Assembly: GCA_043775015.1 (NCBI GenBank)
Contig: JAYVSV010000047.1
Location: 67,876 to 131,875 of the forward strand
From: Verrucomicrobiota bacterium
GTDB taxonomy: Bacteria > Verrucomicrobiota > Verrucomicrobiia > Limisphaerales > CANJXF01
Length of the DNA stretch: 64,000 nucleotides
Direction of reading: 5' to 3'
Below, one piece after another: positions 1 through 64,000 of this stretch. Each line of letters starts with the position of its first letter. Positions within the stretch are counted from its first letter, which is position 1. Position numbers and translations under genes: made by a program. The notes below the pieces were generated by a model. That model was not told where the DNA came from. It ran no database searches and worked only from the letters and a program-made list of their open reading frames with translations.

Positions 1-203
1 CGGTTGAATTGCTGTTGCAAGTTGGCGAATTAAAAGTGCTCGCAGCGGAAAAACAGGTGACCACCATCGAGGTTCAGGGCGATAGGCTCATGCTCACGCG
101 CAACAACGATTTCATAATGGTGGGTGGAAAATTCCCGCGCCTTTCCAGGAAAGACGCCCCCGCGCGCTTGAAGGAAATCAAGAAGCTTCTCCTCGCGCTT
201 TAA
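1..203 (+). CDS. Probable C-terminal end of a transcription-repair coupling factor (Mfd-like); partial, runs off the window start
   Basis: The ORF is open to the window edge. The tail ...VTTIEVQGDRLMLTR...GGKFPRL...RLKEIKKLL resembles the layout of the Mfd C-terminal domain. This is a weak by-eye similarity only. Confidence 0.4.
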   Translation, partial: VELLLQVGELKVLAAEKQVTTIEVQGDRLMLTRNNDFIMVGGKFPRLSRKDAPARLKEIKKLLLAL

Positions 204-302
204 TTTTAGCCGTTACTCCGAACTTGGATTGTTTCAATTTTGCGCAACGAAGCCGATTTCGTAGTTGCTCAAATTACATCGTTCCTTAACGTTCGTTCCA
301 AG

Positions 303-3300
303 ATGCCTCTGGCTTGGAACGAAATCCGACACCGCGCAATTAAGTTTGCCAACGACTGGCCCAATGCCGCCAGCGAATCCGCCGACAAACAAACCTTCTG
401 GAACGAATTCTTCGATGTCTTTGGCGTGGCGCGCAAAACCGTGGCCTCCTTTGAAGCGCCGGTGAAGAAAGTCTCCGGCCACGATGGTTTCATTGATTTG
501 TTTTGGAAAGGTCAACTGATCGTCGAACACAAGTCGCTCGGCGGAAATCTCAGCAAAGCGCAGTCGCAGGCTTTCGATTACATTCAGGCGCTCGCCGCCG
601 AAGGGAAGCACAACGAAATTCCGCGCTACGTCATCGTCTCCGACTTTGCGCGCATCGTTCTCTACGACCTCGAACCCGAGGAACAGAAAGACTTGCCGCT
701 GTTCAATAATCGCCGCGTGCAGATTGCGGCGGAATTTCCGCTCAACGAATTTCACAAGAACATCCGCCCGTTCGCCTTCATCGCGGGCTACAAACAGCAA
801 AAGCTCGATCCTGAAGACCCGGCCAATCTCGAAGCCGCGAAGATCATGGCCAATCTTCACGACGCGCTCAAAGCCGGGAACTACATCGGCCACGAACTCC
901 GCGTCTTTCTCGTCCGCATTCTCTTTTGCCTCTTTGCCGAAGACGCCGGCATCTTTCCGCAGCCACGCCAGTTCGAGCTTTACCTGACCAACCACACTGC
1001 GCCCGACGGCTCCGACCTCGGCACCAAGCTCGCGCATCTTTTCCAAATCCTAAACATCGAAGTCTCGAAGCGGCAAAAGAACCTTGACGAAGACCTCGCC
1101 GAATTTCCTTACGTGAACGGCGACCTGTTCAAAGAGCAACTCAAGTTCGCCGATTTCAACAGCGACATGCGCAACGCTCTTCTCGCCGCGTGCGCGTTTC
1201 GTTGGGAAAAGATTTCTCCTGCCGTCTTCGGTTCGCTCTTTCAGGAAGTGATGCTCGCTCCGGAACGCCGCCAGCTTGGCGCGCATTACACTGCCGAGAA
1301 AAACATCATGAAGGTCGTCCGGTCGCTTTTCCTCAATGACCTCCGCGCGGAACTGGAAGCGATCAAGACCGACAAATCCACCCGGCGCGCGGCGCGGCTC
1401 GAAGAATTTCACCAGAAGCTCTCCCGCCTGTGTTTTTTCGATCCCGCGTGCGGTTGCGGCAACTTTCTTGTCATCACCTACCGCGAATTGCGCGCGCTGG
1501 AGTTGGAAGTGCTCAAGCTCATTTACGGCAAGCAGACGGAAATGACGCTCGACGCCGTGAACAAACTTTCCACGCTCGACGTGGACCAGATGTTTGGCAT
1601 TGAGATTGAAGAATTCCCGGCGCGCATTGCGGAAGTGGCGCTCTGGCTGACCGACCATCAAGCGAACATGGAATTGTCGATTGCCTTCACGCAACGCTAC
1701 CTCCGCATCCCGCTGCGCAAGAGTCCGCACATCCACGTCGGCAACGCGCTGCGCATGGATTGGAAACAAGTGCTCGCGCCGGAGAAATGTTCTTACATTT
1801 TGGGCAATCCGCCGTTTGTGGGAAAGCACTTGATGAACGGAGGCCAAGATGAAGACATGGCTGTCGTGTGGGGCGAATTAAATGGCGCTGGCTTTCTCGA
1901 CTATGTAACCGGCTGGTACGCCAAAGCAGCCAATTACATAGCAGGAACCAAAATCGTAGTTGGATTCGTTTCAACAAACTCGATTACGCAAGGCGAGCAA
2001 GTTGGAATTTTGTGGAACGAGCTATTCCAGAAATACGGAATCAAAATCCACTTTGCTCATCGCACCTTCGCTTGGCAAAGCGAAGCACGCGGTCGCGCCC
2101 ATGTTCATGTTGTCATCGTGGGCTTTGCTGCGTTCAACACACTCACAAAGAAGATTTACGACTACCACGATGATGAAGATCGTCCAGTCGTTTCTACAGC
2201 AGCGAACATCAGCCCATATTTGATTGACGCAGCGGATATCGCGTTGCCGATTCGCCGCAACCCAATTTGCGCGGTTCCGTTCATCGTCAACGGCAACAAA
2301 CCAGCAGATGGCGGTTTTCTCATCGTTGAAGATGATCAACGAAAAACTTTTCTTGAGAACAATCCGGGTGCCGCGCCTTACCTCCGCGAGATGTTAAGTG
2401 CTGACCAGTATCTGAATGGAGCAAAGCGCTGGGTGCTTTGGTTAATCGACGCGCCTCCACAGGTTGTGAAAGACAATCCCGACGTTCACGAACGGGTAAA
2501 GGCTGTGCGCGAATTCAGATTACGAAGTCCGAAGGAATCGACAAAACGAATGGCGGATAAGCCATCGCTCTTTGATCAAATCCGACAGCCGACTTCACGC
2601 TATTTACTCATTCCACGTCATTCATCCGAAAATCGGCGCTACGTACCGTTTGGCTATTTCACACCCGACTATATTATTTCCGATAGTTGCACAGCGATTC
2701 CAGACGCGACGCTTTATCATTTTGCGGTGATTTCATCGGCTATGCATATGTCGTGGCTTCGCCAAGTGTGCGGTCGCATCAAGTCTGATTTTCGCTACTC
2801 AAACAAACTTGTTTACAACAACTTCCCCTGGCCGCAAACGCCGAGCGAGGCGCAGAAGACTGCGGTGGAAAAGGCCGCGCAAGCCGTGCTCGATGCCCGC
2901 GCGCAATTTATGTCCCCGGAGGGGACAGGGAAATTAGCCGGGGGTTGCAGCGCAGCGGAAACCCCCGGTCACATCCAAAAAGGAAAGGCACCCCGGAGGG
3001 GTGCCGGAACCGCCGCGCCGCCCGCCTTCCGCGACCCCGCCGGGGTCGAATCTCTTTCGGACGTTGATCCCGGGGGTATCGCTGGCGCTCAACCCCCGGC
3101 TAATCTCCCGCATCCCTCCGGGATAAAATCCTGCACGCTGGCCGACCTCTACGATCCCGTCGCCATGCCACCCGCGCTCGCCAAAGCGCATTCGGAACTC
3201 GACCGCGCCGTGGACCGTTGCTACCGCAAAGAACCTTTCGCCAGCGACCGCGCCCGCGTGGAATACCTCTTCCAACTCTACGAGAAATTGACCGCGCCTT

Positions 3301-3458
3301 TGATTGCTGCCGCGAACGCGAAACCGAAACGCGCAAAATCGCCGTATGCCAAGTCGCCGCGCAATCCATCGCATCCAAGCCTGACGCCGGAAAAATCATT
3401 TGGCGATGCTGCCCACTTTTACGGCAAAGAAGATTACACGCCTTATCACGCTCCTTGA
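303..3458 (+). CDS. MmeI-family type IIL/IIG restriction-modification enzyme (N-terminal PD-(D/E)XK nuclease fused to an N6-adenine DNA methyltransferase)
   Basis: The N-terminus MPLAWNEIRHRAIKFANDW...FWNEFFDVFGV...GFIDLFWKGQLIVEHKS carries a D-x9-E-x-K nuclease motif. It also has the SAM-binding FFDPACGCGNFL, the catalytic LGNPPFVGK, and the C-terminal TLADLYDP..MP..L.KAH..LD. I prefer the ATG at 303 over the TTG at 240. Confidence 0.8.
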   Translation: MPLAWNEIRHRAIKFANDWPNAASESADKQTFWNEFFDVFGVARKTVASFEAPVKKVSGHDGFIDLFWKGQLIVEHKSLGGNLSKAQSQAFDYIQALAAEGKHNEIPRYVIVSDFARIVLYDLEPEEQKDLPLFNNRRVQIAAEFPLNEFHKNIRPFAFIAGYKQQKLDPEDPANLEAAKIMANLHDALKAGNYIGHELRVFLVRILFCLFAEDAGIFPQPRQFELYLTNHTAPDGSDLGTKLAHLFQILNIEVSKRQKNLDEDLAEFPYVNGDLFKEQLKFADFNSDMRNALLAACAFRWEKISPAVFGSLFQEVMLAPERRQLGAHYTAEKNIMKVVRSLFLNDLRAELEAIKTDKSTRRAARLEEFHQKLSRLCFFDPACGCGNFLVITYRELRALELEVLKLIYGKQTEMTLDAVNKLSTLDVDQMFGIEIEEFPARIAEVALWLTDHQANMELSIAFTQRYLRIPLRKSPHIHVGNALRMDWKQVLAPEKCSYILGNPPFVGKHLMNGGQDEDMAVVWGELNGAGFLDYVTGWYAKAANYIAGTKIVVGFVSTNSITQGEQVGILWNELFQKYGIKIHFAHRTFAWQSEARGRAHVHVVIVGFAAFNTLTKKIYDYHDDEDRPVVSTAANISPYLIDAADIALPIRRNPICAVPFIVNGNKPADGGFLIVEDDQRKTFLENNPGAAPYLREMLSADQYLNGAKRWVLWLIDAPPQVVKDNPDVHERVKAVREFRLRSPKESTKRMADKPSLFDQIRQPTSRYLLIPRHSSENRRYVPFGYFTPDYIISDSCTAIPDATLYHFAVISSAMHMSWLRQVCGRIKSDFRYSNKLVYNNFPWPQTPSEAQKTAVEKAAQAVLDARAQFMSPEGTGKLAGGCSAAETPGHIQKGKAPRRGAGTAAPPAFRDPAGVESLSDVDPGGIAGAQPPANLPHPSGIKSCTLADLYDPVAMPPALAKAHSELDRAVDRCYRKEPFASDRARVEYLFQLYEKLTAPLIAAANAKPKRAKSPYAKSPRNPSHPSLTPEKSFGDAAHFYGKEDYTPYHAP
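2912..3124. mobile_element. 213-bp nested-palindrome MITE-like element lying in frame inside the MmeI-family gene
   Basis: The ends are inverted (gtccccggaggggac at 2912-2926 and atccctccgggat at 3112-3124). The subterminal arms agccgggggttg (2936-2947) and caacccccggct (3090-3101) pair with each other. The centre is the hairpin ggcaccccggaggggtgcc (2987-3005). The architecture matches the intergenic element at 29998-30184. Confidence 0.7.
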
Positions 3459-3479
3459 CTATCGGGTGAGCTTATGGCG

Positions 3480-3551
3480 GGTAGGGTGCGTCACTCCTCC
3501 GTGCGCGCCGTTGGTTGCCAGCCATGCCCGGCGCGCACGGAGTGACGCGCC
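3480..3551. repeat. REP-like palindromic element (gtagggtgcgtcactccgtgcgcgccg / cggcgcgcacggagtgacgcgccctac arms)
   Basis: Two inverted arms of about 27 bp separated by about 18 bp. The same arms recur at 27965-28031. Confidence 0.85.
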
Positions 3552-3871
3552 CTACCTCACCACCCAGGCTTTCGGACATAAAATATCCGGTTCCCTGGTT
3601 CCCCCACGGATGTCCAATCCTCCTTGAGAAATCCGTTCCATTGGAAAAATATTTTTTATGCGCTGCGGCCCTGCGCAAGGCGGCAGCATCCTCCAACTCG
3701 TTCCTGCGAATTCAGGACTGACCGTGAACATCTGCGAACTGGGTCCGAGTGCGTGAGTAAATTCATTTACAATAATATCCGCTGTCCACAAACGTCGGAT
3801 AAGACGCAGAAGATGGCGGTGGATTGCAGAAAATTCTTGGTACGGCCGCAGTCTTTGCGGATGATTGTTGC

Positions 3872-4831
3872 ATGAAGAAGACTGTCGGCAAAGTGGTCGC
3901 GTCCTCAAACGCGGTCCAAAAGACTCCACGAAAAGCGACCAAGGGACTCATCCATCCCGTGGTCATCTATCCATTCCGGCAGCCAGATGATTACCGGGAC
4001 TTGAAGCAGCTCTACAGTTTGGTTGCGCGGTTGGCGGCGCAACCGGAGACTTACGCACGGCCCATCACCGTGATTGACCGGAAAACCTCCAATCGCATGG
4101 CGGGGAACAAAGTGTTCCTTGATTTCCGAAATCAAACTGTGGCCAAGTACTCTGACGTGCTGGACGCGTGGTGCGTGGACACTTGCCAGATGTGGTATGC
4201 GGGGCTGGGCATGGCTTTTGATCGCGGCGGGCCAGATGATGTTTATTGGTTGATCCCGGGTGATTTCAACTATGGCGATCCCGTGGGGCAGGAGGTGTTG
4301 GGCCGGTTGCACGACCTGCCGGAGATTTGCGCTGAATTGAAGCAGGATGTTTGCATCGGCGAAATCGCGACGGACCACAAAAATCCGAAACAATTGATCG
4401 ACACCTACGGCACGTTCGCGCTGCTCTACACCTGGTTTCCAAGTGAAGCCAGTGAAATTCGCGAATACACGGAAAGACCTCGAAGCGAGTTTTTCGCTAT
4501 TCAGCACGATTTCTTGCGTGAAATGCTAAACCGGCGCTGGTTCGCCTATGAGCAGACGATGGTGATCTTGTTGCAGGCTGTGTTCAGCCGGAAAAGGATC
4601 TCTCGTTTCTTTGTGGGAAACATTTCCGATCTGCCAGAAGGACGAGAGAGCCTGGCCTCGGCGATGCAACAAGTGGAACGGACCGAACGTGTCCTCAAAA
4701 CGCTGTGGCGCGAACGCCAGGGCGAGCAGGCCGAATGGAGCAAACAGTATCGTCTCCTTGAGAGCCAATCCGAGCAGGTTCGTTGCACGGCATTGACGCT
4801 GTTGGAAAACCTTTTGAATCGTCCAGTATGA
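3872..4831 (+). CDS. Hypothetical protein (319 aa), no family assigned
   Basis: A long ORF whose stop overlaps the next gene's start (ATGA at 4828-4831). I recognise no motif with confidence. ATG at 3872 is preferred. Confidence 0.6.
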   Translation: MKKTVGKVVASSNAVQKTPRKATKGLIHPVVIYPFRQPDDYRDLKQLYSLVARLAAQPETYARPITVIDRKTSNRMAGNKVFLDFRNQTVAKYSDVLDAWCVDTCQMWYAGLGMAFDRGGPDDVYWLIPGDFNYGDPVGQEVLGRLHDLPEICAELKQDVCIGEIATDHKNPKQLIDTYGTFALLYTWFPSEASEIREYTERPRSEFFAIQHDFLREMLNRRWFAYEQTMVILLQAVFSRKRISRFFVGNISDLPEGRESLASAMQQVERTERVLKTLWRERQGEQAEWSKQYRLLESQSEQVRCTALTLLENLLNRPV

Positions 4832-5127
4832 ATTCGATAAATCGAAATCCTTACGGTGCCAATCGAAATTTACGGGCAGTGAATTTCATCTGCAACTCGC
4901 CCCAGGCGCAGTCGGTTAGTGTGGTGGGCGACTTTAACCAATGGAACCCAAGGGCAAATTTGCTGAAGCAAACACCTGACGGAGCGTGGCTTTTGCAGGT
5001 GGAACTGCGCCATGGTCATCACCGCTACGCTTTCCTGGTGGATGGCCATCTAACGCTGGACCCAAGGGCACAAGGTGTTACCCGCGACGACCAGGGACAA
5101 CGTGTCTCGTTGATGGCGGTGAGTTGA
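4828..5127 (+). CDS. Stand-alone CBM48 / glycogen-binding (E-set, isoamylase N-terminal-like) domain protein
   Basis: VSVVGDFNQWNP...L...PDGAW...VELRHGHHRYAFLVDG....DP is the classic CBM48/AMPK-beta-type pattern. The gene is translationally coupled to the upstream gene. Confidence 0.65.
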   Translation: MNSINRNPYGANRNLRAVNFICNSPQAQSVSVVGDFNQWNPRANLLKQTPDGAWLLQVELRHGHHRYAFLVDGHLTLDPRAQGVTRDDQGQRVSLMAVS

Positions 5128-5183
5128 ACTGTGGAGTCCTCACTGGCCGGGGCCACCTCGTATTGCGAGCCTGTTGTTGAAAA

Positions 5184-5870
5184 TCAATGGCAGGTGTGAC
5201 ATCCGCTGCCTGCCGATAAGTCTGGACTGACGTAGGGAATGCCGAGCGATAATCCACGCAGGATCAGCAGAACTCCGAGTAGCACGAAGCAGATGGGAAT
5301 GAGCTTTTGAAATTTCAGTCGTAACGCGAAGTGCAGTTTTTTTCCGAGCAAGCCGATGGAGAGCAACATCGGGACGGTGCCGAGACCGAAGAAGAACATG
5401 TATTGAATTCCGGAAAGCAATTCGCCGGTCGCCGCTGCTCCCGCGCAGGCGACATAAGCCAGCCCGCAAGGAAGCAAACCGTTCAACATGCCGAGCAGCA
5501 GAAGCGAGTTGAAGGTGCGGCGGTGTAGAAGTTTTCCAAGCGCTGATTTTAAAATATCAACGGCGTGTGAGATGCGGGTGTTCAGCGCAAACTTGGTTGT
5601 GGCGAAGAACGCGATGAGGATGGCGATTCCAGCCGCAAGAGAAAGCCATCGTTGCAGACCCGCGAGCGCTAAGGTTTGCCCAATGACGCCGAACAGTGCG
5701 CCTAACAAACTATAAGTGATGACGCGGCCGGAGTTGTAAGCAATGCGGCCAAGCACGAAAGTTGTTTGCGAGTTTCCAGTGGCGGACAACGCCAGCGCGA
5801 GCGGGCCGCACATGCCCGCGCAATGCAGACTTCCCACCAGGCCGAGAATGAATGCTGTCCAGAGTTCCAT
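5184..5870 (-). CDS. TauE/SafE (DsbD_2-type) family membrane protein at the end of the cco cluster
   Basis: A multi-pass hydrophobic protein with GSLHCAGMCGP and LLPCG motifs. It sits directly after ccoH, as in many cco accessory clusters. Confidence 0.65.
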   Translation of the reverse strand: MELWTAFILGLVGSLHCAGMCGPLALALSATGNSQTTFVLGRIAYNSGRVITYSLLGALFGVIGQTLALAGLQRWLSLAAGIAILIAFFATTKFALNTRISHAVDILKSALGKLLHRRTFNSLLLLGMLNGLLPCGLAYVACAGAAATGELLSGIQYMFFFGLGTVPMLLSIGLLGKKLHFALRLKFQKLIPICFVLLGVLLILRGLSLGIPYVSPDLSAGSGCHTCH

Positions 5871-5874
5871 CGCG

Positions 5875-6345
5875 TCAGGTAATCACGAGAGTTTGATCGA
5901 AGAAATAGTCGCGTCCATCCACGGTCCATTGCACGCGCACCTTCCACAAACCGGGTCGAAGTTTTGCGGCGTCCACGCTTTGAATGCCTTGGGCGTCGAG
6001 TGCGAGTTGAATTTTTTGGTCGAGCTTGGAATCGGATGGACGATAGAGATCGATTTCGCCTGTGCTCGGTTTGCCACTTCCGACCGGCAGGACGATTCGC
6101 ACGGTGCGTTCTCTCGAATCAAAGCTGATTGCAACCAGTGACTTGATCGGCTGCGTGCGGTTCATGCTGTCCAGCCGGTGCTGAAATTTTATCTCCTGCT
6201 CGTAGTAGTCGCCGCGAACCAAATCCATGTGTTGGCCCGTGGACCAAATGATATAACCAACGATGAACAAGATAAGGACAGCGAAAAACGCAATGATGGC
6301 GATGGGCCAGGGATTGCGCGAAGTGGAGATGGTGGGTGTGTTCAT
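5875..6345 (-). CDS. ccoH: FixH/CcoH family protein
   Basis: NPWPIAIIAFFAVLILF...LVRGDYYEQEIKFQ is the typical FixH N-terminus. The gene lies between ccoG and the TauE-like gene. Confidence 0.75.
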   Translation of the reverse strand: MNTPTISTSRNPWPIAIIAFFAVLILFIVGYIIWSTGQHMDLVRGDYYEQEIKFQHRLDSMNRTQPIKSLVAISFDSRERTVRIVLPVGSGKPSTGEIDLYRPSDSKLDQKIQLALDAQGIQSVDAAKLRPGLWKVRVQWTVDGRDYFFDQTLVIT

Positions 6346-6356
6346 ATAATCTGGAG

Positions 6357-7823
6357 TTAATCACGCGGCCCGACGAAAACAGTATTCACGCTGTCGAGCA
6401 GTTTGCCTTTCGAATAAATGCCGACCTTTAATTTGGTGGTGGCGCCGGTCAACTGGGCGGGAGTCAACTCAACGACCACGGAGGATTGCGCGAGCTTTTC
6501 CTTGGGGACGATCAAGTCGCTGTTGCCCATGACCGTGAGTTTACCGGAGATGTTCTCCAGTTTCAGTTCGACTGGGATGTCGTGTGAGGTTTTGTTGACG
6601 AGCTTGAGCGTGTAAATGTTTTGCACCTTACCATCGACAGTCCTTTGGAAAAGGGCACCGGGCGCGCGGAGCAGGGTGGTTTGCACATCGGTCCGCGTGA
6701 AGAGGAGGAAAAGGAACAGAGAAATCAACGCGACCAAGACCACGCTGTAACCTTTCATGCGCGGAGTGAAACGCTGCTTCTCGCCGTGTTCGATGTTGTT
6801 GAGCGAGGCGAAGCGAATCAGTCCACGTGGTTTGCCAACCTTGTCCATGATGGTGTCGCAGGCGTCGATGCAGGCGGTGCAATTCACACATTCCATTTGC
6901 GTGCCGTCACGGATGTCGATGCCCGTGGGGCAGACGGTGACGCATTGGCGGCACGCGACGCAATCGCCGAACCCGGCGGACTGGCGCTGCTCGGGCGACT
7001 GTTCGCGATGCAGCGGGGCGCGCTTCTCGCCGCGTTTGTAGTCGTAGGCGACAACCAGCGTGTTCTCGTCGAGGATCGCAGACTGGAGCCGGCCATAAGG
7101 ACAAATGAAAGTGCAAGCCTGCTCGCGGAACCGCGCAAAGATCGCGTAGAAGAGCAGCGTGAACAATATCATGAAAGTCAGGCCAACCAGATGATTTCGC
7201 GGATCGTCGCGGATGATGTGAACGAGTTGATCGCTGCCGATGATGTAACTGAGCAACGTGTTGCCGATGACAAACGAAAGAGTGAAAAAAATCGTGTGCT
7301 TGAATGTCTTCTTTCTGATCTTCGATGCAGTCCACGGTGCGGCGGCCAGCGCGCGTTGTTCTGCATGATCGCCTTCGATGGCGTATTCGATTTTGCGGAA
7401 AACCATTTCCATCAGCAACGTTTGTGGGCAGGTCCAACCGCACCAAAGCCGGCCAAACGCCGTGGTGAAAATAATGATGCCGACAACGAACACGAGCATC
7501 GCGACGGTGAAGAGCAGGGTGTCCTGCGGCCAGAAAATTTGGCCGAGAATCGAGAATCGTCGCGACACAATGTCGATCATCAAGAGCGGGTTGCCGTTGA
7601 TGCGGATGAGCGGTCCCGCGAACATGATCGCGAGCAACAACCAACTCACGTAGGTGCGGCGGTCATACCATGGACCGGCGGGTTTCTTCGGATAAATCCA
7701 ACGGCGGTTGCCCTGCTTGTCCGCCGTCGCGAGATGGTCGCGGAAATCCTCCCAATTGACCTGTTGAGCAGGCCCGTGTGGATCGGGATCGGGCGAGGCT
7801 GGGGAAGATTTGTTCATGCTCAT
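6357..7823 (-). CDS. ccoG: Cytochrome c oxidase accessory protein CcoG (FixG/RdxA, 4Fe-4S ferredoxin type)
   Basis: RRWIYPKKP...GRLWCGWTCPQT...CVACRQCVTVCPTGIDIRDG...CVNCTACIDACD. Confidence 0.9.
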   Translation of the reverse strand: MSMNKSSPASPDPDPHGPAQQVNWEDFRDHLATADKQGNRRWIYPKKPAGPWYDRRTYVSWLLLAIMFAGPLIRINGNPLLMIDIVSRRFSILGQIFWPQDTLLFTVAMLVFVVGIIIFTTAFGRLWCGWTCPQTLLMEMVFRKIEYAIEGDHAEQRALAAAPWTASKIRKKTFKHTIFFTLSFVIGNTLLSYIIGSDQLVHIIRDDPRNHLVGLTFMILFTLLFYAIFARFREQACTFICPYGRLQSAILDENTLVVAYDYKRGEKRAPLHREQSPEQRQSAGFGDCVACRQCVTVCPTGIDIRDGTQMECVNCTACIDACDTIMDKVGKPRGLIRFASLNNIEHGEKQRFTPRMKGYSVVLVALISLFLFLLFTRTDVQTTLLRAPGALFQRTVDGKVQNIYTLKLVNKTSHDIPVELKLENISGKLTVMGNSDLIVPKEKLAQSSVVVELTPAQLTGATTKLKVGIYSKGKLLDSVNTVFVGPRD

Positions 7824-7870
7824 TCTTCAACCGCAGGCGACTCTGACCGCCTGCGGCTATCAGTGGGTCA

Positions 7871-8488
7871 TTACTCAAACGGACTTGGACCGGTGGGTGC
7901 CTGCTGCATATTTTCGGGTGGTTTTGGATTGGGCGGTTTCGTTCCCCGAAGTGTGTAGATGTAGCTGGCGACGGCTTGGATGTCGCCCGGCTTGAGCACG
8001 CCTTTCCAAGTGATCATGCCTTTTTCCGGCACGCCGTTGATAATGGTTTTGAGGTTGTCCACGTAGTTTGAACCGTGGATCCAGTAGTCGTCTGTGAGGT
8101 TTGGTCCGACCAGGCCGCCGCCGTCGGGACGATGACAGGGCGAACAGTAGGTTGTGTAGATCTGTGTGCCTTGACCAATCACGGCAGGATCCTTGGACGG
8201 CGTGATGGAACCGAGCGTCGCTTCGAACTTGTCCAACGCGGCCACCTTGATTGCCTCGCCTTGTTTCCATTCCTTCTCGTATTCGGCGGCCTGCAATTTG
8301 CCGACGTGGAAAACATGGTAGTAGCCCATATAAATGACGGAGAAGATAATGCTGAGGTAAAACAGCCACACCCACCAGCGCGGCAGGTTGTTGTCGAGCT
8401 CCTTGATACCGTCGGCTTCGTGATCCATCAGCAATGGATCGTTTGGTTCGTCGGGATTATGATTCATGGGATTGGTCTCCGGTTTCAA
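7871..8488 (-). CDS. ccoP: cbb3-type cytochrome c oxidase subunit III (CcoP), short form with a single visible heme-c motif
   Basis: DGIKELDNNLPRWWVWLFYLSIIFSVIY is the CcoP N-terminal domain. I see one CxxCH (CSPCH). The 5' end overlaps the ccoQ 3' end, so the start is uncertain. Confidence 0.8.
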   Translation of the reverse strand: MKPETNPMNHNPDEPNDPLLMDHEADGIKELDNNLPRWWVWLFYLSIIFSVIYMGYYHVFHVGKLQAAEYEKEWKQGEAIKVAALDKFEATLGSITPSKDPAVIGQGTQIYTTYCSPCHRPDGGGLVGPNLTDDYWIHGSNYVDNLKTIINGVPEKGMITWKGVLKPGDIQAVASYIYTLRGTKPPNPKPPENMQQAPTGPSPFE

Positions 8489-8660
8489 GTGAGGTTGGGG
8501 TTTCGTCGCTAAGTGGCAGCGAACTCATTTTTTTCAGAAACGGTTTCTTCAGGAGGAGCGTCCAGACGAGCGCGCCGGTGAACACGAGGAAGAAAAGGCA
8601 GATCGAAATCACGCCATAGGCGGCGACGCCGCCAATATCTGTCAGCACATTTTTAATCAT
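8457..8660 (-). CDS. ccoQ: CcoQ/FixQ-like small membrane subunit
   Basis: A 67-aa protein with a single TM helix (VAAYGVISICLFFLVFTGALVW), located between ccoNO and ccoP. Confidence 0.6.
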   Translation of the reverse strand: MIKNVLTDIGGVAAYGVISICLFFLVFTGALVWTLLLKKPFLKKMSSLPLSDETPTSLETGDQSHES

Positions 8661-8668
8661 AAACGTAT

Positions 8669-10912
8669 TTAGTTTCGGGCTTGTTCAGTGGAGTTGATTT
8701 GTGCTGCTTTCTTCGGGGCTTCGACTGGAGCCACAGCTGGAGCGACAGTCGCCCCTGTGGCCTTGATGTCGGTTCCGAGCCGTTGTAGGTAGGCGATCAA
8801 GGCGATGATCTCCTTGTCAGATTCGGCTTTCACAGAACCTGTGGCCAGGTTCTGCACGACCTTCGCGGATTGAGCTTGAAGCTCCTTCCCGGCGATTTGT
8901 TCGTAACCGGCTGGATAGGGGACGCCAACTTTGCGCAAGGCACCGATGCGTGCGGGCAACGAACTCGTGTCGAGCTTTTGCGTCAGCAACCACGAGTAAC
9001 GCGGCATGATCGAACCGGGCGAAGTGGTGCGCGGATCGTCCATGTGGTTGTAGTGCCACGCGTCCGGATACTTGCCGCCGATCCGGTGCAGGTCTGGTCC
9101 GGTGCGCTTGGAACCCCAGAGGAAAGGATGGTCGTAAACGAATTCGCCAGACTTAGAGTAGTCGCCGTAGCGTTCGGTCTCTGAACGGAATGGGCGGATC
9201 ATCTGCGAGTGGCAGCCGACGCAACCTTCGCGGATATACAGGTCGCGTCCCAATACTTCCAATGGGGTATAGGGCTTCACGCTCGATATGGTCGGAACGT
9301 TTTCTTTGATCAGATACATCGGAACGATTTCAATTGCTCCACCGATGAGTACGGCGACGAGCGCGAGGCCGGTGAGCAGGAGCGGCTTGCCTTCGAGCGT
9401 GCGGTGGCCCCATGGATTTTTACTTTCGCCATGGGGTTTTTGAGCGCGGAGCGGTGCGGCTTGCGCTTCCGTCTCCGGTTGGAACACGCCGCTCTTGGCC
9501 GTTTTCCAGAGGTTAAACGCCATCAGGAAAGCGCCAATGATGTAGAGCGAACCACCGACGGCGCGCAGTTGATACATCGGAATCAGATTGAGAACGGTCT
9601 CAAGAAAGTTGGGGTATTGCAGGAAACCATCGGCGGTGAATTGTTTCCACATCAGACCCTGTGTGATGCCGCTCCAATACATCGGGATCACGTAAAACAC
9701 CATTCCCAGCAGCGCGATCCAGAAGTGGTAGTTCGCGAGCTTGATGGACCAGAGGTTGGTGTTGTAGAGGCGCGGAAAAAGCCAGTAGAGCATCGAGAAG
9801 GTGAAGAAACCGTTCCAGCCGAGTGCACCGGTGTGAACGTGCGCGATGGTCCAGTCCGTGTAATGCGAAAGTGAGTTGACGCTCTTGATCGCGAGCATCG
9901 GCCCTTCAAGCGTTGCCATGCCGTAAGCGGTCAACGCGACGACCATGAACTTAAGCATCGGATCTTGGCGAACCTTATCCCACGCGCCGCGCAAGGTGAG
10001 GAGGCCGTTCAACATGCCGCCCCACGACGGCGCGATGAGCATGATGGAGAAAACCATGCCGAGCGATTGCGCCCAGTCGGGCAATGCCGTGTAGAGCAGG
10101 TGATGCGGCCCGGCCCAGATGTAGATGAAGATCAAGGCCCAGAAGTGAATGATCGAGAGCCGATACGAGAACACCGGACGATTGGCCGCCTTGGGTAGAA
10201 AGTAATACATCAACCCGAGGTAAGGGGTGGTGAGGAAGAACGCGACGGCGTTATGCCCATACCACCATTGCACGAGCGCATCCTGCACTCCGGCGTAAAT
10301 CGAATAGCTTTTGAAAGCGGTCGCCGGAACTTCCATCGAGTTGATGATGTGCAACACCGCCACCGTCAGTGCCGTCGCAATATAAAACCAGATCGCAACG
10401 TAGAGATGTTTTTCGCGCCGCTTCAATATGGTGCCGATCAAATTGACCGTGAACACGACCCAGACGAGCGCGATGGCGATGTCGATGGGCCATTCGAGTT
10501 CCGCGTATTCCTTGCTCGTCGTCAAGCCGAGCGGCAGCGTGACTGCTGCCGCGACGATGATCGCGTTCCAACCCCAAAAATTGATCCAGCTCAACCTGTC
10601 ACAGAACATCCGCGCTTTGCACAGACGCTGGAGCGAATAATAAATTCCCATGAACATGCCGTTGCCGACGAAGGCGAAGATCACGGCGTTTGTGTGCAGT
10701 GGCCGCAGTCGTCCGAACGAGACGAACTGAAGGTTGAGGTTTGCTTCCGGCCAGAAGAGTTGCACGGCTGCCAGCAACCCGGCGCTCATTCCCACGAGGC
10801 CCCAGATGACGGTGGCAATCGCGAAGGCGCGAACGATTCGGTTGTCGTATCGAAATGTTTCTATGGTGGTTTGGGATCCTCCAGATTCTGGAGCAATGGT
10901 TTCTCTGTTCAT
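8669..10912 (-). CDS. ccoNO: cbb3-type cytochrome c oxidase, fused subunits I and II (CcoN-CcoO)
   Basis: A 12-TM heme-copper oxidase core (..HFWALIFIYIWAGPHHL.., ..IAHVHTGALGWNG..) is followed by a TM helix and the CcoO heme-c site CVGCHSQMIRP. Confidence 0.9.
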   Translation of the reverse strand: MNRETIAPESGGSQTTIETFRYDNRIVRAFAIATVIWGLVGMSAGLLAAVQLFWPEANLNLQFVSFGRLRPLHTNAVIFAFVGNGMFMGIYYSLQRLCKARMFCDRLSWINFWGWNAIIVAAAVTLPLGLTTSKEYAELEWPIDIAIALVWVVFTVNLIGTILKRREKHLYVAIWFYIATALTVAVLHIINSMEVPATAFKSYSIYAGVQDALVQWWYGHNAVAFFLTTPYLGLMYYFLPKAANRPVFSYRLSIIHFWALIFIYIWAGPHHLLYTALPDWAQSLGMVFSIMLIAPSWGGMLNGLLTLRGAWDKVRQDPMLKFMVVALTAYGMATLEGPMLAIKSVNSLSHYTDWTIAHVHTGALGWNGFFTFSMLYWLFPRLYNTNLWSIKLANYHFWIALLGMVFYVIPMYWSGITQGLMWKQFTADGFLQYPNFLETVLNLIPMYQLRAVGGSLYIIGAFLMAFNLWKTAKSGVFQPETEAQAAPLRAQKPHGESKNPWGHRTLEGKPLLLTGLALVAVLIGGAIEIVPMYLIKENVPTISSVKPYTPLEVLGRDLYIREGCVGCHSQMIRPFRSETERYGDYSKSGEFVYDHPFLWGSKRTGPDLHRIGGKYPDAWHYNHMDDPRTTSPGSIMPRYSWLLTQKLDTSSLPARIGALRKVGVPYPAGYEQIAGKELQAQSAKVVQNLATGSVKAESDKEIIALIAYLQRLGTDIKATGATVAPAVAPVEAPKKAAQINSTEQARN

Positions 10913-11100
10913 TGTTTATTTATGTTGGTTGATGAAATAATTTTTCGGTCGGAGCGCGGTTTTTCATCTTCAGTCAGCAGCCGCATGGATGGCGTGCAGG
11001 TGTCCTCGTATTGGCCGCTGCGAACGGCCCAGATGAAGCCAGCCAGAAAACAGGCGGCGAGGGCGATGCTCAACGGGATTAAAAGAAAAATGATGCTCAC
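10909..11100 (-). CDS. ccoS: cbb3 oxidase maturation protein CcoS (63 aa, GTG start)
   Basis: (M)SIIFLLIPLSIALAACFLAGFIWAVRSGQYEDTCTPSMRLL matches the CcoS pattern. It is hidden inside the over-extended ORF 10909..11277. Its GTG at 11100 overlaps the ccoI stop (GTGA), and its stop overlaps the ccoNO ATG (ATGA). Confidence 0.75.
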   Translation of the reverse strand: MSIIFLLIPLSIALAACFLAGFIWAVRSGQYEDTCTPSMRLLTEDEKPRSDRKIISSTNINKQ

Positions 11101-13664
11101 GCAGCCACCTCTAAATTCGTGGACGGCGCAGTTGAACGGCTTGACGCGCTTCGGTCGTTGTGAATTCCTCGACGTTGATTTTCTGATTTGCTGAAAGTGC
11201 GTTTTCCAATCCACGTCGTTGCTCCACAGGCGAAGGCGACCACCGTCGCAGAACTCAGCGGCATCAGAATCGCGCACACTACTGGCGAGAGAAGCCCGCG
11301 CGCGGCAATACTGATGCCCACCAGGTTGTAGATCGTAGAAATCAAAAAGCTGAGGCGAACGATCGTGACCGCGCGCTTCGAGAAGCGGAGTATCTCGTGC
11401 AATTGCGGGACTAGCGTGGCATCCATGATGATGTCGCTCGCCGGTGAAAACGCGCCGATGTTTTCGACCACGGCCACACCGACATCGCTCTGTTGCAATG
11501 CGCCGGAATCGTTCAAGCCATCACCCACCATCATCACGGTTTTTCCGCAACGCTGGCGCGCGTGGATGAATTCTAATTTGTGCAACGGCGATTGATTGAA
11601 TTGCGTGCGGTTGCCGAACATCGCGGCAAAAGTGTCGCGTTGCTTCTCGTTGTCGCCGCTGAGCAGTGCGAGTTCGTAACGGGCGGACAGCGTGCGAACG
11701 AGCGGTTCCACATTCGTTCGCACCGCACTTGCCACCGCAAACGCCCCGCGATAACGCTTATCGATCGCGACGTGAACCAAACTTCCGTGCAACTCCTGTG
11801 GATAACTGGGAGTGGTTTGAATTGGAACGCCGCGCAATTCGAGCCAGGCTGCGGAGCCTAGCAAAACTTCGTTTTCTTCGACGATTCCTTCGATTCCACG
11901 CCCCGCTCCCTCCACAAAGGAGCGCACGGGCGTGATGGAGTTTTGCGCGAGCGATTCAGCCAAACGCACCGACAATGGATGCGTGGATTGTTTGGCGATG
12001 GAGTGAATCCAGATTTGCTCGGCTTCAGAAAGCGGTTCGCCATCGAAGCGAATCGACTGCGCGCCGACTGCGGTCAACGTTCCAGTCTTGTCGAAAACCA
12101 CGGAGTCCACCCGCGCGAGGTCCTCGATGACATTGGCACTTTTCAAAAAAATATTTCTGCGCGCCAAAACGCGTTGTGCGGTTCCGAGCGTGAATGGCGC
12201 GGCCAAGGCCAGCGCGCAGGGACAGGCCACGATCAATACGGATGTAAATGCTTTTAACGAAATAGCTGGATTCTTGAACCACCAGAAAATTGCCGCGCCA
12301 ATCGCGACTGCGATAATGATCTTCGTGAAACGCTGGCTGTAATTATTGGTCAGTGTCTTGAGCGAATCTCCTTTGCCTTTGCGAAACGCTTCCTGATTCC
12401 AGAGCGAAGTCAGGTAACTTTGCGAAAGCGCTTTGACGATTTCGAGTTCGATGGTTCCGCCAACTTGCCGTCCGCCCGCGTAGAGATAATCGCCCGGAGT
12501 TTTTGTCGCAGGTTCAGATTCGCCCGTGACGAAGCTGTAATCGATTACGGCGTCGCCGCCGACGAGTCGTGCGTCGGCTGGGATCAATTCGCCGTTGCGG
12601 ATGAGTAAAAGATCTCCCACGGACAATTGAGCTAACGCGACACGCTCCTCGGTTTCATCGAAGGGATTTCGTCGCGTGACCGAGAGCGGGAAAAACGATT
12701 TGTAGTCGCGATCAAACGCCAGTTGATCGTAAGTCTTCTGTTGGAAAAGTTTTCCGCAGAGCAGGAAGAACAACAAACCGCAGAGCGAATCGAAATAGCC
12801 TTCGCCGCGACCGGACAGAACTTCGTAAACGCTTTGCGCAAACAAAGCGACAATGCCTGCGGCAATCGGCACATCGATATTCAGCATTTTGCCGCGCAAA
12901 CTAGTCCAGGCTGAACGCCAATAATCAGACGCGCTGTAAAAAAAAACCGGCGTCGCCAGCAACAAACTCAGGTAACCAAAAAGCTTTTTAAAAGCGGGAC
13001 CGCTAAAACTGTCCAAACCAAGATAGGACGAAATGCTGAACAGCATGATGTTCCCGAAGGCGAAGCCAGCGATTCCGATTTGCAACCATAACCGTCGCGA
13101 AGCCGGGCTTTTCTTCCGCGCATCGAGATTGGCGAGTTTTAGATCTGGCTCATATCCGAGCGACGTTAACAGTTCGACGACGCGACTGAGCTTTACCTTG
13201 GAATTCTCAAACGTCAGAGCGATTTCTTTGCGCAGAAAATTGACCTGCGATTCACCAATCCCTGGTTGCAACCGGAAAAGATTTTCGAGCAGCCAGACGC
13301 ACGCGATGCAGTGAATCGAAGGGATGCGAAACGTGACACGCGTGATCCGTTCATCGGTGAAATCGACGAGGAGTTGTCGCACGACCGGTTCGTCGAGATA
13401 GCCGAAGGTGTCTGTTTGATTGGCGGGCTTGATGCGGACGCCGACAGAATCGCTGAGTGCGTAGAAATTTTCCAAGCCGTTTTCCGTCAGCAATTCAAAA
13501 ACCGTGAGGCAACCCCCACAGCAAAACGTTTTCTCCTGTTTGGTGAAGAGAGAATCACGACAGTGCGTGCCGCAGTGGAAGCAGGTAATTTCCTGCGCGT
13601 GGCGCGACCGAGGCAACGCGGCTGTTGCTGAGGCCTCAATTTCATTGATTGAATTTACGAACAT
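11097..13664 (-). CDS. ccoI: Heavy-metal (copper) translocating P-type ATPase CcoI/FixI
   Basis: N-terminal CFHCGTHC...FCCGGC, an HMA-like domain with CIACV, then CPCALALAAP, DKTGTLT and GDGLNDSGAL. Confidence 0.9.
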   Translation of the reverse strand: MFVNSINEIEASATAALPRSRHAQEITCFHCGTHCRDSLFTKQEKTFCCGGCLTVFELLTENGLENFYALSDSVGVRIKPANQTDTFGYLDEPVVRQLLVDFTDERITRVTFRIPSIHCIACVWLLENLFRLQPGIGESQVNFLRKEIALTFENSKVKLSRVVELLTSLGYEPDLKLANLDARKKSPASRRLWLQIGIAGFAFGNIMLFSISSYLGLDSFSGPAFKKLFGYLSLLLATPVFFYSASDYWRSAWTSLRGKMLNIDVPIAAGIVALFAQSVYEVLSGRGEGYFDSLCGLLFFLLCGKLFQQKTYDQLAFDRDYKSFFPLSVTRRNPFDETEERVALAQLSVGDLLLIRNGELIPADARLVGGDAVIDYSFVTGESEPATKTPGDYLYAGGRQVGGTIELEIVKALSQSYLTSLWNQEAFRKGKGDSLKTLTNNYSQRFTKIIIAVAIGAAIFWWFKNPAISLKAFTSVLIVACPCALALAAPFTLGTAQRVLARRNIFLKSANVIEDLARVDSVVFDKTGTLTAVGAQSIRFDGEPLSEAEQIWIHSIAKQSTHPLSVRLAESLAQNSITPVRSFVEGAGRGIEGIVEENEVLLGSAAWLELRGVPIQTTPSYPQELHGSLVHVAIDKRYRGAFAVASAVRTNVEPLVRTLSARYELALLSGDNEKQRDTFAAMFGNRTQFNQSPLHKLEFIHARQRCGKTVMMVGDGLNDSGALQQSDVGVAVVENIGAFSPASDIIMDATLVPQLHEILRFSKRAVTIVRLSFLISTIYNLVGISIAARGLLSPVVCAILMPLSSATVVAFACGATTWIGKRTFSKSENQRRGIHNDRSASSRSTAPSTNLEVAA

Positions 13665-13872
13665 CAGTTCGCGACAAATGTGGGGAGCTGAGTTCGGTGC
13701 GGCTCACCCTATTTTGCTTAAATGCGTTCAAGAATTGCTAAAGCACCTTTGGAATTAGCGCTTCTTCAAATTATGTTTCGGCAAATGGCCTTGAGAAAAT
13801 TGGCGGAGATGAATTTAGCTGCGGTTCAAATATTTTAAATTTTCTGACACTCGCCAACGTCGATCACTGCTG

Positions 13873-14544
13873 ATGACAATGAATCGCACTTTCAACCCGG
13901 TTCGCAGAACGACTGCGTTCACGTTGATTGAGTTGCTGGTGGTCATTGCCATCATTGCGATTCTTGCGGGACTCTTGTTGCCGGCCCTTGCCAAAGCCAG
14001 GGAGAAGGCAGTCACGATGAAATGCCTCAACAATCTCAAACAGCTTGGGCTGGCGATGCAGATGTATGGCGATGATCACGATGATTTCCTGCCGCTCGCG
14101 ACGGCAAGTGTCACCTGGAGCAATACCAATCCCGTTCCCTGGACCCAACCGTTGTTGAGCTATTATCAGACGACGAATATTCTGCGTTGCCCCTCGCTTT
14201 CCCTCGTGTATCAGAAATCTGCGTTTAACTACTTTATGAGTTCGCGCGCGGCTTTTGTGAATGCCGGTTTTCAGCACGCGAGAACAAACCTGCGGCGCAT
14301 TCGTTATCCGGCATCGTTCATCTTGTCGGGAGATGCGAATTTCCCTTTTGAAAAAGATGATGCGGATCCTGACAACTATTCGCATGAAACGCTCTTCGCT
14401 CTTCCATCTCCGGCGCACAATGGGCGCGTCAATGTTCTCTTTGGCGATTTGCACGTAAAAACCGCCAGCCGTTTTGCGTCTAACGAGATGACTTTTTCCT
14501 ACCGCAATCCGGGAATCGGCTTCGATGATCTGGCGGGCTACTGA
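13873..14544 (+). CDS. Prepilin-type N-terminal cleavage/methylation domain protein (DUF1559 / H-x9-DG type)
   Basis: [32 protein letters not shown] at the N-terminus, and [14 protein letters not shown] near the C-terminus. Confidence 0.85.
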
Positions 14545-14638
14545 GGCCACGCGGCGTTGGCTTTCCTTGGTTTAAAAGAGCAAGGTTCACTGCGAAACTC
14601 ATTGCGGCCCGTCGCTGAATCTTTTTCAATCTGGTGAA

Positions 14639-15931
14639 ATGAATCCCGCGCTGCGTCTGATTTTCATCACGATGTTTTTGGTCACCCTTGCTCAGGGGAA
14701 TGAGTCGGCGCAGGAGGAGCGTGTTGCCAAAATTTCTGTCGCCGCTGAAGCATTGCGCGGCCGCCTGATCGAGCAGCGCCGTGATTTTCACATGCACCCG
14801 GAATTACCCAATCGCGAGGAGCGAACCGCCCGGGTGATTGCCGCGCGTTTGCGCGAATTGGGTTTGGACGAGATTCGCACCAACGTCGCCCATCATGGAA
14901 TTGTCGCTTTGCTCAAAGGCGGCAAGCCGGGTGGAGTGGTTGCGGTGCGCGCTGATTTTGATGCGTTGCCGATCAATGAAACGATGGACGTGCCTTACAA
15001 ATCGCAAAACCCCGGGGTGAAACATGCGTGCGGTCACGACGTTCACGCCGCCGTGCAACTGGGTGTGGCGGAAATTCTCTGCAAGATGCGCGATCAAATT
15101 CCTGGCGCGATTAAATTTATTTTCCAACCGGCGGAGGAAGGTTCGCCCGCTGGCGAAGAAGGCGGCGCGACGATGATGATCAAGGAAGGCGCGCTGGAAA
15201 ATCCGAAGCCGCTCGCGATTTTTGGTCTGCACACTTCGACGGAAGTTGAGGTCGGAAAAATTGGGGTGCGCGCTGGCCCGGCCCAGGCTTCGTCCGAGAT
15301 GTTCGACCTCACGATCAAAGGGAAAATGGCGCACGCCGCCATGCCACAAAAAGGGATCGATACGATCCTGGTGGCGGCCGAATGCGTCACGGCGTTGCAG
15401 TCGATTAAAAGTCGGCGCATCGATTCGTTCGAGCCGATGATTTTGACGATTGGAACCATTCACGGCGGAACGAAACGCAACATCATCACGCCGGAAGTGA
15501 AGATGGAAGGCACCGTGCGCACGTTGAGCGAAGAGGTTCGCTCTCGCGTAAAAGAGTTGATGAAACAAACGCTCGACGGTGTCACCGCAGCCTACGGAGC
15601 CACCTACGAACTGCAAATGATCGAGGGAACCGTCGTTGTGGTGAACGATCCAAAATTGGTCGAGGAGACTTTGCCTTCGATGCGCCGCTCAGTTGGTGAA
15701 ACCAATGTCATCAACGTTCCACAACGCATGGGTGCAGAGGATTTTTCGTATTACCAGAAAGTTGTTCCGGGATTTTTTTATCGGCTTGGCTCAGGCAATC
15801 CAGCCAAAGGCATCACTGCCGATGCGCATACGCCGGAGTTTGATGTAGATGAAGAATGTCTGGTGGTCGGCACGAAAGTCATGGCGAATGTGCTGGTGGA
15901 TTTTTTGGAGCGGAATGCGGGGAAGAAATAG
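14639..15931 (+). CDS. M20D-family amidohydrolase (N-acyl-amino acid / hippurate hydrolase-like), secreted
   Basis: A signal peptide, then HMHPELPNREERTA...VAVRADFDALPI...HACGHD...FQPAEEG... Confidence 0.8.
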   Translation: MNPALRLIFITMFLVTLAQGNESAQEERVAKISVAAEALRGRLIEQRRDFHMHPELPNREERTARVIAARLRELGLDEIRTNVAHHGIVALLKGGKPGGVVAVRADFDALPINETMDVPYKSQNPGVKHACGHDVHAAVQLGVAEILCKMRDQIPGAIKFIFQPAEEGSPAGEEGGATMMIKEGALENPKPLAIFGLHTSTEVEVGKIGVRAGPAQASSEMFDLTIKGKMAHAAMPQKGIDTILVAAECVTALQSIKSRRIDSFEPMILTIGTIHGGTKRNIITPEVKMEGTVRTLSEEVRSRVKELMKQTLDGVTAAYGATYELQMIEGTVVVVNDPKLVEETLPSMRRSVGETNVINVPQRMGAEDFSYYQKVVPGFFYRLGSGNPAKGITADAHTPEFDVDEECLVVGTKVMANVLVDFLERNAGKK

Positions 15932-15940
15932 TTTTAGACA

Positions 15941-16008
15941 CGGAGCGCCGGTTTGCAACCGGCTTTGGGCATCAAGCGAGCAAAAGCCGGTTGCAAACCG
16001 GCGCTCCG
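15941..16008. repeat. Palindromic REP-like hairpin between convergent genes (possible bidirectional terminator)
   Basis: cggagcgccggtttgcaaccggctttg and caaaagccggttgcaaaccggcgctccg form a stem of about 27 bp. Confidence 0.8.
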
Positions 16009-16039
16009 TTCTTGGGCAGTGTGAAATGTCCGGATTAGA

Positions 16040-16321
16040 TTATGCTTTGGCCTGGCGAATTTTCTCTTTCTTTTCTTCCAATTCTGCGCTGAGTGATTTG
16101 CGGTCGCTCACGAGTTGTTTTTCTATTTTTTCAAATTCCTCGTAATCCCCTTTCTCCCTCGCTTTGGCCAACTCGCCTTTGACGAAGATTTCCCGCTCGG
16201 CAATTTTCGCGGAATATTTCGCGTCGAGATCGGCGAGTTGTTTTTTTTGTTTGTCGGTGACTTTTGCGGCTGGCGCAGTTTTGTTCAAACGCTCCATCGC
16301 AAGTTCATAGGCGGATTTCAT
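16040..16321 (-). CDS. Hypothetical small charged coiled-coil protein (93 aa)
   Basis: A clean ORF, K/E-rich and helical in character, with no recognised family. Confidence 0.5.
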   Translation of the reverse strand: MKSAYELAMERLNKTAPAAKVTDKQKKQLADLDAKYSAKIAEREIFVKGELAKAREKGDYEEFEKIEKQLVSDRKSLSAELEEKKEKIRQAKA

Positions 16322-16342
16322 ATTTTTAATTTCAAATTCAAA

Positions 16343-16711
16343 TCAAGGCTTTGTCTGTTTTACCTGAATGCTGCCGTCACCCATTGTCAGTAATTCCTGA
16401 CCATCCGGGAAACGGGCGCGCAGCAGGACGACTCGATGATCGTTGGGGTTCGCGGTCAAGGCAACCGTGACGTCGGATCCAACAAAGCCAGCTACGTCAG
16501 ATGACTGCAAGAATCCGCGCGCGATCAACTCTTTCAAATTGACCGAGTCCGGAATGGCAACGCCCTGTCGTTTTAAATCACGGGTGTAATTCTGAGCGGC
16601 GGCGAAAATTTTCGGTGCATCCACTTGGGCACCCGGGGATTTGACGTAAATGATGAGAATCGTTGCCACGACGGCGATCAGCAGGGCGACGACGATTATT
16701 TTTTGTTTCAT
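16343..16711 (-). CDS. Hypothetical membrane-anchored protein (122 aa)
   Basis: An N-terminal TM helix (IIVVALLIAVVATILIIYV). The gene is tightly spaced with its neighbours on the same strand. Confidence 0.5.
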   Translation of the reverse strand: MKQKIIVVALLIAVVATILIIYVKSPGAQVDAPKIFAAAQNYTRDLKRQGVAIPDSVNLKELIARGFLQSSDVAGFVGSDVTVALTANPNDHRVVLLRARFPDGQELLTMGDGSIQVKQTKP

Positions 16712-16744
16712 CTCAAAACTGGACCGACGATTTACAAACTTTCC

Positions 16745-17200
16745 TCAATGCTTTGTTCCGGCATCATCCGGCTTCTTCTTCCACGGCATATCGGGAAATT
16801 TTTCCGGCACTTTCATTGGTGGCGGTTTGGGTTTGGCCATTTCCAATTCCGGCTCGGCAGTTCCCGGCGTGGGCGGGGCCATGTTTTCTTTCCAGGACGC
16901 GATGCGCGCTTGCAGTCCGTGATGTTCTGCCGTGGTTTTGTCGCCAATTTTCATGTAGGCGCGACTCAGATTGGTGTGAACGAGTTGTTCGTTTGGTTTT
17001 AGCTTTTGCGCTGTGTGACCTTCAACAATCGCGGCCTGATAATCGCCTTTGGCAAAATAAGCTTGGCCAAGCGCTAGTTGCGCGTCGAAATAACTCGGGT
17101 CTTCGGCGAGAATTACTTTTAATTTTTCAATCGCGGAATCGGCATCGCCCATCGTGAAGTCCATGATGGCGTCGTCGCATTGTTCCTGAAGTGTCGGCAT
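16745..17200 (-). CDS. TPR-repeat protein
   Basis: AQLALGQAYFAKGDYQAAIVEGHTAQKLKPN...NLSRAYMKIGD are TPR motifs. The ATG at 17200 (MPTLQEQ) is preferred over the extended ORF. Confidence 0.6.
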   Translation of the reverse strand: MPTLQEQCDDAIMDFTMGDADSAIEKLKVILAEDPSYFDAQLALGQAYFAKGDYQAAIVEGHTAQKLKPNEQLVHTNLSRAYMKIGDKTTAEHHGLQARIASWKENMAPPTPGTAEPELEMAKPKPPPMKVPEKFPDMPWKKKPDDAGTKH

Positions 17201-17388
17201 AAATATTTTGACCAATCTAGCGAGGTGCGAGGCGATGAGCAACAAGTCAGAAGCAGAGGGGTTTCGCGCGAAGCGGACGAACGTAGCGAAGTGAAACGAA
17301 GGGGAATTTCTTTGCGGCCTTCGCTTACTTTGCAGCCGTCGCGCGAAATTCTTTTCCAATTTTTGGATAGTCAGTAACGTATGGTTTT

Positions 17389-18174
17389 ATGTCTTTGCCG
17401 ATAAAATTACTTTCAACCGATTTCGATGGAACATTGTTTGCTGAATTTGAGAATCCGCCGGTGCCGGTTAAATTGCAGGAAATCATCGGAAAACTTCAGG
17501 CGCAGGGCGCCATCTGGGTGATCAATACTGGCCGCGACTTATCGAGTTTGATGGAAGCAATTGGGCGCGCGCATTTGTCGGTGAAGCCGGATTTTTTGGT
17601 GCTGGTTGAGCGTGAAATTTATTCTCACCAAGACTCGCAATATGTTGAACTGGCCGATTGGAATCGCGATTGCCATCACGCGCACACTGAACTTTTTTTG
17701 CGCGTCCGGGAGGATGTTCCGCGTTTGATGGCATGGGTGAATGAACGATTTGCGGCCACGGTTTATGAAGATCCCTATTCGCCTTTTTGTCTGATTGCCG
17801 AGAAGAACGAACACGCGGATGTCATTCACGATTTCTTAAATGACTATTCTAAAACCGTTCCCGGACTCACGGTGGTGCGAAACGATGTTTACGCGCGGTT
17901 CAGCCACATCAATTACAACAAAGGAACGGCCCTCAACGAATTGGCGCGGCGACTCAAAATTTCTCCAGAACACACGCTCGCGGCAGGCGATCATCTCAAC
18001 GATCTGCCGATGCTCCTGACCAAGTACGCGCGGTATCTGGTTGCTCCGCGCAATGCCGTTGAGACGGTGAAGACGACGGTTCGCGAGCAGAATGGTTACG
18101 TGAGCCACCTCTCGCACGGGCACGGAATCGCGGATGGAATCGAGTTTCATTTGAATGGTTCTGCAAAAATCTGA
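17389..18174 (+). CDS. HAD-IIB (Cof-type) family hydrolase/phosphatase
   Basis: LLSTDFDGTLF is the DxDGT motif. VINTGRD, KG.AL and GDHLNDLPML are motifs II-IV. Confidence 0.75.
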   Translation: MSLPIKLLSTDFDGTLFAEFENPPVPVKLQEIIGKLQAQGAIWVINTGRDLSSLMEAIGRAHLSVKPDFLVLVEREIYSHQDSQYVELADWNRDCHHAHTELFLRVREDVPRLMAWVNERFAATVYEDPYSPFCLIAEKNEHADVIHDFLNDYSKTVPGLTVVRNDVYARFSHINYNKGTALNELARRLKISPEHTLAAGDHLNDLPMLLTKYARYLVAPRNAVETVKTTVREQNGYVSHLSHGHGIADGIEFHLNGSAKI

Positions 18175-18275
18175 ATCGTTCGCCGGGCGATTTGCGTCTA
18201 TAGCTGGGATCAAAATCGTCCGTTGAGCCTTTTGCGCAACAGCGGAACTGGTTTTCACGTTCGTAAATAAATTGT

Positions 18276-19604
18276 ATGGCAAAGAAAAAATCATGGTTGA
18301 GTTGGGTTTTGTTTCTCGGTGTGGCCGTTGTGCTGGCGGGAGGTGGATTTTACTTTTGGAAGAAAGCAAATAAAACGGTCACGGAGTATAAAGTCGCTGC
18401 CGTTTCACGGGGAGACGTGATCCAGACAGTCACGGCCAATGGACAATTGAATCCAGTGATGACAGTGCTAGTGGGCAGCCAAATCTCCGGGATCATCCAA
18501 AAACTTTACGCGGATTTTAATTCACGCGTAACCAACGGGCAGATCGTGGCGCAATTGGATCCATCGACCTTCCAGGCAAATGTGCAGCAGGCGAACGGTG
18601 AATTGGCGAGCGCGAACGCTTCGTTGGAATTGAATAAACTCAACGCAGATCGGGCGGCGTCGCTTTATCAAGAGAAACTTTTGGCAAAGGCTGATTACGA
18701 CAGATCGGTGGCGGATTTGCATCAAGCCGAGGCTACGGTGAAAATTCGCGAAGCCTCTTTGGTGAGGTCTAAAGTGGATCTGGCGCGGACGACTATTTTT
18801 TCCACCATTGATGGCGTGGTGATTTCGCGTGAAGTGGATGTTGGCCAAACGGTCGCTGCGAGCATGAATGCTCCGGTGCTTTTCAAAATCGCCAATGACC
18901 TCGCGAAAATGCAGATCGACGCGATGATTTCCGAGGCGGACGTAGGCGGTATCGAAATGGGCCAGGACGTGATGTTCACCGTGGATGCGTTTCCGATGCG
19001 AACCTTTCACGGCAAAGTGATTCAGGTGCGTAATTCTCCCGTGACAACGCAAAACGTGGTGACCTACGACACGGTGGTCGAGGTCAACAATCAAGACTTG
19101 AAACTTAAACCGGGTATGACCGCAACGGTTTCCGTAGTGATCGCTCGCAAGCAGGACGTTTTGAAAATTCCAAATTCTGCCTTGCGTTTTCGTCCGCCCG
19201 AAGTGGCAACCACAAAAACCGCGACGAATGCGCCTGTGGCCACTCCGGTTGCCGCGACTCCGGCCACCAATGGAGCGGGTCGCAGCGGCGGTGGAGGGCG
19301 CGAAGGACGGTCGCGTTCCGGTGGCGGTGGCTTCGGCGCAGGTCGCACCGGTGGTGCAGCAAAAGCCGAACGCGCTGGACCGAAAACCATTTACATCAAA
19401 GAGAAGAAAGTTGTGGACGGCGAAACGGTGTTTGAGCCGAAAGCGATTCAAATTCGAACGGGCATTGGCGATGGAATTTCCACGGAAGTGCTGGAAGGTT
19501 TGAACGAGGGCGACGAAGTGATCGTGGGCGTGGTGCTGCCCGAGAGCGAAACTTCCAAACCAGCGGTAAATCCATTTGGTGGCGGTGGGACGAGAAGATT
19601 TTAG
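18276..19604 (+). CDS. Efflux transporter periplasmic adaptor subunit (MacA/HlyD family)
   Basis: An N-terminal TM helix, a coiled-coil hairpin, and barrel-sandwich motifs (V.A.G.L.P......V..Q.SG.I). It also has a Gly/Arg-rich low-complexity insert near the C-terminus. Confidence 0.8.
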   Translation: MAKKKSWLSWVLFLGVAVVLAGGGFYFWKKANKTVTEYKVAAVSRGDVIQTVTANGQLNPVMTVLVGSQISGIIQKLYADFNSRVTNGQIVAQLDPSTFQANVQQANGELASANASLELNKLNADRAASLYQEKLLAKADYDRSVADLHQAEATVKIREASLVRSKVDLARTTIFSTIDGVVISREVDVGQTVAASMNAPVLFKIANDLAKMQIDAMISEADVGGIEMGQDVMFTVDAFPMRTFHGKVIQVRNSPVTTQNVVTYDTVVEVNNQDLKLKPGMTATVSVVIARKQDVLKIPNSALRFRPPEVATTKTATNAPVATPVAATPATNGAGRSGGGGREGRSRSGGGGFGAGRTGGAAKAERAGPKTIYIKEKKVVDGETVFEPKAIQIRTGIGDGISTEVLEGLNEGDEVIVGVVLPESETSKPAVNPFGGGGTRRF

Positions 19605-19606
19605 GC

Positions 19607-20368
19607 ATGAGCGCAATCATCCAGATCGACGGCGTTCATAAAACGTATCAGAGCGGCGATGTTCAAGTGCATGCGGTGCGCGGGATTTCGCTGCGAATCG
19701 AGAAAGGCGAGTTTGTGGCGATCATGGGCGCGAGCGGCTCCGGCAAATCCACCTTGATGAATATTCTTGGGTGTTTGGATCGTCCCACGAGTGGAGCTTA
19801 TTTGCTGGATGGAATTGATGTTTCCGATTTGGGCCGCGATGAACTGGCCGAGATTCGCAACGAGAAAATCGGTTTTATTTTTCAAGGTTTCAATTTGCTT
19901 TCGCGCACATCCGCTTTGGAAAACATCGAATTGCCGACACTCTACAGCAGCAAAACGATTTCGTCGGAGGAACAACAACGGCGCGCTTTGGAAGCCCTGG
20001 AATTGGTTGGATTGAAAGACCGCGCCGACCACCAACCCAATCAACTTTCCGGCGGGCAACAACAACGCGTGGCCATCGCTCGTGCGTTGGTCAATGAACC
20101 GCGTTTGCTCCTGGCGGATGAACCGACCGGAAATCTCGATACGCAAACCAGCATCGAAGTGATGGGAATTTTTCAGAAATTAAATGCGCAAGGAATTACG
20201 ATAGTGATGGTCACGCACGAACTCGATATTGCCAGGTTCACGAAACGGAATGTGGTGATGCGCGACGGGCAAATCGTGACTGATGCACCGGTGGCGAACC
20301 GTTTGGATGCGGAGAGTGAATTGCGCCAATTGCGGGAAGCGCAAAAGGCGATCAAATTGGCGTCATGA
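19607..20368 (+). CDS. ABC transporter ATP-binding protein (MacB/LolD type)
   Basis: Walker [10 protein letters not shown], signature [15 protein letters not shown], Walker [13 protein letters not shown]. Confidence 0.9.
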
Positions 20369-21573
20369 GATTCTTTGCCACCATTCGAATTGCGCTGCGC
20401 GCCTTGCGCCGAAACAAGCTGCGCACTTTTTTGACGATGCTTGGAATGATCATTGGCGTTACCGCAGTGATCGCAATGGTGAGCATTGGCAACGGCGCGA
20501 AGTCACAAGTCGAAGGGCAAATCGCGAGTCTCGGCCAAAATGTTTTGTCGGTATTTCCGGGCAGCATGAGTTCCGGTGGAGCGCGTGGCGGTTGGGGTTC
20601 GGCCAGCACCTTGACGCCAGATGAGGCGGAACTGATCGCGCGCGAAGTTCCCGGGGTCGTTGCAGTCAGCGGTGAAGTGCGCGATCGCCAGCAGGTCATG
20701 GCCAACGGCCTGAATTGGAATACGTCGGTGCAAGGCGAGTCGCCGGATTACTTGAGCATTCGTGCGTGGGGTCTCGCAGAAGGAACGATGTTTACGGAAG
20801 CCGATGTTCGCAGCGCGGGCAAAGTTGCGGTGATTGGAAAAACAGTTGCGGACCAGCTTTTCGCTGGAAACGATCCCGTTGGCGAAACGATTCGCGTTCG
20901 CAATATTCCATTTAAAATTGTTGGCGTTCTTACTTCGAAGGGAGTCAGTTTTTTCGGATCGGATCAGGACGACACCGTGATTATTCCCAACACCAGCGCG
21001 ATGCGGCGGGTGATGGGGCGACAATATTTGAGCGCGATTTTGATTCAAGCGTCCGCTCCCAGTGAGATGACACGTATTCAAACTGAAGTAGCGAATTTAT
21101 TGCAGCAAAGACGCAGTGGACGTGAACCCGATTTCACCGTGCGCAGCCAATTGGAATTAGCGGAAGCAGCCACCGCCACGTCGCGAACGATGACGGCGTT
21201 GTTGGGCGGGATTGCCTGCGTCTCGCTCCTAGTTGGCGGGATCGGCATCATGAACATCATGCTCGTCAGCGTGACCGAGCGAACTCGCGAAATCGGAATT
21301 CGCATGGCGGTCGGCGCGAAGGGAAAAGATATTCTCCTGCAGTTTTTGATTGAAGCCGTGATGCTGAGCGTGATCGGGGGCGTGATTGGAATTGTTCTTG
21401 GCGTTGGAATTTCCAAATTCCTGGCGATCAAGATGAATTGGCCGGCGCTCACTTCACTCACTTCGATTCTCGTCGCCTTCGTATTCAGCGCGGCGGTCGG
21501 GATTTTCTTCGGTTTTTATCCCGCGCGAAAAGCATCGAGCCTCGATCCAATTGAAGCGCTCCGTTACGAATAA
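20365..21573 (+). CDS. ABC transporter permease (MacB/FtsX-like)
   Basis: It overlaps the ATPase stop by 4 bp. It has the MacB periplasmic domain plus the FtsX C-terminus (..ERTREIGIRMAVGA...FFGFYPARKAS.LDPIEALRYE). Confidence 0.9.
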   Translation: MRFFATIRIALRALRRNKLRTFLTMLGMIIGVTAVIAMVSIGNGAKSQVEGQIASLGQNVLSVFPGSMSSGGARGGWGSASTLTPDEAELIAREVPGVVAVSGEVRDRQQVMANGLNWNTSVQGESPDYLSIRAWGLAEGTMFTEADVRSAGKVAVIGKTVADQLFAGNDPVGETIRVRNIPFKIVGVLTSKGVSFFGSDQDDTVIIPNTSAMRRVMGRQYLSAILIQASAPSEMTRIQTEVANLLQQRRSGREPDFTVRSQLELAEAATATSRTMTALLGGIACVSLLVGGIGIMNIMLVSVTERTREIGIRMAVGAKGKDILLQFLIEAVMLSVIGGVIGIVLGVGISKFLAIKMNWPALTSLTSILVAFVFSAAVGIFFGFYPARKASSLDPIEALRYE

Positions 21574-21576
21574 AAA

Positions 21577-21613
21577 AACGAAAAGGAGAAACATCGCTCC
21601 TTTAGTTTTCGTT
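21577..21613. terminator. Possible hairpin terminator between convergent genes
   Basis: aacgaaaaggag ... ctcctttagttttcgtt forms an imperfect stem that is A/T-rich on both flanks. Confidence 0.35.
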
Positions 21614-21728
21614 TGGATGAGCCGTTTCGCATCCCAGCTTCCGCATTTCTGCCATACGGCCAAAGCCAGAAAGCCGCACTGATCTAATTTCAGGTTCTGC
21701 TTCTTACGAAGCCGCGTCTCGGTGAAAG

Positions 21729-23099
21729 TTATTGCGCGCGCAGCCGGAAATATTTCTGTCCGCCTGTCGTATCGCTGGTGACGTTGAGTTGACTCCCTGC
21801 GACGACCGCACCTGGGACCGTGACCCAAGTGTTCAAGTTCAAGTTGGTCAGGGATTCGACAGAAAAATCTCCATAATACGCCGGCCACGAGAGGAGAACG
21901 GTGTTCTCCGACGAGCGCTGAAGGTTGAGCGTTGGCACACCCAGTTCAAACGCGCCGACGTCACTGCCGTCGCCGCCGGACGCGTTGCTGATCAACGGAA
22001 AATCGAACGGACGTGGCGCACCGCGCTGGTCGGTGAGCGTGCCGAAGCTGCTGGCTTTGCCTCGGTCGATGGCAGGACTGCCCGCCAGAGGAGCGACGGT
22101 GAAGGTTGGGCCGCCGTTGTCTCGCAGCGGACCAAGCAACGGATTGATGGGTGTATTCGTATTGCCGAGTTGGTCGGTAGATGGAATCCAACCGCTGCTG
22201 TCATTGGTCGTTCCGATCAGGTTGTACGCGCCGGAAATAAATGTTCCTCTCGCGTCCCGCCCACCCGCCGAGGCCGAATTGTCGGCGAGAATCGTGTTGT
22301 GAACCGTCGTTGATGCCGTGCCGAAATTCTCGATCGCTCCTCCGAAGACGGCGGTGTTTCCAGTAAAGGTGCAATTCGAGATTCCCACAATTGGATAGAG
22401 CATCAACGCGCCGCCGAAAGTTGCGCTGTTCGAGTAGAAAGTGGAATTATTGAACACAGCGGTGGCGGCTGGATTGACGGTGACGGCTCCGCCTCGGATG
22501 CTGCTGGTGTTGTAGCTAAACGTGCATGAGTTGGCGCTTAACGTTCCGTTCGTTTGGAATATAGCGCCCCCATCGTTTGTGCCGCGGTTGCGGGAGATAG
22601 TGCATTGTGTCAGAGACAAAACGCCTGCTGCCGCGATACCGCCACCCTGGAGATTGGAAAAATTATTGGTGATTGCGCTGAGGCTCAGGTTGAGCGTTCC
22701 CGAATCCTGAAGAATTGCTCCACCCGGCGCGCCGGTTCCTTCGACCAGCGTCAGCCCCGAAATACTGGCCACGGCATTGTTGGTGAAGTGAAAAATGCGG
22801 CCGGCGTTGTTGCCGCTGAGCGTGAGAATTTTGTCGCCCGGCCCAGAAACACCCACTCCCCTGGTCACCAGCAATTCGCCGCTCAACAAGGTGATTTTTC
22901 CAACGACATTAGTTGCGAACGCGATGGTGTTGCCGCCACTCGAAGCATTGTTATCGAGAATCGCCTGCCGCAAAGAACCGGCTCCGCTGTCGCTCGTGTT
23001 ATTCACGGTCAACGTTGCCGCCGCCGCTGGATTTATAAAAAAAACCGTGGCGCACAATGCCAGGACGCCCTGCCATAGATTGAAATTTTTTATATTCAT
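21729..23099 (-). CDS. Secreted right-handed beta-helix protein (PbH1 / choice-of-anchor-Q-like) with a C-terminal ...YFRLRAQ domain
   Basis: A signal peptide (MNIKNFNLWQGVLALCATVFFINPAAA) and repeated N(C/S)TF..N.A..GGA(I/L) coils. Then ILADN...GAYNLIG...GP..DNGGPT.T.....GSPAID.G followed by the C-terminal domain. The ATG at 23099 is preferred. Confidence 0.75.
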   Translation of the reverse strand: MNIKNFNLWQGVLALCATVFFINPAAAATLTVNNTSDSGAGSLRQAILDNNASSGGNTIAFATNVVGKITLLSGELLVTRGVGVSGPGDKILTLSGNNAGRIFHFTNNAVASISGLTLVEGTGAPGGAILQDSGTLNLSLSAITNNFSNLQGGGIAAAGVLSLTQCTISRNRGTNDGGAIFQTNGTLSANSCTFSYNTSSIRGGAVTVNPAATAVFNNSTFYSNSATFGGALMLYPIVGISNCTFTGNTAVFGGAIENFGTASTTVHNTILADNSASAGGRDARGTFISGAYNLIGTTNDSSGWIPSTDQLGNTNTPINPLLGPLRDNGGPTFTVAPLAGSPAIDRGKASSFGTLTDQRGAPRPFDFPLISNASGGDGSDVGAFELGVPTLNLQRSSENTVLLSWPAYYGDFSVESLTNLNLNTWVTVPGAVVAGSQLNVTSDTTGGQKYFRLRAQ

Positions 23100-23336
23100 G
23101 GATGTCTCCGTTTTTTGATTTAATCGCGTTCCAGTTTTTTGTTTGAGGTCTGTTTGCTGGTGAACTCGCCCGACCGTCGCGCAGTTCGCATTTAAAAGCG
23201 AGCTTGTTTTCCAGTTTTCAGAGAGGGCGAACCTTTTAGAGGAACCGTTTCCGGAAACCGCCGGAGGTAAGCACGACACAGCCGAAATCGCGCTTGCCAC
23301 GATTTCGGCTGGTCAGAGTTGATAAACTGTCGATTT

Positions 23337-24368
23337 CTACGCTCCCATTCCATCTTCAAACGATCCTTCTGCAATCGGGAAACAAAGATTGTCGCGCACG
23401 AACTGAATCGCATTCGTGCTCGTGGCATCGAGATCGCGATAGGCGCTTTCAGCTTCGACGACGAGCGGCGCGGTCTGCGTGCCCATCACCTGGCGATAGC
23501 GTTGCGGGTAGCCGCATTGGATCATCAACTCGGCATAGCGTGTCATGTTCAAATCGCCGGAGGGAATGTCGCAGAATTGCATGCCGCGCTTCTGCCAGTT
23601 CGGTTCCATCATGCGGACCGGGACGCCGCGACGGATGGTGAAATTTTTCACGTGGCAGCCGTAAATGCGCGGCGCGACTTTCAAAAAGCGCGTTTCAAAA
23701 TCTTCGCCTTCCCAGCAGTGCGACGGATCGGCGTTGACGCCTAGACATTTGTCGCCGTCGCAAATGTTCACGAGCATGTTGAAATCATCCGCAGTCATCG
23801 CTGCCGTGCCGCCGTGAATTTCATGGGCGAGAATGAGGCCAAGCTTGTTCGCGCGTTCGCGGAGTTTTGCGGTTTTTTTCACAAAACGTTCTTTGCCCCT
23901 CTCGATCAAATCGTAATCGCCGCCTTTCCAGAATCCCCACGGATAGCCCGTCGCCAATTCCCAACCGAACGCCACGCCCCAAAACATCGGCACAATTTTC
24001 ACGCCGAGGTTTGCGCAAAGATTCATCAACCGCGCGAGATGCTCCTCACACCACATTTCGATGGCGGTGGAAGATTTTCTGGCGATGTCGGGCGGAAGGA
24101 ACGGACGAATCGTCGGGCTGTTGGTCCATGCCGTCGTGTGGACCCAAAACGGGCAGTGGCATGAAATTCCGTCGAGCAACATCTCGCGTTCGGCAAAAAG
24201 ATCTTTGATCTGCTGGGCGGATTTAAAACGTTTGCCGTCCTGGAGCATGAAGCTGGAAGGCTGCGCTCCGGTCGCGCCGGAAGCCTTTGCGTAGTCGAGA
24301 AATTCGGCAAGGGTTTTGTTGCCGTGTTGCGCGCCTTCAATGCTGGGATGGAATAGAGGTTGTGCCAT
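23337..24368 (-). CDS. Sugar phosphate isomerase/epimerase (xylose-isomerase-like TIM barrel) family protein
   Basis: By-eye family resemblance (..LILAHEIHGGTA.., ..GVNADPSHC..). The ATG at 24368 is preferred. Confidence 0.55.
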   Translation of the reverse strand: MAQPLFHPSIEGAQHGNKTLAEFLDYAKASGATGAQPSSFMLQDGKRFKSAQQIKDLFAEREMLLDGISCHCPFWVHTTAWTNSPTIRPFLPPDIARKSSTAIEMWCEEHLARLMNLCANLGVKIVPMFWGVAFGWELATGYPWGFWKGGDYDLIERGKERFVKKTAKLRERANKLGLILAHEIHGGTAAMTADDFNMLVNICDGDKCLGVNADPSHCWEGEDFETRFLKVAPRIYGCHVKNFTIRRGVPVRMMEPNWQKRGMQFCDIPSGDLNMTRYAELMIQCGYPQRYRQVMGTQTAPLVVEAESAYRDLDATSTNAIQFVRDNLCFPIAEGSFEDGMGA

Positions 24369-24539
24369 AATTTTTAATGAGTTGAGTTGTTGGCGTTGAG
24401 CATTAACGAGGTCGCGGGCGGATTGCAACGGGAAATCTGCGGGAAATCTGCGTCGATTCGACTCCGCCAAATCCGTCAACGCAAACGACTCCCGTTATCG
24501 CTCTAGCCGCGTGAACTTCGTTCTGCTACAATTTTATTT

Positions 24540-27500
24540 GTGAAATCAATCAAAACGTCCGTTCTCTTCGCGATTCTGCGGACGTGGATTTTATTTTTAG
24601 TATTGATGTCCTCTCCGGTGTTGACCGCGCAGACGGGTTCGGTCGTCACCGTCAATGCCGACCATGCGCTCGTGATCAATGGGCAAAAAAAACTCCCAAT
24701 TGGATTTTCACCCGGCCCGCCCACGAACGGAAAAACACCCACGGGTGATGACGCGCTGGATGAGTTTCGCGGTGCTGGCGCACTCCTGTTCCGCATGATG
24801 CAGACGAGTGATTGGAACAGCCAGATGATCGCCGACCAGCAAGCCGCCCTTGATTGGGCCTCCCAGCATGGGATGTATGTGTGGGTCAACTTGCGGGAGC
24901 TTTCAAAATTTTCGGCCACCGATACCAATACTCCGGCGAGCCTTCGCAATATCATTAACACGTTCAAGAATCATCCTGCGGTGGGCTTGTGGAAAAATTT
25001 TGATGAAGCGTGGTGGGGCGGGGTTTCGGAGGCGGATCTCCAACGCGGTTACGAGGTGATCAAGCAGGAAGACCCGAACCATCCCGTCGTGCAAACCCAC
25101 GCGCCGCGCGGGACTTTGACGGATCTTCAGCCCTACGATGCGGCGACGGACATTCTCGCACTTGATATTTATCCGGTTGGCGTCCCGCCGGGCGCGAACT
25201 CGCTGCTCGCCAACAAGGAAATCAGCATGGTAGGGGACTATGCTCAATTCCTCGACCAAGTAGGGAACGGACAAAAGCAATTCTGGATGATTGAGCAAAT
25301 TGCGTGGAGTGGCGTGACGCCTCCGAACAAGACGTTGGTTTTCCCGACGTTCACGCAATCGCGCTACATGGCCTATCAAGCCATTATTAATGGAGCGCGC
25401 GGCTTGATGTTTTTTGGCGGCAACATCGCCGCGACGCTGAATGCCCAGGACGCACCGCTTGGGTGGAACTGGACTTTTTGGAACAACGTCCTCAAACCAG
25501 TGGTTCAACAAATAGGCGACAACAGTCCGCTCGCCGATGCGTTGGTTGCGCCAGCTTCCACGCTGCCGATTACGATGAGCGGAACGACTGTTCCCGATTT
25601 GGAGTTTTGTGTCCGCGAAGCGGCTCCTTATTTTTATATCATCGCTAGCAAACGCGAAGGGACGACAACCAATGTAACGTTCAGTGGTCTGCCCACATTA
25701 GCGGGTACCGGAGAAGTGCTTTACGAATCTTCCCGGACGGTCACTGTGCAAAACGGCCAGTTCACCGATTCATTCGCGCCCTTCGATGTTCACGTTTATC
25801 GTTTCACACCCACCAATCAAAGTCCCTTCATTTCCTCCCAGCCGCAAAGTCGCACGAACTATTCTGGAACCACTGCAACCTTCAACGTCACGGCGGGCGG
25901 CACCGCACCGTTCGCTTACCAATGGAGAAAGAACGGTTTAAATTTGTTGAATGGTGGGAATGTTTCAGGTGCGACAACGTCCGGTTTAATTTTATCCAGC
26001 GTGACCCAATCCGATGCTGCAAGCTATGAAGTAGTTGTCACTGGTTTGGGCAGTTTGACGAGTGCTCCTCCTGCGGTTCTAACGGTAATTACTAACCAAA
26101 GCCCTATCATCAACTTCCAACCACAAAGTCAGACCAACATCCTCGGTTCAACCGTGATCTTCAATGTGACGGCGGTCGGCAGCGGCCCTCTTTACTATCA
26201 TTGGAGAAAGAACAATTTAAATCTGACGGATGGTGGCAACGTTTCCGGCGCGTCATCTCCGAGTTTAACTTTGTCCAGCGTGTCGCAATCCGATGCTGCC
26301 GGCTACGATGTGGTCGTGACTGGCTTCGGTAGTTTGGCAAGTGTTCCAGTAACTTTGACGGTGATTACCAACCAAAGTCCCAACATCACTGCCCAGCCGC
26401 AAAGCCGGACAAACTCCCCGGGGACAACTGCTACTTTCAGCGTGACCGCAGGCGGCACGGCTCCACTCTACTACCAATGGTATAAGAACGGCGTTGATCT
26501 TTCGGATGGCGGAGGTATTTCCGGCGCGACAACACCTTCACTAACTTTGACCGGAGTGACGTCCGCCAATGCGGGCACTTACAACGTGGTGGTTTACAAT
26601 GCGGGAGACTCCCAGTTTAGTTCTAACGCCACGCTGACGGTTATTTATCCGATGCCTTATTACGATCCGTTCAATTACGGAGCGGGACTGAATCTCGGGG
26701 GCCAGATCAACGGGAATTATCTTACCTGGTCGGACATTGGCACCTCGACGGCGGGACCATACGTTACTGTGCAAGCTGCTAGTCTCTCGGTATCTGGTTT
26801 GAAGCCTTCGACCGGTAACAGCATTCGATTCGGCGGGCTGGGCAAGAGCGCGCGCTTTTCTTTTCCGTCAGGAAACCCCGTCACGAGCGGAACACTTTAT
26901 TATTCGTTTGCCTTGCAGGTGCTCGACACCAATGGGTTGGCCTCATCAGGAATATTTATTGGCGGATTCAATAACTCCGTTGGCACACAAACGAACCAGC
27001 CGACGGTCATCGGAACACGCGTTTATCTTCGTTCGACTGCGAACGGATACAACCTTGGAGTTGCCAAATCTTCCTCGACCGCCAGCGATTGGGTCTGGGA
27101 CTCGCGCAATTTCACAACGAATGAAATGGTGTTTATCGTCGGCAGCTACACGTTCGGCACAGCTACATCGAGCGATGACATTTCAAAAATGTGGATCAAT
27201 CCCAACCCCACCAATTTTTCTGCGGCGGTGGAACCGACAACGACACTCGTTACCGCCAGCGGTTCAGACATTTCATCCAGTCAGATCGCGAGTTTTATTT
27301 TTGTGCAACGCTCCACCACCGAGCCTGCCGTCATGCTGGCTGACGAATTACGCATTGGCAGAACGTGGGCAGACGTGACCCCGGTTTTATCGCCGACGCT
27401 GACTGATTTCGTAAAGCTCGGCCCCGGGACGTTTCAATTTTTCTACACCAACAGCAGCGTTCAAAGTTACAGCGTCTATGCTTCCACGAACCTGCTGAAC

Positions 27501-27605
27501 TGGACATCCATTGGCACAGCCACGCAAATCTCACCCGGCCTGTTTCGCTTCACCGACGCCGCCGCGAATTCCTCGCAGCGCTTCTACCAACTGCGCTCGC
27601 CGTAA
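24540..27605 (+). CDS. Large secreted multidomain protein: N-terminal glycoside-hydrolase-like region, three Ig-like repeats, a lectin/LamG-like region, and a C-terminal ...RFYQLRSP domain
   Basis: A GTG start and a signal peptide. It has three tandem 92-93-aa repeats (QPQS.TN..G.T..F.VTA.G..P..Y.W.KN...L.....SGA....L.L..V...DA..Y.VVV). The glycoside-hydrolase assignment is tentative. Confidence 0.7.
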   Translation: MKSIKTSVLFAILRTWILFLVLMSSPVLTAQTGSVVTVNADHALVINGQKKLPIGFSPGPPTNGKTPTGDDALDEFRGAGALLFRMMQTSDWNSQMIADQQAALDWASQHGMYVWVNLRELSKFSATDTNTPASLRNIINTFKNHPAVGLWKNFDEAWWGGVSEADLQRGYEVIKQEDPNHPVVQTHAPRGTLTDLQPYDAATDILALDIYPVGVPPGANSLLANKEISMVGDYAQFLDQVGNGQKQFWMIEQIAWSGVTPPNKTLVFPTFTQSRYMAYQAIINGARGLMFFGGNIAATLNAQDAPLGWNWTFWNNVLKPVVQQIGDNSPLADALVAPASTLPITMSGTTVPDLEFCVREAAPYFYIIASKREGTTTNVTFSGLPTLAGTGEVLYESSRTVTVQNGQFTDSFAPFDVHVYRFTPTNQSPFISSQPQSRTNYSGTTATFNVTAGGTAPFAYQWRKNGLNLLNGGNVSGATTSGLILSSVTQSDAASYEVVVTGLGSLTSAPPAVLTVITNQSPIINFQPQSQTNILGSTVIFNVTAVGSGPLYYHWRKNNLNLTDGGNVSGASSPSLTLSSVSQSDAAGYDVVVTGFGSLASVPVTLTVITNQSPNITAQPQSRTNSPGTTATFSVTAGGTAPLYYQWYKNGVDLSDGGGISGATTPSLTLTGVTSANAGTYNVVVYNAGDSQFSSNATLTVIYPMPYYDPFNYGAGLNLGGQINGNYLTWSDIGTSTAGPYVTVQAASLSVSGLKPSTGNSIRFGGLGKSARFSFPSGNPVTSGTLYYSFALQVLDTNGLASSGIFIGGFNNSVGTQTNQPTVIGTRVYLRSTANGYNLGVAKSSSTASDWVWDSRNFTTNEMVFIVGSYTFGTATSSDDISKMWINPNPTNFSAAVEPTTTLVTASGSDISSSQIASFIFVQRSTTEPAVMLADELRIGRTWADVTPVLSPTLTDFVKLGPGTFQFFYTNSSVQSYSVYASTNLLNWTSIGTATQISPGLFRFTDAAANSSQRFYQLRSP
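25815..26645 (+). repeat. Three tandem coding repeats (279, 276 and about 276 bp) encoding Ig-like domains
   Basis: Units start at 25815, 26094 and 26370 (NQSP...). All are in frame with the CDS. Confidence 0.85.
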
Positions 27606-27647
27606 ATTCCCTTTGCGACCTTCGCGCCTTTGCGTGAGAATTTCGCA

Positions 27648-28511
27648 ATGGCAATTTTTTACGACACACACGCGCATCTCGATTATCCCGAGTTCGAAAA
27701 AGATTTTCCGCAAATCCTCGAACGCGCTCACGCCGCTGGCATCACAAAAATGATTTCCATCGGCACCGATTTGGAAAGCAGCGCGCGGGCGATTGCGCTG
27801 GCGGAAAAATATGATTCCATTTACGCCGTCGTCGGCTGGCATCCGACGAATGTGCTCGAAGCGCCGGACGATATTCGCGAACCGTTGCGCAGATTGGCCT
27901 CGCACCCGAAAGTCGTCGCGATCGGTGAAACCGGTTTGGATTACTATCGTTTGCCCAGTCAGAGCGGCGCGCACGGAGTGACGCGCCCTACCACGACGAC
28001 TGAGGTAGGGCGCGTCACTCCGTGCGCGCCGTCTGCGGAAGATGAAAACTACAAACGCAAACAAGCCGAAATCTTCCGCCAACAAATGGAAGTCGCCGCC
28101 GAATTTGGATTGAACTGCGTGGTTCACCAGCGCGATGCGCTCGAAGACACGATCACGCAAATGCAACCGTTCGTCGGACGTGTGCGCGGCGTTTTCCATT
28201 GTTTCGCGAATGACGCTGCCGCCATGCAACGCATCATCGCGATGGGTTCGCTCGTGAGTTTCACCGGCATTTTGACTTTCAAGAACGGTCAAAACATCCG
28301 CGACACCCTCGCCGCCACGCCGCTCGATCAATTCATGCTGGAAACCGATTGCCCGTATCTCGCGCCGATTCCGTATCGCGGCAAACGTTGTGAGCCGGCT
28401 TACGTGAAAGAAATTTCCGAAGTCGCCGCGCAGGTGAAAAACTGTTCGTTGGAGGAATTAAGCAAAGCGACATGCGCGACGGCGCGGGAGTTTTTTAGGA
28501 AAATATTTTGA
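27648..28511 (+). CDS. tatD: TatD-family metal-dependent hydrolase (DNase)
   Basis: MAIFYDTHAHLDYPEF...GETGLDYYR...VVHQRDA...GVFHCF...SFTGILTFKN...LETDCPYLAP. Confidence 0.9.
   Translation: MAIFYDTHAHLDYPEFEKDFPQILERAHAAGITKMISIGTDLESSARAIALAEKYDSIYAVVGWHPTNVLEAPDDIREPLRRLASHPKVVAIGETGLDYYRLPSQSGAHGVTRPTTTTEVGRVTPCAPSAEDENYKRKQAEIFRQQMEVAAEFGLNCVVHQRDALEDTITQMQPFVGRVRGVFHCFANDAAAMQRIIAMGSLVSFTGILTFKNGQNIRDTLAATPLDQFMLETDCPYLAPIPYRGKRCEPAYVKEISEVAAQVKNCSLEELSKATCATAREFFRKIF
27965..28031. repeat. REP-like palindrome (same family as 3480-3551) embedded in frame in tatD
   Basis: The arms cggcgcgcacggagtgacgcgccctacc and ggtagggcgcgtcactccgtgcgcgccg are translated as GAHGVTRPTTTTEVGRVTPCAP. Confidence 0.85.
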
Positions 28512-28515
28512 ATTA

Positions 28516-28736
28516 TCAGAGCAGCTTGATGAGATCGTCCGCCGTGATTTCGGTCTGCCGCAGAATGGCGCGAAGCGTGCCGCGATCGATTTGCCGATGA
28601 TTGGGAACGACCGTTTGGGCAAATGATTGTCGCGGCGCATAATGATGTGACTGCCGTGTTGTCGCCGGACGGTGAAACCCACTTTCTGAAGAGCGCGCAC
28701 GAGATCGGCGCCGGAAACCTGCGGAAGCTTGCTCAT
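28516..28736 (-). pseudogene. hicA: hicA toxin gene carrying an apparent frameshift
   Basis: MSKLPQVSGADLVRALQKVGFTVRRQHGSHIIMRRDN reads in one frame. The expected continuation ..TVVPNHRQIDRGTLRAILRQTEITADDLIKLL* reads in another. The switch is near 28610-28625. Confidence 0.7.
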
Positions 28737-28939
28737 ACCGCCACAAGGAGAGCATCGAAACGCTCCTTTGGCACGGGAAGCCCGTCGTCTTGCAGAGCCA
28801 GAACGTAACCTTCAATCGCCTCGCGAATATTGGCGATGGCAGCTTCCCGGCTTTCGCCCTGAGAGACGCAACCGGGAAGACTCGGACATTCCGCCACCCA
28901 AAAGCTATCTTCGCCGGGATAGATCATGACCTGTCGCAT
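28733..28939 (-). CDS. hicB: HicB-family antitoxin (UPF0150)
   Basis: MIYPGEDSFWVAECPSLPGCVSQGESREAAIANIREAIEGY. Its stop overlaps the hicA ATG (ATGA). Confidence 0.8.
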   Translation of the reverse strand: MRQVMIYPGEDSFWVAECPSLPGCVSQGESREAAIANIREAIEGYVLALQDDGLPVPKERFDALLVAV

Positions 28940-29000
28940 GTGAAGAAAATAAGCGAGGCCACAGGAAAGCTCAACTTAAACAATTTGTTAGATGGTTGAA

Positions 29001-29181
29001 ATTCATGCTGGAAACCGATTGCCCGTATCTCGCGCCGATTCCATATCGCGGCAAACGATGCGAACCGGCTTACGTGAAAGAAATTTCCGAAGTCGCCGCA
29101 CAGGTGAAAAACTGTTCGCTGGAAGAATTAAGCAAAGCAACGTGCGCAACGGCACGGGAGCTTTTTAGAAAACTTTCCTGA
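29001..29181 (+). pseudogene. Orphan duplicate of the tatD 3' end (last 59 codons plus stop)
   Basis: It aligns base for base with 28331-28511, at roughly nine in ten positions identical by eye. It encodes FMLETDCPYLAPIPYRGKRCEPAYVKEISEVAAQVKNCSLEELSKATCATARELFRKLS. Confidence 0.9.
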
Positions 29182-29209
29182 TTTAAATTCGCTAGTGACC
29201 AAGGCCGAT

Positions 29210-29875
29210 TCATTGATAGAAATATTCCAGCGGCACCTTAATAGATTTCGAGGTGTCGATCTTCCAAGTGCTACCGTCCTTGATCAAGGTCAAGAGCAAC
29301 GGGCTATCACCAACAGGCACGCGATATGTGATAGTCTTGGATTTTGAATCATCAGATGGTTTGCTTGATCGAAGAACCGGCATCGCCTCAATCACACCCT
29401 CATATACGTCCATATCGCCGGAAGGAGGAGTGTCTTTTGGGCCAGTCATCTTCACTTTGCTGGCATCCGTTGTTAGCCTCTTAAGCAGTGCTTCGTCGTG
29501 TGTAAGGCTCGCGTAGATAAACGTTTGAATCAGTTTGCGGTGTAAGTTGTAAATCCCGTCCAGATTGAAAGCGGGATCAATTCGGCCATCGCGAACTTCT
29601 ATAAAACTAATTTCGTTGCGAACCATTGCGGTAAAAACACCCTTGTCCTTCAACTTCATAGACGCAACTTCAGCGAGGGCGTTAGTATTCTTAGCCCCGC
29701 GCAGCATCCACAAATCTTCGGATGGGACACATATCTGAGCGATGTCGATTCCGTCGGCTCCGTAAATGTATTGTAAGAATTGTTTTGCTAATGGTTCTTT
29801 GGAGAACGCGGTTTGCGAGATCAGCGCGAACAATAAAAAAATGTGGATTGTCGGATTAGTAATTGAGCGAACCAT
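29210..29875 (-). CDS. Hypothetical secreted protein (221 aa)
   Basis: It has a signal-peptide-like N-terminus (IHIFLLFALISQTAFS). The region looks more AT-rich than its surroundings by eye. No family recognised. Confidence 0.55.
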   Translation of the reverse strand: MVRSITNPTIHIFLLFALISQTAFSKEPLAKQFLQYIYGADGIDIAQICVPSEDLWMLRGAKNTNALAEVASMKLKDKGVFTAMVRNEISFIEVRDGRIDPAFNLDGIYNLHRKLIQTFIYASLTHDEALLKRLTTDASKVKMTGPKDTPPSGDMDVYEGVIEAMPVLRSSKPSDDSKSKTITYRVPVGDSPLLLTLIKDGSTWKIDTSKSIKVPLEYFYQ

Positions 29876-29916
29876 GGGCGCACCATCGCAGAAACCTATT
29901 TTGCCGCAAGCGCGTT

Positions 29917-29992
29917 CTCACAGACATTCAAAACGTCCTCCAACCGTTTGCCCTTCGATCCAAACCGTTTTGTGGCGCGAAGTCTGGCCGCG
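29917..29992 (-). pseudogene. Orphan remnant of a yggU (DUF167) 3' end
   Basis: It encodes RGQTSRHKTVWIEGQTV... A 42-bp core (29951-29992) is identical to 30239-30280 inside the intact gene. Confidence 0.8.
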
Positions 29993-29997
29993 TTTTT

Positions 29998-30184
29998 ATC
30001 CCGGAGGGATTGCCGAAAATAGCCCGGCGTTTTAACGTCGGGAAATTGTGAGGAAAATAAAAAAGTCCCGAAGGGACGGCTGACGCTTGCCGCGCGTTTT
30101 CGTCCGTCCCTTCGGGACTAACTTCCTTTGGTGAATTGACCCGGCGTTAAAACGCCGGGCTATTCTCAAATGTCCCTCCGGGAC
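29998..30184. mobile_element. MITE-like nested-palindrome element of about 190 bp (same family as 2912-3124)
   Basis: atcccggagggat ... aatagcccggcgttttaacg ... gtcccgaagggac / gtcccttcgggac ... cgttaaaacgccgggctatt ... gtccctccgggac. Confidence 0.8.
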
Positions 30185-30196
30185 TTGTGGAATTAT

Positions 30197-30496
30197 CTAC
30201 TTGGATTTTAGGTCGGTCAAAACTTCCTCAACTGTTTTCCCTTCGATCCAAACCGTTTTGTGGCGCGAAGTCTGGCCGCGCACGATTTGGATTCTGCCGC
30301 GAGAACAATTCAACTTTTCGGCAAGCAAATCGACCAGAGCCTGATTCGCGGCGGCATCGACGGGCGGCGCGGTCACTTTGATTTTTAATTCGTCGCCGAG
30401 CGGTGCGCCGATTTCGTTGGTCGAAGCGCGCGGCTGCAATTTCACGGCGAGATAAACTCCGTTGGCGTGCAGGCGAATGAAACCGGGTTGCGACAT
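30197..30496 (-). CDS. yggU: DUF167 (YggU) family protein
   Basis: MSQPGFIRLHANGVYLAVKLQPRASTNEIG...LKIKVTAPPVDAAANQALVDLLAEKL...IQIVRGQTSRHKTVWIEG. Only the last 99 codons of the 312-aa track ORF are credible. Confidence 0.85.
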   Translation of the reverse strand: MSQPGFIRLHANGVYLAVKLQPRASTNEIGAPLGDELKIKVTAPPVDAAANQALVDLLAEKLNCSRGRIQIVRGQTSRHKTVWIEGKTVEEVLTDLKSK

Positions 30497-30652
30497 TTCA
30501 GAAAAAAAACAGGAAACGACACGAATTTCACGAATTATCACGAACTTTCGGAAAACCGTTTTGAATTCGTGCCAATTCGTGAAATTCGTGTCTGTCTTGT
30601 TTCCGATTGTTGCTGCCACTCGACTTTCATCTGAGCTGATGGCAAATTTTCC

Positions 30653-31567
30653 GTGGTGGAAAATAAACTCGAACAACTTCGCGCGCTGTTGCGCTCTTAC
30701 GGTTCCTGCCTCGTCGCTTATTCCGGCGGCGTGGATTCGGTTTTTCTCGCGCACGTTGCCCACGAAATTCTCGGTAAAAAATCTTTGGCGGTGATTGCGG
30801 ATTCGCCGAGCTTGCCACGACGTGAATTTCAGGAGGCCATGGAAATCGCAGAGAAATTTTCGTTTCCAGTTCGCGTTGTTCAGACCAATGAATTTCAAAA
30901 TGAATCGTATCTGGCGAACCCGAACAACCGCTGTTATTTCTGCAAACACGAATTGTTTACGGAATTGGAGCCGATTGCGCGCGACGAAAAATTCGCAGTG
31001 ATTGCCTATGGCGAAAACGCGAGCGACATCGGCGATCATCGTCCGGGCGCGAAAGCGGCGTCGGAATTTCAAGTGTGCGCACCGCTCAAGCAAGTGGGTT
31101 TGACGAAAGCGCAGATTCGCGAACTTTCCGCGCAACTCGGTTTGCCGACGGCGGACAAACCGCAGATGGCCTGCTTGAGTTCGCGCATTCCCTACGGCGA
31201 ATCGGTCACGCCGGAAAAGCTGCGGATGATTGAAGAAGCGGAATATATTTTAAAGGATTTAGGTTTTTTTGACGTGCGGGTTCGACACCATGAACTGGGT
31301 TCAAAGTTTAATGGTCAAAGTTCAAAGTTGCCTGTCGCTTCGGGAGAACTTGAAACTTTAAACCTGAAACCTGGAACTATCACGCATCTGGCTCGCATCG
31401 AAGTTGGCCCAAGCGAAATTAAACGACTTTTCGAAAACGACGCATTTTCCGAGATTGCGAATGCATTAAAGAAAATCGGTTACGCCCACGTCACGCTCGA
31501 CCTGCAAGGATATCGTCGCGGCAGCATGAACGAAGCCCCAATTCAGTTTGGCAAAGTCAAATCTTAG
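30653..31567 (+). CDS. larE: ATP-dependent sacrificial sulfur transferase LarE (PP-loop ATPase family)
   Basis: The PP-loop is YSGGVDS. It also has NRCYFCK and the sacrificial-Cys region PQMACLSSRIPYG. Confidence 0.8.
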   Translation: MVENKLEQLRALLRSYGSCLVAYSGGVDSVFLAHVAHEILGKKSLAVIADSPSLPRREFQEAMEIAEKFSFPVRVVQTNEFQNESYLANPNNRCYFCKHELFTELEPIARDEKFAVIAYGENASDIGDHRPGAKAASEFQVCAPLKQVGLTKAQIRELSAQLGLPTADKPQMACLSSRIPYGESVTPEKLRMIEEAEYILKDLGFFDVRVRHHELGSKFNGQSSKLPVASGELETLNLKPGTITHLARIEVGPSEIKRLFENDAFSEIANALKKIGYAHVTLDLQGYRRGSMNEAPIQFGKVKS

Positions 31568-31595
31568 AGTGTATTTGAAAAATCCTTCAAACCGC

Positions 31596-31682
31596 GTAGC
31601 AGCCGGGGTAACGAGGCTCAAATATTCCGGTGCTCCACAGAACGCCGCTGAAAAATTGGAGCCTCGTTACCTCGGCTGCTAC
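31596..31682. repeat. Palindromic REP-like element (gtagcagccggggtaacgaggctc / gagcctcgttacctcggctgctac)
   Basis: Inverted arms of 24 bp with a spacer of about 39 bp, just downstream of larE. Confidence 0.85.
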
Positions 31683-31751
31683 TTCTCATGTTGGCGGTCC
31701 ATTTCAAATCGGAAAGCTTGAAACCTTGGCAAACCTGTTTATTCTCCGCGC

Positions 31752-31910
31752 ATGAACTTTTTCTTGGCTTGTCTCGCTTGGATTTTTATTGGCGCAGTTT
31801 TGGGTCTGGGCATCTGGCTTTTCGCCGTCAAAGGCATCGTCTGGCTTTTTGCCATCAGCGTAGTCGCCTTTATTGTTGCCGTCGGAAAAATCGGCTGCGC
31901 GACGCATTAA
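31752..31910 (+). CDS. Possible small two-TM membrane protein (52 aa), below the ORF-track cutoff
   Basis: My own translation gives MNFFLACLAWIFIGAVLGLGIWLFAVKGIVWLFAISVVAFIVAVGKIGCATH*. It is strongly hydrophobic, with two helix-length segments. Confidence 0.4.
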   Translation: MNFFLACLAWIFIGAVLGLGIWLFAVKGIVWLFAISVVAFIVAVGKIGCATH

Positions 31911-31946
31911 TCGCCGCCGCCTTCTAATTTCTGTCTGCTCCCTTTT

Positions 31947-32582
31947 CTATCGATTCGGCTGCGGCGTGTAGCGGAGATACGGTTTGATTTTCCGCATTCC
32001 TTTTGGGAAAAGTGTCGCAGCTTCGTCATCCTTCACCGCTGGAGTGATGATGCAATCCTGTCCATTCTCCCAATTCGCCGGCGTCGCGACTTTGTGTTTG
32101 GCGGTCAGTTGCAACGAATCAATCACGCGGAGCAATTCAAAAAAATTTCTGCCGGTTGAAGCCGGATAGGTCAGAGTCAGCTTGATCTTTTTATCCGGCC
32201 CAACAATGAAAACGGAGCGCACCGTGAACGTATCATCGGCATTCGGATGAATCATGTCATAAGCCGTCGCAACTTTTCGATCTGGGTCTGCGATGATTGG
32301 GAAATTCATCTGGGTATTTTGCGTTTCGTTGATGTCGCAAATCCAGCCGTGGTGCGATTCGATCGGGTCAACGCTGATCGCCACGACTTTGACGCCGCGC
32401 TTGTCGAATTCTGATTTAATTTTCGCGACCGCGCCGAGTTCTGTTGTGCAAACCGGTGTGTAATCTTTCGGATGGGAAAAAATAATTCCCCAGCCGCCGC
32501 CGAGCCATTGGTGAAAATCAATCGGGCCTTCCGTGGTAACCGCCGTAAAATTTGGAGCTTCGTCGCCTAATCTTAGTGCCAT
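31947..32582 (-). CDS. 1-Cys peroxiredoxin (Prx6 subfamily)
   Basis: MALRLGDEAPNFTAVTTEGPIDFHQWLGGGWGIIFSHPKDYTPVCTTELG. The ATG at 32582 is preferred. Confidence 0.9.
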   Translation of the reverse strand: MALRLGDEAPNFTAVTTEGPIDFHQWLGGGWGIIFSHPKDYTPVCTTELGAVAKIKSEFDKRGVKVVAISVDPIESHHGWICDINETQNTQMNFPIIADPDRKVATAYDMIHPNADDTFTVRSVFIVGPDKKIKLTLTYPASTGRNFFELLRVIDSLQLTAKHKVATPANWENGQDCIITPAVKDDEAATLFPKGMRKIKPYLRYTPQPNR

Positions 32583-32669
32583 AAAAATTCTTTTGCTAAA
32601 ATTCCGAGCAACATTGCTCAGAGGAGGGGCGAGAATACAAATCGCCGCGATGGACGACAAGATGGATTT

Positions 32670-33002
32670 TCACGACTCCAACAGGCGATCGGCTGGCGGA
32701 GCGGGCGGGTTTTTCTTTCGCATCGAAACAACGAGCGCAACGCATCCCGTCCACGTCGGCAGCATATCGGCAACAGGAATAAATTCCACGGCAAACGTCG
32801 GCAACAGCAACCAGTGAAAGCCGAGCAGCGCGATTTCGAGAATCATCGCGATGACATCGATGATTTCGTCAAAGAATGTCCAGCCAAGCGGGCCAAGCAA
32901 TAATTGTAATCCGTCGGCAACAACGGCAACGGCGAACGCGAGGCCGATGCGGAGCGGGGTGAGGCGACGAGGTTGAAAAATTTTTAAGCCGCGGACATTC
33001 AT
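32670..33002 (-). CDS. Hypothetical membrane protein (110 aa)
   Basis: It has three hydrophobic segments and no recognised family. Confidence 0.5.
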   Translation of the reverse strand: MNVRGLKIFQPRRLTPLRIGLAFAVAVVADGLQLLLGPLGWTFFDEIIDVIAMILEIALLGFHWLLLPTFAVEFIPVADMLPTWTGCVALVVSMRKKNPPAPPADRLLES

Positions 33003-33008
33003 TCGTGG

Positions 33009-33713
33009 TTAGTTTGATAATTTGAAAGAGATTGGAATCTCGACAGACGAAACGATGGCGTGATTGTCAACCTTGGCCGGTTCAAAACTCCAGGCGCGCA
33101 CCGCTTCGACCGCTGCATTGTCCAACAGCGAAAACCCGGTTCCTTGTTTGACTTCGACTTTTTCCGCCGTGCCTCTGACATCGACAACCACCAGCAAAAT
33201 CACCAATCCCTCCTGGCGTTTGCGGCGCGCTTGAGGCGGATAAACCGGCTGGCGATTTTCCCGGTAACGAGGCTCAGCGTTCACGACAACGTTCGGAGGC
33301 GAAGGCGAAGCATTATTTTGCGCGAACGTTTCCGGGCGGGGCAGGGGAGTAATTTCGATTTGCGCAATGGATTTTGAGTTCGTGGTTGAAATCGGTTCTG
33401 CCGGAGTTGGGAGAATGACAGTCGCTGCAACCGGTTTCGCTGACTGTGGCTCATCCGGTTTTTGGACCGGCTTGATTTCTGCGGGCGGCAAACTGTTCTG
33501 AATGTTTTGAACGATTTTCGGAACGGGAAGAACCGGTTCCGGGACAGGCGCTTGTTCCGGTGTGCTTGCAACCTCCTCATAACGCCGTATCGAAATTAAA
33601 ACTCCCGAGTCCGACAGGTCGGGAGGGTCTGCGGAATAATGGAACGCGAGAGGGATGGCGGCGCAATGCACCACCAACGAAATCAACAACGCTATTTTCC
33701 AACGCTCACTCAC
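33009..33713 (-). CDS. tonB: Energy transducer TonB
   Basis: An N-terminal anchor, a Pro-rich linker (PVPEPVLPVP..), and a C-terminal YPPQARRKRQEGLVILLVVVDVRGTAEKVEV..GTGFSLLDNAAVEAVRAWSFEPA. Confidence 0.85.
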   Translation of the reverse strand: MSERWKIALLISLVVHCAAIPLAFHYSADPPDLSDSGVLISIRRYEEVASTPEQAPVPEPVLPVPKIVQNIQNSLPPAEIKPVQKPDEPQSAKPVAATVILPTPAEPISTTNSKSIAQIEITPLPRPETFAQNNASPSPPNVVVNAEPRYRENRQPVYPPQARRKRQEGLVILLVVVDVRGTAEKVEVKQGTGFSLLDNAAVEAVRAWSFEPAKVDNHAIVSSVEIPISFKLSN

Positions 33714-33860
33714 AACATCAATCTGCCGATAAAAGCTAAACCATTTTGCCGGGACACATTCGCATTCTGCCCGGTTCCTAGCATAAATTTCCAGAAAACT
33801 TCTTGTTTCGCGGTCAGCCTACCTCTAAAACGCAGGCTTGTTGCCGATTAAAATCTAAAT

Positions 33861-35993
33861 ATGAAATACATTTCCATCTGTGTTGTTGCTTTTGTGACGG
33901 GTTCATTTCTCTTTTCTGCCTCGGCCCAAACCAACGAATCCGCAACCGGTTCGTCCACTTATCGACTGCCAACGGTGACGGTTTTCGGGGCGGTGGCCAA
34001 TTCCACGCAAGCCGTCACGCAGGCGGGGAACGCGGTAACCGTGCTCTCGGGCGAACAGGTTCGGCCCGGTGCAATTACGGCCACGCGTGAGTTGGGAACT
34101 TATTTGCCAAACGTCACGGTTTTCGATGGGAACAACGATCGATCACCAAAGTTTTCCATTCGCGGCTTGCGTGAAAATAATTTTGGCGCCGGCGATCCTG
34201 CGGTTGGCATGTATGTCGATGACATTCCTTACACCGATTTGAATTCCCGTGGGCTGGCGTTGTTCGACATCGAGCAAGTGGAATTTTTGCGCGGCCCACA
34301 AGGAACGTTGTTTGGCGCGAACGGCCCCGGCGGCGTCATCAATATTGTGACACGCCAGCCGACGAATAAATGGGAAGGGCGCGGCGGTTTTACTTACGGC
34401 AACTACGACGAGCAGATTTATGAAGCCAGCCTGCGCGGCCCGATTGTCGCCGACAAATTGTCACTCGGCTTGTCCGGGATTTATTCAAGCCGCGATGGTT
34501 TCGTGCGCAACAGTTTCAATGACAATCATCCTGATGACAAACAAACCAAGGCCGGGCGGGCGCAACTGCGCTGGACTCCAACCGAGACGCTTGATTTTTC
34601 GCTCGTCGTGCACGGCCAAAGTTTCGACGATGGCTATATTCCAACCTACTATAGAGGCCACGATAAAAATCTCTTTTCCGTGCAGCGCGATTATGACGGA
34701 TATGTCGATACCGACACCTGGGGCACGGCTTTTAAAGGCAGTTTTGAAAATGAAGTAGTCAAGGTGACTTCGGTTTCCTCTTATCGAAATTGGAAGCAGG
34801 ATTTAAAGCAGGATTTCGATTTTAGTTCCGCGCCGATTCGCATCGGCTTTGCCCAGCCGGATCTCGATCAATGGAGCCAGGAAATGCGCGTGCAATCGGT
34901 TGATGAAACGAAAGATTTCAAATGGCTCGGTGGCATTTTTTATTCTAACGGAGATTTGGAAAACGACACGGGTAGTGTCGAGCTTGCGCCCAATCCGCAA
35001 TTGCCTTTGCCCCCACCCACAACGTTTCGCACGGTGTCGGATTCTATCGCCAAATCTTACGCGGTTTTCGGGCAGGGGACCTACACGGTTCGGGAGAAAT
35101 TGGATTTCACGGCGGGACTTCGCTTCACCTATGACGACCGCTCTGTGCATCGCACTCGCAGTTTGGAAAATGGATTTATACCGGGCGGCTCACAAACTTT
35201 GGGAGCGTGGGATGCTTCAGAGCGTTTCATCGATTTGTCGCCCAAGTTTGGATTCGGTTATCATTTCACGCCCGAAGTTGAAACCTACGCCAGCATCGCT
35301 CGCGGTTATCAAAGTGGCGGGTTTAATGTTGCCACGGATGCAGAAACCGATGCGGATTTCGATCCGTCGCATTCCTGGAACTATGAGCTTGGTTTAAAAT
35401 CAAAATGGCTCTCCGACCGCCTTTTCGCCAATGTGGCCGTTTTCTACACAGACACTCATAATTATCAGGTCTATCAGATCAACCCCGCCAATCCCTCACA
35501 GGCTTACATCGTCAATGCCGACCGTGTGAGCAGCTATGGCGCGGAGTTGGATTTGACGGCGCGTCCGTATAAAAAATTGGACCTAAGCGCGGCTTTTGGC
35601 GTGACGAAAGCGACGTTCAATAACTTCACTGATAAAAACACCGGGGTAAATTTTGATGGCAACGACGTGAATTTCGTTCCTGAATTCACCGCCAACCTCG
35701 CCGTGCAATATCATTTTCCGTGCAACATCTATGCCCGGGTGGAACTGCAAGGAGTGGGTAAATATTATCTCGACGAAGCAAACAGCACCGACCAGAGCGC
35801 CTACGGTTTGTTGAATGCCCGCATCGGTTACCAGCACTCGCATTTTGAAATTTACCTTTTTGGCAGAAATCTTTTGGACAAGGAATACGTCAACAACGCA
35901 CTTGATTTGCGCAATAGTTTTCAACCCGATTTGCTCATCCGGCAACCGGGCGATCCCATGACCATTGGAGTTGCGCTGAGCGCGAACTTCTAG
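33861..35993 (+). CDS. TonB-dependent outer-membrane receptor
   Basis: A signal peptide and a plug domain (..IRGL...VGMYVDDIPY...IEQVEFLRGPQGTLFG.NGPGGVINI.T), then a beta-barrel with a terminal ...ALSANF. Confidence 0.9.
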   Translation: MKYISICVVAFVTGSFLFSASAQTNESATGSSTYRLPTVTVFGAVANSTQAVTQAGNAVTVLSGEQVRPGAITATRELGTYLPNVTVFDGNNDRSPKFSIRGLRENNFGAGDPAVGMYVDDIPYTDLNSRGLALFDIEQVEFLRGPQGTLFGANGPGGVINIVTRQPTNKWEGRGGFTYGNYDEQIYEASLRGPIVADKLSLGLSGIYSSRDGFVRNSFNDNHPDDKQTKAGRAQLRWTPTETLDFSLVVHGQSFDDGYIPTYYRGHDKNLFSVQRDYDGYVDTDTWGTAFKGSFENEVVKVTSVSSYRNWKQDLKQDFDFSSAPIRIGFAQPDLDQWSQEMRVQSVDETKDFKWLGGIFYSNGDLENDTGSVELAPNPQLPLPPPTTFRTVSDSIAKSYAVFGQGTYTVREKLDFTAGLRFTYDDRSVHRTRSLENGFIPGGSQTLGAWDASERFIDLSPKFGFGYHFTPEVETYASIARGYQSGGFNVATDAETDADFDPSHSWNYELGLKSKWLSDRLFANVAVFYTDTHNYQVYQINPANPSQAYIVNADRVSSYGAELDLTARPYKKLDLSAAFGVTKATFNNFTDKNTGVNFDGNDVNFVPEFTANLAVQYHFPCNIYARVELQGVGKYYLDEANSTDQSAYGLLNARIGYQHSHFEIYLFGRNLLDKEYVNNALDLRNSFQPDLLIRQPGDPMTIGVALSANF

Positions 35994-36011
35994 TACGAAC
36001 GTGGCTCCCAG

Positions 36012-36890
36012 ATGAATGAGCCGATCGCATTTTTAACCTTCGCGCTAATTGGCGTCACATGCTGGATTTCGTACCTTGGATTCAAGAGCGCCGCTTTCGA
36101 ACGGAAATACATCTTTTGCCCGGAGAATATTCTCAGGCACAAAGAATATTACCGGCTGATCAGTTCAGGTTTTTTACACGCCGACTGGCAGCATCTTTTT
36201 TTCAACATGCTGAGCCTCTATTTTTTTGGAGAGGCGATTGAACTTTATTTCGGGAGACTGATTCTCCTGGTCATTTATTTCGCGGCCATCGTCGGAGGGA
36301 ATCTCCTTTCATTGTATCTCCACCGCCATCACGACTACCTTGCTTACGGAGCGTCGGGCGGAGTTTGCGGGGTGATTTTCGCGCACATTTTTTTGTTTCC
36401 CGGGGGAAGTATTTCGAGTGGCTTGCTTCCGATTTTCATTCCATCCTGGCTCTACGCGGTTCTGTTTATGGCTGGATCGTTCTACCGGATGAAGACGCAA
36501 AAGGACAACATCGGCCATGACGCTCATCTGGGCGGCGCGATCATTGGATTATTTACCACCGCAGCACTAAAACCCGGGATCATCGGCCAAAGTCCTTACC
36601 TGTTTCTGACGATTACACTCGGATCCATCCTGCTGTTCGTTTATCTCGCAAAGAATCCGATGTTCCTCCCGCTGGCGCACGTGATGTCGATGCCGAAACG
36701 GAAATCGCTTTTCAAAATGTTTTCGAAGTCACGGCCGAAAAACTTTCAGGTGGACGCGCTGCTCGAGAAAATTGCCGGGAAAGGAATTCACAGTCTGACC
36801 AAAGAAGAGCACGCCTTCCTCAGCGGCGTTTCGGACAAATACAAAAGACGGGCGGAATCCAAGAAGCCCAAGTCCGGGTTGATCATTTAA
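36012..36890 (+). CDS. Rhomboid-family intramembrane serine protease
   Basis: ..RLISSGFLHADWQHLFFNM.., the catalytic GASGGVCGV, and HLGGAIIG. Confidence 0.85.
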   Translation: MNEPIAFLTFALIGVTCWISYLGFKSAAFERKYIFCPENILRHKEYYRLISSGFLHADWQHLFFNMLSLYFFGEAIELYFGRLILLVIYFAAIVGGNLLSLYLHRHHDYLAYGASGGVCGVIFAHIFLFPGGSISSGLLPIFIPSWLYAVLFMAGSFYRMKTQKDNIGHDAHLGGAIIGLFTTAALKPGIIGQSPYLFLTITLGSILLFVYLAKNPMFLPLAHVMSMPKRKSLFKMFSKSRPKNFQVDALLEKIAGKGIHSLTKEEHAFLSGVSDKYKRRAESKKPKSGLII

Positions 36891-37029
36891 CATCGCAGTC
36901 CCTTTGTTTCGGACTGATATGTGGTCTGACTTTCCCCAGAGCGATGTTCTGGTGTAATTCTTCAAGGATTAACGCGAGATGAGAACCAAGATTTTTCTTT
37001 TGAGTCAAGCAACTGCGGTAGATTGAAAC

Positions 37030-40000
37030 TTAGGGTACAACTAATATACGATAGTAGCGTTGTTCTGTAGCGCCCGCTAAAGGATCCACTTTGTAGCCGG
37101 ATTCGTCCGTCGCTGTCACATCTCCGTCGAGGTTGGTCCACGTTGGATCGGACACGGTTGCTTTAAACTGGACCCGATATGTTTTGCCGGAAACAGCACT
37201 CCAGAAAATCTGCACCGGTCCAGACTGAGGCGATGAGAGTGTGATAACCCGCAGAATGGAGCCAGCGTTGGTCGGGTCTGTTCCTGCTTGGAACTCCGCT
37301 GCGTCCGTTAGTCCGTCTTCGTCGTAATCACTGGTGCCATCGCGTTGAAGACCGTTGAAGTAGGCCAATTCCCAATCATCTGGGAGTCCGTCGTGATCAG
37401 AGTCAGAACGACTTAGCCGCAGAACCATGACATCCCGGGAATCGTTATAGTCGCCGCCTGTGGTCAGATCCGTAGCGTAGGTTTCGAAAAGCACGGTGCT
37501 CCCGTCCATGCTGATCACCGGATTGCCTGAAAACCGATTGCCAGTTCCGGATCCGCCCCGGTTGATGCTCAGGAGAATAGTGCGGTTCAAGACCAGATCC
37601 CGCAGAAAAACATCACTCAGTCCGTTCGTATCGTTCGCGACCAGGTTTGAGGCACGACTCCGGAAGATCACGTAACGTCCGTCTGGGGTGAGCAAAGGGG
37701 AAAGCGACCGGTCGTTCCCGGCTCCTGTGCCATTTTGATTGACGCTCACGAGTGATGCTTGTCCGTTCGTTCGATCAATGAGATATACATCCGTAGTCAG
37801 GTTGGTATCCAAAACTGAATAGCTTTTGCTCCGCTCGCAGGCTACGAATCGTCCATTTGGGCTTAAGACAACGTTGACCGCATCAGTGAGAGTCGTAAGT
37901 GAACTTTTACTCGCCACATCAAACAATAAAGTGTTCGTCCGGCGCTCCAAGGCGATCAAAGTATCGTTGGCCGCAAAGGTGGGATCCCGAGTGATAGAAT
38001 TGGGGCCGCTTGAGCCGCCTACAAAAAAATTCGACGAAGATACGGAGTCCCAAAGGAAAGCAGAAGTGGAGCTAGCATTTAAGTTGGTAACCAAGGCCGA
38101 ATTGCCACTTCCAAGATAGGTTACATAACGTCCGTCAAGACTGATAGCAGCATTGTATGAGGCGTACGATCCTGCCGCTGTCCCCTGATAATTTCGGCTG
38201 ACCAGTCGATTAGTTTCTTGAGCCATATCCCGATAGTAAATCTGCCCGACGGTAGTGGCATAACCGCCCACCCCTGTTTCGCTACTTTGAAAGGCCAGGA
38301 AGTTACCCTGTTGACTAAACACCGGCAGCGACGGCGCGCTAACCTTTCCAACGCCGGCAATCAACACATTCGTCTGCGCTAAACGGTCGAAAGTGTATAA
38401 ATTGAAACGGGTTCCCAACCCTGCCAATGGCGTGCTGTCAGGAATCGCTTCGAACGCAACCCACCGCCCATCACTGCTTATGACTGGGCGGCGTGATGGA
38501 CCGCGCGAGAAACCGTTGAGGATTGTATTGAGCCGAATCCAACTATTTGAACCTGCATTGAGGTCACCGATCATCACGTCGCTATCCCGGTTTGTATCTC
38601 CGGAGCTGAGGTCGGAAGCATAACTTTCCAGGACGATGAATTGGCCATTGGAACTGACGCCGCCGGAAGTCAGTCGACTCGAAGCCGCCCCGGTGTTCAC
38701 ATTCAGGCTCGGTTCACGCACGGAAATTAGTTCAGTAATTCCACTTAGCCGGTCAAAGAGATAAATGTTTCGGGTTCCGTTCGCTTCCGGCGCACCAATG
38801 AATGCAATCCAAAGTCCGTTGTCCGTCATCGTCGCGTCCGTTACAGGCGTGTTCGTTGTCACCGTCGTATTGGTGCCAGCGACTGCGTCGAAGAGCATCA
38901 GGTTTTTGGCCGAGTCTTGATAAAGCAGAAACCGCCCGTCGGATGAAAGGACCGGAACGAAATTTAAGATCGGTCCGGCGCTGTTTACCTGTGCAACTCT
39001 ATAAGCAATCAGGGTCGTCGTTCCAGTCGTGAGATCACGTCGAAAAAGGTCGGCTCCAGATGAATTCGTGTCGTATTGCACCAGATTGTTGGACGAACTT
39101 GAGAAAACCACCACACTACCTTGCCTGCTCAAAACCGGAGATCCAGAACCGGAGGCGGAGTTGACTCCAGTGGCATTCACACTGACTAGGGTTGTTGTGC
39201 CGAGTAGGTTATCCCGCAGGAATATGTCCAGCTCGGTGTTTAGGTCGTTGGTGGTGAGGTTCGACGCAGCGCTTTGAAATGCCACATAACGTCCGGTGCT
39301 GTCTGCGGAGGGGTTTTGCGAATCGCCATTGCCCAATGTGCCACCCGCACTGACACTGACCGCTAGATTCGATGAGCTTTGGAGGTCGCGAATAAACACA
39401 TCGAGTTTCGCGTTTAAATCTCCTGCAACCAAATTCGCCGCCAAACTTTGGAACGTCACCCATCTCCCGTCATCGCTGATCTGTCGGTTACCGGCCCAAA
39501 CCACGGAGGTTCCGGCAAAACTGGAGGTGTTATCTGATTTTCGAGTCACAAGCAGGGTGGTTGCAGAGCTCGTATCCCGAACGAATAAATCAACGGCGTT
39601 GTTTAAATCATTTGCTGCGAGGTTGCTCGACTGGCTGGCAAAAAGCACGTAACGTCCGTCGGGCGTCATGTCGGGTGCGCTCGAATCAAGGTTTCCTGGG
39701 CCTACACCATTGGTATCGACGCTCACCAACGTAGTGGTTCCAGCAACGAGGTCTCGAAGGAAAATATCGGAAGCGTTGTTCGTGTCGTTTGGAACGAGAT
39801 CACTCGAGGTGCTTTCGAAAACGACGAACTGACCGTTGGAACTAATCGTAGGCGAATGCGATGCGCCGTTTCCGCTTTTTGTTCCAGTTGCATTCACGCT
39901 GACCAGGACTGTTTTGGAGAGCAGGCGATCCCGCACAAAAATGTCGAACGCACCATTGTTGTCGTTCGTGACCAGATTATCCGCCGTGCTGACAAAAACC

Positions 40001-40161
40001 ACGAAACGGCCATTTGCACTCACGCCGGGATTATGGCAGTCGCTCGCAGATCCTGACGACAAAGCCACGGGCGAAATTAGTGAATCGACTAATGCATTCG
40101 CCAAGATGGAGGTGGCGATGCTCATTGAGGTTAACAGAAATGCGAGGTAGCCAATCTTCAT
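37030..40161 (-). CDS. Large secreted repeat protein: about 16 PD40/TolB-like beta-propeller repeats, thrombospondin-type-3-like Ca-binding repeats, and a C-terminal ...RYYRILVVP domain
   Basis: A signal peptide, and by my count about 16 copies of (S/T).(D/N)G(R/Q)(F/Y/W)V.F.S.A.NLV..D.N...D(I/V/L)F(V/L)RD. Then DSDHDGLPDDWE...DYDEDGLTDAAEFQAGTDP. The ATG at 40161 is preferred. Confidence 0.8.
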   Translation of the reverse strand: MKIGYLAFLLTSMSIATSILANALVDSLISPVALSSGSASDCHNPGVSANGRFVVFVSTADNLVTNDNNGAFDIFVRDRLLSKTVLVSVNATGTKSGNGASHSPTISSNGQFVVFESTSSDLVPNDTNNASDIFLRDLVAGTTTLVSVDTNGVGPGNLDSSAPDMTPDGRYVLFASQSSNLAANDLNNAVDLFVRDTSSATTLLVTRKSDNTSSFAGTSVVWAGNRQISDDGRWVTFQSLAANLVAGDLNAKLDVFIRDLQSSSNLAVSVSAGGTLGNGDSQNPSADSTGRYVAFQSAASNLTTNDLNTELDIFLRDNLLGTTTLVSVNATGVNSASGSGSPVLSRQGSVVVFSSSSNNLVQYDTNSSGADLFRRDLTTGTTTLIAYRVAQVNSAGPILNFVPVLSSDGRFLLYQDSAKNLMLFDAVAGTNTTVTTNTPVTDATMTDNGLWIAFIGAPEANGTRNIYLFDRLSGITELISVREPSLNVNTGAASSRLTSGGVSSNGQFIVLESYASDLSSGDTNRDSDVMIGDLNAGSNSWIRLNTILNGFSRGPSRRPVISSDGRWVAFEAIPDSTPLAGLGTRFNLYTFDRLAQTNVLIAGVGKVSAPSLPVFSQQGNFLAFQSSETGVGGYATTVGQIYYRDMAQETNRLVSRNYQGTAAGSYASYNAAISLDGRYVTYLGSGNSALVTNLNASSTSAFLWDSVSSSNFFVGGSSGPNSITRDPTFAANDTLIALERRTNTLLFDVASKSSLTTLTDAVNVVLSPNGRFVACERSKSYSVLDTNLTTDVYLIDRTNGQASLVSVNQNGTGAGNDRSLSPLLTPDGRYVIFRSRASNLVANDTNGLSDVFLRDLVLNRTILLSINRGGSGTGNRFSGNPVISMDGSTVLFETYATDLTTGGDYNDSRDVMVLRLSRSDSDHDGLPDDWELAYFNGLQRDGTSDYDEDGLTDAAEFQAGTDPTNAGSILRVITLSSPQSGPVQIFWSAVSGKTYRVQFKATVSDPTWTNLDGDVTATDESGYKVDPLAGATEQRYYRILVVP

Positions 40162-40186
40162 ATTTAGTTTTCCCTCAAGCAGTTCA

Positions 40187-40987
40187 CTACTTAAGATATG
40201 CGGCTGCGGCTTGGATGCGGGCCACATCAGGATTATTTGGTGATGCGACGTTTAGGAAAATTTGCGCCCCTATAGGAAGCATAGTTCTGGGGTCGGACCA
40301 CTGCCAATATTCGATATGTCCGTCGGCCATGGAAAGATTAGCTCCGCCGAGATGAAAGGAACCTGGATAATCCACTAAGCTTTCTTCTGGGGCGTTGGTA
40401 AAAAACTCTGCATCGTTGATGCTATTGGGATGCTCGTCTAGGAACACGAACATGCGACCTGGCTGAGAGATTTCAGAAATTTTAGTCATACTTCGGTAAT
40501 TCTGGCCCCATTGTGAGCCTGTAGATCCCATAAACGCATTCATTGAATAGCTTCGCACTCGCAGTTTCGGAACTCCCCCAATCAGCAGAGTGGATGGATC
40601 AGCAGGGCATCGAAACAGCGATGAGGAATTCACATAAGGTCCGATGGCCGCGTAAGTCGCGTTCGTCAAATTCAAGGTGTTGGTATTGGCAGAATTCGAA
40701 ACATTAAAGTCTATGTTGCCGCTAACCCATGGTTTATTATTAGATCCCAAAGAGTTGGAAATGAGGTTGCCGGAATAATCATCAGAATACATGTGCCAGG
40801 CGACCATCAAGCGGCTGAGGTTATTGGCGCATCGTGCCCGGTCTGCGGATGTTTGACTGTGGGCCAACCCGTTCAAAGAGAGCAGCCCCAACAGGGTTAC
40901 AACGGTCAGCACGACTAAAAGTTCAATGAAAGTGAATGCAGGCTGATTCCTCCGATCATTCCTCGCTGCGGCCCAAAGTGGATTCAT
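40187..40987 (-). CDS. Prepilin-type N-terminal cleavage/methylation domain protein (DUF1559-like)
   Basis: PAFTFIELLVVLTVVTLLGLL, and a C-terminal GGANLSMADGH. It lies 25 bp upstream of the PD40 gene on the same strand. The ATG at 40987 is preferred. Confidence 0.8.
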   Translation of the reverse strand: MNPLWAAARNDRRNQPAFTFIELLVVLTVVTLLGLLSLNGLAHSQTSADRARCANNLSRLMVAWHMYSDDYSGNLISNSLGSNNKPWVSGNIDFNVSNSANTNTLNLTNATYAAIGPYVNSSSLFRCPADPSTLLIGGVPKLRVRSYSMNAFMGSTGSQWGQNYRSMTKISEISQPGRMFVFLDEHPNSINDAEFFTNAPEESLVDYPGSFHLGGANLSMADGHIEYWQWSDPRTMLPIGAQIFLNVASPNNPDVARIQAAAAYLK

Positions 40988-41073
40988 GGAGCGACACTGG
41001 GTTAACATGCCTCTGAGGTCAATTCGAAAATCAGGTGAAAACCTGGCCAATACGTGAGTGTTTTGGCGGCGAA

Positions 41074-41183
41074 AGGAATTCACAGTTTAACCAAAGAAGA
41101 GCACGCCTTCCTCAGCGGCGTTTCCGACAAGTACAAAAGACGGGCGGAATCCAAGAAACCGGAATCCAAGTTGGTCATTTGAA
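41074..41183 (+). pseudogene. Orphan duplicate of the rhomboid gene 3' end (last about 36 codons plus stop)
   Basis: It aligns with 36781-36890 and encodes GIHSLTKEEHAFLSGVSDKYKRRAESKKPESKLVI*. The intact gene ends ...KKPKSGLII*. Confidence 0.9.
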
Positions 41184-41262
41184 GCCGAACTGAAACCGGT
41201 TCGCTCGTCTTATCTCTGACTTGTTCTTGACCCGACTCAAATTCCGCTCACAAATTAATCCC

Positions 41263-42381
41263 ATGAACTATTTCTCTAAAGCGTCGTTCGCCGCACTTCC
41301 AACTAAAGGTCGCGCGCGAATTTTTCTTTTGCTCAGTCTGCTGGTGGTGCTTTCGGTGGTCTCCGGTTGCGCGACGCGTTCGGGAACGTTCGCCCCTCGC
41401 CAGGGTGATGAAATCATCGTGGCCGGAAAAATGGTTCACACCGGGACGCGGGTTGTGACCTGGATGGACCCGGGTGGCTACGACGCCTATCGCACCGAGC
41501 GCCGCTTTGCACCGTTCGAGGAATCCGACTTCACGATTTCAAAGGAAAAGGTTGCCGACCTCAAGTCGCCTAGTCGTTTCAATTTGCGCAAAGCGGGGCT
41601 TTCGCCGGAAGAAATCGAGCGCGTCCGCGGCGGTGGTTGGGATTTGCCATTGTTGCAACGGGTGGTGGATCAATTCGTATTGCACTTCGACGTTTGTGGA
41701 ACGAGTCGCCAATGTTTCAACATACTGCACGATCATCGCGGGCTAAGCGTTCATTTCATGCTCGATGCGGATGGGACAATTTATCAAACGCTCGATTTGA
41801 AAGAGCGCGCCTATCATGCGACCAGTTCCAACACCCGCTCGGTGGGGATCGAAATCGCCAACATCGGCGCTTACAGTTCCAAGGAAAATGACCCGTTCGA
41901 GCAATGGTATAAAAAGGAACCGAACGGCCAGACTACGTTGATCTTCCCTGGAAAATTCGTGGGAACGAACCGCTTCTACACTCCGAAGTTTGTTGGGCAT
42001 CCCGCGCGTCCCGAGCCTGTCGTTGGAACTGTGCAGGGACACGAGATGCGCCAGTACGATTACACCCCGCAACAGTATGAAGCGCTGGTGAAATTGACCG
42101 CAACGTTGTGCAAAGTCTTCCCAAAACTAAAATGTGATTATCCGCGTGATGCGGAAGGGAAACTGGTCACCAAGAAACTCGCTGACGATGAGCTGAGCAA
42201 CTATCAGGGCGTTCTCGGGCACTACCACATCCAGACCAACAAAACCGATCCCGGCCCGGCCTTGCAATGGGACTATCTGATTCAAAATGCGCGACAAATT
42301 CTGGAGCCAGCCAGTAATGTTCGCGCCGCGACGATGCAAATGGAAAACCGTTTTCCGAAAAAATTATCCGTTGGAAAATAG
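41263..42381 (+). CDS. N-acetylmuramoyl-L-alanine amidase / peptidoglycan-recognition (Amidase_2) family lipoprotein
   Basis: A lipobox-like LSVVSGC, plus VLHFDVCGTS...VHFMLDADGTIYQTLDLKERAYHA...SVGIEIAN and VLGHYHI...KTDPGP. Confidence 0.8.
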   Translation: MNYFSKASFAALPTKGRARIFLLLSLLVVLSVVSGCATRSGTFAPRQGDEIIVAGKMVHTGTRVVTWMDPGGYDAYRTERRFAPFEESDFTISKEKVADLKSPSRFNLRKAGLSPEEIERVRGGGWDLPLLQRVVDQFVLHFDVCGTSRQCFNILHDHRGLSVHFMLDADGTIYQTLDLKERAYHATSSNTRSVGIEIANIGAYSSKENDPFEQWYKKEPNGQTTLIFPGKFVGTNRFYTPKFVGHPARPEPVVGTVQGHEMRQYDYTPQQYEALVKLTATLCKVFPKLKCDYPRDAEGKLVTKKLADDELSNYQGVLGHYHIQTNKTDPGPALQWDYLIQNARQILEPASNVRAATMQMENRFPKKLSVGK

Positions 42382-42406
42382 AAGTGGTTTGCCAAAATTA
42401 ATTCGC

Positions 42407-42772
42407 ATGCGCCGGCGCACGTTCCGAAAGCTGAAAACGGCGGGCGAATCAGGCTTTCACCACCATGTCTATGTGGTGCTGCTTGATCCCAGGGCGGCAA
42501 AGAATCGTAAAATCATCGCTGCCAACCCGAAGCGGGATCGAAGCAAGCCTTGTGTTTATGTGGGGATGACCGGGCTTACCCCGGAGCAACGGTTTCAGAA
42601 TCACAAGAGAGGAATCAAGGCTGCCAGTATGGTGCGGCGCTTTGGGATCCATTTGCTACCTGAGCTATTCGAGTTCCTCAATCCAATGCCGTTCGATGCT
42701 GCACTTGCCATGGAGCGGGAGCTGGCCGAAGAACTGCGCGAGGCTGGTTACACCGTGGCAGGGGGAACCTAG
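42407..42772 (+). CDS. Small hypothetical protein, tentatively GIY-YIG-like
   Basis: HVYVVLL...CVYVGMTGLTPEQRFQNHKRG resembles the GIY...YIG...R..H layout, but the spacing is atypical. Tentative. Confidence 0.35.
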   Translation: MRRRTFRKLKTAGESGFHHHVYVVLLDPRAAKNRKIIAANPKRDRSKPCVYVGMTGLTPEQRFQNHKRGIKAASMVRRFGIHLLPELFEFLNPMPFDAALAMERELAEELREAGYTVAGGT

Positions 42773-42774
42773 TG

Positions 42775-42848
42775 ATTCGCGGGCTGGCGCGCGTGTGCCT
42801 TACGCGGCGGTGTCGGAGTAGGTTGTTCCATGCGTCACGCACGCTCCA
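42775..42848 (+). repeat. 74-bp repeat, copy A (direct repeat upstream of the giant gene)
   Basis: attcgcgggctggcgcgcgtgtgccttacgcggcggtgtcggagtaggttgttccatgcgtcacgcacgctcca is nearly identical to 59530-59603. Confidence 0.9.
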
Positions 42849-43060
42849 CCATCCGCCCTTGGCAGTTTTAATATCATTTTTCAGTGCCCAACTCGACTGA
42901 ACCGTTTCTGCTGATGTCTGGAGAACCGCGCGAGAGGTCTCTGCCTACGCACAATCACAAAACGCCTTGACCGCTTGTCATCTAAAAGATAACAGTCATG
43001 GACAAACTTTGGCATAGTCGCGCCGCAAATTAAAAACCTGTGACAACCAACTTTCCAGCA

Positions 43061-46000
43061 ATGCCATCGAATTCTGTCTTGCGTCGCCTATGGTTCCTTT
43101 TTCCATTCGTTCTGCTTCCACTCGTAGAAACCACTGCGAGGGCCAGCCCAACGATCATGCGCGTCAATCAGAACGCGCCCGTCAGTTCCAGGCGTGACGG
43201 GACTTCGTGGGCCAACGCTTACGTAAACCTATCCATGGCCATCAGCAACGCCAATCCGACGGCCAACAGTCCGGTTGAGATTTGGGTCGCTCAAGGCACC
43301 TATAAACCGACCGCCAGCACAAATCGAAATGCCACCTTTGGGCTCAAGAGTTACATGTCAATTATGGGAGGATTTGCCGGCATTGAAACAACGCCCGAAC
43401 AACGTCTGTTTTTTCAAAACGCCACCGTGTTGAGTGGTGACATTGGTCAGCCTCAGATAAACCCGATCAAAGACAGCACGAACGCACAGCCGTTCTACAA
43501 CTCGGTTTATCCGGTTGACGTGGAAGATTCCGGTCTTCGGGATAATTGCTACAACGTTGTCACCGCTGTGGGCGTTACCAACGCAGCGCTGGAGAAGCTC
43601 ATCATTGCCGGAGGCTGCGCCAATGGACTCAACACCAATGGACAACCGTATTCTCCGACACAGATTGAGGACATGGCCACGATGGCACTCACCGAGGAAA
43701 CTCAGGGCGCTGCTTTCAACGCTTTCATGGCTGGCAAACCGATGGCCGAGCTTGGACGCGCGATTGCTGGCGGCGGCATTTTTGTTTCAGACCGTTTCGA
43801 GCGATCCAGCGCGGAGCCGACTCTGGTGGTGGAACGGTGTATTGTCATGGGCAATTACGCTCTCGGCTATGGTGGAGGGATCGCGGTGCAGCAAGCCGAC
43901 ATTTTCGTCCTCGACAGCTACATTTCCGGCAATCGATCCGGCGCTGAAGGAGGTGGCTTTTGGGGACAGAACCAACACTCGGCTTTTATTGGTTGCGAGT
44001 TTCGCGCCAACACAGCTCTACTCTCGGGCGCAGGCATCCATCAGGAATCTTGGCCTTCGACAAAAACTGTTGTTCCCAGTCTGTCGGATAGTCAATTCAA
44101 GGCACAGACAACCCTCTCGCGGCAGGAATATCACAACTTCGTCGCCTCTGGCCTGGCCATGTTCAAACTCTCCGCCCTTTCCAGCTTCGTTCCGCTCGAT
44201 GATGTGGATCAGCGCGAGGCCTCCTACCGGGAATCCGAGAGATTCCAAGCGTATGTCGTCGAGAAGGATATGATTATGGGGCGGACCGCTCTGGCTCTTA
44301 TGGCGGTCAAAGGCCTTTATACTGCCTATGAAACTGGACAAGGCTCCTTGTCCCTTGGTCTCATCAAATACAAATCCGGCGGGGCGATGAACGCTTATGC
44401 CGTGGTCGCCGCCGCCGTCGCGCTGGTAGATGCGGGCTTTGCTATTGCGCAATGGGCGGGTGTCAGTCCCGACAATCAGCATGTAAAAAATTGGCAGGCT
44501 TTTAGCGGCCCTTTCAATAAGTACGCCACCATTAATGGCCTAGCTATGACCATTTCCATCGCGGCGATTTGCCATTTTACGGATTGCAACGAAAGCATCG
44601 AGACCTCTGCCTGGGACGTCAAACACTGGCAACGGCTGGCGTTCAATAGATCCGATCCCCGTACCATCACTAACTGCCGGTTCATCGACAATTTAGCTGG
44701 CAGCACCGGCGGTGGCGTTTTTGTGCTCTACGATAACGTCGATATCGAAGGTTGCGAATTTACCGGCAATCGTGCCGATGTTGGCGGAGGCGGACTTTAC
44801 CAGGGAGGTTGGAATTCATCCTTTGTTCTCAATTCCGCGTTCCGAAATAATCACTCCATCCTTGGAGAAAGCGCCATTGCCAATAAAAGCCATTGTCTCG
44901 CCGAAATCGTCAACTGCACGATCATCAACAACGGCTCCGAAGACACCAACGGTTATGCTGTTTCCAGCGACTCTGGCGCTGAAGTTCAAATCGCCAACTC
45001 GATTCTTTGGGGTAACACCAACGCTCTTGCCACAAACTCGCTCGGCGGAGCGGATGTTTTTGTGCCTACTCGCGCCTCAATTATCCAGTCAGCGCTGTCG
45101 GCTACTCCTCCCGATACAAATACTATTAAAGATCTCAAAAGCGCGGGCGCGAGTTATGTGGATTACATCGGTTTGTGCGAAATCAGCCATAGTTGTGTTC
45201 AAAGTTTGAAGCGTCTCCCCATCGGTCAGGATCATTTTGAGAAATTCGTCCTAGCTGCGGGCGATCTGGAAAAAGCCCGGGGTTTGGCCGCGGATTTTGA
45301 TTACGGCGAACCACGCGGACTCTTGCGGCTCTTCTCTTTTTATAATACCGGCGAAGGCATCCGCCCGAATTTGCTCAAGAATGGAAATATCAATTCCGAC
45401 CCCATGCTCACCGTCCATTTTGAATCCCGGTTTATAGGTTTGCAGCCGGGCGAATTCTCGCCGGTGATTGACGCCGGGACCGGGTTGCGACTGGACAACG
45501 GCTGGGTCGATAGCGGCACGGGAACGGATATTGTCGGCGAAGCGCGTGTCAAAGGCGGCAGCATTGACATGGGCTGCATTGAAAGTCAGCTCCCGCCGAC
45601 GATGTATGTTCGTCCCGCGTTTGTTGGCGGAAATGGCAGCGGCGCCAATTGGGCCAATGCGACAACCAATCTGCAATTTGCTTTGAATTCCGGTGGTAGC
45701 GTTTTCGTTGCGGCTGGCACCTACAAACCGCCGGAAAATAATCCCGCCAATCGGTTTATCCTGAAGAACGGCTGCAAAGTCTTTGGCGGTTTCAATCCCG
45801 CTGCCGGAATCACAAACCTGGCGCAGCGAAATTTCACGACCAATAAAACCATCATCAGCGGGGACATCGGCGCGATTGGAAATGATTCAGATAACAGCCG
45901 CACTCTTTTTTATGCCGAGGATGTGGATGGGCCGCAGGAGGATATTTCCGAAGGGCGACTGGAAACTTTCGTGGACGGATTTATTTTTACCAAGGCAAGA

Positions 46001-49000
46001 GGACTGGCGGTAGGAGGTGTGCCAGATGCTGCCATTGTGGCGATTCGTTCCGCTTTCGAAATCCGAAATTGCACCTTCGAGGATAACCGTACGGCAGGAC
46101 GTGGGGCCGCCGTTTATTCCACGGGAACCGCCTATGGCCCCATCCTCACTAACTGCGTTTTCACGGACAACCACGCGACTCAAGATGGCGGCGCGATATT
46201 TTATGGCTCGCGCTTGTGGGCGCGGAACTGTCAGTTCCTAAACAATAGCTCTGGTGGTTCAGGCGGCGCGGTCTGGCTCGACTCCGCTTTTGGTTACTTC
46301 TGGAATTCGTTGTTCGCAAATAACGCGGCCACCAATAACTCCGCGAATGGCGGCGCGATTTATTCTTCCGAGGCGGACCTCGTGCTTTACAGTTGCACGC
46401 TGGCAAATAACCAGGTCCGTTCCAGTTCACCGACGACACGCGGCGGGGCCGCTGTTTATTTTGTAAATAACGGCGCGAATAAATATTTCTCAGCGAAGGA
46501 ATGCATCTTCTGGCAGAACCGGGTCTTGAATTCCTCCGCCAGCCTCGAACGCCAGCAATATAGTTACGTGGTTCCAGATTCCCAGAAACTGTTTTACGTC
46601 CGCGATAGTATTGTTGAAGGCGTTCAGCCGGCGGCCCCTTATCAGCCTGATCCGCGCAATCTGGATCTCGACCCGCAATTCGTCGATGCCACGGGCGGAA
46701 ACTTCCGGTTGCGACCTTATTCACCTGCGATTGATGCGGGCCAGCGCGAACTCGGAGGCAGCGATCCAAATATTGATTTGGACGGTTTCCCGCGAGTGGC
46801 CAATGTGCGACTGGATTTGGGCGCGTACGAATTTCAAGATGCTCCCATCTTCATAAGTGCTGATCTGAAATTGACCCGTGAATGCAGATCTGAGGGGTCG
46901 ATCATTTATCTTACATTTACCAATGCGTCGGCGTTGGGAACGAATGGAGTAGGCCTGAGTTTTCAATGGCAATTAAACCGCAATGATGGAAATGGATTTC
47001 TTCCGATCACCAATGGATCAGATTACGCCGGAGTGACGACAACCAACCTGACAATTCTTCATCCGTCATTTGAGAACAACGGTTATCGCTACCGAATTTT
47101 TGCGACCAATCCCAACCTGTCCTTTTCTTCCGGCAGCGCTTATCTGTTCGTTCAACCTTCCCGACTGTATGTCAAAGCCGACGCCACCGGCAAAGGAACT
47201 GGCCGTGATTGGACCAATGCTTTTCCCACCTTGCGCGCGGCGCAAGATGCAATTGATTTATTTGAGCCGGAATTGATTTGCGCTGAAGTGTGGGTGGCAG
47301 CGGGAACCTATCTTCCGACGAGCGACGGCGATACGAATAAAACTTTTTACCTCCGTCCCAATGTGGCTTTTTACGGCGGCTTCGGCGGTTGGGAAACTAC
47401 TCGGAGCCAACGGAACTGGCGCACGAACCTCACGATTCTGAGCGGCAATCTTGGAAATCCCGCCAGCATCAGTGACAACAGCCTGACTCTCTTCCGCGCT
47501 CCTTCTCAACCACCCGTTGATGCAACGGCGATCCTCGATGGATTTATTTTGAGGGACGCGCAATATCACGCGCTCGATTTGCTCGCGGGCAGTCCCATAG
47601 TTCGGAATTGTGATTTCGTCAGCAACCTGTGCGACTCGGCCGTGAGCAGTTGGCAGTCAGCCCCGCAATTTGAAAACTGCAGATTCATGGATAACGTTTC
47701 CGTGTTTTCCACATTCCGCAGCTTCAGCGCCACGAACACATTGATTAATTGTCTTTTCGCGCGAAATCAATCGCCTCATTTAGGCGGCGCGATTTCGTCC
47801 TATTCCTCGAAAATGATTTTGCAGAACTGCACCATCGCAGATAATCACTCGGAGAACGACGGCGGCGGAATTTATCTTCAAGGAAACGGCGGACAATTCA
47901 CTCTGATCAGTTCCATCCTGTGGGGCAATCAATCGGGATCGGACGCGAGTGCGTTCGCCGCGCAAATTCATAACGATCACAACGCCGCCAGCGTTACGCT
48001 CTCCAACTCGATTGTGAGCGGTCTGCCTTTGCCCGCGATCAACGGCAATCAAGCTTTCGATCCATTGTTTGTTGGTTCTGCCAATTACCAACTCACCGCT
48101 TTCTCGCCTGCAATCAACGCCGGCGGGCCAACGAATTCTTTGACCGTTCAAACTGATTTGGCGGGAACGAATCGCGTGACTGGCGGCGCGGTGGATTGCG
48201 GCGCTTATGAATTTCAAGGCACGCCGGCAATTACTCCGGCGCTGCTGGTGCAATTGCCCAACCCCGTGACGACGTGCGTGGGCGCTGGGCCAGTCGGTTT
48301 CACGGTGGTGGGCACAAACAATCCCGAGATCGTTTACCAATGGCAGGTTAATTCCGGCGGCGGCTTCGTGACTTTATCCAACAACGCGACCTACACGATT
48401 TCGGTTTCCAGCAACAGCTCGACGCTCACCATTCCAAGTCCGACACTGGGCCTGAACAGCAATCTTTATCGCGTTACCATTCCCGCAATCAACTACACGA
48501 ATCCAGCCGTTTCCCTGACCGTGCTTCCGCCGAGTGTGTTGTATGTGAATGCGTCCGCCAGCGGTTCCACCAATGGAAGTTCGTGGGCCAACGCCTTCAC
48601 GCAATTGGAAGATGCGCTCGATATTGCAAACGGCTGCAATGAAATCTGGGTCGCGCAAGGAACGTATCAAGCGCGCACCGACCAATTTAATTTCCGACCT
48701 AACGTGCCCCTCTATGGCGGATTTATTGGAACCGAAACATTGCGCAACCAACGAAACTGGACAAACCATCCAACCGTGCTTCTGGCAAAAACCAACTCCG
48801 TGATTTTTCGGGGCAGGGGCGATTTGCAACTCATCGATGGCGCTTCCGTGTTGGATGGATTCAATTTGCACAGCGCGCAAATTGTTCCCGCCATTTCGCT
48901 CTATCAGGCCAGCCCAGTCATCCAAAACTGCACCTTCGAAAATCTTCCCGGCTCGGCGATGGACAACAGCTTCTCCAGTCCGGCGATCAGCAATTGCGTG

Positions 49001-52000
49001 TTCACCGCCTGCCAGGGAGGCGCGGTCCGTAATAGCCGCTGCGCACCGACGTTCATGAATTGTTTGTTCGCGCGAAACACAAACGGGAGCATCGGCGGAG
49101 CGATCTTCAACAACGCCGCCAGTCCATCGATTGAAAATTGCCGATTCGAAACCAACTCTGCGACGTCGGGCAGCGCGATTGAAAATGACAACGGCTCCAG
49201 CCCTGTTATTTCACGCAGCGTGTTCGTTGGAAATCGCAGCAGCAGCGGCGGAACAGTTTTCAACAATGTCGGCACCTCCGTTCAACTGATCAATTGCCTG
49301 TTCGCGGCTAACCAGTCAGACCATCTCGGCGCAGCGATTGCCAACAATGGCGCAGAACTCCTGCTGCTGAATTGCACGATGGCCAACAACCAGGCTGCGC
49401 GCGGCGGCGGTGGCATGTTTGTTTACGGCGGCCACGTCACCAGCGTGAATTCCATTTTTTGGGGCAACAGCGTGCAAGACCTCACCTTCATTCCAAACCG
49501 CGAAGTCGAACAAATTGGAACAATGCCGGGCGCAACTTTGTCCGTCACCAACACGTGCATCGAAGGATTGTCCGCTTACGTCGGCAACGGCAATGTTCGT
49601 TATGATCCACTCTTCACTGACGCTGGCGGCGGAAACTTCCGGCCCGGTGCCTCTTCACCCGCGTTAAACAGCGGCAACAATAGTGCGGTCGCCGATGTCG
49701 CCGCTGATCTCGACGGCAGTTCTCGCATCTTCGGCGGCTCGGTTGATCTGGGTGCTTACGAACGTCAGTCCGCTGCTGGCTCAATTGTCCTTTTACTTGC
49801 CGCGCCAAAATCTCAAAGCGTCTGCATCGGAGAAACTGCAACTTTCACCGCCATCGCGGAAACAAATTATGGCGGCGCGTTGCAATGGCAGGTGAACACC
49901 GGCAGCGGATTCATCGATGTCGTGGCCGATAGCACGCATCAATTCACAGTCAGCAACGGCGTTTACACGCTTCAGGTTTTGAACACGACGGTGCTGATGA
50001 CCGGGCGTAATTACCGGGTCAAAGTTGCGGCAGCAAATTATGAATCATCGAGCGCGATGCTGATTGTGTCACAGCCGGGCGTGATCTACGTGAAGGCCAA
50101 TGCGGTTGGCGCGAACAACGGTTCTTCCTGGGCGGCGGCCTACACGAATTTGCAGCAAGCGTTCGCGCAGGGAAATCGTTGTTCCGAAATCTGGGTCGCG
50201 CAGGGAACCTATCCCGCAACGCAAGCCGCCGATGGCACTTACTTTTTCTCGATGAAACCGGGCCTCGAAGTTTACGGCGGATTCGCGGGAACAGAAATTA
50301 ATCGCACCGACCGAAATCCCGCTCTCTACAAATCCATTTTGGTTGGAGTCGCCGGTGCCGAGGCGGTGGTCGTGAGTCGCGGAGATTTTTGGACGATCAA
50401 CGCCAGTTCCGTTTTGGATGGTTTCGTCATTCATGCGCCCGACAGCCACGGCATCAAAAATTTTCGGGCAAGCCCGACTATTCGTCAGTGCATGATTGAT
50501 AGCCAAAAAGGCGTGAGCGTCGCCGAGGCCATAGCCGGCGCGGGAATTTATAATCTGAATTCGTCCTCGCCGATTATCAGCGATTGCGTGCTGACCAACA
50601 ATTCATCCGGCGGCATTGTTAATTTCAACTCGTCTTCGCCGCAGATTTCGAACTGTGTTTTCCAGGCCAATAATAATTCCGGAATCATCAACGTCTCTGA
50701 CTCGAATCCGACGATCAACGGTTGCGCATTCGTGAACAATCACGCGATGAACGGCGCGGGGATTTTCAACCAAAACTCGTCGCCGCTCATCCGACGCAGT
50801 CGTTTTGAAAGCAACGTCGCCACCAATGAAGGCGGCGGCATTTTCACCATCTCCGGCACGCCAGTGTTGGAACAACTCGTGATGCTAAACAATCAAGCCG
50901 TGCGCGGTGCAGCGATGTCGCACGCCGGTGGCCTCGTGAAATTGGTGAACTCCACGCTCTATGCAAATCAAGCCAGTGGCGAAGCCGGTGGATTGTTTGG
51001 CAATGGCGCTGGCATCCAGGTGTTGAACTCAATTCTCTGGGCCAACACGGCCGGAGTCTCGGGACCCACCGTTGAACAAGCCCAGATTCAAATCAACGCG
51101 GGCACAGTGGCAATTTCAAATTCTTGCGTGCAGGGACTCAACGCCTTCGCTGGCAACGGCAATATTTCGACAGACCCGTTGTTCGTTAATCCGCCGTTGG
51201 GAAATCTATCGCTCGCGCCTCATTCGCCCTCGATCAACATCGGCAACAACAGTTTTCTCACTTCGGCAATGGCCATCGATTTCGCAGGCAACCCGCGAAC
51301 TAACGGCATCGTGGTTGATCTCGGTGCTTACGAAGCGACATCGGTTTCACCGCCCGTCACAATTTTTTCCACACCAATTTCAACGACGGTTTGTTCCGCC
51401 AGTCCCGCGAGTTTCACGGTCGTCGGCGCTGTTCCGGGAACAAATTTTATCTGGCAGGTTTACGACGGCACAAATTTCGTGGATGTGATTTCGAATTCCA
51501 CGTATCAAGTCACCAACGGCACCAACAGTTCGGTTTTAACGGTCAGTTCTGCACAAGCCGGATCGAATTACCAAATTCGTTTTCGTGTCAGCGGCACAAC
51601 GTTCACGTCGGTCCCCGTAACTCTGCAAGTGAGTCTTCCACAATTGTGGTACGTCAACGCGACGGCGACCAACGGCACGGGCGACGGTTTGTCGTGGTCG
51701 AATGCCTTCACGGACCTGCATCACGCGATGGAAGAAGTGCCCGATTGCTCGGAAGTTTGGGTGGCGGCGGGAACCTATATCGCCATGCAAGGAGAAATGT
51801 TTCATCTGCGTTCGGCCGTTGCATTTTATGGCGGCTTCTCCGGAACGGAAACCAATCGAAATCAACGCGACTGGGTTCAGCATCAAACCATCCTGGCCGC
51901 CTCGCCCGATTCGGACATGATGCATAACAACGGCGGAGAAACGTCGGTTGACCGCACGGCCATTCTGGACGGTTTCGTTATCAGCAATGCAGGCAATGTT

Positions 52001-55000
52001 TCTGCCGCGATTCAAAACCACGCCGCTTCACCTACCATTCGGAATTGCGTCTTTGCAGGGAACAATCAACGAGCCGTGCTCAACAGCGACGCGTCGCCTG
52101 CGTTCGTGAGTTGCGTTTTCAGCAACAACTCCGGTGGCGGCGTGTTGAACTGGGACAGCACGGTGGAATTCGAGCAATGCGTTTTCTCCGGCAACGGCAT
52201 CAGCGACGGCACGGTCGGCGCGGTTTACAATCAGACATCGTCCACCCAGTTCCGCGATTCCATTTTCAAAAACAATGCGGCGTTGCGCGGCGGAGCCATT
52301 GCCAACGTTTTGAGCAGCACGTCTGTCGTGGAGCGTTGTTCGTTTGAAAATAATTCAGCGAAAGTAGAAGGCGGCGCAATTCTCGGGCGGCAATCCAGCG
52401 TCAGTGTGCGGAACAGCGTGGTGGCCAATAATCGCTCGGCGGGTTACGGCGGCGCGATTGCCAATCTCAGCGGGCAACTGGAATTGGTGCAATGCACGCT
52501 CGCAGAAAACACGGCGGCGTTCAGCGGGGGCGGTGTTTACGGCAACGCTTCGCAAAGCACGGCGAGAAATTCCATTCTCTGGGGTAACCGGGTTAACACC
52601 CATGGCTCGACGTTGCAGCAGGCGCAATTGCTCGACGACAACGGAATTCTGAGCGCGACAAATTCCATCATCGAAGGATTTACTGCCGTGTCGGGCGCAA
52701 ACAACTCCGCTGCGAATCCAATTTTTGTGAATCCCGTCGCTGGTGATTTTTCTCTGATGAAAAATTCGCCGGCGATTAATTCGGGCAATGCTACGGAAAC
52801 TCTGGCGGGTTCCATTGATTATCCCGGTCAACCTCGTTTGGTTGGTGGCGGACTCGACCGCGGCGCTTTTGAATTCCAGAGTGCTCCCGGTGCTGCACTG
52901 CTTTTCGCCCGACTTCCGCAGTCGCAAACAGTTTGTGAAGGAAACTCGGTGAGTTTTGAAGTCGTGTCGCTCGGCAGCAGCAACGGCGCGCTGCAATGGC
53001 AGAAATTTTCGGGCAGTGTGTTTACGAATATTTCGAACGCTGGAAGTTACGCGATCACAACCAACGGGCCGACCAATTCGCTCGCGATTTCTCAAGCCAC
53101 GTTGAGCATGGACGGAAATTTGTTCCGCTTCGTTATTCCAAGTTCGGATTACACGTCGCCGGAAATTACTTTGCACGTCAACGCGGCTTCGGTCGTTTAC
53201 GTGAACGGCAGTAATGCGGTTTCTGGAAACGGATTCACCTGGGCTACTGCCGTCAAAACATTGCCGGAGGCCGTTGCGCTTTGGACGCCGTGTTCTGAAA
53301 TCTGGGTCGCTGCCGGAACGTATGTGCAAACCAACAACGCCGGTTTTGGTGTCTCGCTCGCTTTGCCGTCGCCCATGCGAATTTACGGCGGATTCGTCGG
53401 CACGGAAACCAATCGCAATCAGCGTAACTGGCCGGCCAACGTGACCCGCCTCGCCACCTCCAGCACTCGGCCATTGTTTGAAAATTTCGGAAGCCTCGCG
53501 ACGATCGACCATTTGGCCGTGCTGGACGGGCTGACTTTTTCTGGCGCAAAAGGCAATGCGATTTTCAATCACCTGGCTTCTCCCACGATTCGCAACTGCA
53601 CCTTTGAAAATAATTCGGTAGCGATATTTAATTCGCAACAATCCAGCCCGCTGATCGCGAATTGCGTGTTCCGCAACAACACGAATCTTTTTGGCGGCGC
53701 GGTTTACAGTCACGCTTCGTCACCGACGATTGAGGATTGCGTGTTCCAGAATAATCGATCTCTCGAACGGGGCGGCGCCATGCTGATGATCGGCGGCAAC
53801 GCGGTCGTAACCCGATCTCAATTCCTGAATAACCGCAGCGAAAAATTCGGCGGCGCGATTTTCGTCGAAGGCGACGGTTACATGTCGGTGGCGCAATCTT
53901 CATTTGTCAGCAATAGCGCGGCGGATTGGGGCGGTGCGTTTACCATCTCCGAAAGCGCCGGGATTATTTCCGATTGTTTGTTCGCGCGGAACCGTTCGGA
54001 TTATCGCGGCGGTGCCATCACGGTTTTGGCATCGGACGTTGCAGTTAAAAACTGCACGATCGTGGAAAACGAAGCGGGATGGACTGGAGGCGGAATTCAA
54101 GTTTACGACCCGGGTTTGACCATCACGAATTCCATCCTTTGGAGCAATCGCCAGGGCAATACGCAGGAAAGTTTGGAACGCAGGCAAATCGCTTATTCGT
54201 TGAGTGCAACTCCTGTTGTCGTCAACACAGTCGTCGAAGGACTCGATGCGCTCAGCGGAAATGGGAATCAAAACTTTGATCCGCTTTTCGTAAATGCTGC
54301 GTTCGGAAATTTTCGACTCACACAATTCAGTCCGGCGATTAATTCGGGCGTTGGCATCGCTGCTGGAACGACTGACCTCGATGGCAATCCTCGTGTTGTG
54401 GACGGAACTTTGGATCGCGGCGCTTTTGAGTTTCAAACCGCCACAGGAACTGACCCGCGATTTTACCTCTACCAAATGCCGCAGTCAGCGACGGTCTGCG
54501 TCGGCGATTCCGCCTTTCTGTCGTTTACGTTCCTGCCAAATCCGGTGTTGAGTTACATGTGGCAACTCAACACGGGCAGCGGTTGGTCCACTGCGCCGAT
54601 TAACAACGGAACGTATTTCCTCACCGTCACGACCAATTCGTCCACGCTGATGGTTTCGAACGTGACGGTAGGAATGAGTGGAACGCAATACCGGTTTATT
54701 GCGTCGTCGAATAATTTTCCAAGCACCTTCGCATCGCCGCCCGCAACGATCACCGTTTCTGTTCCCGGCGTTCTGTTCGTAAAACAAAACGCCGTGGGCA
54801 ATAACTCCGGCACGGATTGGGCGAACGCCTTCACGAATCTGAATCTCGCCATCAACGCGGCCAATCGTTGTTCAGAAATTTGGGTGGCGAGCGGCAATTA
54901 TCTGCCTTCAACAAACGGCGCAGTGGCGATGAAAGACGGCGTCGAAATTTACGGCGGATTCGCTGGCGCAGAAACCTCCGTTTCACAACGCAACTGGACG

Positions 55001-58000
55001 AACAATCCGACAATACTCAGCGGCAACAGTGCGAGCGGCTACCTCGTCAACAACGGATTCTATGCTCCAGTGACGCGCGCCGCCGCGCTCGATGGATTTA
55101 TCATCACCGGCACGAACCTGACTACCGGCCTTGTGAACACACACGCCAGTCCGACCATTCGCAACTGCCAGTTTATCAGCAATCGCTACATCGCTTCGTC
55201 TGTCACCAGCGATTCTCATCCGTTGTTCGAAAATTGTTTGTTCTACAGCAATAATTTTGGAGCGATCGATATTCGCGACAACAGTTCGGCCGTCATCACA
55301 AATTGCGCTTTCAACGGCAACACGACTGAAGGACAGGGCGGCGCGTTGAGCGTTTTGAATTCCACAGTGGTCGTGGACAGAAGTAGTTTTGCTTCCAATT
55401 TCTCGGCATACGGCGGCGGCGCAATTTTCCTCAACCAAGGCGGCGGTATCACTGCGCGGCACTGCATTTTCACTGGCAACTCCGCCAATGGCGAAGGCGC
55501 AGCCCTCCTCGCTGAACCGGGTGCGAGTGTCGTCACAATGACCAACTGCCTGATCGTTCGGGGTTCGGCGTTCACGGGCGGCGGCGTTTCCAGTTACGCA
55601 CCGATTACGGTGGTGAACTGCACTTTCGCAGCGAACACGGCTTACGCGCGTGGCAGCGGTTTGTTCATCAGCGGAACCACCGGCTCAGTGCGCAACACAA
55701 TTCTTTGGGCTAACTCCGACACTTACTCCGCATACGGCAATTTGGAACTGGCGCAACTCGAAGCGCCCGGTGCCACAATTTTAATTGCGAATTCAGTTCT
55801 CCAAGGTCTGTCGAATTACGTCGGCAATTCCAACGTGCCTTACGATCCATTGTTCGTTGATGCCGCACAAAATAATTTTCGATTGCAGGACAATTATTCA
55901 CCCGCCGCGAACGCGGGAAATAATTCTTACATCGCCGGAGTCGGTTCAGATCTCGACAACAACGCACGCATTTTCTCCAGCACAGCCGTGGACATCGGCG
56001 CTTATGAGTCGCTGACGTTCAGCGGCACGCCGGTTTACATTTTGAAACAGCCGGAGTCGGTCGTCACTTGCAACGGCGAAACCGTTAACTTCTCCGTCAC
56101 TGGCGCATCCGGAATGGGAGCTGGATTTACGTGGCAGAAAAAATCGCCGGGCGGAATTTTTGAGACGGTGGTTGCTGGCGGAAATTACAGCATCGCGACA
56201 AACAATTCTTCGTCCACGCTCACGATTCAAAATGTCAGCACGTCGCTCAGCGGTTCCGAATTCCGAATTCGTTACCTCCCGCCTTCCGGTCAATATTTCA
56301 GTCCGCCCGCGCAACTCACGGTCACTGCGCCAAAAGTTATTTTCGTCAAAGCAACCGGATACGTTGATGGCGACGGCGAAAGTTGGTCCACCCCTTACAC
56401 CTCGCTTCAAACCGCCTTGGCCGCCGCCAGTTCCTGTCGCCCCGAAATTTGGATTGCTGCTGGAACTTACTATCCAACCGCCGGCACGAACCAATCGGAC
56501 AGTTTCGACATTCCAAATGGCATTCGTGTCTATGGCGGTTTCGCCGGAACAGAGACGTTGTTGTCTCAACGCAATTGGACGAGCAATCAAGTGGTATTGA
56601 GCGGCGACATTGGCGCGATTGGAAATACAAACGACAACAGTTCGTATGTCGTTTCGTTCAATGGATTGGGGAACCCGATCAATCAATCCACGATTCTGGA
56701 CGGAGTCACAATTGAACGAGGTCAGAGCGCCGGCCTGATTATCTTTTACGCCAGCCCGACCGTGCGCAATTGCGTGGTCCGATCCAATAACGGCTCCGGC
56801 CTCAACCTTACCGGCGGCGGACCACGGGTGGAACAATGCACCTTCCACTCCAATCGCGGCGCGAGCGGCGCCAACGTGACCGACGCGGTGAATGCGGCGT
56901 TTGTGAACTGCCATTTCTCGGGCAACACGTCCGCATCTCTCGGCGGCGGCATTTCTTTGGTGAACAGCACAGTCGGTTTGACGAACTGTCTTGTCTCCGG
57001 GAACACCGCCTCGTTTGGTGCCGGTGTCGGGTCCTTCGGCGGCACAGCCTCGATGATCAATTGCACCGTCGTGGGAAGTGCTTCGACGGGAAGTTCCGGC
57101 GCGGGCCTGGGTGCGTCCAGCGGAAATTGGTCGGTGCGCAACAGTATTCTCTGGGGCAATCGTGCAGGCGCGTTGGAAACCGAAGCCGCGCAATTATCAT
57201 TCTCCGGCAGCTTCAGCGTGAGCTACACGGCGATCCAAGGATTGTCCGGTTTCAACGGAAATTTCAATCAAGGTGCCGATCCTATTTTCGCCGCCCCGGT
57301 TTTAGCCACCCTCGCTCCCACACTGCTTGGCGACTACACGCTCGGAACTTGCTCAGCGCTGCTGAACGACGCCGACGCCAGCGCTCTCGCCGGGATAACC
57401 AACGATCTCGCCGGGAATCCACGCCAGGCCAACGGAGGTCCTGATCCGGGCGCATTCGAATTGCAAACACTCGGCGGCGATCCGGTCTATATCGCTTCTC
57501 AGCCAACCAATATTATTTATTGCTCTTCGCAATCGAATTTTTTCCAGGTGACGGCCTCGTTTTCAAATCTCAATGTGCTGACTTACCAATGGAAAATATT
57601 TGATCCGAACAGCGCGACATTTCTCCCCGTGACAAACAGCGCGGTATTCTCAGGCGCGAATACGCCGAAGCTCGATGTCCAGTCGCCCACGCCTGATCTC
57701 AGCGCCGCACAATTTCGCGTTACCGTCACGACGCCGATTGGATGCTCCGCTATTTCGCAATCCGCCCAATTGCTAATTCCCTCTCAGCAAACGTACGTGC
57801 GCGCCGGCGCTCCTCCTGGTGGCAACGGACTTTCGTGGGCCACCGCCTACACCAATTTGCAGTCAGCAATTCTTTCCACATGCGCCCCGGAAATTTGGGT
57901 GGCCGAAGGCACCAACTTTTCGAGCACTGCTTTTACATTGCGCAACGGCGTGGCGGTTTATGGAGGGTTTACTGGCACGGAAACGAACCGAAACCAGCGC

Positions 58001-59416
58001 AACTGGATAACTCATCCCACTAAATTATCGAGCAGCGATTGGTATGTCATGGACATCATGCCTTCTGCTGGAAATCCGATGGATTCCTCTGCGCGTCTGG
58101 ACGGCTTCATCATCGATGGTGCCGACAATGCTCTTAACATCTGGGGCCTGGAAGCGTCGGCTTCTCCGGTCTTCGCCAACTGCGTGTTTAAGAACACCCG
58201 GAACCCCGCCATCTACCTTCAAGACTGCTCGCCGTCCTTCCAGGACTGCACTTTCGATAACAACAACACACTCGGAACTTCATCCAGTGGCGGAGCTCTT
58301 AGTGCGTGGAACTGCACCGTGAATATCGACCGCTGCATGTTCCGCGGAAACCGAGCTTCTTACGGTGGTGCCATCGCCGGTGGCGGTGGTGCCTTCCATA
58401 TCGCGAACTCTCTGTTCAGCGGCAACCGTTCCACCTACTATGGTTCCGCTCTCAGCATCAATGACCCGTTCGTTCTGCGTAACTGCACCGTCACCGGCAA
58501 CCGTTCTCTCCAAACTTACGGGGCGGTTTCTGGCGGTACGGTTACCCTGATCAACTCAATCGTCTGGAATAACCAAGGTAATTCTGGCTTTGATTTTCAG
58601 TCGCAGTTTGACGTCGGCGACTCACTCACGCTCAGCAATACCATTGCGCAAGGTTATAACCCTGATGACTACTGGTGGGTCCAGGGCAGCGGCATCAGCA
58701 GCGCAAATCCGCTCTTCCTTGCGGCAGTGAATCCAGCGAGTGCGCCAACCACCGTCGGCGACTTGCGCGTTGCTTCCTGCTCGCCAGCCATCGACAGCGG
58801 GATCAATGCGGAAACCGTTGGGCTGATCGACATCGTCGGCAATCCGCGAATTGCGGGAGCTGCTACGGACATGGGTGCATACGAAGCACTCCCCAGCTCG
58901 CTTTTGATGGTCACACTTCAACCGACGAGCACCTTCGGTAATGGTTCCACTTCTGTACAATTCTCGGTAGTCGTCAACCAAACCAACGTTAATTATCAAT
59001 GGGAAAGTAATATTTCCAACCTCTTCACAGCACTGTCCAACGGCGCCGGTTACTCAGGCGTGACGACTGCAACATTGACGCTGACCAATCCCGCTCCTTC
59101 TCTGAACACAAACGAATATCGCTGTCGCATTCAGGACTCGTCTGGATGCGTGGTTTACTCTCAAGCGGCGCGCTTCCATTTTCTCCTTAGCCCCGTGATC
59201 TCCACCGCGGTAATTGCCAGTGGTCAATTGAAAATCGAATTCACCAGTTCACCTGGCGCGACTTTCACAATCTTCGGAACGACGAATATTTCCCTCCCGA
59301 TAAGCCAGTGGACCCTGTTAGGCGGTGCCGCAGAAATTTCTCCGGGTCAATTCCAGTTCACAGAATCAATCGTCATAAACCGTCCCGCGCAATTTTATCG
59401 AGTAAGGTCTCCATAA
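43061..59416 (+). CDS. Giant secreted modular protein (about 5,451 aa): ten tandem beta-helix (PbH1 / choice-of-anchor-Q-like) modules, most followed by an Ig-like domain, ending in a ...QFYRVRSP C-terminal domain
   Basis: One uninterrupted ORF with a signal-peptide-like MPSNSVLRRLWFLFPFVLLPLVETTARA. Module starts are near 43153, 45602, 47165, 48539, 50084, 51647, 53195, 54773, 56339 and 57791. Each carries W(V/I)A.G(T/N)Y, YGGF.G.E....QRNW and NC.F..N coils, then NSI(L/F)WGN...DP(L/I)F...SPAI(N/D).G...GAYE. Most also carry an Ig-like segment, often with a YQWQ-type motif. Confidence 0.85.
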   Translation: MPSNSVLRRLWFLFPFVLLPLVETTARASPTIMRVNQNAPVSSRRDGTSWANAYVNLSMAISNANPTANSPVEIWVAQGTYKPTASTNRNATFGLKSYMSIMGGFAGIETTPEQRLFFQNATVLSGDIGQPQINPIKDSTNAQPFYNSVYPVDVEDSGLRDNCYNVVTAVGVTNAALEKLIIAGGCANGLNTNGQPYSPTQIEDMATMALTEETQGAAFNAFMAGKPMAELGRAIAGGGIFVSDRFERSSAEPTLVVERCIVMGNYALGYGGGIAVQQADIFVLDSYISGNRSGAEGGGFWGQNQHSAFIGCEFRANTALLSGAGIHQESWPSTKTVVPSLSDSQFKAQTTLSRQEYHNFVASGLAMFKLSALSSFVPLDDVDQREASYRESERFQAYVVEKDMIMGRTALALMAVKGLYTAYETGQGSLSLGLIKYKSGGAMNAYAVVAAAVALVDAGFAIAQWAGVSPDNQHVKNWQAFSGPFNKYATINGLAMTISIAAICHFTDCNESIETSAWDVKHWQRLAFNRSDPRTITNCRFIDNLAGSTGGGVFVLYDNVDIEGCEFTGNRADVGGGGLYQGGWNSSFVLNSAFRNNHSILGESAIANKSHCLAEIVNCTIINNGSEDTNGYAVSSDSGAEVQIANSILWGNTNALATNSLGGADVFVPTRASIIQSALSATPPDTNTIKDLKSAGASYVDYIGLCEISHSCVQSLKRLPIGQDHFEKFVLAAGDLEKARGLAADFDYGEPRGLLRLFSFYNTGEGIRPNLLKNGNINSDPMLTVHFESRFIGLQPGEFSPVIDAGTGLRLDNGWVDSGTGTDIVGEARVKGGSIDMGCIESQLPPTMYVRPAFVGGNGSGANWANATTNLQFALNSGGSVFVAAGTYKPPENNPANRFILKNGCKVFGGFNPAAGITNLAQRNFTTNKTIISGDIGAIGNDSDNSRTLFYAEDVDGPQEDISEGRLETFVDGFIFTKARGLAVGGVPDAAIVAIRSAFEIRNCTFEDNRTAGRGAAVYSTGTAYGPILTNCVFTDNHATQDGGAIFYGSRLWARNCQFLNNSSGGSGGAVWLDSAFGYFWNSLFANNAATNNSANGGAIYSSEADLVLYSCTLANNQVRSSSPTTRGGAAVYFVNNGANKYFSAKECIFWQNRVLNSSASLERQQYSYVVPDSQKLFYVRDSIVEGVQPAAPYQPDPRNLDLDPQFVDATGGNFRLRPYSPAIDAGQRELGGSDPNIDLDGFPRVANVRLDLGAYEFQDAPIFISADLKLTRECRSEGSIIYLTFTNASALGTNGVGLSFQWQLNRNDGNGFLPITNGSDYAGVTTTNLTILHPSFENNGYRYRIFATNPNLSFSSGSAYLFVQPSRLYVKADATGKGTGRDWTNAFPTLRAAQDAIDLFEPELICAEVWVAAGTYLPTSDGDTNKTFYLRPNVAFYGGFGGWETTRSQRNWRTNLTILSGNLGNPASISDNSLTLFRAPSQPPVDATAILDGFILRDAQYHALDLLAGSPIVRNCDFVSNLCDSAVSSWQSAPQFENCRFMDNVSVFSTFRSFSATNTLINCLFARNQSPHLGGAISSYSSKMILQNCTIADNHSENDGGGIYLQGNGGQFTLISSILWGNQSGSDASAFAAQIHNDHNAASVTLSNSIVSGLPLPAINGNQAFDPLFVGSANYQLTAFSPAINAGGPTNSLTVQTDLAGTNRVTGGAVDCGAYEFQGTPAITPALLVQLPNPVTTCVGAGPVGFTVVGTNNPEIVYQWQVNSGGGFVTLSNNATYTISVSSNSSTLTIPSPTLGLNSNLYRVTIPAINYTNPAVSLTVLPPSVLYVNASASGSTNGSSWANAFTQLEDALDIANGCNEIWVAQGTYQARTDQFNFRPNVPLYGGFIGTETLRNQRNWTNHPTVLLAKTNSVIFRGRGDLQLIDGASVLDGFNLHSAQIVPAISLYQASPVIQNCTFENLPGSAMDNSFSSPAISNCVFTACQGGAVRNSRCAPTFMNCLFARNTNGSIGGAIFNNAASPSIENCRFETNSATSGSAIENDNGSSPVISRSVFVGNRSSSGGTVFNNVGTSVQLINCLFAANQSDHLGAAIANNGAELLLLNCTMANNQAARGGGGMFVYGGHVTSVNSIFWGNSVQDLTFIPNREVEQIGTMPGATLSVTNTCIEGLSAYVGNGNVRYDPLFTDAGGGNFRPGASSPALNSGNNSAVADVAADLDGSSRIFGGSVDLGAYERQSAAGSIVLLLAAPKSQSVCIGETATFTAIAETNYGGALQWQVNTGSGFIDVVADSTHQFTVSNGVYTLQVLNTTVLMTGRNYRVKVAAANYESSSAMLIVSQPGVIYVKANAVGANNGSSWAAAYTNLQQAFAQGNRCSEIWVAQGTYPATQAADGTYFFSMKPGLEVYGGFAGTEINRTDRNPALYKSILVGVAGAEAVVVSRGDFWTINASSVLDGFVIHAPDSHGIKNFRASPTIRQCMIDSQKGVSVAEAIAGAGIYNLNSSSPIISDCVLTNNSSGGIVNFNSSSPQISNCVFQANNNSGIINVSDSNPTINGCAFVNNHAMNGAGIFNQNSSPLIRRSRFESNVATNEGGGIFTISGTPVLEQLVMLNNQAVRGAAMSHAGGLVKLVNSTLYANQASGEAGGLFGNGAGIQVLNSILWANTAGVSGPTVEQAQIQINAGTVAISNSCVQGLNAFAGNGNISTDPLFVNPPLGNLSLAPHSPSINIGNNSFLTSAMAIDFAGNPRTNGIVVDLGAYEATSVSPPVTIFSTPISTTVCSASPASFTVVGAVPGTNFIWQVYDGTNFVDVISNSTYQVTNGTNSSVLTVSSAQAGSNYQIRFRVSGTTFTSVPVTLQVSLPQLWYVNATATNGTGDGLSWSNAFTDLHHAMEEVPDCSEVWVAAGTYIAMQGEMFHLRSAVAFYGGFSGTETNRNQRDWVQHQTILAASPDSDMMHNNGGETSVDRTAILDGFVISNAGNVSAAIQNHAASPTIRNCVFAGNNQRAVLNSDASPAFVSCVFSNNSGGGVLNWDSTVEFEQCVFSGNGISDGTVGAVYNQTSSTQFRDSIFKNNAALRGGAIANVLSSTSVVERCSFENNSAKVEGGAILGRQSSVSVRNSVVANNRSAGYGGAIANLSGQLELVQCTLAENTAAFSGGGVYGNASQSTARNSILWGNRVNTHGSTLQQAQLLDDNGILSATNSIIEGFTAVSGANNSAANPIFVNPVAGDFSLMKNSPAINSGNATETLAGSIDYPGQPRLVGGGLDRGAFEFQSAPGAALLFARLPQSQTVCEGNSVSFEVVSLGSSNGALQWQKFSGSVFTNISNAGSYAITTNGPTNSLAISQATLSMDGNLFRFVIPSSDYTSPEITLHVNAASVVYVNGSNAVSGNGFTWATAVKTLPEAVALWTPCSEIWVAAGTYVQTNNAGFGVSLALPSPMRIYGGFVGTETNRNQRNWPANVTRLATSSTRPLFENFGSLATIDHLAVLDGLTFSGAKGNAIFNHLASPTIRNCTFENNSVAIFNSQQSSPLIANCVFRNNTNLFGGAVYSHASSPTIEDCVFQNNRSLERGGAMLMIGGNAVVTRSQFLNNRSEKFGGAIFVEGDGYMSVAQSSFVSNSAADWGGAFTISESAGIISDCLFARNRSDYRGGAITVLASDVAVKNCTIVENEAGWTGGGIQVYDPGLTITNSILWSNRQGNTQESLERRQIAYSLSATPVVVNTVVEGLDALSGNGNQNFDPLFVNAAFGNFRLTQFSPAINSGVGIAAGTTDLDGNPRVVDGTLDRGAFEFQTATGTDPRFYLYQMPQSATVCVGDSAFLSFTFLPNPVLSYMWQLNTGSGWSTAPINNGTYFLTVTTNSSTLMVSNVTVGMSGTQYRFIASSNNFPSTFASPPATITVSVPGVLFVKQNAVGNNSGTDWANAFTNLNLAINAANRCSEIWVASGNYLPSTNGAVAMKDGVEIYGGFAGAETSVSQRNWTNNPTILSGNSASGYLVNNGFYAPVTRAAALDGFIITGTNLTTGLVNTHASPTIRNCQFISNRYIASSVTSDSHPLFENCLFYSNNFGAIDIRDNSSAVITNCAFNGNTTEGQGGALSVLNSTVVVDRSSFASNFSAYGGGAIFLNQGGGITARHCIFTGNSANGEGAALLAEPGASVVTMTNCLIVRGSAFTGGGVSSYAPITVVNCTFAANTAYARGSGLFISGTTGSVRNTILWANSDTYSAYGNLELAQLEAPGATILIANSVLQGLSNYVGNSNVPYDPLFVDAAQNNFRLQDNYSPAANAGNNSYIAGVGSDLDNNARIFSSTAVDIGAYESLTFSGTPVYILKQPESVVTCNGETVNFSVTGASGMGAGFTWQKKSPGGIFETVVAGGNYSIATNNSSSTLTIQNVSTSLSGSEFRIRYLPPSGQYFSPPAQLTVTAPKVIFVKATGYVDGDGESWSTPYTSLQTALAAASSCRPEIWIAAGTYYPTAGTNQSDSFDIPNGIRVYGGFAGTETLLSQRNWTSNQVVLSGDIGAIGNTNDNSSYVVSFNGLGNPINQSTILDGVTIERGQSAGLIIFYASPTVRNCVVRSNNGSGLNLTGGGPRVEQCTFHSNRGASGANVTDAVNAAFVNCHFSGNTSASLGGGISLVNSTVGLTNCLVSGNTASFGAGVGSFGGTASMINCTVVGSASTGSSGAGLGASSGNWSVRNSILWGNRAGALETEAAQLSFSGSFSVSYTAIQGLSGFNGNFNQGADPIFAAPVLATLAPTLLGDYTLGTCSALLNDADASALAGITNDLAGNPRQANGGPDPGAFELQTLGGDPVYIASQPTNIIYCSSQSNFFQVTASFSNLNVLTYQWKIFDPNSATFLPVTNSAVFSGANTPKLDVQSPTPDLSAAQFRVTVTTPIGCSAISQSAQLLIPSQQTYVRAGAPPGGNGLSWATAYTNLQSAILSTCAPEIWVAEGTNFSSTAFTLRNGVAVYGGFTGTETNRNQRNWITHPTKLSSSDWYVMDIMPSAGNPMDSSARLDGFIIDGADNALNIWGLEASASPVFANCVFKNTRNPAIYLQDCSPSFQDCTFDNNNTLGTSSSGGALSAWNCTVNIDRCMFRGNRASYGGAIAGGGGAFHIANSLFSGNRSTYYGSALSINDPFVLRNCTVTGNRSLQTYGAVSGGTVTLINSIVWNNQGNSGFDFQSQFDVGDSLTLSNTIAQGYNPDDYWWVQGSGISSANPLFLAAVNPASAPTTVGDLRVASCSPAIDSGINAETVGLIDIVGNPRIAGAATDMGAYEALPSSLLMVTLQPTSTFGNGSTSVQFSVVVNQTNVNYQWESNISNLFTALSNGAGYSGVTTATLTLTNPAPSLNTNEYRCRIQDSSGCVVYSQAARFHFLLSPVISTAVIASGQLKIEFTSSPGATFTIFGTTNISLPISQWTLLGGAAEISPGQFQFTESIVINRPAQFYRVRSP

Positions 59417-59529
59417 TGATTTTTGTGGCCAGCTTTGTCTTGCAACGAAAATTCATTCCCCGGTTCTTAGGTTGAGCGATCTGAGTGAGGATTCGCTTCT
59501 CTTCACCCACTCTATTAATTATTTTAGTC

Positions 59530-59603
59530 ATTCGCGGGCTGGCGCGCGTGTGCCTTACGCGGCGGTGTCGGGGTGGGTTGTTCCATGCGTCTCTCACGCT
59601 CCA
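59530..59603 (+). repeat. 74-bp repeat, copy B (direct repeat downstream of the giant gene)
   Basis: Same sequence as 42775-42848 apart from a handful of substitutions, and in the same orientation. Confidence 0.9.
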
Positions 59604-59857
59604 GCTCAACTCTTGCTCAAATGTTTTCTCCACCCCTACCGCCCGGCTGCGTCGGGTATGCGAGCATCGCAGGTCGTATTTCGGTGGGCTGCCCCTCCTT
59701 GCCGCTCCCACTCGCGCGCCCGACCGAGCGGCTCTCTTCATCCACGCGGCCGACAAATCAAACTGTCCTGGTTGTGCCAGCCACCACGGGCGTGCGAGGA
59801 GAGGCACAAGGACAAGAAGCTTGCCCCGCTTCGCGGGATGGCGTAACAAAAAAAAAG

Positions 59858-59890
59858 CGCCCATCTTTCACGAGGGCGCTTTGGAACTGG
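59858..59890 (-). terminator. Rho-independent terminator for the minus-strand gene 59902-60687
   Basis: On the minus strand the agcgccc/gggcgct stem (11-nt loop) is followed by a run of nine T. It starts 12 nt after the stop codon. Confidence 0.75.
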
Positions 59891-59901
59891 TCGATAACAA
59901 A

Positions 59902-60687
59902 TCAGCGTGGCAGGGACGTTGAGAGAACCACGTTGCTCCCGGAATCAAGCAGTGAGAGAGAACGCAAATCCAAAACGGAAGGAGCCAGCGCGGGCCAGGT
60001 GTCGATCACCAGTTGGCCATTGGCATCACTGCTGACCGCCTCAAAAATATTCGATGAATTTAACGCCAGATGGTATTGATTAGTGGCTGAAAGTCCGCCC
60101 GCCAGCAATTTGAATTTCGTATTCGTCGAATTACTTTTCAGGCTGATTGATCCAGCCGCCGTATTATTTGTACCAGAATTCGCCAAGTTCTTTTTCACGA
60201 GATATTGATACGAGGTGCTGGTGTTGATCCATGCGACCAAAACCGTTTGCGAATTCGTGTCGGTCACGCCAATTGCGCGAACGTTGAACAACGGGTCAAT
60301 TGCTGCGGGAAGCGACTTGTTTTTTCCGTTCCCATTTTTGGAATACAGCACAGTCGCTGTCCCTCTGCTATCAGTGGTGAATTCACCAATCGGAACACTA
60401 TTGGTATCTTCCCCGGCGATGGCCACGAGTTGATAGCCGGTTTCAGCGCTCAAACCCGAAACCTTTAAACGGAATGTCTCTTTGGACGAGTTGCCTTGCA
60501 TATTGCTTTGCAAACGCAATGTCCCGACCGCCGCAGGTGCAATCACGGTCGGCGTTAAGTCGTTGCGCGTCTGGTAATGCGAAACCATGGTGCCACGACG
60601 GGTGACGGGCGGCACGGCGTTGCTCTGCAAAGCAAGAACGGTTGACGCTATCACTGTAACCAATAAAAGGAATTGTGTTCTTTTCAT
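59902..60687 (-). CDS. Hypothetical secreted protein with an internal two-domain duplication
   Basis: It has a signal peptide. The two halves share a pattern: LRLQSNMQGNSSKETFRLKVSGLSAETGYQLVA...DSRGTATV against ISLKSNSTNTKFKLLAGGLSATNQYHLAL...DANGQLVI. Confidence 0.6.
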   Translation of the reverse strand: MKRTQFLLLVTVIASTVLALQSNAVPPVTRRGTMVSHYQTRNDLTPTVIAPAAVGTLRLQSNMQGNSSKETFRLKVSGLSAETGYQLVAIAGEDTNSVPIGEFTTDSRGTATVLYSKNGNGKNKSLPAAIDPLFNVRAIGVTDTNSQTVLVAWINTSTSYQYLVKKNLANSGTNNTAAGSISLKSNSTNTKFKLLAGGLSATNQYHLALNSSNIFEAVSSDANGQLVIDTWPALAPSVLDLRSLSLLDSGSNVVLSTSLPR

Positions 60688-60891
60688 AATGTCACATTGC
60701 CTATTTTTAAATCATTATCAAGCTAAAAAGTGGCCATTAAAAGGACATCATGCGCTGACCATTTTCTCTCCCAGCTCCGGTCGGGCTGGTCCTCCCTCCG
60801 CTGGGGATGGACAAAGAACAAACAAAAACATAACCTCAACCTTGTCCAAGGACTATAACACATGGACTGGACCAGAAAAGTGACCCGTTCA

Positions 60892-61698
60892 ATGAAAATA
60901 AAATTGAAAGCAGCATTTCTATTCGTGGTCTTTTGCGCGGTCAGCCGTATGTCCGCTGATGAAATTGCGCAACCACTTTCTCAGGCGCACGCTCACAACG
61001 ACTATTTGCATCAGCATCCTCTCTCCGACGCGCTGGCACATGGTTTTTGCAGCGTGGAAGCGGACATCCATCTCGTCAACGGTGAGTTGCTCGTGGCGCA
61101 TGATCTCGCGAAGACGACACCGGAACGCACGTTGCAAGCGCTGTATCTGGAGCCACTTCGTCGCCTCGTAAAAAAGAATGCTGGACGCGTTTACCCGCAC
61201 GGCCCCGAATTCACGCTGCTCATCGATCTCAAGACCGATTGGCCGTCCATCTACCCGATTTTGCGGGTGGCTCTCACCAATTACGCCGACATCCTCACCA
61301 CTTTTCGCGGCCCGGAAAGGCAAACCAATGCCGTGGTCGTCATCCTCACAGGAAACCGCAATCGCGCCATGTTTGACGGCGAGACCGTCCGTTACGCTGC
61401 GTTCGATGGCGAGTTGAGCGATCTGGAGAAAAATTCATCCGCTGCAACCATCCCGTGGATCAGCGCCAGGTGGAGCACTCATTTTAGCTGGCGCGGGATT
61501 GGCACAATGCCAGATCAGGAGCTGCAACAATTGCGAACCATCGTCGGAAAAGCGCACGCCCAAAAGCGACGCGTTCGATTTTGGGATGCGCCGGACAATG
61601 CCGTTGCCTGGCAAACGATGCTCGCGGCTGGAGTCGATCTGATCAACACAGATGACCTGCCGGGATTGGAAAAATTTCTGAAGAAATCAGCGCGTTGA
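60892..61698 (+). CDS. PLC-like phosphodiesterase (PI-PLC X / GDPD-like, AIM6-type) family protein, secreted
   Basis: A signal peptide, then HAHNDYLHQHPLSDALAHGFCSVEADIHLVNGELLVAHD. Confidence 0.55.
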   Translation: MKIKLKAAFLFVVFCAVSRMSADEIAQPLSQAHAHNDYLHQHPLSDALAHGFCSVEADIHLVNGELLVAHDLAKTTPERTLQALYLEPLRRLVKKNAGRVYPHGPEFTLLIDLKTDWPSIYPILRVALTNYADILTTFRGPERQTNAVVVILTGNRNRAMFDGETVRYAAFDGELSDLEKNSSAATIPWISARWSTHFSWRGIGTMPDQELQQLRTIVGKAHAQKRRVRFWDAPDNAVAWQTMLAAGVDLINTDDLPGLEKFLKKSAR

Positions 61699-61844
61699 AT
61701 CTTCGTTTTTATCGAGCTGTTCGCAGGCAATGATAGGGCTGATCCGTTGCGCTTTTTTCCGTCAGCCTGACCGCAAGCGGCGCGCTTCGGTCACGTAAAG
61801 CTTGACCCATGTCGCGGCGATGCAAAAGACTTGAGCGATAATCT

Positions 61845-62207
61845 ATGAACCAATCAACCAACATCGTTAGTATTCATCCTTACTTCAAAGTCGGGCCGGG
61901 AAAAATGGGTGAAGCAAAAGCTTTGCTCCCCGCGTTTGTGGCCCGGACTGCAACGGAGAAATCGAATCTCCATTATGATTTCACGATCAGCGGTGATGAA
62001 ATCCACTGTCGCGAATTATATGTCGGCGCGGATGGTCTTCTGGCGCACCTCGACAACGTTGGTGCGTTGCTTGGGGAGATGTTGAAAATCGCTGACCTTA
62101 CTCGAATCGAAATTCACGGTCCCGCCGAAGAACTGGCCAAGCTCCGAGGCCCGCTAGCGCATTTGAATCCGACGTGGTTCGTGTATGAATGCGGTGTGAA
62201 CCGGTGA
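61845..62207 (+). CDS. Hypothetical protein (120 aa), possibly an ABM/Dabb-fold monooxygenase-like protein
   Basis: A clean ORF. The fold guess rests only on size and the pattern (..HPYFKV......F...T..E...L.Y.F...). Confidence 0.4.
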   Translation: MNQSTNIVSIHPYFKVGPGKMGEAKALLPAFVARTATEKSNLHYDFTISGDEIHCRELYVGADGLLAHLDNVGALLGEMLKIADLTRIEIHGPAEELAKLRGPLAHLNPTWFVYECGVNR

Positions 62208-62274
62208 CGCTGGGTGAAATTTTTGAGCGTGAGATGTTCGACTCGATTTTAATTAAGCTGCGCGGTTTGAAGGC

Positions 62275-63345
62275 ATGATGAAATTGTTATCTGCTGCAAC
62301 ACGAAACCTGAACCGGCGTCGATTCCTGGCAACCACCTTGAACGCGGCCGTCGGAGCGCAAATGGTTGGTTGGGGTTCAGCAGCCGCAGCGGGGCAGGGC
62401 CAATTAAATAAAAATAGTGACACGCTGATCGACAGCCACACACATTTCTACGACCCCACACGAGCCCAAGGAGTGCCGTGGCCACCTCGCGAACACAAAT
62501 TGCTCTATCGCACGGTGCTGCCCAAAGACTACCGCGCCGTGCTCGTGCCGAGACCGATGGCGGGCACGATCGTAGTCGAGGCCAGTCCGTGGCTGGAGGA
62601 CAACCAATGGATTCTGGACCTCGCGGCCCGCGAACCTTTCATCGTCGGCTTCGTCGGGAACCTGCCGGCCGGAACAAAAGAATTTCGTGAGCAACTGAAA
62701 CGATTTGCGGCCAACAAAATCTTTCGTGGCATTCGCTTGCACGGAAGCAAGTTGGAGAGCGGTTCAAATACCGACGCACTCGTTGGCGATTTAAAATTAC
62801 TGGCTAAACGCGATCTGTCACTGGATTTAGTCGGTGGTGCGGAAATACTTCCGGCTGCAAACCGGTTGGCGAAAGAAATTCCAGACCTTCGCATCATCAT
62901 CGACCATCTCGCTGGCGTCGTGGTTGACGGCAAAGCGCCTCCGGCAATATGGCTGGAGCAGATGCAGACGCTGGCGCGACGGCGCAATGTTTTTTTCAAA
63001 CTCTCCGGTTTGGTGGAAGGCACTGGGCGGAGTGACGGATCGGCTTCGACGGACGCGGCATTCTATCGCCCGGTGCTGGACGCGATGCTGAAAATATTTG
63101 GTTCCAGTAGGCTGATCTACGCGAGCAACTGGCCCGTCAGCGAGATGTTCGCGTCGTTGGACACGGTTCAAACGATCGTGCAGGATTTTACCCGCAGCCG
63201 TGGACGCGGGACGGAGGAACAGGTTTTTTCGCAAAGTTCCAAAGCGGCGTACCGATGGACCGCTCGGAAGTGCTGCACAGGTCTGGAAAGAGATGGGGAA
63301 AAATGGTGCGCCCGCCGCGACTCGAACGCGGGACCCTCTGCTTAG
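62275..63345 (+). CDS. Amidohydrolase-2 (TIM-barrel metal-dependent hydrolase) family protein with a Tat-type signal
   Basis: The twin-arginine motif NRRRFLATTL, plus IDSHTHFYDP...IIDHLAG...KLSG...YASNWPV. The last 42 bp or so overlap the tRNA on the opposite strand. Confidence 0.75.
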   Translation: MMKLLSAATRNLNRRRFLATTLNAAVGAQMVGWGSAAAAGQGQLNKNSDTLIDSHTHFYDPTRAQGVPWPPREHKLLYRTVLPKDYRAVLVPRPMAGTIVVEASPWLEDNQWILDLAAREPFIVGFVGNLPAGTKEFREQLKRFAANKIFRGIRLHGSKLESGSNTDALVGDLKLLAKRDLSLDLVGGAEILPAANRLAKEIPDLRIIIDHLAGVVVDGKAPPAIWLEQMQTLARRRNVFFKLSGLVEGTGRSDGSASTDAAFYRPVLDAMLKIFGSSRLIYASNWPVSEMFASLDTVQTIVQDFTRSRGRGTEEQVFSQSSKAAYRWTARKCCTGLERDGEKWCARRDSNAGPSA

Positions 63346-63380
63346 AAGGCAGATGCTCTATCCAACTGAGCTACGGGCGC
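63304..63380 (-). tRNA. tRNA-Arg (anticodon TCT) with encoded CCA
   Basis: The reverse complement folds by hand into a cloverleaf: acceptor GCGCCCG/CGGGCGC, D stem GCTC/GAGC, anticodon stem TCTGC/GCAGA with loop CTTCTAA, T stem CCGCG/CGCGG with loop TTCGAGT, then ACCA. Confidence 0.9.
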
Positions 63381-63819
63381 AAATGATTGACCGGCATTCA
63401 CGATTGGCCTGAACCAAAACCAATGGGGCTGCTTTTGGAAAGCAACGATTCCATTGTGCGGAAAAGCGGTATTCCAAAACGTGCCGTCAGGAAGCATTTT
63501 GCGCAGATTCGAGTTTCCGGCAAGTTGATTCGTCGCAGGCGGAAGACCAAAGTTCTGACTGCCGCCTAACTCCGCCTTTGCGTCTGGGAGAAAGAAGTGC
63601 GAAAAAATGACGAGAATAAAATCATCGCACGCAGGTTGAAATTTTCCTTATTCATAGGCGCGATGCGTCGTTATCAAGAACTGATGATCCCTTGATTGAT
63701 CAAGGTCGAGTGGCGGCGCACAAACTCATCACCAAGAAAGCTGGCGGAAGAAGAATTTTCCCTGAACCGTGTAGCGACAAAGCAAATTCGTTTCATTTGC
63801 TTCGAACGATATGACTCTG

Positions 63820-63942
63820 GGGGCGCATCTTGACACCACCACCGTTTGGATTTCCGCCTTCAGGCGGTTGGGGTGCGCCGGAACCGCCTGAAGGCGGAAC
63901 TCCAAACAGAAATGCGCCTCGCCTGTTTGGTGGTGGTGTCAA
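63820..63942. repeat. Composite palindromic element (24-bp outer arms plus an inner palindrome)
   Basis: The outer arms are ggggcgcatcttgacaccaccacc and ggtggtggtgtcaagatgcgcccc. The inner arms are gtttggatttccgccttcaggcggtt and aaccgcctgaaggcggaactccaaac. Confidence 0.85.
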
Positions 63943-64000
63943 GATGCGCCCCGCCTCTAACTGGATTAAGCATTTGACACACGCGAAGCCACCCGCTCTG

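Follow-up and report, generated by a model that had tools for sequence, protein, structure and literature searches.

A probable mobile palindrome of the REP-doublet kind lies in frame in an MmeI-family restriction-modification gene of a verrucomicrobium

The Rickettsia palindromic elements (RPEs), reportedly described by Ogata et al. in 2000, are palindromic repeats of 100–150 bp that lie in frame in genes, are translated and are tolerated in surface regions of proteins; to our knowledge, no resident transposase is known for them. Two of these elements, RPE-4 and RPE-6, have been assigned to the CGTC superfamily of REPs (PMC3733652). In the same study, Di Nocera, De Gregorio and Rocco (2013, BMC Genomics 14:522, PMC3733652) reported intragenic, in-frame GTAG REPs, with the highest number in Opitutus terrae, where the list of in-frame hosts includes an ‘N-6 DNA methylase’ (Oter_3011) carrying a REP dimer of 53 amino acids. 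The in-frame REP monomers and dimers mostly encode 20–30 amino acids and at most 82, and the REPs are tied to tyrosine transposases in ‘REPtrons’ (PMC3733652). Here we describe a further case in the MmeI-type gene of a Limisphaerales verrucomicrobium, within a window (the whole stretch of DNA analysed) of 64,000 nucleotides. An earlier note on this DNA had said that such behaviour was not, to its knowledge, well documented in PVC bacteria, a view that the 2013 report on the verrucomicrobium O. terrae does not support; in-frame REPs in Verrucomicrobia were already described then. What the present case adds is that, in many relatives of the gene, other palindromic repeats occupy this same MmeI loop.

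The host gene was called mechanically as an open reading frame at 240..3458 (+) with a TTG start, and its alignment with MmeI begins at the ATG at 303. The encoded protein matches all five MmeI domains in Pfam (MmeI_N, MmeI_hel, MmeI_Mtase, MmeI_TRD and MmeI_C) and aligns with MmeI (PDB 5hr4) at an E-value of 8.7e-266 in phmmer, while its AlphaFold2 model reaches a TM score of 0.90 against the same structure. By sequence and model it belongs to the MmeI family, as a single polypeptide comprising a PD-(D/E)XK nuclease, a gamma-class N6A methyltransferase (NPPF), a TRD and a C-terminal bundle. Residues D65, E75 and K77, together with DPACGCGNF (380–388) and NPPF (502–505; all numbered from ATG 303), are invariant in a 40-sequence alignment that includes the window protein, in agreement with the earlier note's statement that the nuclease, SAM and NPPF motifs are intact, and all 1051 codons are free of stops and frameshifts. 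The TRD is only ~50% identical to that of the nearest relatives, so the recognition sequence probably differs from theirs. The Pfam MmeI_C match covers profile positions 24–82 only, all of them 3′ of the insert, a split that is simply due to the palindrome inserted in the gene.

Table 1. Coordinates of the MmeI-family gene, the modules of its palindromic insert and the intergenic relative within the window
Feature	Position	Strand	Description
MmeI-family Type IIL restriction-modification gene	303..3458	+	1051 aa from ATG at 303
Palindromic REP-doublet/REPIN-like element	2912..3124	+	213 bp, in-frame read-through, ~71 Gly/Ala/Pro-rich residues
H1, outer hairpin GTCCCC-GGA-GGGGAC	2912..2926	+	conserved in every arm of the family, reading GTCCCGGAGGGAC or ATCCCGGAGGGAT
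TTAG tag (2934–2937) and H2, REP-like hairpin CCGGGGGTT...AAACCCCCGG (2938–2968)	2934..2968	+	inverted repeat I6
H3, inner hairpin GGCACCCC-GGA-GGGGTGCC	2987..3005	+	inverted repeat I9 and arm alignment
Element centre	3006..3031	+	probable place of the Y1 transposase gene in full units, going by the layout of L111 and L129
H3′, CGACCCC-GCC-GGGGTCG	3032..3048	+	inverted repeat I10; weak terminator-like site (terminator scan)
H2′ CCGGGGGT...ACCCCCGG (3070–3099) and inverted tag CTAA (3100–3103)	3070..3103	+	inverted repeats I8, I1
H1′, ATCCC-TCC-GGGAT	3112..3124	+	matches the end of the C94 copy at 91% identity over 32 nt
Intergenic copy of the sister subfamily	29998..30184	.	ATAG-tagged, CCCGGCG hairpin, three-hairpin arms; fold z −11.9; nhmmer arms E 5e-18, 1e-19

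The palindromic element of 71 in-frame codons that the earlier note had described in this gene was recovered as such, with a z-score of about −8 and the reading frame open. In the minimum-free-energy fold the insert is a single long, nested hairpin (dG −138.7 kcal/mol, z −8.1) whose stability was reached by none of 200 shuffles, and dinucleotide shuffles of 2901–3140 gave the palindrome a z-score of −8.8. Its two arms (2912–3005 and 3032–3124) are ~75% complementary along their whole length, its GC content is 68.5% against 53.9% in the remainder of the gene, and it is flanked by CAATTTAT and AAAATCC. Rfam matches in 2500–3600 were all below threshold (MIR1437, for instance, scored 45.6 bits where the gathering score is 168) and were set aside as chance likeness to a long hairpin.

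Comparison with orthologues shows that this segment is an addition. At the insertion point, which lies between AR.QF and (S/T)LADLYDP and where the earlier note had remarked on extra codons, MmeI (PDB 5HR4) has 2 residues, the nearest orthologue 3 and the window protein 75; in phmmer, host residues 22–891 (numbered from TTG 240) align with MmeI 1–848 and residues 966–1030 with MmeI 851–915. The nearest orthologue (P0002), which is 82% identical and gapless over 869 aa, reads AGS where the window protein has its 75 residues, so that the net gain relative to it comes to 72 aa and not to the 71 of the earlier note. YNNFPWP and TLADLYDP lie 101 aa apart in the window protein, 28–29 aa apart in 47 of 74 genome orthologues and 28–33 aa apart in 102 of 114 database homologues; in these sequences, the short loop is the majority state. 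According to the earlier note, homologous residues at this position in orthologues from unrelated taxa would have spoken against an insertion, and the orthologues have none there, only other, unrelated palindromes. The alignment confirmed an insertion between MmeI 848 and 851 with a junction not fixed to the base: the flanks of the nearest orthologue (L130) are too divergent, and no base-level junction, clean empty site or target duplication was resolved in that comparison, because this orthologue is only 82% identical.

The insert belongs to a family with arms of ~95 nt that are built from three hairpins, namely H1, an NTAG-tagged REP hairpin (H2) and H3. Its arms align module by module with those of a sister subfamily, as anticipated in the earlier note for the intergenic copy, with H2 of the insert matching ATAG-CCCGGCG..CGCCGGG, and the H2 stem varies by compensating changes (CCCGGCG/CGCCGGG, CCCAGCG/CGCTGGG, CCCACGA/TCGTGGG and CCGGGGG/CCCCCGG). 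The tag itself reads TTAG in the window, ATAG in the sister subfamily, CTAG in L013 and GTAG in a copy in the related genome G014, a series suggesting a GTAG-type tag with a degenerate first base.

Copies of the family are found elsewhere, both in this genome and beyond it; their absence, the earlier note had said, would undo its reading. In this genome, whose assembly is 92.8% complete, an nhmmer arm profile found 29 arms at 18 loci, and the insert's own subfamily has about 3 copies there, including C94:72353–72552. BLAST with the insert DNA alone found dozens of copies in related genomes, with the subfamily present in 22 of 41 and full-length copies at 69–75% identity in G024, G027, G016, G014, G021 and G007; G016 gave 41 matches, more than this genome. 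A count of copies lying within genes, also proposed in the earlier note, came to the window insert alone as the only superfamily copy within a real gene of this genome; long open reading frames across the copies at C3, C94, C101, C60, C29 and C34 were rejected as spurious-looking or upstream of the real start. The likeness to RPEs that the earlier note had drawn holds for the insert's behaviour, whereas to speak of colonising coding genes is thus an overstatement for this genome. A REP doublet, or a REPIN-like form derived from a Y1-transposase unit, is the better name.

Arms of the insert's type stand on both sides of a Y1 gene in three related genomes (G016:C1, where the Y1 gene is at 13320–13745, G027:C265 and G037:C20), and the Y1 proteins of these loci form a clade of their own, while the Y1 genes flanked by sister-type arms form another. 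At L111 and L129 the layout is arm, Y1, inverted arm. Because related arms elsewhere flank a Y1 gene, we read the insert as a transposase-less REPIN/MITE form: it would consist of the two inverted ~95-nt arms of a unit that elsewhere carries a Y1 (HUH, IS200-like or RAYT-like) gene, and it would have been moved in trans, as single-stranded hairpin DNA, by a cognate Y1 transposase. No direct repeat was found between the insert flanks, and terminal inverted repeats are present; a classical MITE (cut-and-paste, DDE-type) was rejected, since these inverted repeats come without a target-site duplication. Y1/IS200-type insertion (IS200/IS605) makes no target duplication, and the missing direct repeat fits this type of insertion.

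Two kinds of Y1 gene occur in this genome, each as a single copy. The one at C29:11429–11872 (Pfam Y1_Tnp, E 1.7e-27) lies between sister-type arms, and its protein scores 66 bits with the NCBIfam model transpos_IS200 (cut-off 55) and matches no RAYT-specific model. G024 has two near-identical Y1 copies, 83–84% identical to it, which looks more like an insertion sequence. A cognate Y1 gene for the insert's subfamily was not found in this genome at its 92.8% completeness; here mobilisation may have ended long ago, or gene and insert may have been acquired as one.

These data leave next to no credence for the reading that the segment is a native, lineage-specific linker with incidental palindromy. 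Loop length does vary within the family, in forms with 3–4 (‘FLPPKGDS’) or 14–17 (‘GDGRxGFLP’) additional amino acids, as such a linker would have it. The insert DNA, however, recurs between genes of the same genome and in more than half of the relatives searched, its arms flank Y1 transposase genes, its GC content departs from that of the rest of the gene, and the nearest orthologue is without the segment; the relatives' copies, the Y1-flanking arms and that orthologue refute the linker reading. We consider it likely, with good confidence, that the insert is a non-autonomous mobile palindrome of the REP/REPIN kind, mobilised by a Y1 transposase into a tolerant MmeI loop, and that the enzyme probably still works.

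As for the protein, the earlier note had suggested modelling where the insert lands. AlphaFold2 gives a pLDDT of 27–33 and no secondary structure at 874–941, between helices 849–870 and 946–974, so that the 71 extra residues are modelled as a disordered surface loop joining two helices of the C-terminal bundle. The landing site would have been a 3-residue loop after the first helix of that bundle. The insert probably persists, and the enzyme probably works with it, because its length is divisible by three, it is read in its one stop-free frame and the loop lies off the DNA-binding and catalytic parts.

We think it unlikely, if still credible, that the insertion instead inactivated or crippled the enzyme, the frame being open by chance in a young pseudogene yet without stops. 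Only one of the six frames of the insert is free of stops, where shuffles average 1.35; this is chance level, by which about one in six insertions of this copy would stay open, and the idea that the element evolved to be readable was rejected on the same count. Of the family's 11 full-length copies in this genome, 6 measure a multiple of three. In the MmeI family, moreover, loss of the enzyme removes nuclease and methylase at once and is not lethal (PMC2731913), and the mRNA would carry a very stable hairpin (−139 kcal/mol), with the weak terminator-like site within it on the coding strand. Against a crippled enzyme stand the intact catalytic and SAM motifs, the uninterrupted reading frame, the position of the insert in a helix–helix loop modelled as disordered, and long palindromic inserts in the same loop of at least 12 other full-length orthologues. 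In addition, two species of the same genus (G004 and G006) have an MmeI-like paralogue that keeps the insert's subfamily in frame, in the same reading frame as in the window and with peptides matching at E 3e-9, although the G006 open reading frame, at only 280 aa, may itself be broken.

The same loop has been filled repeatedly in other MmeI orthologues. It holds at least 7 distinct palindromic families, and a tree of 173 sequences requires at least 11 independent changes of loop state; the elements that occupy it have no sequence relationship to one another and measure between 25 and about 90 aa. (An automated map of rare insertions in 79 orthologues split the long inserts and lost their fold signal, and served only to locate sites.) These comparisons show a loop so permissive that unrelated palindromic families have settled in it again and again. 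Three of the inserts (L013, L017 and L019) are visibly decaying, with z-scores of −0.4 to −4.7. One old insertion common to these linkers and the window insert was rejected, as the arm profile matches nothing there: they belong to another family, now decaying, and where this family is intact the encoded peptide ends in PTK, which we read as a putative GTAGG tag on the opposite strand. The gene tree also places them in separate regions.

Several filled alleles have common, mutually pairing flanks (TT(T/C)ATG ... AAAAYC), and short-loop ‘LPPxG’ alleles encode small DNA hairpins at the insertion point; the elements might home to a DNA hairpin at the MmeI loop, or replace one another there. That REP/RAYT-type elements actively target the AR.QF–(S/T)LADLYDP loop as a landing pad in Verrucomicrobiota, Planctomycetota and neighbouring groups, beyond being tolerated there, is a doubtful proposition at present. 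If the loop were targeted, restriction genes, which are dispensable and move horizontally, could ferry repeats between genomes.

Recurrence also bears on whether the insert has been co-opted, as an expression-tuning mRNA hairpin for a potentially toxic nuclease, as a recombination-prone on/off palindrome or as a disordered tether. The many families and independent changes of state in one loop, and the element kept in frame across two species in the MmeI-like paralogue, are what co-option would lead one to expect. The occupants, however, are unrelated to one another and of very different lengths, and the decay of three of them fits neutral passengers better than a selected function, which makes co-option quite improbable in our judgement.

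If the insert is indeed a mobile palindrome in a tolerant loop, verrucomicrobial proteins can owe long Gly/Ala/Pro-rich ‘linkers’ to the translation of mobile palindromes, a point for annotation. For the study of mobile elements, the case adds a well-delimited family whose arms have three hairpins and an NTAG tag and whose subfamilies each go with a Y1 clade of their own. It is also a clear example of a single protein loop that many mutually unrelated palindromic families have colonised independently. As such it is a concrete system in which to ask whether an insertion site is tolerant or targeted and, for enzyme engineering, it points to a site at MmeI 848–851 that appears to accept 25–90 extra residues.

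Among known systems, the host protein has the five domains and the PD-(D/E)XK, SAM and NPPF motifs of MmeI (Type IIL, PDB 5HR4; Callahan et al. 2016, PMC4833311) and differs from it by the 72 extra residues between positions 848 and 851. The insert resembles the RPEs in behaviour only, as an in-frame, translated palindromic repeat in a surface region; it comes from a different phylum and has a GTAG-type tag as opposed to the CGTC superfamily. Its likeness to REPIN–RAYT systems (Bertels and Rainey 2011, PMC3116915; Nunvar et al. 2010) is closer: an inverted REP pair forms one long hairpin, the element is non-autonomous, the same repeats (insert-type and sister-type arms alike) flank a Y1/HUH tyrosine transposase gene, each subfamily has its own transposase clade, and each Y1 type is single-copy in this genome, although NCBIfam assigns the Y1 protein here to the IS200 type and G024 has two Y1 copies. 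Classical REPINs, in contrast, are ~100 nt long, extragenic and present in hundreds of copies, and the insert differs in all three respects; where REPINs number tens to hundreds, 29 arms at 18 loci were found here, and the insert's own subfamily at ~3. With the GTAG REPs of O. terrae, compared by description, it has in common the phylum, the in-frame read-through, a DNA methylase as host, a link to tyrosine transposases and the kind of 5′ tag, whereas its arms have three hairpins (~95 nt) and not one, the doublet measures 180–250 bp, the first base of the tag is degenerate and copy number is low (~18 loci for the sister subfamily, ~3 for its own).

The 213-bp stretch at window positions 2912-3124 (GTCCCCGGAGGGGAC ... 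ATCCCTCCGGGAT) is read through by a plus-strand ORF (240..3458) of the MmeI-family restriction-modification gene. Since the MmeI alignment begins at the ATG at 303, this codon is most likely, on sequence grounds, the real start, which gives a protein of 1051 aa, the figure quoted in the earlier note. The insert folded into a single long hairpin with nested stems (dG -138.7 kcal/mol and z -8.1; none of the shuffled sequences was equally stable), and separate dinucleotide shuffles of the insert region gave z -8.8. Sequence, reading frame and fold thus bear out the palindromic in-frame element that the earlier note had described. Of the insert's six frames, just the one in use is free of stops, against an average of 1.35 in shuffles, implying no special adaptation of the element to being read. 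Gly, Ala and Pro abound in the peptide that it adds, and a weak terminator-like hairpin lies within the insert DNA on the coding strand (3032-3048).

All five Pfam MmeI domains are present in the host protein, with the MmeI_C match limited to profile positions 24-82, downstream of the insert. Alignment to the MmeI crystal structure (PDB 5hr4) pairs residues 22-891 with MmeI 1-848 and residues 966-1030 with MmeI 851-915 (numbering from TTG 240). Between YNNFPWP and TLADLYDP the window's protein has 101 aa. Of 80 orthologue loci from public genomes, 74 allowed this distance to be measured, and 47 of these had 28-29 aa; among 120 collected database homologues, 102 of 114 had 28-33 aa. The nearest relative, protein P0002, aligns over 869 aa at 82% identity with zero gaps, and has AGS opposite 75 window residues. 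These alignments confirmed the insertion point proposed previously, although the junction is not placeable to the base, since the flanks differ: the P0002 DNA (L130) reads CAA TTC GCC GGC TCT ACA CTT and the window CAA TTT ATG [...] AAA TCC TGC ACG CTG. Upstream of the gene lies mfd, whose end is near window 203; downstream come an uncharacterised 335-aa ORF, a CBM48 protein and a DsbD_2 membrane protein. It is a solitary restriction-modification gene amid housekeeping genes. No orthologue was found among eight same-genus genomes (best match 30% identity), as expected of a horizontally moving defence gene.

An AlphaFold2 model built with a 40-sequence alignment (mean pLDDT 77, pTM 0.70) superimposed on 5hr4 with a TM score of 0.90. 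Residues 874-941 (numbering from ATG 303) were modelled without secondary structure at pLDDT 27-33, with helix 849-870 on one side and helices 946-949 and 957-974 on the other. The C-terminal helical bundle of MmeI comprises residues 826-919, behind the TRD (PMC4833311), and the insert falls at 848-851, the turn following the first bundle helix. The nuclease D...E.K, the SAM motif DPACGCGNF and NPPF, said earlier to be intact, are indeed invariant alignment columns, window included. Judged from sequence, the odds lean slightly towards an enzyme that would still be active with its insert.

Related copies were found by BLAST and pattern searches of the window's genome (4.39 Mb, 206 contigs). Each half-element carries, in order, an outer hairpin H1 (GTCCCGGAGGGAC), an A/T-TAG tag, a REP-like H2, a spacer and an inner H3. 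Alignment holds module by module across half-elements, and paired changes preserve the H2 stem (CCCGGCG/CGCCGGG, CCCAGCG/CGCTGGG, CCCACGA/TCGTGGG, CCGGGGG/CCCCCGG). An arm profile search of the same genome recovered 29 arms at 18 loci, the MmeI copy being the only one of these loci within a credible gene. The insert shares a subfamily (TTAG, CCGGGGG) with C94:72353-72552, and the element at 29998-30184 belongs to a commoner sister subfamily (ATAG, CCCGGCG); it shares the architecture of the insert, as had been claimed, including the nested hairpin fold (z -11.9). It is flanked by two 52-nt direct repeats (29941-29992 and 30229-30280, 96% identical), which on the minus strand correspond to the 3' end of gene 30197-31135. 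Further subfamilies of the same build occur on the flanks of a Y1 transposase gene on C56 and at C123:2300-2520. The latter, a palindrome of about 220 bp, is very stable (dG -172 kcal/mol for 280 nt) and has the H1/H2/H3 build in other sequences; as the arm profile missed it, the superfamily exceeds the 18 counted loci. BLAST with the 213 bp alone gave matches in 22 of the 41 related genomes searched, all from the same order, with full-length copies at 69-75% identity in G024, G027, G016, G014, G021 and G007, where those inspected were intergenic or in doubtful ORFs. A sister-type arm (TTTTATCCCGAAGGGAT...ACTAGCCCAGCG) also lies just downstream of an MmeI orthologue in another Limisphaerales MAG (L013:4571-4619), where the contig end truncates it. 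A real in-frame insertion of an element of the REP-doublet/REPIN type is well supported.

The C29 Y1 gene (table) has one sister-type arm directly upstream and two doublets downstream. Repeats flanking the C56 gene (C56:54500-55160) read GCCCCGAACGGGGC, then AAAGCCCAGGGCAACGCCCTGGG, and so on. A cognate Y1 gene for the insert's own subfamily was not found in the window's genome, but insert-type arms stand on both sides of a Y1 gene in three other genera. Locus L129 has the layout arm, Y1, inverted arm, as does L111 with the sister type, and a Y1 protein tree separates the transposases with insert-type arms from those with sister-type arms, each set being a clade of its own. The 213-bp insert matches such a unit minus its transposase gene and, by this sequence comparison, can be classed as a REPIN or MITE-like derivative of it. 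By analogy with IS200/IS605 and E. coli TnpA-REP, it would be mobilised in trans via single-stranded hairpins.

The insert's subfamily is also found, in the same reading frame (...NLAGG...LPPANFSNPSGIL), in two same-genus genomes (G004:C384, G006:C409), within a distant MmeI-like gene whose domains are MmeI_Mtase, TRD and C. The insert peptides match the window's at E 3e-9, and the element sits in a different loop, right after ...DTFPW(A/P)QFEDV. Only a few substitutions and one 3-codon indel separate the two copies, so the in-frame state appears to have outlived a speciation, with the caveat that the G006 ORF is just 280 aa.

Different long inserts occur at exactly the same loop point in other orthologues, as seen in the DNA of eight long-insert entries (table). 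In a 173-orthologue tree made from the region upstream of the loop, the 13 long-insert alleles are scattered and require at least 11 changes. Tolerance of the very short, solvent-exposed helix-helix turn explains the precision of the site, and targeting may or may not add to it.

Long inserts at the MmeI landing site, further inserts in L094, and Y1 transposase units
Feature	Position	Description	Score
L093 (P0001)		GGGACGG...CCGTCCCTACC REPIN	z -9.2
L094 (P0052)		same family as L093	z -9.9
L095 (P0109)		GGAGTGCGGTGAC... family	z -8.1
L106 (P0107)		GGGGAGCGCACGCG... family	z -9.4
L107 (P0116)		270-nt segment measured	z -4.0
L108 (P0035)		three GTAGCGCCGGCG... REPs	z -6.4
L109 (P0090)		further family	z -3.9
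L019, L017, L013		decaying copies of one more family	z -4.7, -2.6, -0.4
L094 in-frame palindromic inserts	516-689, 1332-1442, 2952-3128		
Y1 gene	C29:11429-11872	148 aa; Pfam Y1_Tnp; NCBIfam transpos_IS200	Y1_Tnp E 1.7e-27
Second Y1 gene	C56:54618-55040	41% identical to C29 Y1; another three-hairpin family on flanks	
Y1 genes between insert-type arms	G016:C1:13320-13745, G027:C265:1292-1717, G037:C20:8917-9342		
L129 unit	1376-1471, 1501-1929, 1950-2046	arm, Y1, inverted arm	

Other sites in the family have been struck at about residues 150, 375-382 and 866-870. Two of the three L094 inserts are the same GTAGGGACG... REPIN, in the N-terminal and C-terminal loops; the third is a different GTAGGGCTGCG... 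element near residue 375, at a 'SITG|RAALP' site also occupied in L004 and L014. In L107 the C-terminal loop is extended by about 88 residues, and the methyltransferase domain contains a second, similar insert (about 80 aa) after ...YRKAADYLTAAAS. In a Rhodanobacteraceae MmeI homologue (L089:3934-4209), an in-frame triple REP (CCTTCTCCCGGAGGGAGAAGG x3, encoding LLPEGEGNSRHR x3; z -7.1) follows right after YNNFPWPQ, at the 866-870 site, so the occurrence of in-frame REPs in MmeI genes extends beyond PVC bacteria. A conserved 50-aa insertion (LNAPGYIQTTPCGEAFCVREAAARTYWTSYHDGG...) shared after YNNFPWPQ by a Kiritimatiellia and Lentisphaeria clade (L043, L052, L053, L058, L059) was rejected as a repeat element, being non-palindromic with z near 0, and is a protein-level addition. 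Orthologues with a short loop of +4 aa, of the 'FLPPKGDS / HLPPRGMS' class (L033, L035, L075, L076, L084), have small hairpins in their landing-site DNA, with differing stems (CTCCC-AAG-GGAG, CTTCC-GCC-GGAAG, TGCCGC-CGC-GCGGCA); these could be a Pro/Gly codon effect, a trace left by a lost element or a structure to which elements are drawn.

Prokaryotic REPs comprise the GTAG and CGTC superfamilies, tied to tyrosine transposases (Di Nocera, De Gregorio and Rocco 2013, PMC3733652). The same survey treats RPE-4 and RPE-6 of Rickettsia as CGTC REPs and lists intragenic in-frame REPs encoding up to 82 aa, the verrucomicrobium Opitutus terrae having the highest GTAG count; the 'N-6 DNA methylase' Oter_3011, with a REP dimer of 53 aa, is among the entries of its Additional file 3. 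In-frame colonisation was thus already documented in PVC bacteria, of which the earlier note was not aware. The insertion itself belongs to a known phenomenon, and the main interest of the case lies in the landing-site pattern. What is particular here, relative to the REPs of PMC3733652, is the three-hairpin arm, the element size and the degenerate NTAG tag, together with the correspondence between arm subfamilies and Y1 clades and the recurrent occupation of a single MmeI loop.

Follow-up and report, generated by a model that had tools for sequence, protein, structure and literature searches.

Results

The tatD-hicBA locus

The window, a stretch of 64,000 nucleotides from a Verrucomicrobiota bacterium, corresponds to C47:67876-131875, that is, to part of a 151-kb contig in a metagenome-assembled genome of 206 contigs (G000). 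An intact tatD gene, encoding a TatD-family hydrolase of 287 amino acids that matches PF01026 over the full length of the profile (257.7 bits), lies on the forward strand at 27648-28511, and tatD and yggU converge on an interval that is variable among relatives. A repeat search revealed a direct repeat of 186 nt in two copies, located at 28330-28515 and 29000-29185. The proximal copy (c1) is attached to the gene and comprises nt 683-864 of tatD plus 4 nt, and the distal copy (c2) is an orphan 3' end on the same strand, in frame and with a stop codon of its own (29179-29181). The two copies are 670 nt apart from start to start and match at 168 of 186 positions (90% identity). An earlier note, made from the sequence alone, had described this recurrence of the tatD 3' end 670 bp downstream with about nine in ten positions identical, and the alignment bears it out.

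Other repeats were seen within tatD itself. A perfect inverted repeat of 28 nt, belonging to a REP-like family, lies in frame within the gene (27965-28031) and adds about 23 residues; this family gives 133 BLAST matches in the genome, a number in which both arms and the query's own copy are counted. The REP-like insert is also present in the tatD of the relative L038, and the tatD of G001 carries a different, Pro/Gly-rich insert at the same point. A terminator-like hairpin with a T run occurs in the 3' coding end of tatD (28473-28496) and is retained in the orphan copy (29141-29166); the count of terminator-like matches of this sort is within the range given by shuffles.

The 484 nt separating c1 from c2 hold only hicB and a frameshifted hicA, both on the reverse strand, as the earlier note had read them. 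The hicB gene (28733-28939) is intact, encodes an antitoxin of 68 amino acids (PF15919, 35.7 bits; PF21748, 28.3 bits) and comes first in the operon, overlapping by 4 nt (28733-28736) the hicA toxin pseudogene (28516-28736). PF07927 is matched by hicA in two frames, by pieces of 34.2 and 27.7 bits that each exceed the 27-bit cut-off; an intact orthologue scores 73.5 bits. Alignment with the two intact 73-aa orthologues, from G001 and L038, places a one-base deletion between 28624 and 28625. This missing base could be a sequencing error; taken as it stands, it suggests that the window cassette is now decaying. With a HicA toxin domain and an adjacent HicB-like antitoxin in one overlapping operon, the pair has the make-up of a type II HicAB toxin-antitoxin system, with predicted toxin and antitoxin activity, in which the order is antitoxin first and the toxin is frameshifted in the window and intact in G001 and L038.

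Junction alignments delimit a region upstream of hicB at 28940-28999 (reverse strand), the last 12 nt of which (28988-28999) are filler; it is shared with G001 and L038 as far as '...aaacaatt(tg)'. A putative promoter upstream of hicB, TTGAGC-17-TATTTT, is a reading by eye only and was not among the matches of a consensus promoter scan. The cassette is single-copy, and the other hicBA copies with attached gene fragments that the earlier note had envisaged elsewhere in the genome were not present there. Between G000, G001 and L038, identity of the hicBA cassettes reaches only 79-86%, so that the insertion may be old, or the cassette may have been acquired separately in each genome.

Beyond c2, yggU does not follow immediately, as the earlier note had assumed; an accessory gene and a second duplication intervene. 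The accessory gene (29875-29210, reverse strand) encodes 221 amino acids with no Pfam match, and its GC content is 45.9%, compared with 53.2% for the genome. Outside G000, the gene was detected in just one genome, from a different family (58% amino acid identity), and it is therefore taken to be a separate acquisition in the tatD-yggU interval. The second footprint (29928-30280, reverse strand) consists of a doubled yggU 3' end (29928-29992 and 30217-30280; 65 nt, 94% identity) around a nested-palindrome element of approximately 190 nt; it holds no toxin-antitoxin cargo and is otherwise the same type of scar. The element has about a dozen relatives in the genome and is missing from G004, L038 and L041. 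The conserved far side of the variable interval is formed by yggU (DUF167; 30197-30496, reverse strand; PF02594, 85.6 bits). In G000, G002, G004 and L041, yggU adjoins a PP-loop ATPase gene (NAD_synthase family match), which we take to be larE by resemblance only. In G007 (L033 1649-1849), yggU is 5'-truncated and is followed by ispD, and the whole yggU neighbourhood is rearranged within the genus.

Divergence of the two tatD ends

Aligned in the tatD frame, c1 and c2 show 17 base differences spread over 15 codons. None of the first 13 changes the amino acid (12 are third-position differences and one is a TTG/CTG leucine change), and the remaining four are confined to the last three sense codons, so that the peptide tails read EFFRKIF* and ELFRKLS*; the predominance of third-position differences up to the last few codons, pointed out in the earlier note, is therefore real. 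Counted by codon, 12 differences are synonymous and 3 are non-synonymous, an excess that is significant both against random change (p = 5e-5) and against a local duplication in which one copy is a neutral relic (p = 0.005). Divergence peaks at the extreme 3' end, adjoining the cassette. GC3 is 65% in the body of tatD, 58% in c1 and 50% in c2. The synonymous excess and the divergence of the 3' end indicate that c1 and c2 are diverged orthologous gene ends and not a simple local duplication: both seem to have evolved under protein-level selection, and hence in separate lineages, and to have been joined later in one chromosome. A simple recent tandem duplication, which the earlier note had already set aside, is excluded by the synonymous excess here and in the pooled repeat pairs described below. 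Two states that are rare or absent elsewhere are common to both window copies, which points to gene conversion or a common origin.

Gene-end duplications across the genome

Self-BLAST of the window's genome returned many direct repeats of 45-260 nt that are 85-96% identical and 560-2000 nt apart. When tandem-domain proteins had been removed, and only those pairs kept in which an orphan copy accompanies the end of a gene with 120 or more codons, 25 gene-end duplications with the tatD-like layout were obtained. Toxin-antitoxin genes, confirmed with Pfam, lie inside at least 12 of these loci (13 repeat pairs) and comprise ParE/ParD, PIN_3 with RHH, MazE with PIN, PemK, DUF433, DUF2283/DUF4258 and DUF4160/DUF2442. 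When the 13 pairs were pooled, 116 differing codons were synonymous and 37 non-synonymous; this synonymous share of 76% compares with 28.5% expected under random change (p = 1e-33) and 44% expected if a local duplication had left one neutral relic (p = 2e-15). At 15 of the 25 loci, similarity stops no more than 4 nt from the terminal codon of the gene, the pattern that two orthologous ends with unrelated flanks would be expected to give. No common sequence was visible by eye at the cassette ends of the 25 loci. The tatD locus is one ordinary member of this set, and is made more informative through the array and replacement series found in relatives.

The interval in relatives

The tatD-yggU interval is polymorphic and differs in every member of the genus that was sampled. 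In G004, tatD is followed by a unique 360-nt spacer and then yggU, with no duplicate and no toxin-antitoxin pair, and in G002 by a gene for a 522-aa membrane protein; G004, G002, G003 and G005 each have a single tatD end. The comparison with relatives that the earlier note had proposed accordingly succeeded in that the interval varies and G004 is free of the duplicate, and failed in that no flush empty site was found in any genome compared, each having its own spacer.

Other relatives carry cassettes. In G001, tatD is followed by an intact hicBA, a tatD fragment from nt 728, a ParE-like pair with a frameshifted toxin, a second tatD fragment (nt 624-761), a palindrome and yggU, making two cassettes and three tatD ends. 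The ParE-like pair of G001 recurs in intact form directly after tatD in G007, where it is followed by a tatD fragment from nt 623. In L041, which is the closest to the window in yggU and larE (92%), a ParE/Unstab_antitox pair is followed by a fragment that starts at the same point as c2. In both L038 and L040, an intact hicBA is joined to the first seven codons of parE, and the antitoxin gene and a fragment from nt 728 follow (728, here and in G001, is a by-eye reading of the junctions; BLAST puts the start of the same fragments at nt 730). In all these relatives the cassettes are antisense to tatD, nearly every cassette in the genus is followed by an orphan tatD 3' piece, and the same architecture recurs in five independent assemblies.

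The middle tatD end of G001 is connected to the ParE-like cassette through the junction 'taacatcagagacgagcg', identical to that of the gene-attached end of G007. Because of this identity, the hicBA of G001 appears to have inserted proximally, next to the gene, into an older arrangement whose own tatD end was pushed outward. The hicBA-adjacent tatD ends of G001 and L038 are 95.4% identical, compared with 86.9% for the gene bodies. The hicBA-parE junction of L038 is best read as a homologous join combined with an illegitimate one, with a deletion in place of a duplication. An exact-pattern scan of the genome contigs for the right end of hicBA matched G001 only.

Alleles, joints and recombination genes

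A maximum-likelihood tree of 14 tatD ends (175 columns), built to see which copy matches the gene body as the earlier note had suggested, contained zero supported branches. Pairwise identity and site patterns suggest two allele types of the tatD end: c2 resembles the ends attached to the gene in G007 and L041, the nearest relatives, and c1 the end that adjoins hicBA in L038. Relative to the window, the positions of the two types are reversed in G007 and L041, where the other type is distal; no rule emerges, and to call either copy the resident one would be conjecture.

Orphan tatD fragments in G001 (L032), G007 (L033), L038 and L041 begin at three positions only, nt ~623, 675-683 and 728, all of which fall in or beside the longest nucleotide-invariant runs of tatD. 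Two of the three are abutted by two unrelated cassettes with differing filler, and in three contexts the hicBA segment stops at the same point to within 2 nt; no motif is common to the three start sites. The start at 728 in G001 and L038 probably reflects common descent, because these two share a derived AAG state according to a by-eye reading. The remaining recurrent joints leave room for a possible site-specific step.

No tyrosine recombinase (PF00589) was found on the 151-kb contig, in accordance with the statement in the earlier note that no recombinase gene is nearby, and no transposase or integrase was found in the cassette or on the contig; the genome has nine PF00589 matches, all on other contigs. 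A Ku gene, found in 1 of 14 control genomes, is present in the genome, as is a ComEC gene, which is a weak sign of DNA uptake. An integron cassette array was considered and rejected, there being no recombinase nearby and no conserved sequence by eye at the cassette ends of the 25 loci. A search by eye for the integron core site at the joints gave one GTTRRRY match, at the window junction, which is within chance, and AATT-cutting restriction sites at the joints, likewise sought by eye, occur at chance level.

Discussion

We consider it reasonably probable that DNA of a related lineage brought hicBA into this chromosome through recombination anchored in tatD, and that addiction guards the cassette from loop-out. 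The incoming DNA, from a lineage approximately 90% identical, would have carried hicBA together with that lineage's tatD 3' end, and integration would have been anchored by homologous recombination within tatD. Two routes can be envisaged. In one, a circularised piece containing the tatD end and the cassette would integrate by a single crossover, of the Campbell type and like that suggested for Rhs tips; in the other, one side would be joined by homology in tatD and the other side, downstream, illegitimately. By either route tatD would stay intact, the cassette would come to lie after the tatD stop codon, and a further tatD end would be left 670 bp downstream. An insert between direct repeats of 186 nt would ordinarily be lost by recombination between them, but cells that lost a functional toxin-antitoxin pair would be killed, and inserts with such pairs would therefore persist. 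The dominance of toxin-antitoxin pairs in this type of scar in the genome would be explained in the same way, with addiction selecting against loop-out.

The suggestion in the earlier note that one copy came with the incoming DNA is supported by the synonymous excess, the polymorphism of the interval in the genus, the divergence of the 3' end and the repeat boundary at the terminal codon. Import of the cassette with a gene end is favoured over local duplication followed by allelic replacement because divergence is highest in the last codons, because the repeat boundary is the terminal codon genome-wide and because the hicBA-adjacent tatD ends of G001 and L038 are more alike than their gene bodies. 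Of the two mechanisms that the earlier note had offered for such an import, the homology-based one is favoured, and the integrase-type element that occupies a gene 3' end is disfavoured by the lack of a tyrosine recombinase on the contig and of a motif visible by eye at the 25 loci. The recurrent joints are not predicted by random illegitimate joining, and they count against the explanation that we prefer.

An unlikely alternative is that the target was duplicated locally and that allelic recombination with a diverged lineage afterwards replaced the copy attached to the gene, or that the copies simply drifted apart. Such a footprint is documented for restriction-modification genes (PMC2853133), which are flanked by repeats of 46 to over 400 bp that often lie across a start or stop codon, and the two unusual states common to both window copies would also be accounted for. 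The synonymous excess, however, rejects a single neutral relic copy; the last codons, which differ the most, should have remained identical if a replacement tract had ended inside tatD; and local duplication gives no reason for the repeat to stop at a terminal codon. Phage e14 in icd is an element that brings a replacement gene end, and the cassettes might similarly be remnants or satellites of tatD 3'-end elements, each with a replacement gene end and with an integrase encoded elsewhere. The small number of fragment starts, two of them common to two unrelated cassettes and located in invariant tatD runs, the resemblance to tandem islands of arrays in which each cassette is followed by an att-like fragment, and the nine tyrosine recombinases of the genome all speak for site-specific integration. 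Against it, neither the contig nor any cassette encodes a recombinase, the three start sites have no common motif, the 25 loci have no visible shared end sequence, and the start at 728 in G001 and L038 probably goes back to common descent; as more than 20 different gene ends are used, many specificities would be needed, and we regard this reading as improbable. The chance that the tatD ends of two strains were misjoined during assembly is very slight. The genome is indeed metagenome-assembled, with 206 contigs and an estimated contamination of 3.25%, but where the hicB upstream region meets mid-tatD the two sides share no k-mer by which an assembler might have been misled, and the layout is repeated in the five independent assemblies and at 25 loci of the genome.

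[quoted passage not shown] (2000, Gene 259:99) and by Furuta, Abe and Kobayashi (2010, PMC2853133). In these insertions, direct repeats of tens to hundreds of bp enclose an addictive module that lacks a mobility gene; the repeats frequently extend across the start or stop of a gene, the adjacent gene remains intact, and in relatives the repeated sequence is present once (PMC2853133). The likeness to the present locus extends to a cargo below 20 kb, repeats longer than 30 bp and no linked mobility gene (here 186-nt repeats around 484 nt) and to relatives with one copy (G004, G002, G003 and G005). Repeats that arise by duplication of the target itself, on the other hand, do not agree with the synonymous excess and the terminal-codon boundary seen here. 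The repeats here are 85-95% alike, differ mostly at synonymous positions and end at the terminal codon, as orthologous ends would, whereas the restriction-modification repeat pairs in the tables of PMC2853133 that we drew on are mostly more than 90% identical, several being near-identical. The cargo differs as well: Furuta et al. suggested that DNA breakage by the restriction enzyme underlies the analogous scar (PMC2853133). The cargo here consists of toxin-antitoxin pairs that do not cut DNA, and arrays occur here. HicA, PIN and MazF toxins are RNases, and the property common to the scars of restriction-modification and toxin-antitoxin genes may therefore be addiction.

The displacement of Rhs C-terminal ends through circular intermediates, with arrays of orphan cdiA-CT/rhs-CT ends (Jackson et al. 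2009, PMC2935791), is a second parallel. There, an acquired piece with a copy of the 3' part of the gene recombines in, the old end is shifted downstream and arrays of dissociated ends accumulate, as in the G001 array, where displaced 3' fragments lie behind acquired cargo with an intact gene upstream. In contrast, the new end of an Rhs gene alters the protein, supplying a new toxin tip with an immunity gene, whereas the peptides encoded by the two tatD ends are nearly identical, and what is carried in is an unrelated selfish module.

A third parallel, homology-facilitated illegitimate recombination or Campbell-type insertion-duplication in transformable bacteria, was reportedly described by de Vries and Wackernagel in 2002 and by Prudhomme et al. 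in 2002. In that process, as proposed here, one homologous anchor admits foreign DNA without a recombinase, and the hicBA of L038, joined to parE at codon 7, resembles the classic insertion-deletion outcome. Those experiments are said to have yielded mostly deletions and not duplications, and natural transformation in the present lineage, unlike in these systems, is only hinted at by the ComEC gene.

The spread of chromosomal toxin-antitoxin modules that lack a mobility gene is poorly understood, and the locus is a probable case of recombinase-free entry of selfish cassettes into gene ends in this Verrucomicrobiota lineage. The locus and its relatives provide a clear natural series that fits a homology-anchored route, comprising a duplicate-free site, one cassette alone, an array, a cassette replacement and a decaying toxin. 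In the literature matches surveyed, to the extent of the parts of each that were covered, we met no account of such a footprint around toxin-antitoxin cassettes. Together with the 25 similar scars in the genome, this series suggests that the persistence of a scar depends on addiction; if so, addiction would also account for the unexplained long-target-duplication scars of restriction-modification genes, an idea that can be tested directly in laboratory strains.

A broader model, which we offer as a tentative and rather doubtful one, is that gene-end fragments serve as portable homology arms and that toxin-antitoxin cassettes are recombinase-free mobile units. A circle released by loop-out, consisting of the cassette and one gene end, would reach a related cell and be integrated by RecA at the same gene, and over many such rounds integron-like arrays would accumulate at conserved gene ends, their joints preferring the most conserved stretches; addiction, and not DNA cleavage, would be the shared basis of restriction-modification and toxin-antitoxin scars.

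Repeats of this kind in the genome also enclose other cargo, namely Y1-transposase-like genes, single genes and, in the window, a 4.2-kb pair behind a putative rhomboid gene. Relatives of IS200-like (Y1) transposases lie between direct repeats that range from near-identical to 84% identical at three places in G000 (C90:15787-17010, C161:5418-6445 and C173:2470-3676), of which one was checked with Pfam (a weak match, below the family cut-off) and the other two were judged by eye. Given their REP-like flanks, they could be transposase loci associated with REP sequences instead of gene-end scars. In the window, a 118-nt repeat of 89% identity (36772-36888 and 41063-41180) brackets approximately 4.2 kb of cargo other than toxin-antitoxin genes.

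Follow-up and report, generated by a model that had tools for sequence, protein, structure and literature searches.

An operon that looks horizontally acquired lies between a rhomboid protease gene and an amidase gene, and the 3′ end of the rhomboid gene is present on both of its sides. The ancestral gene order at this locus is TonB receptor, rhomboid and amidase, and one old event put the operon between the latter two genes. We consider with moderate confidence that the best reading of this event is a one-sided homologous recombination with the DNA of a relative, which displaced the resident rhomboid 3′ end. The features of the locus are given below in the coordinates of the window, that is, the whole 64,000-nucleotide stretch that was analyzed.

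36012..36890, plus strand: intact gene for a rhomboid-family intramembrane protease (292 aa) with a Rhomboid domain and a C-terminal DUF6576.
36771..36890, plus strand: copy A, the functional last ~38 codons and stop codon (TAA) of the rhomboid gene, contiguous with the gene body.
36891..37029: 139-bp spacer, part of the insert, toward which the rhomboid and PD40 genes converge.
37030..40227, minus strand: gene for a PD40/bacterial TSP3-repeat protein, predicted to be secreted (PD40 and TSP3_bac, Pfam).
40187..40987, minus strand: prepilin-like gene (266 aa), first of the two-gene operon (N_methyl and DUF1559/SBP_bac_10, Pfam).
40988..41062: 75-bp upstream region of the prepilin-like gene, the 5′ end of the cassette up to the copy B junction.
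41063..41183, plus strand: copy B, the displaced relic of the rhomboid 3′ end (~38 codons and TGA), in its native position upstream of the amidase gene.
41115..41385: patch of locally very high divergence that spans the 3′ third of copy B together with the promoter and signal peptide region of the amidase gene.
41224-41232: conserved, promoter-like motif TTCTTGACC upstream of the amidase gene, from alignment.
41263..42381, plus strand: N-acetylmuramoyl-L-alanine amidase (Amidase_2, Pfam) lipoprotein gene, with its probable true start at ATG 41263.

A repeat search followed by alignment identified a direct repeat of 115 nt with 89% identity (36774-36888 versus 41066-41180), in line with the preliminary description that the rhomboid 3′ end, including a stop codon, recurs downstream in the same orientation. 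By eye, the match extended from ~36771/41063 to the stop codons at 36888-36890 (TAA) and 41181-41183 (TGA), and its left boundary was fuzzy (TTGCCGGGAAAGG versus TTGGCGGCGAAAGG). The repeat covers the DUF6576 part (PF20216) of the rhomboid protein, whose protease domain matched PF01694 (E = 9e-29) and whose length equals that of thousands of homologues. Because only two copies were present in the whole 4.39-Mb assembly (E = 2e-37 for the second copy), the repeat is neither a chance match nor a member of a dispersed repeat family. Over 38 codons the copies differed by 8 synonymous and 5 non-synonymous changes (Nei-Gojobori-type counts), and the protein tails read KKPKSGLII and KKPESKLVI before the stop, as described earlier.

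The ancestral adjacency of rhomboid and amidase, which had been proposed from the arrangement of the repeats, was seen directly when synteny was examined in relatives. The rhomboid gene is followed directly by the amidase gene in five of them: G006, a genome of the same genus (L034), the NCBI MAG contig L080, where the order is TonB_C, TonB receptor, rhomboid and amidase, and the metagenome contigs L081-L083. Amidase orthologs were found in 9/9 genomes of the genus. The genus-wide conserved motif upstream of the amidase gene comes after copy B and not after copy A, and the sequence after copy B was homologous to native downstream DNA (p ≤ 0.0005, shuffles). By the same shuffling procedure, the spacer after copy A had no significant similarity to the sequence downstream of the rhomboid gene in relatives or to that after copy B (p = 0.20-0.97). 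The spacer contains a terminator-like hairpin at 36936-36952, and the same tail, the same 139-bp spacer and the PD40 gene recurred in five independent contigs (L075-L079) with ~95% nucleotide identity. On the other side, the right junction was present at the same boundary in the related lineages L213 (89%) and L214 (84%). The conservation of the 75-bp upstream stretch and the copy B junction in both of them favors one ancestral event.

As described previously, two open reading frames, both on the minus strand, lie between the copies, a prepilin-like gene of the DUF1559 type and a PD40/TSP3 gene. Homologues of the prepilin-like protein were 265-273 aa long and aligned from the same ATG. The PD40 open reading frame has 1065 codons; its probable start is M23 at 40161, which gives the 1043-aa protein reported earlier, with a signal peptide and ~15-16 repeat units of ~58 aa. 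The same adjacent pair was found in G013, a genome of another family, with 72% amino acid identity for the PD40 protein and 64% for the other, and 70% nucleotide identity over 37105-40958. The prepilin-like gene is paired with the PD40 gene in at least six other Verrucomicrobiota genomes, and the adjacent pair also occurs in other subdivision-3 MAGs. Neither cassette gene had an ortholog in any of the eight other genomes of the genus. Synonymous codon choice was atypical in both cassette genes (0.7th and 3.4th percentiles among open reading frames of similar length; z = -2.9 for the PD40 gene), while the TonB and amidase genes were at about the 60th percentile. Third-position GC was somewhat low (0.55 and 0.51 versus a genome mean of 0.60 ± 0.07). 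The impression that the insert is more AT-rich than its neighbors did not hold in 500-nt windows, where GC was 0.47-0.56 in both the cassette and the flanks; thus, of the compositional contrast that the preliminary description had suggested looking for, the codon-usage part was found and the bulk GC part was not. Its absence from the eight other genomes of the genus, the occurrence of the pair in another family and the atypical codons make the cassette look horizontally acquired. It is not an integron gene cassette: the repeats are gene tails derived from coding sequence rather than attC-like imperfect palindromes, and no integrase lies nearby.

The rhomboid gene is not the only gene with such a scar. 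In the source genome (G000) we found 23 repeat pairs at 16 loci in which inserted cargo separates a gene tail from a second copy of it: the copy at the gene ends no more than 12 nt from a stop codon, and the relic lies downstream. Coordinate-shifted controls gave an average of 2.8 such pairs and reversed orientation gave 2. At least 15 other genes besides the rhomboid gene carry this kind of scar. The anchors were ordinary conserved genes (rhomboid, tatD, thrS, hisF, aldH, deoC and others), and the cargo mostly consisted of toxin-antitoxin modules. Tandem arrays of relics lay behind thrS and hisF; relic lengths at thrS ranged from 57 to 362 nt, and the left boundaries of successive relics were nearly identical in places (within 5 nt at aldH and within 6 nt at C140). 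In every scar inspected, similarity stopped 0-7 nt past the stop codon. Such a boundary would also fit long-lived mobile units with a gene tail as their attachment site. In G013, the homologous cassette lies between two copies of another gene's end: the last 26 codons and stop codon of an FG-GAP protein gene form a repeat of 79 nt with 90% identity on its two sides.

When the intact and relic tails of the 16 loci were pooled, pS was 0.311 and pN was 0.041 (ratio = 0.13), while a copy made in situ and then left to decay neutrally would be expected to give ~0.55 by our own estimate. Such mainly synonymous differences are expected between the alleles of two lineages rather than from on-the-spot copying. 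Intact and relic tails therefore look like diverged functional alleles shaped by purifying selection, a comparison of sequences that at the rhomboid locus is only suggestive. There, an A-type tail (L075) and a B-type tail (L213) differed by 6 synonymous and 2 non-synonymous changes and 1 frameshift, counts that make this locus alone a weak pN/pS test, and only ~3 fixed A/B differences, all synonymous, were common to the lineages. Against all empty-site sequences, the closest relative of copy A was copy B and vice versa, which makes the diverged-allele argument thin at the rhomboid locus itself.

In the reading that we favor, the donor DNA would have come from a diverged relative in which the cassette already lay right behind the rhomboid gene. 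Homologous recombination would have occurred on the rhomboid side only, and the far end, which had no homologous partner, would have been joined illegitimately within the resident rhomboid gene at about codon 253. The copy A allele would have arrived with the cassette, and the two together would have pushed the resident 3′ end downstream rather than replacing it. One possible route is a chromosomal break of which one side is repaired by homologous invasion and the other by Ku-type end joining. The genome encodes Ku (PF02735, E = 2e-46) and ComEC (PF03772, E = 5e-60), predicted machinery for end joining and DNA uptake. Since the rhomboid and amidase genes both stay intact, products of this kind would survive. 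The same process would also account for the other scars, at least 15 in number, and addiction to their toxin-antitoxin cargo would oppose loss by recombination between the two tails. The arrangement found fits 3′-end displacement, with the intact end at the gene body and the relic downstream in its native context, and the recurrent scars point to a general route of gene gain that uses no element-borne recombinase. A donor arrangement, with the cassette behind a rhomboid gene and no relic, was absent from the genus genomes, GTDB representatives and metagenome contigs, in which close relatives are thinly sampled; the model thus moves the first rhomboid-cassette adjacency to an unobserved genome. 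Random illegitimate joining would not predict that similarity breaks off sharply at the stop codon in all loci, and no clear microhomology was seen at 41062/41063 or at the other joints.

Homology-facilitated illegitimate recombination in natural transformation has reportedly been described by de Vries and Wackernagel in 2002, Prudhomme and coworkers in 2002, and Meier and Wackernagel in 2003. The proposed event resembles it in having a homologous anchor on one side and an illegitimate joint at the other end, with no need for mobile-element functions. In the laboratory, this process usually deletes recipient DNA beside the anchor, whereas here the joint would lie upstream of the anchor end and recipient DNA was kept as a relic. 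This bias toward relic-retaining products may reflect selection for intact flanking genes. Homology-facilitated illegitimate recombination has also been proposed for the C-terminal displacement arrays of rhs, CDI and T6SS effector genes (Jackson et al. 2009; Kirchberger et al. 2017, PMC5361080). In our model, as in those arrays, the homology anchor is the conserved upstream part of a gene, a new 3′ end arrives with cargo while the old end lies downstream, repeated events leave arrays of orphan ends (here at thrS and hisF), and no recombinase is involved. In those systems, however, the displaced end is a variable toxin tip and the cargo is an immunity gene. The scars described here are instead anchored in ordinary conserved genes; one and the same protein tail is encoded by the old end and the new one, and anchor and cargo are not related to each other.

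A site-specific integration of the e14/phage 21 type is an unlikely alternative. An integrative element that targets the rhomboid 3′ end would have come with its own tail (copy A), so that the host tail was displaced (copy B); its integrase would since have been lost or would act in trans. In E. coli K-12, e14 (and also phage 21) occupies the 3′ end of icd and leaves the icdC pseudogene (Hill et al. 1989; PMC13626634), whose differences from icd are mostly synonymous and conservative (PMC13626634). The topology of icd, e14 and icdC matches that of our locus: a housekeeping gene with an intact 3′ end is followed by an insert and then by a displaced copy of that end with its stop codon, the target 3′ end forms a direct repeat whose proximal copy restores a functional gene, the differences are mostly synonymous or conservative, and the insert would be excised if the two copies recombined. 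The boundary exactly at the stop codon fits as well, and the thrS and hisF relic arrays resemble accretion at an attachment site. However, e14 has its own integrase and a defined attachment core, whereas the 4.2-kb insert consists of two cargo genes with no recombinase. A genome screen limited to tyrosine recombinases (PF00589) gave nine matches, none on the contigs that bear the 16 scars. Many genes of one genome are scarred, and at least 10 different target genes would each need a separate specificity. No k-mer and no core motif was shared across 20 junction pairs. The range of relic lengths at the single anchor thrS argues against this reading too, as does the use of two anchor genes in opposite relative orientation by one cassette family. 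Tycheposons are islands of the tRNA-/tmRNA-targeting type. The ssrA islands of Dehalococcoides, with repeated partial copies of their target, belong to this type as well (PMC3146451). Partial copies of the target 3′ end separate cargo arrays there as they do here, but such islands need dedicated integrases and target RNA genes, unlike the scars described above.

About equally doubtful is a Campbell-type integration, in which a circle carrying ~120 bp of rhomboid tail and the cassette would have entered by a single RecA crossover, making both copies donor/recipient hybrids. The circle could have arisen by recombination between tail and relic in the donor or by end joining of an incoming fragment, for which Ku would be available. 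This model predicts the direct repeat of the homologous segment around the insert, accounts for the synonymous-biased divergence and for the near-identical left boundaries of successive relics (aldH and C140), and would let one scarred locus seed others. On the other hand, two informative fixed differences (TTA versus CTG and GAA versus GAG), one near each end of the repeat, both showed the outgroup state in copy B and the derived state in copy A, as expected if B is entirely resident and A entirely foreign and neither is a hybrid, although this is based on two codons only. In addition, transforming DNA enters linear and single-stranded, and how tail and cargo first became linked would be left unexplained.

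We give still less credence to in-situ target duplication, in which a staggered break after the rhomboid stop codon and fill-in of ~120 bp would have produced copies identical at birth. Long, variable target duplications are known for IS1634. Copies A and B are sister sequences with ~10 derived states in common relative to G006, L080, L081 and G002, and at the rhomboid locus they are estimated to have diverged little by the time of insertion. However, the pooled ratio is far below that expected under neutral drift of the relic and does not fit copies identical at birth, and before the strain split the constrained A lineage had changed more than the free B lineage. Nor would staggered cuts made at random end at the stop codon every time. 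Pfam searches found only the prepilin-like and PD40 genes in the insert and no transposase, and terminal inverted repeats were lacking at the cassette ends, where the best pair (24 nt, 71% complementarity) was at chance level, so that the locus does not conform to a transposon or IS. The preliminary description had called the repeat a duplication; the repeat itself is real, but as a process, in-situ copying is probably the wrong word.

Copy B is a non-functional, decaying leftover in front of the native amidase promoter. It is very improbable that copy B is kept for a function, whether as a DUF6576-like mini-protein of ~40 aa or as DNA that regulates the divergent promoters of the prepilin and amidase genes. 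The rhomboid frame is open over 41039-41182 (47 codons, where GTG and TTG could serve as starts), copy B lies between the prepilin-like and amidase genes, where their promoters diverge, and changes unique to it in G000 are few. Its relic status, however, follows from the state of related lineages: the homologous relic in L213 has a 1-nt deletion as well as H->Y and G->S changes, that in L214 has I->T, H->Y and H->Q changes at conserved residues, and G002 retains a tail-only remnant with an in-frame TAG. The mini-open reading frame had no Pfam match, and the predicted RNA fold was ordinary on both strands (z = -0.6 and +0.1).

A chimeric contig joined at the repeat might be suspected in a 206-contig MAG, the more so as an independent unitig (L215) ends inside both repeats, where assemblers evidently branch, but misassembly is ruled out for practical purposes by the independent assembly of the junctions in at least seven other contigs from different samples (84-96% identity), by a 100%-identical Logan contig that crosses the whole cassette and reaches into both copies, and by the fact that a chimera through the repeat would give one hybrid tail rather than two diverged tails.

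The patch at 41115..41385 showed 55-70% identity between G000 and L213, versus 95-99% from 41410 on. It was probably imported by a later recombination, which would explain the odd last residues of copy B and part of the A/B divergence in G000.

The 3′ end of the rhomboid gene occurs twice in the window. A repeat search of the window followed by alignment gave a direct repeat of 115 nt with 89% identity (36774–36888 and 41066–41180), and an assembly-wide search of the source genome (G000; 4.39 Mb in 206 contigs, the window being C47:67876-131875) returned these two copies only, the second with E = 2e-37. The locus is arranged as follows.

36771–36890, copy A: 3′ end of the intact rhomboid gene, which encodes 292 aa with Rhomboid and DUF6576 domains (profile search)
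between the copies, minus strand: gene for a PD40/TSP3_bac protein with ~15–16 units of ~58 aa
between the copies, minus strand: prepilin-like gene with N_methyl and DUF1559 domains
41063–41183, copy B: second rhomboid tail, with the rhomboid frame retained and a stop codon present

The same-orientation recurrence of the rhomboid 3′ end, stop codon included, and the opposite-strand position of the prepilin-like and PD40 genes, both reported in a preliminary description, were thus seen again, and the domains of both minus-strand ORFs were matched. No terminal inverted repeats were found at the cassette ends, Rfam gave no match within 36–42 kb, and a promoter and terminator scan stayed at chance level except for one hairpin in the 139-bp spacer that follows copy A. 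Similarity past the stop codon into intergenic DNA was not significant.

The two cassette genes had no ortholog in the other eight genomes of the genus, where the best matches were partial and of 33–44% identity. The same adjacent pair was present in G013, a genome of a different family in the same order, at 72% and 64% amino acid identity and at 70% nucleotide identity over window positions 37105–40958, and the prepilin-then-PD40 order was kept in five more subdivision-3 MAG loci (L164–L167 and L171). When synonymous codon choice was ranked among G000 ORFs of similar length, the PD40 gene fell at the 0.7th percentile (z = −2.9) and the prepilin-like gene at the 3.4th (z = −2.2); the TonB receptor, rhomboid and amidase genes stood at the 60th, 31st and 62nd percentiles. 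In the comparison of GC and codon profiles suggested in the preliminary description, codon usage of both cassette genes was thus atypical for this genome. GC was 0.47–0.56 inside and outside the cassette alike (500-nt windows), contradicting the impression of an AT-rich insert, and bulk GC was dropped as a sign of foreignness. The cassette is, to judge from gene content and codon choice, of foreign origin. Between G000 and the compared locus L213, identity was only 80–89% over the prepilin-like gene and the portion of the PD40 gene that encodes its N-terminus (39800–40900), against 95–99% in the genes flanking this interval. Such a pattern suggests that the surface-protein operon is under diversifying selection or exchanges alleles.

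An amidase ortholog was present in nine of nine genus genomes. In G006, in an NCBI MAG (L080) and in L081–L083, the rhomboid gene was directly followed by the amidase gene, giving an empty site that supports the ancestral rhomboid–amidase adjacency proposed earlier. The TonB receptor gene directly preceded the amidase gene in G005 and G008, as did a homologue of the gene at 32694–33008 in L085 and L086, and in G002 only a remnant of the rhomboid tail, with an in-frame TAG stop codon, remained upstream of it. The conserved amidase upstream motif TTCTTGACC was found 3′ of copy B and of the single empty-site tails alike. The sequence after copy B resembled native amidase-upstream sequence (p ≤ 0.0005), and the 139 bp after copy A showed no detectable similarity to it (p = 0.20–0.97). 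These arrangements show that the cassette was inserted and that copy B is the tail still in its native context.

The G002 remnant (L033, G002:C77, 8028–8120) is ~90 nt long, and the TonB receptor and rhomboid genes are absent from G002. Relative to copy B of G000, the boundary of the remnant is shifted inward by 27 nt, and four nucleotide states are common to the two; the remnant may descend from copy B or stem from an independent event or deletion. The longest amidase ORF starts from TTG 41221. A conserved promoter-like motif at 41224–41232 and the aligned ATG of relatives point to ATG 41263 as the start, from which the protein would carry a lipoprotein signal peptide.

Both junctions were recovered in other assemblies. 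The left junction, in the order TonB receptor, rhomboid, copy A, 139-bp spacer and PD40 gene, was present at 94.5–96.3% identity in five ENA metagenome contigs from different samples (L075–L079). The right junction, in the order amidase, copy B, prepilin-like and PD40 gene, was present in L213 (89%) and L214 (84%), with a cassette/relic boundary identical to that of G000, and a 100%-identical Logan contig spanned the cassette, its two ends lying within copy B and copy A. An amidase-based scan of JGI metagenome contigs gave no relative above 83% amino acid identity and hence no right-junction sequence, though it did yield the arrangement seen in L085 and L086. Misassembly was ruled out by these independently assembled junctions. 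These findings point to one ancestral event, passed on to lineages whose divergence in the region today reaches ~16%.

Copy B is a relic rather than a gene. Its homologue in L213 carries a 1-nt deletion and the changes H→Y and G→S, and that in L214 carries I→T, H→Y and H→Q within the conserved IHSLTKEEH motif; in G002 the tail is interrupted by the stop codon mentioned above. A conserved mini-ORF was rejected on this frameshift and these substitutions. Copy B had no Pfam match and folded no better than shuffled sequence. A patch at ~41115–41385, which takes in the 3′ third of the relic together with the promoter and signal peptide of the amidase gene, was only 55–70% identical between G000 and L213, and identity was 95–99% from 41410 onward. 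Compared with L213 and L214, it forms a sharp local island of divergence next to an amidase body of 95–99% identity. The odd last residues of G000 copy B are explained by this patch, which we take for DNA imported in a later recombination or for a hypervariable stretch. Dating the event from copies A and B of G000 alone is unsafe, since part of copy B belongs to the patch.

The structure of gene tail, inserted cargo and relic tail, hereafter a scar, recurred at other genes. In G013 the homologous cassette is bracketed by a 79-nt direct repeat of 90% identity (L074, G013:C30, 7520–7598 and 11663–11741) consisting of the final 26 codons and the stop codon of the upstream FG-GAP gene, with the relic copy beginning 3 nt past the PD40 stop. 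The L165 cassette is bracketed by a perfect 130-nt repeat (4034–4163 and 9296–9425), within which lies a promoter-like TTGACC...TAAGTT; 13 nt separate the end of this repeat from the ATG of the prepilin-like gene downstream. Self-comparison of G000 gave 144 short-range direct repeat pairs, 23 of which, at 16 loci, were of scar type, defined as a gene-proximal copy ending ≤12 nt from the stop of an ORF of ≥120 aa and a second copy downstream. Coordinate-shifted controls contained 2.8 pairs on average and 7 at most, and 2 pairs were found when the orientation was reversed; the observed number is an 8-fold excess over controls. The genes whose tails are repeated (anchors) lie on either strand and include rhomboid, tatD (inside the window), thrS (an array of 4–5 relics), hisF (two relics), an aldehyde dehydrogenase, a DeoC aldolase, a molybdopterin oxidoreductase and a radical-SAM enzyme. 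The cargo consists mostly of toxin-antitoxin modules (PIN, HicA, PemK/MazF and RelE-like), with surface proteins and an IS200-like gene in addition. The hisF site is empty in G004, and one of the relics is also present in G007. The rhomboid event is one example of this recurring scar, and no recombinase was found within its insert or close to it.

Several scars had features of their own. The two relic hisF tails (C118:192-2450 and L217–L222) are 257 nt (88% identical) and 158 nt (83% identical) long. On C118 a PIN toxin gene lies between them, with a paralogue in a similar scar on contig C140, and G007 has the distal relic and part of the cargo in common with G000. Among the relics of the thrS 3′ end (C173:458-14100; 57–362 nt, some with indels), and kept apart by them, lie an IS200-like gene, a Rieske-type gene and genes for three surface proteins of ~720–800 aa whose C-termini end in FYRL-like motifs. 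The tatD repeat (28330–28515 and 29000–29185; 186 nt, 90% identical; Sd 14.2, Nd 6.8) brackets a ~480-bp insert containing hicA in a scar of the same type, and TatD_DNase and HicA were confirmed by Pfam. Just past the anchor stop of two unrelated scars (C72:~12890-12915 and C101:~28840-28865) lies a ~24-nt motif, GTAGCAGCCGAGG(A/T)GACGAGGCTC, which may belong to a family of small repeat elements or terminators.

In every inspected case, similarity ended 0–7 nt past the stop codon, and the relic had its own stop at the corresponding position. Neither att-like cores nor a motif common to the scar junctions was found, and no tyrosine recombinase was found on any scar-bearing contig; ComEC and Ku are encoded in G000. 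The most likely mechanism at the rhomboid locus is one-sided homologous pairing completed by an illegitimate joint. Donor DNA would have come from a relative already carrying the cassette behind its own rhomboid gene. Homology would have guided pairing at the rhomboid end of this DNA, and the opposite end would have been joined illegitimately inside the resident rhomboid gene near codon 253. The incoming tail and cassette would then displace the resident tail, and neither of the two neighbouring genes would be damaged in such products. A joint placed more distally would remove the amidase promoter and one far upstream would leave long unstable repeats, so that survivors would be biased toward short relics. 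A donor arrangement with the cassette behind rhomboid and no relic was not found among genus genomes, GTDB representatives and metagenome contigs. The stop-codon precision would be just as compatible with long-lived units that carry a gene tail and are moved by an unknown recombinase or a Campbell-type crossover.

In-situ duplication is compatible with the evidence from the rhomboid locus alone, but not readily with the pooled comparison of intact and relic tails from the 16 loci. There pS was 0.311 (149/479) and pN 0.041 (66/1621), a ratio of 0.13, against ~0.55 expected for a tail copied on the spot and then drifting, a value that is our own estimate and averages a constrained and a neutral lineage. 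The low ratio implies that most of the divergence arose while both tails were in working genes of different lineages. At the rhomboid locus, an A-type tail (L075) and a B-type tail (L213) differed by six synonymous changes, two non-synonymous changes and one frameshift, and copy B had the outgroup state at both of two fixed A/B differences (TTA versus CTG and GAA versus GAG), which weakly suggests the same direction of allele divergence as in the pooled loci. One-sided pairing with an illegitimate joint is akin to gene-3′-end displacement and homology-facilitated illegitimate recombination. The same logic has been proposed for displaced 3′ ends at rhs and T6SS loci (PMC5361080), and icd, e14 and icdC of Escherichia coli have a matching structure (PMC13626634), although the rhomboid scar lacks an integrase.

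The entry of small accessory modules into chromosomes in the absence of mobile-element genes is not settled, and for chromosomal toxin-antitoxin systems, 80 of which were studied in a 2026 paper, integration was still called unclear (PMC13617665). We tentatively raise the possibility, to which we give less than even credence, that the 3′ ends of conserved genes in these Verrucomicrobiota serve as portable attachment sites for which a recombinase is not needed. Units of gene tail plus cargo would spread among related genomes through RecA-anchored recombination that is completed by end-joining, displacing the resident tail at each move and so building the arrays behind thrS and hisF. They would last mainly when the cargo resists loss, as in toxin-antitoxin addiction, or is under diversifying selection, as for surface proteins. 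If true, chromosomal toxin-antitoxin modules and surface-protein genes would have a general acquisition route that has not been described before, with a diagnostic scar countable in any genome. Were it to hold more widely, the scar would be a sequence-only marker of one-sided recombination from which donor divergence could be estimated, and it would account for toxin-antitoxin modules often lying directly behind conserved genes. The rhomboid locus offers a complete example, with empty and filled sites, both junctions, relic decay and a scarred foreign homologue at another gene; the 16 loci, the 8-fold excess and the pN/pS of 0.13 raise it from an isolated oddity to a pattern whose mechanism can be tested.

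Two further direct repeats were observed in the window. A 79-nt repeat of 94% identity (42770–42848 and 59525–59603), with only two copies in the genome, brackets the gene for a giant protein of 5458 aa. Its first copy starts exactly at the stop of a GIY-YIG-like ORF and extends into non-coding DNA, unlike the scars, whose repeat ends at a stop codon. This repeat folded no better than shuffled sequence, and neither it nor the giant gene followed GIY-YIG in any of 10 relative loci examined. A 52-nt repeat of 96% identity (29941–29992 and 30229–30280) flanks a palindromic element with arms at 29999–30042 and 30140–30183. Since one arm scores as the Rfam Acido-Lenti-1 RNA (45 bits, 30140–30185), this ‘sRNA’ family may be a small mobile or repeat element.

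Follow-up and report, generated by a model that had tools for sequence, protein, structure and literature searches.

A giant Verrucomicrobiota protein of ten capped beta-helix modules, member of a widespread family and possible surface fibre or adhesin

A single reading frame of 16.4 kb in the 64,000-nt stretch of Verrucomicrobiota DNA analyzed here (the window) raises two questions: whether so long a frame is a genuine gene and, if so, what a protein built from ten tandem beta-helix modules might do for the cell. The frame runs from the ATG at 43061 to the stop codon at 59414-59416 with no internal stops, as the original prediction of about 5,451 uninterrupted codons had it, and an alternative GTG start lies at 43040. 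The encoded N-terminus, MPSNSVLRRLWFLFPFVLLPLVETTARA followed by S, reads as a Sec signal peptide, with the features listed in Table 1 bearing out the signal-peptide-like start that had been predicted; by the AXA rule, cleavage would be expected after residue 28. The protein is acidic, Lys-poor (1.2%) and rich in Asn, Ser and Gly, with a net charge of about -103, and the GC content of the gene (0.53-0.56) does not set it apart from its flanks.

The exact protein is absent from the searched protein collections, and the gene is bracketed by a 79-nt direct repeat within which a short-read contig breaks. Both observations could be taken as signs of an assembly artefact or a decaying pseudogene, in which the long frame would be a spurious product of repeat mis-assembly. 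However, since no 20-mer occurs twice within the ORF, repeat collapse is not an issue and there is nothing to mis-assemble; the best DNA match between modules covers 48-73 nt at 74-93% identity, which upholds the earlier judgment that modules so diverged in DNA are probably no artefact. Moreover, a stop-free frame of 16.4 kb is unexpected by chance, and one relative (P0142) has all ten modules, likewise ordered. Eleven independent assemblies, labelled as Verrucomicrobiota or else probably mis-binned, carry a homologous frame of more than 4,200 aa that runs without a stop to the end of the examined locus; cultured Oleiharenicola lentus is among them, as is a complete chromosome of an Opitutaceae member. 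The contig break is presumably the behavior of a k=31 graph at an exact 42-mer repeat. An exact look-up of four neighboring proteins was likewise without match, and the missing entries for the giant and these neighbors are probably due to start-codon choices. We consider an artefact or pseudogene highly improbable; with continuity resting on one assembly and on relatives, the frame is an intact chromosomal gene of a Verrucomicrobiota bacterium.

Table 1. Features of the giant gene and of related elements in the window (nt positions in the window; module starts are cap starts placed by the module HMM).
Feature	Residues	Position	Strand	Evidence or remark
Giant gene	1-5451	43061..59416	+	Single ORF, 5,451 codons + stop, ATG start
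Sec-type signal peptide (predicted)	1-28	43061..43144	+	Translation; RR n-region, hydrophobic core, ARA then S
Module 1: cap, beta-helix, choice-of-anchor-Q-like closure, no Ig	35-847	43163..45601	+	Identity to relatives, AF2
Helical insertion in M1 beta-helix (predicted)	333-531	44057..44653	+	Alignment; AF2 confidence <50
Second conserved M1 insertion, in closing segment (approximate borders)	~669-779	45065..45397	+	Alignment; low AF2 confidence
Module 2 (521 aa): cap, PMP-type coils, choice-of-anchor-Q closure, Ig	from 848	45602..47164	+	Family scans; position-specific across family
Module 3 (458 aa), fewer coils than other modules	from 1369	47165..48538	+	HMM, module alignment
Module 4 (515 aa)	from 1827	48539..50083	+	Family scans, HMM, module alignment
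Module 5 (521 aa)	from 2342	50084..51646	+	Family scans, HMM, module alignment
Module 6 (516 aa)	from 2863	51647..53194	+	Family scans, HMM, module alignment
Module 7 (526 aa), reference module	from 3379	53195..54772	+	Homology and profile searches, module alignment
Module 8 (522 aa)	from 3905	54773..56338	+	Family scans, HMM, module alignment
Module 9 (484 aa), 'penultimate' type conserved across family	from 4427	56339..57790	+	HMM, module alignment, family comparison
Module 10 (458 aa, cap to Ig), 'last' type conserved across family	from 4911	57791..59164	+	HMM, module alignment, family comparison
Tail domain of giant protein, six-strand beta-sandwich	5375-5451	59183..59413	+	Tail HMM, AF2
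Tail domain at exact C-terminus of second secreted protein (ORF 24540-27605)		27390..27602	+	E=3.6e-13, HMM built without this sequence
Tail domain ending PD40/TSP3 repeat protein (ORF 37030-40227, - strand)		37039..37254	-	Weak, E=0.28 (3-sequence HMM); in register with 40 tails
79-nt direct repeat, upstream copy		42770..42848	+	Brackets giant gene
79-nt direct repeat, downstream copy		59525..59603	+	~95% identical to upstream copy; exact shared 42-mer

An HMM built from the modules independently reproduced the ten module starts that had been proposed (Table 1). The only difference, a trivial one, concerns module 1 (M1), whose proposed start at 43153 lies about 10 nt before the cap at 43163 and is out of frame. 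In all, the protein gives ten cap matches and six full-length cap-to-Ig matches. M2-M10 align end to end at 27-38% protein identity, an old divergence. The proposed four-part anatomy, consisting of a cap, beta-helix coils, a choice-of-anchor-Q-type closing segment and, except in M1, an Ig-like domain, also emerged from the family scans. In the four scanned stretches of M2-M10, PF13229 (Beta_helix) scored 61.5, 101.3, 134.4 and 31.5 bits (gathering score 25.9), and the Pfam and NCBIfam scans returned PF02415 (Chlam_PMP) at 55 and 41.7 bits and TIGR01376 at 36.4 bits. NF041518 (choice_anch_Q) reached 75 bits in M2-M3, 94.3 in M4-M6, 69.7 in M7-M9 and 34 in M10 against a cut-off of 25, with two, three, two and one stretches passing in the respective scans. 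Together with PF17161 (DUF5123) it scored 34-94 bits per scanned stretch of M2-M10, with nine stretches passing the E-value over five scans and not each of the ten modules individually matched. Ig_3 and I-set matches lie near threshold and the module profile also matches a titin I-set domain; an I-set Ig domain ends each of M2-M10, and none is present in M1. In the coil region of the nine-module alignment (M2-M10) the only invariant residues are C, F, N, G and T, with no invariant acid or base. A pan-module alignment of this kind could hide active sites of individual modules.

The length of M1 (813-817 aa) agrees with the prediction of a longer first module of about 815 aa, but M1 is better described as a family-specific N-terminal unit with two conserved insertions. 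It is 32-38% identical over about 800 aa to the N-termini of seven relatives, has no match in Pfam and scores 20.4 bits with choice_anch_Q, under the 25-bit cut-off. The beta-helix core of its AF2 model has a pLDDT of 85-93, and the best Foldseek matches of this model are exopolygalacturonase 3jur, polygalacturonase 1bhe and AlgE4/6, all of them weak (E ~1e-3, TM 0.25/0.43). The helical insertion holds the conserved motif W..FS..FN.YAT at residues 478-489 and the only strongly hydrophobic 19-mer of the entire protein (residues 445-463, KD 2.05). A transmembrane anchor at residues 445-463 was considered and weakly rejected, since the homologous helix of the relatives holds several Asp/Glu residues; the segment is read instead as a buried or amphipathic helix that would not span a membrane.

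An exhaustive search with the module profile over 50%-identity cluster representatives matched 284,138 proteins at E ≤ 1e-3 and 60,486 at E ≤ 1e-30. The best 150 of these 60,486 matches are all multi-module giants of 1.9-7.8 kaa. Of the 149 among them that exceed 2,000 aa, 114 have at least five caps and 52 at least eight, 36 have at least two complete cap-to-Ig modules, and 33 have the FYR ending that also closes the window protein. About 30 of the best 150 combine an N-terminal module bearing the helical insertion with Ig spacers and an FYR tail of about 70 residues. The ten-module architecture is not singular: dozens of 50%-identity representatives carry the same array. In the closest relative, P0142 (JGI, 6,771 aa), each of modules 1-10 has its counterpart at the same place in the window protein, at only 33-51% identity; the most similar paralogous modules inside the window protein are no more than 27-38% identical. 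Throughout the family, modules of the first, second, penultimate and last type occupy fixed places.

Five giants, namely P0142, P0140, P0143, HWV99442.1 (a 'right-handed parallel beta-helix repeat-containing protein' labelled Candidatus Acidoferrum) and a protein of Oleiharenicola lentus 23ND54W-5 (NZ_JBOZXB010000001.1:1131225), resemble the window protein in having a signal peptide, the M1 insertion, the motif W..FS..FN.YATP, 8-11 capped beta-helix modules with Ig spacers, fixed first and last two modules, and the FYR tail. In most giant relatives, by contrast, a further 0.7-2.7 kaa separates the tail from the last module, a stretch that by eye is cadherin-like, FG-GAP/VCBS, NHL or Gly-rich; the window protein lacks such an extension, and P0147 and P0167 are also short in this region. 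Full-length relatives of M1 occur only in Verrucomicrobiota (some of the assemblies being probably mis-binned), where they are found in several lineages, including cultured O. lentus. With its M1 insertion and W..FS..FN.YAT motif, at least eight capped modules in conserved order and FYR tail, the window protein groups with these giants, and in a grouping made without a curated model it is a member of a widespread, unstudied family of Verrucomicrobiota. Whether the architecture belongs to a characterized family had been posed as a check on the prediction; it does belong to an existing family, but not to a characterized one, its members being named 'hypothetical' or 'right-handed parallel beta-helix repeat-containing protein'. 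A literature search found nothing specific on the giant family or on choice-of-anchor Q. Taken alone, the ten-module ORF adds a further member to a large family that databases already contain and is not a new type of system.

Several known systems can be compared with the window protein. Single-module relatives go by the name 'predicted outer membrane repeat protein', and T9SS tails occur in many of them. Bacteroidota T9SS beta-helix/choice-of-anchor-Q proteins share the cap, the PMP-type coils and the closure at 28-33% identity over about 80% of a module; they are secreted surface proteins with a C-terminal domain of about 75 aa and are either single-module, such as P0015 of Chitinophagaceae bacterium LB-8 ('T9SS type A sorting domain-containing protein'), or multi-module, such as P0159 and P0184, with up to 14 tandem caps. 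In contrast to the window protein they end in Por_Secre_tail, have no Ig spacers (0 complete cap-to-Ig modules) and lack M1. Por_Secre_tail (PF18962) closes all eight sampled multi-module giants without an FYR ending, which served as a positive control; the scans of the window protein found no match to it (PF18962 / TIGR04183). The chlamydial Pmps (PF02415 / TIGR01376), which act as surface adhesins, have in common with the window protein GGA(I/L/V) and FxxN coils and a right-handed beta-helix. They are, however, type V autotransporters of about 1,000 aa with one helix and a C-terminal beta-barrel, whereas the window protein has ten separately capped helices and no autotransporter barrel or Pmp middle domain was found in it (Pfam, whole protein at E ≤ 0.01 and last 98 aa at E ≤ 1). 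Rhombotarget A of Acinetobacter (RbtA; PDB 9cdu) is the best solved-structure match to the module profile (E=1e-7, positions 202-335, PMP-type coils), but the match spans few coils and TIGR04212 reaches 16.3 of the 295 bits required; no GlyGly-CTERM or hydrophobic C-terminal segment is present in the window protein. Finally, the giants of Omnitrophota/PVC bacteria described by West-Roberts et al. are very long secreted or surface proteins with beta-helical regions (10.1101/2023.11.21.568195); by description they differ in having antiparallel beta-helices, SecA-like and dockerin-type regions, transmembrane segments and lengths of 30-85 kaa.

These comparisons leave the question of function, for which the reading we favor is that the giant is a non-catalytic surface fibre or adhesin of a conserved family, at a probability slightly better than even (roughly 0.55). 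The signal peptide, the PMP and choice_anch_Q matches, the lack of any carbohydrate-active family and the lack of a conserved acid or base together suggest a secreted and probably non-catalytic protein. After Sec export, the giant would form a beads-on-a-string fibre outside the cell, with the I-set Ig domains acting as spacers between beta-helix units; with some 12 coils (0.48 nm each) and an Ig domain of about 4 nm in every module, ten modules would extend over roughly 100 nm. Such a fibre may be displayed at or beyond the cell surface and act by binding particles, polysaccharide or other cells rather than by catalysis, and the C-terminal tail could retain or sort the giant at the surface; it occupies the same place as the T9SS sorting domain in Bacteroidota proteins made of the same modules. 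The original guess, an adhesin, a component of the surface or a polysaccharide binder, still stands as the preferred reading.

An alternative is that the giant is an extracellular multi-enzyme in which each unit is a lyase, hydrolase, epimerase or esterase and the array degrades a complex glycan in cellulosome-like fashion. The right-handed beta-helix is the fold of the PL1, PL6, GH28, CE8 and AlgE enzymes, the best structural matches of M1 are enzymes of this kind, the PL6 alginate lyase 7dmk is a weak match of the module profile (E=8e-4), and a PVC giant with tandem CASH domains has been interpreted as a multi-enzyme (PMC12057145). Nevertheless, Pfam and NCBIfam detected no carbohydrate-active enzyme family in the giant protein at E ≤ 0.01, and no acidic or basic coil residue is invariant across nine modules. 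Structural similarity is low and unspecific (TMq ≤ 0.25), and the 7dmk match falls at chain residues 525-744, far from the N-terminus, in a region that we take to lie outside the catalytic part. In addition, the repeats are of the PMP type, which is known from adhesins. We therefore consider a multi-enzyme unlikely.

The giant might also be a purely structural part of the envelope, such as a surface layer or a sheath-like fibril with no specific ligand. Distant relatives agree in the number and order of their modules, the sequence has the acidic, Lys-poor, Asn/Ser/Gly-rich composition noted above, and the family is spread over several Verrucomicrobiota lineages, all of which would suit such a part. 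On the other hand, most relatives have large and variable C-terminal extensions, which look more like variable binding functions than like a lattice, and one 16-kb gene is a costly route to an abundant layer. We judge a purely structural role to be about as improbable as a multi-enzyme. The computational tools used here do not separate structural from adhesin readings.

Other giant PVC proteins, among them those of Omnitrophota, have been interpreted as contact-dependent weapons or predation factors (10.1101/2023.11.21.568195; PMC12057145), and by analogy the window protein could be a stalk that delivers an effector into neighboring cells. The family scans, in agreement with the toxin, protease, autotransporter barrel, LPXTG and PEP-CTERM motifs having been reported as missing, found no toxin, peptidase, Rhs, nuclease or lysozyme domain anywhere in the giant protein. 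Since the 77-aa tail follows directly after module 10, there is no room for a C-terminal effector, and no immunity-like gene was found downstream of the giant gene. A weapon is thus a very remote prospect, and a surface fibre or adhesin remains the favored reading.

The C-terminus of the giant is more informative than had been recognized. The scans confirmed that LPXTG and PEP-CTERM signals are lacking and found no RTX/T1SS signal in the window protein (NCBIfam, Pfam), but the original prediction missed a conserved C-terminal beta-sandwich of about 70 residues (77 aa to the stop) ending in PAQFYRVRSP. The giant tail matches the tail HMM at E=2e-44, this 3-sequence HMM containing the giant tail itself, and its AF2 model has a pLDDT of 91. 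No Pfam or NCBIfam model exists for the tail, and structural comparison gave no specific fold match, only generic Ig/Fn3/CBM48-like sandwiches (best E 0.02). Three proteins of the 64-kb window carry the domain (Table 1): the giant; a second secreted protein consisting of an unassigned N-terminal region, three Ig domains, a further unassigned region and the tail; and the PD40/TSP3 repeat protein, whose later value of E=1.9e-17 came from an HMM that contained that sequence. In 80 metagenome loci, 85 of 87 tail matches end 0-6 residues from the stop codon, and only three host ORFs have beta-helix modules, other hosts including Kelch propellers, FG-GAP and LamG+Ig proteins. By a crude heuristic, 25 of 39 complete tail hosts have a signal-peptide-like N-terminus. 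The tail is thus strictly C-terminal and promiscuous among hosts.

Because the tail is strictly C-terminal, has diverse hosts, is confidently folded, lacks a library model and sits where a T9SS CTD sits elsewhere, it is tempting to view it as an undescribed Verrucomicrobiota C-terminal sorting or anchoring signal, a counterpart of the T9SS CTD or PEP-CTERM that would be read by a dedicated export or attachment machinery. We advance this only tentatively and regard it as rather doubtful; on the evidence, the tail could equally well be a simple C-terminal module for binding or for attachment to the cell wall, served by no machinery of its own. If a sorting signal is indeed involved, the giant would be the largest cargo of that machinery and the two other window proteins further cargo. 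The literature search found nothing specific on a Verrucomicrobiota C-terminal sorting signal. Homology of the tail to the T9SS CTD was rejected (hhalign probability 0.2%), and no conserved partner gene was found beside tail-bearing genes among the neighbors examined. The recurrent neighbors, which all come from one group of related loci with a common gene order, were rejected as partners, being antisense shadow ORFs or housekeeping genes (CbiX, prephenate dehydrogenase, EPSP synthase, DnaG, TPR). The generic sandwich fold, the missing T9SS CTD homology and the missing partner gene all speak against a sorting signal.

Soil, water and guts harbor many Verrucomicrobiota, bacteria whose cell-surface construction is little known. 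The gene described here offers a clean and complete view of a family that takes up 15-22 kb of coding sequence in its owners and keeps a fixed module order over long evolutionary distance; experiments are possible in the cultured carrier O. lentus. Of greater interest than the giant itself may be the tail, since a strictly C-terminal, confidently folding and unannotated domain common to diverse secreted proteins could offer a handle on how surface proteins are sorted or tethered.

The surroundings of the gene hold few further features. The 79-nt repeat gave no RNA structure signal (z=0.24) and contains no promoter or terminator consensus; no further copies occur in the 64-kb window, and no exact match was found in JGI metagenome contigs. 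A + strand ORF starting in the downstream copy was discarded because it looks non-coding. No conserved gene order was found around the giant gene in relatives. In two Opitutaceae loci, a weak TonB-receptor match (24-25%) lies near giant-gene homologues.

The giant gene, which encodes a protein of ten beta-helix modules (M1-M10), is real, and its original description is correct. As predicted, a single long frame runs behind a signal-peptide-like start, remaining open across all 5,451 codons from its ATG in a translation of the window; the N-terminus (MPSNSVLRRLWFLFPFVLLPLVETTARA|S) looks like a Sec signal peptide, and a GTG lies in the same frame upstream of the ATG. GC content equals that of the flanks. 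DNA similarity between modules extends over at most 48-73 nt (74-93% identity), and every 20-mer of the ORF is unique within it, indicating that repeat collapse or expansion is not a concern, as had been anticipated. Nevertheless, continuity of the ORF in the source organism rests on one assembly and on relatives, since the protein is absent from both protein collections (exact look-up was negative, and it is not among the best 150 matches to its own module profile) and the one contig that independently represents this organism (Logan SRR23617268, at 100% identity) spans just the region downstream. Several neighboring genes are present in these collections, from a 151,366-bp NCBI contig and from Logan contigs; the source annotation may have missed the giant gene at gene calling or filtered it out. 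That the ORF is an assembly artefact is the least probable of the alternatives, the protein's absence from the collections being set against the open frame and the lack of duplicated 20-mers.

Coordinates of features in the window
Feature	Position	Strand	Remarks
MmeI-type restriction-modification enzyme gene	240-3458	+	complete; 5/5 MmeI domains
cbb3-type oxidase cluster	5184-13664	-	fused CcoN-CcoO (COX1 + FixO, single 747-aa ORF); FixG-like ferredoxin, DsbD-like protein, copper-type P-type ATPase
Large secreted ORF with FYR tail	24540-27605	+	three Ig domains; regions without family match on both sides
Rhomboid-family protease gene	36012-36890	+	Rhomboid + DUF6576; convergent with the PD40/TSP3 gene, 140 nt from its 3' end
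Large secreted PD40/TSP3 repeat protein with FYR tail	37030-40227	-	
79-nt direct repeat, upstream copy	42770-42848		starts at stop codon of upstream ORF
In-frame GTG	43040	+	upstream of giant gene ATG
Giant gene	43061-59416	+	ATG 43061; stop 59414-59416
79-nt direct repeat, downstream copy	59525-59603		109 nt past giant gene's stop
Logan SRR23617268 contig	59542-63367		

When the protein was cut at the ten predicted module starts, M2-M10 (458-541 aa) aligned with one another along their entire length, with identities of 27-38%, and an HMM built from them independently placed caps at those starts (aa 35, 848, 1369, 1827, 2342, 2863, 3379, 3905, 4427 and 4911). The predicted module parts (cap, coils, choice-of-anchor-Q closure and Ig domain) were confirmed by Pfam and NCBIfam scans, which gave 31-134 bits for Beta_helix PF13229, up to 55 bits for Chlam_PMP PF02415, 36 bits for TIGR01376, scores around thresholds for Ig_3 and I-set, and, across M2-M10, 34-94 bits per scanned stretch for DUF5123 and choice_anch_Q NF041518 (20 bits, under the cut-off, for choice_anch_Q in M1). 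Positions 418-512 of the nine-module profile match a titin I-set domain, and the best solved-structure match of its coils is Rhombotarget A (PDB 9cdu, E=1e-7). Differences in module length are accounted for by coil number in the M2-M10 alignment. Invariant residues in this nine-module alignment are W, GGF, the R of QRNW and DG in the cap and W.N, P.F, S, D, R and D.GA.E in the closure, while the coil region conserves only C, F, N, G and T. Judged from the alignment, this conservation is a structural pattern and not a catalytic one. Lys makes up 1.2% of the giant protein, whose net charge is about -103.

M1 (~815 aa) is, by sequence comparison, a distinct N-terminal unit: seven other giants have N-termini that are 32-38% identical to it. 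Its beta-helix is interrupted by an insertion of ~200 aa (aa 333-531), which bears the conserved motif W..FS..FN.YAT, and its closure contains a second insertion. AlphaFold2 modeled its beta-helix core confidently (pLDDT 85-93) and the insertion as a low-confidence helical region; a Foldseek search with this model returned only weak, generic matches to beta-helix enzymes and tailspikes. A multi-enzyme, to which such enzyme matches could point, is an unlikely reading of the giant protein next to the structural pattern of module conservation. The parts described in the original prediction were correct, but it had singled out neither M1 nor a separate C-terminal domain.

With the module profile as query, an exhaustive search across 1.84 billion cluster representatives matched 284,138 proteins at E<=1e-3, of which 60,486 reached E<=1e-30. 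The best 150, which measure 1,861-7,792 aa, are without exception multi-module proteins, named at source either 'hypothetical' or 'right-handed parallel beta-helix repeat-containing protein'. Among the 149 of these best 150 that exceed 2,000 aa, 114 have at least five caps, 52 at least eight, 36 at least two complete cap-to-Ig modules and 33 an FYR-like ending; 27 combine cap-to-Ig modules with that ending. By these profile matches the architecture is common and the giant protein belongs to a large, uncharacterised family, of which it is a moderately interesting representative. The ten modules of its closest relative among the best 150 (JGI P0142, 6,771 aa) pair 1:1 with those of the window at 33-51% identity, every pairing exceeding the best within-protein match (27-38%), and among members further removed, position is kept by the first, second, penultimate and last modules while central modules are interchangeable. 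Hence the array is old and of fixed order, rather than a recently expanding repeat. Unlike the giant protein, most relatives have 0.7-2.7 kaa of other domains, typed by eye, ahead of the tail.

Scanning the M1 alignment against one genome per GTDB species found full-length relatives only in contigs labeled Verrucomicrobiota (including Verrucomicrobiia, Verrucomicrobiales, Pedosphaera and Opitutaceae, among them cultured Oleiharenicola lentus 23ND54W-5 and a complete Opitutaceae chromosome) and in two labeled Candidatus Saccharimonadales (DASRLE010000158.1) and Candidatus Acidoferrum (DATMRF010000044.1), which are probably mis-binned given that all others are Verrucomicrobiota. Matches in Bacteroidota and Planctomycetota were weaker and partial. 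At 11 loci of M1 relatives the homologous frame stays open for >4,200 aa, up to the end of the fetched DNA. At one locus (GCA_037975565.1, JBBCBH010011739.1, 942-21425), a homologue with an M1-like start is broken into ~20 called genes by frame changes, with cadherin/Big_9-like pieces after it; it is probably a single giant gene in an assembly riddled with frameshifts.

The last 77 residues of the giant protein (aa 5375-5451, ending ...PAQFYRVRSP) form a separate domain, the FYR tail, which AlphaFold2 modeled from 25 aligned tails as a six-strand sandwich (pLDDT 91). This unannotated domain is the most promising lead. None of the 25 tails has a convincing Pfam or NCBIfam match, and Foldseek returned only generic Ig/Fn3/CBM48-like sandwiches. 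An HMM built from three tails found the tail at the exact C-terminus of the secreted Ig-domain ORF (E=3.6e-13) and, weakly, at the C-terminus of the PD40/TSP3 protein, where the sequence is in register when aligned with 40 tails. A metagenome scan seeded with EISPGQFQ yielded 87 tail matches at 80 loci, 85 of them with a stop codon 0-6 residues away. Only three host ORFs contain beta-helix modules; sampled hosts carry Kelch propellers, FG-GAP repeats, LamG+Ig or no assignable domain, and a crude heuristic assigned a signal-peptide-like N-terminus to 25 of 39 complete hosts. No partner gene recurs beside tail-bearing genes. A T9SS sorting domain ends all eight sampled multi-module giants that lack an FYR ending, with no detectable homology to the FYR tail.

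The giant protein is best fitted by a putative Sec-exported, non-catalytic fibre at or outside the cell surface. Ten rigid beta-helix beads linked by Ig hinges would form an extended fibre of ~100 nm by geometric estimate, possibly acting as an adhesin or a polysaccharide or particle binder, and the C-terminal sandwich may serve in retention or sorting. A purely structural layer is about as unlikely as the multi-enzyme, and a contact weapon is far less probable, ahead only of an artefact. For Pmp autotransporters, T9SS cargo, rhombosortase targets and PEP-CTERM, LPXTG or RTX proteins alike, a defining feature was tested and found lacking, and the giant protein belongs to none of these classes, in agreement with the predicted absence of an autotransporter barrel and of LPXTG or PEP-CTERM tails.

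Neighboring genes, including those for a DUF1559/N-methyl pseudopilin-like protein, the PD40/TSP3 protein, a TonB receptor and cbb3 oxidase, fit a PVC chromosome, and the window probably derives from Verrucomicrobiota. Nothing ties the rhomboid gene to the FYR tail, which has no membrane span. The giant gene is bracketed by the only two copies in the window of a 79-nt direct repeat, ~95% identical and sharing an exact 42-mer. Searches of the repeat for RNA structure and for promoter or terminator signals were negative, and JGI metagenomes contained no match to it; the same-organism short-read contig terminates within it. Candidate explanations are a scar left by recombination, a shared regulatory element and a dispersed repeat.
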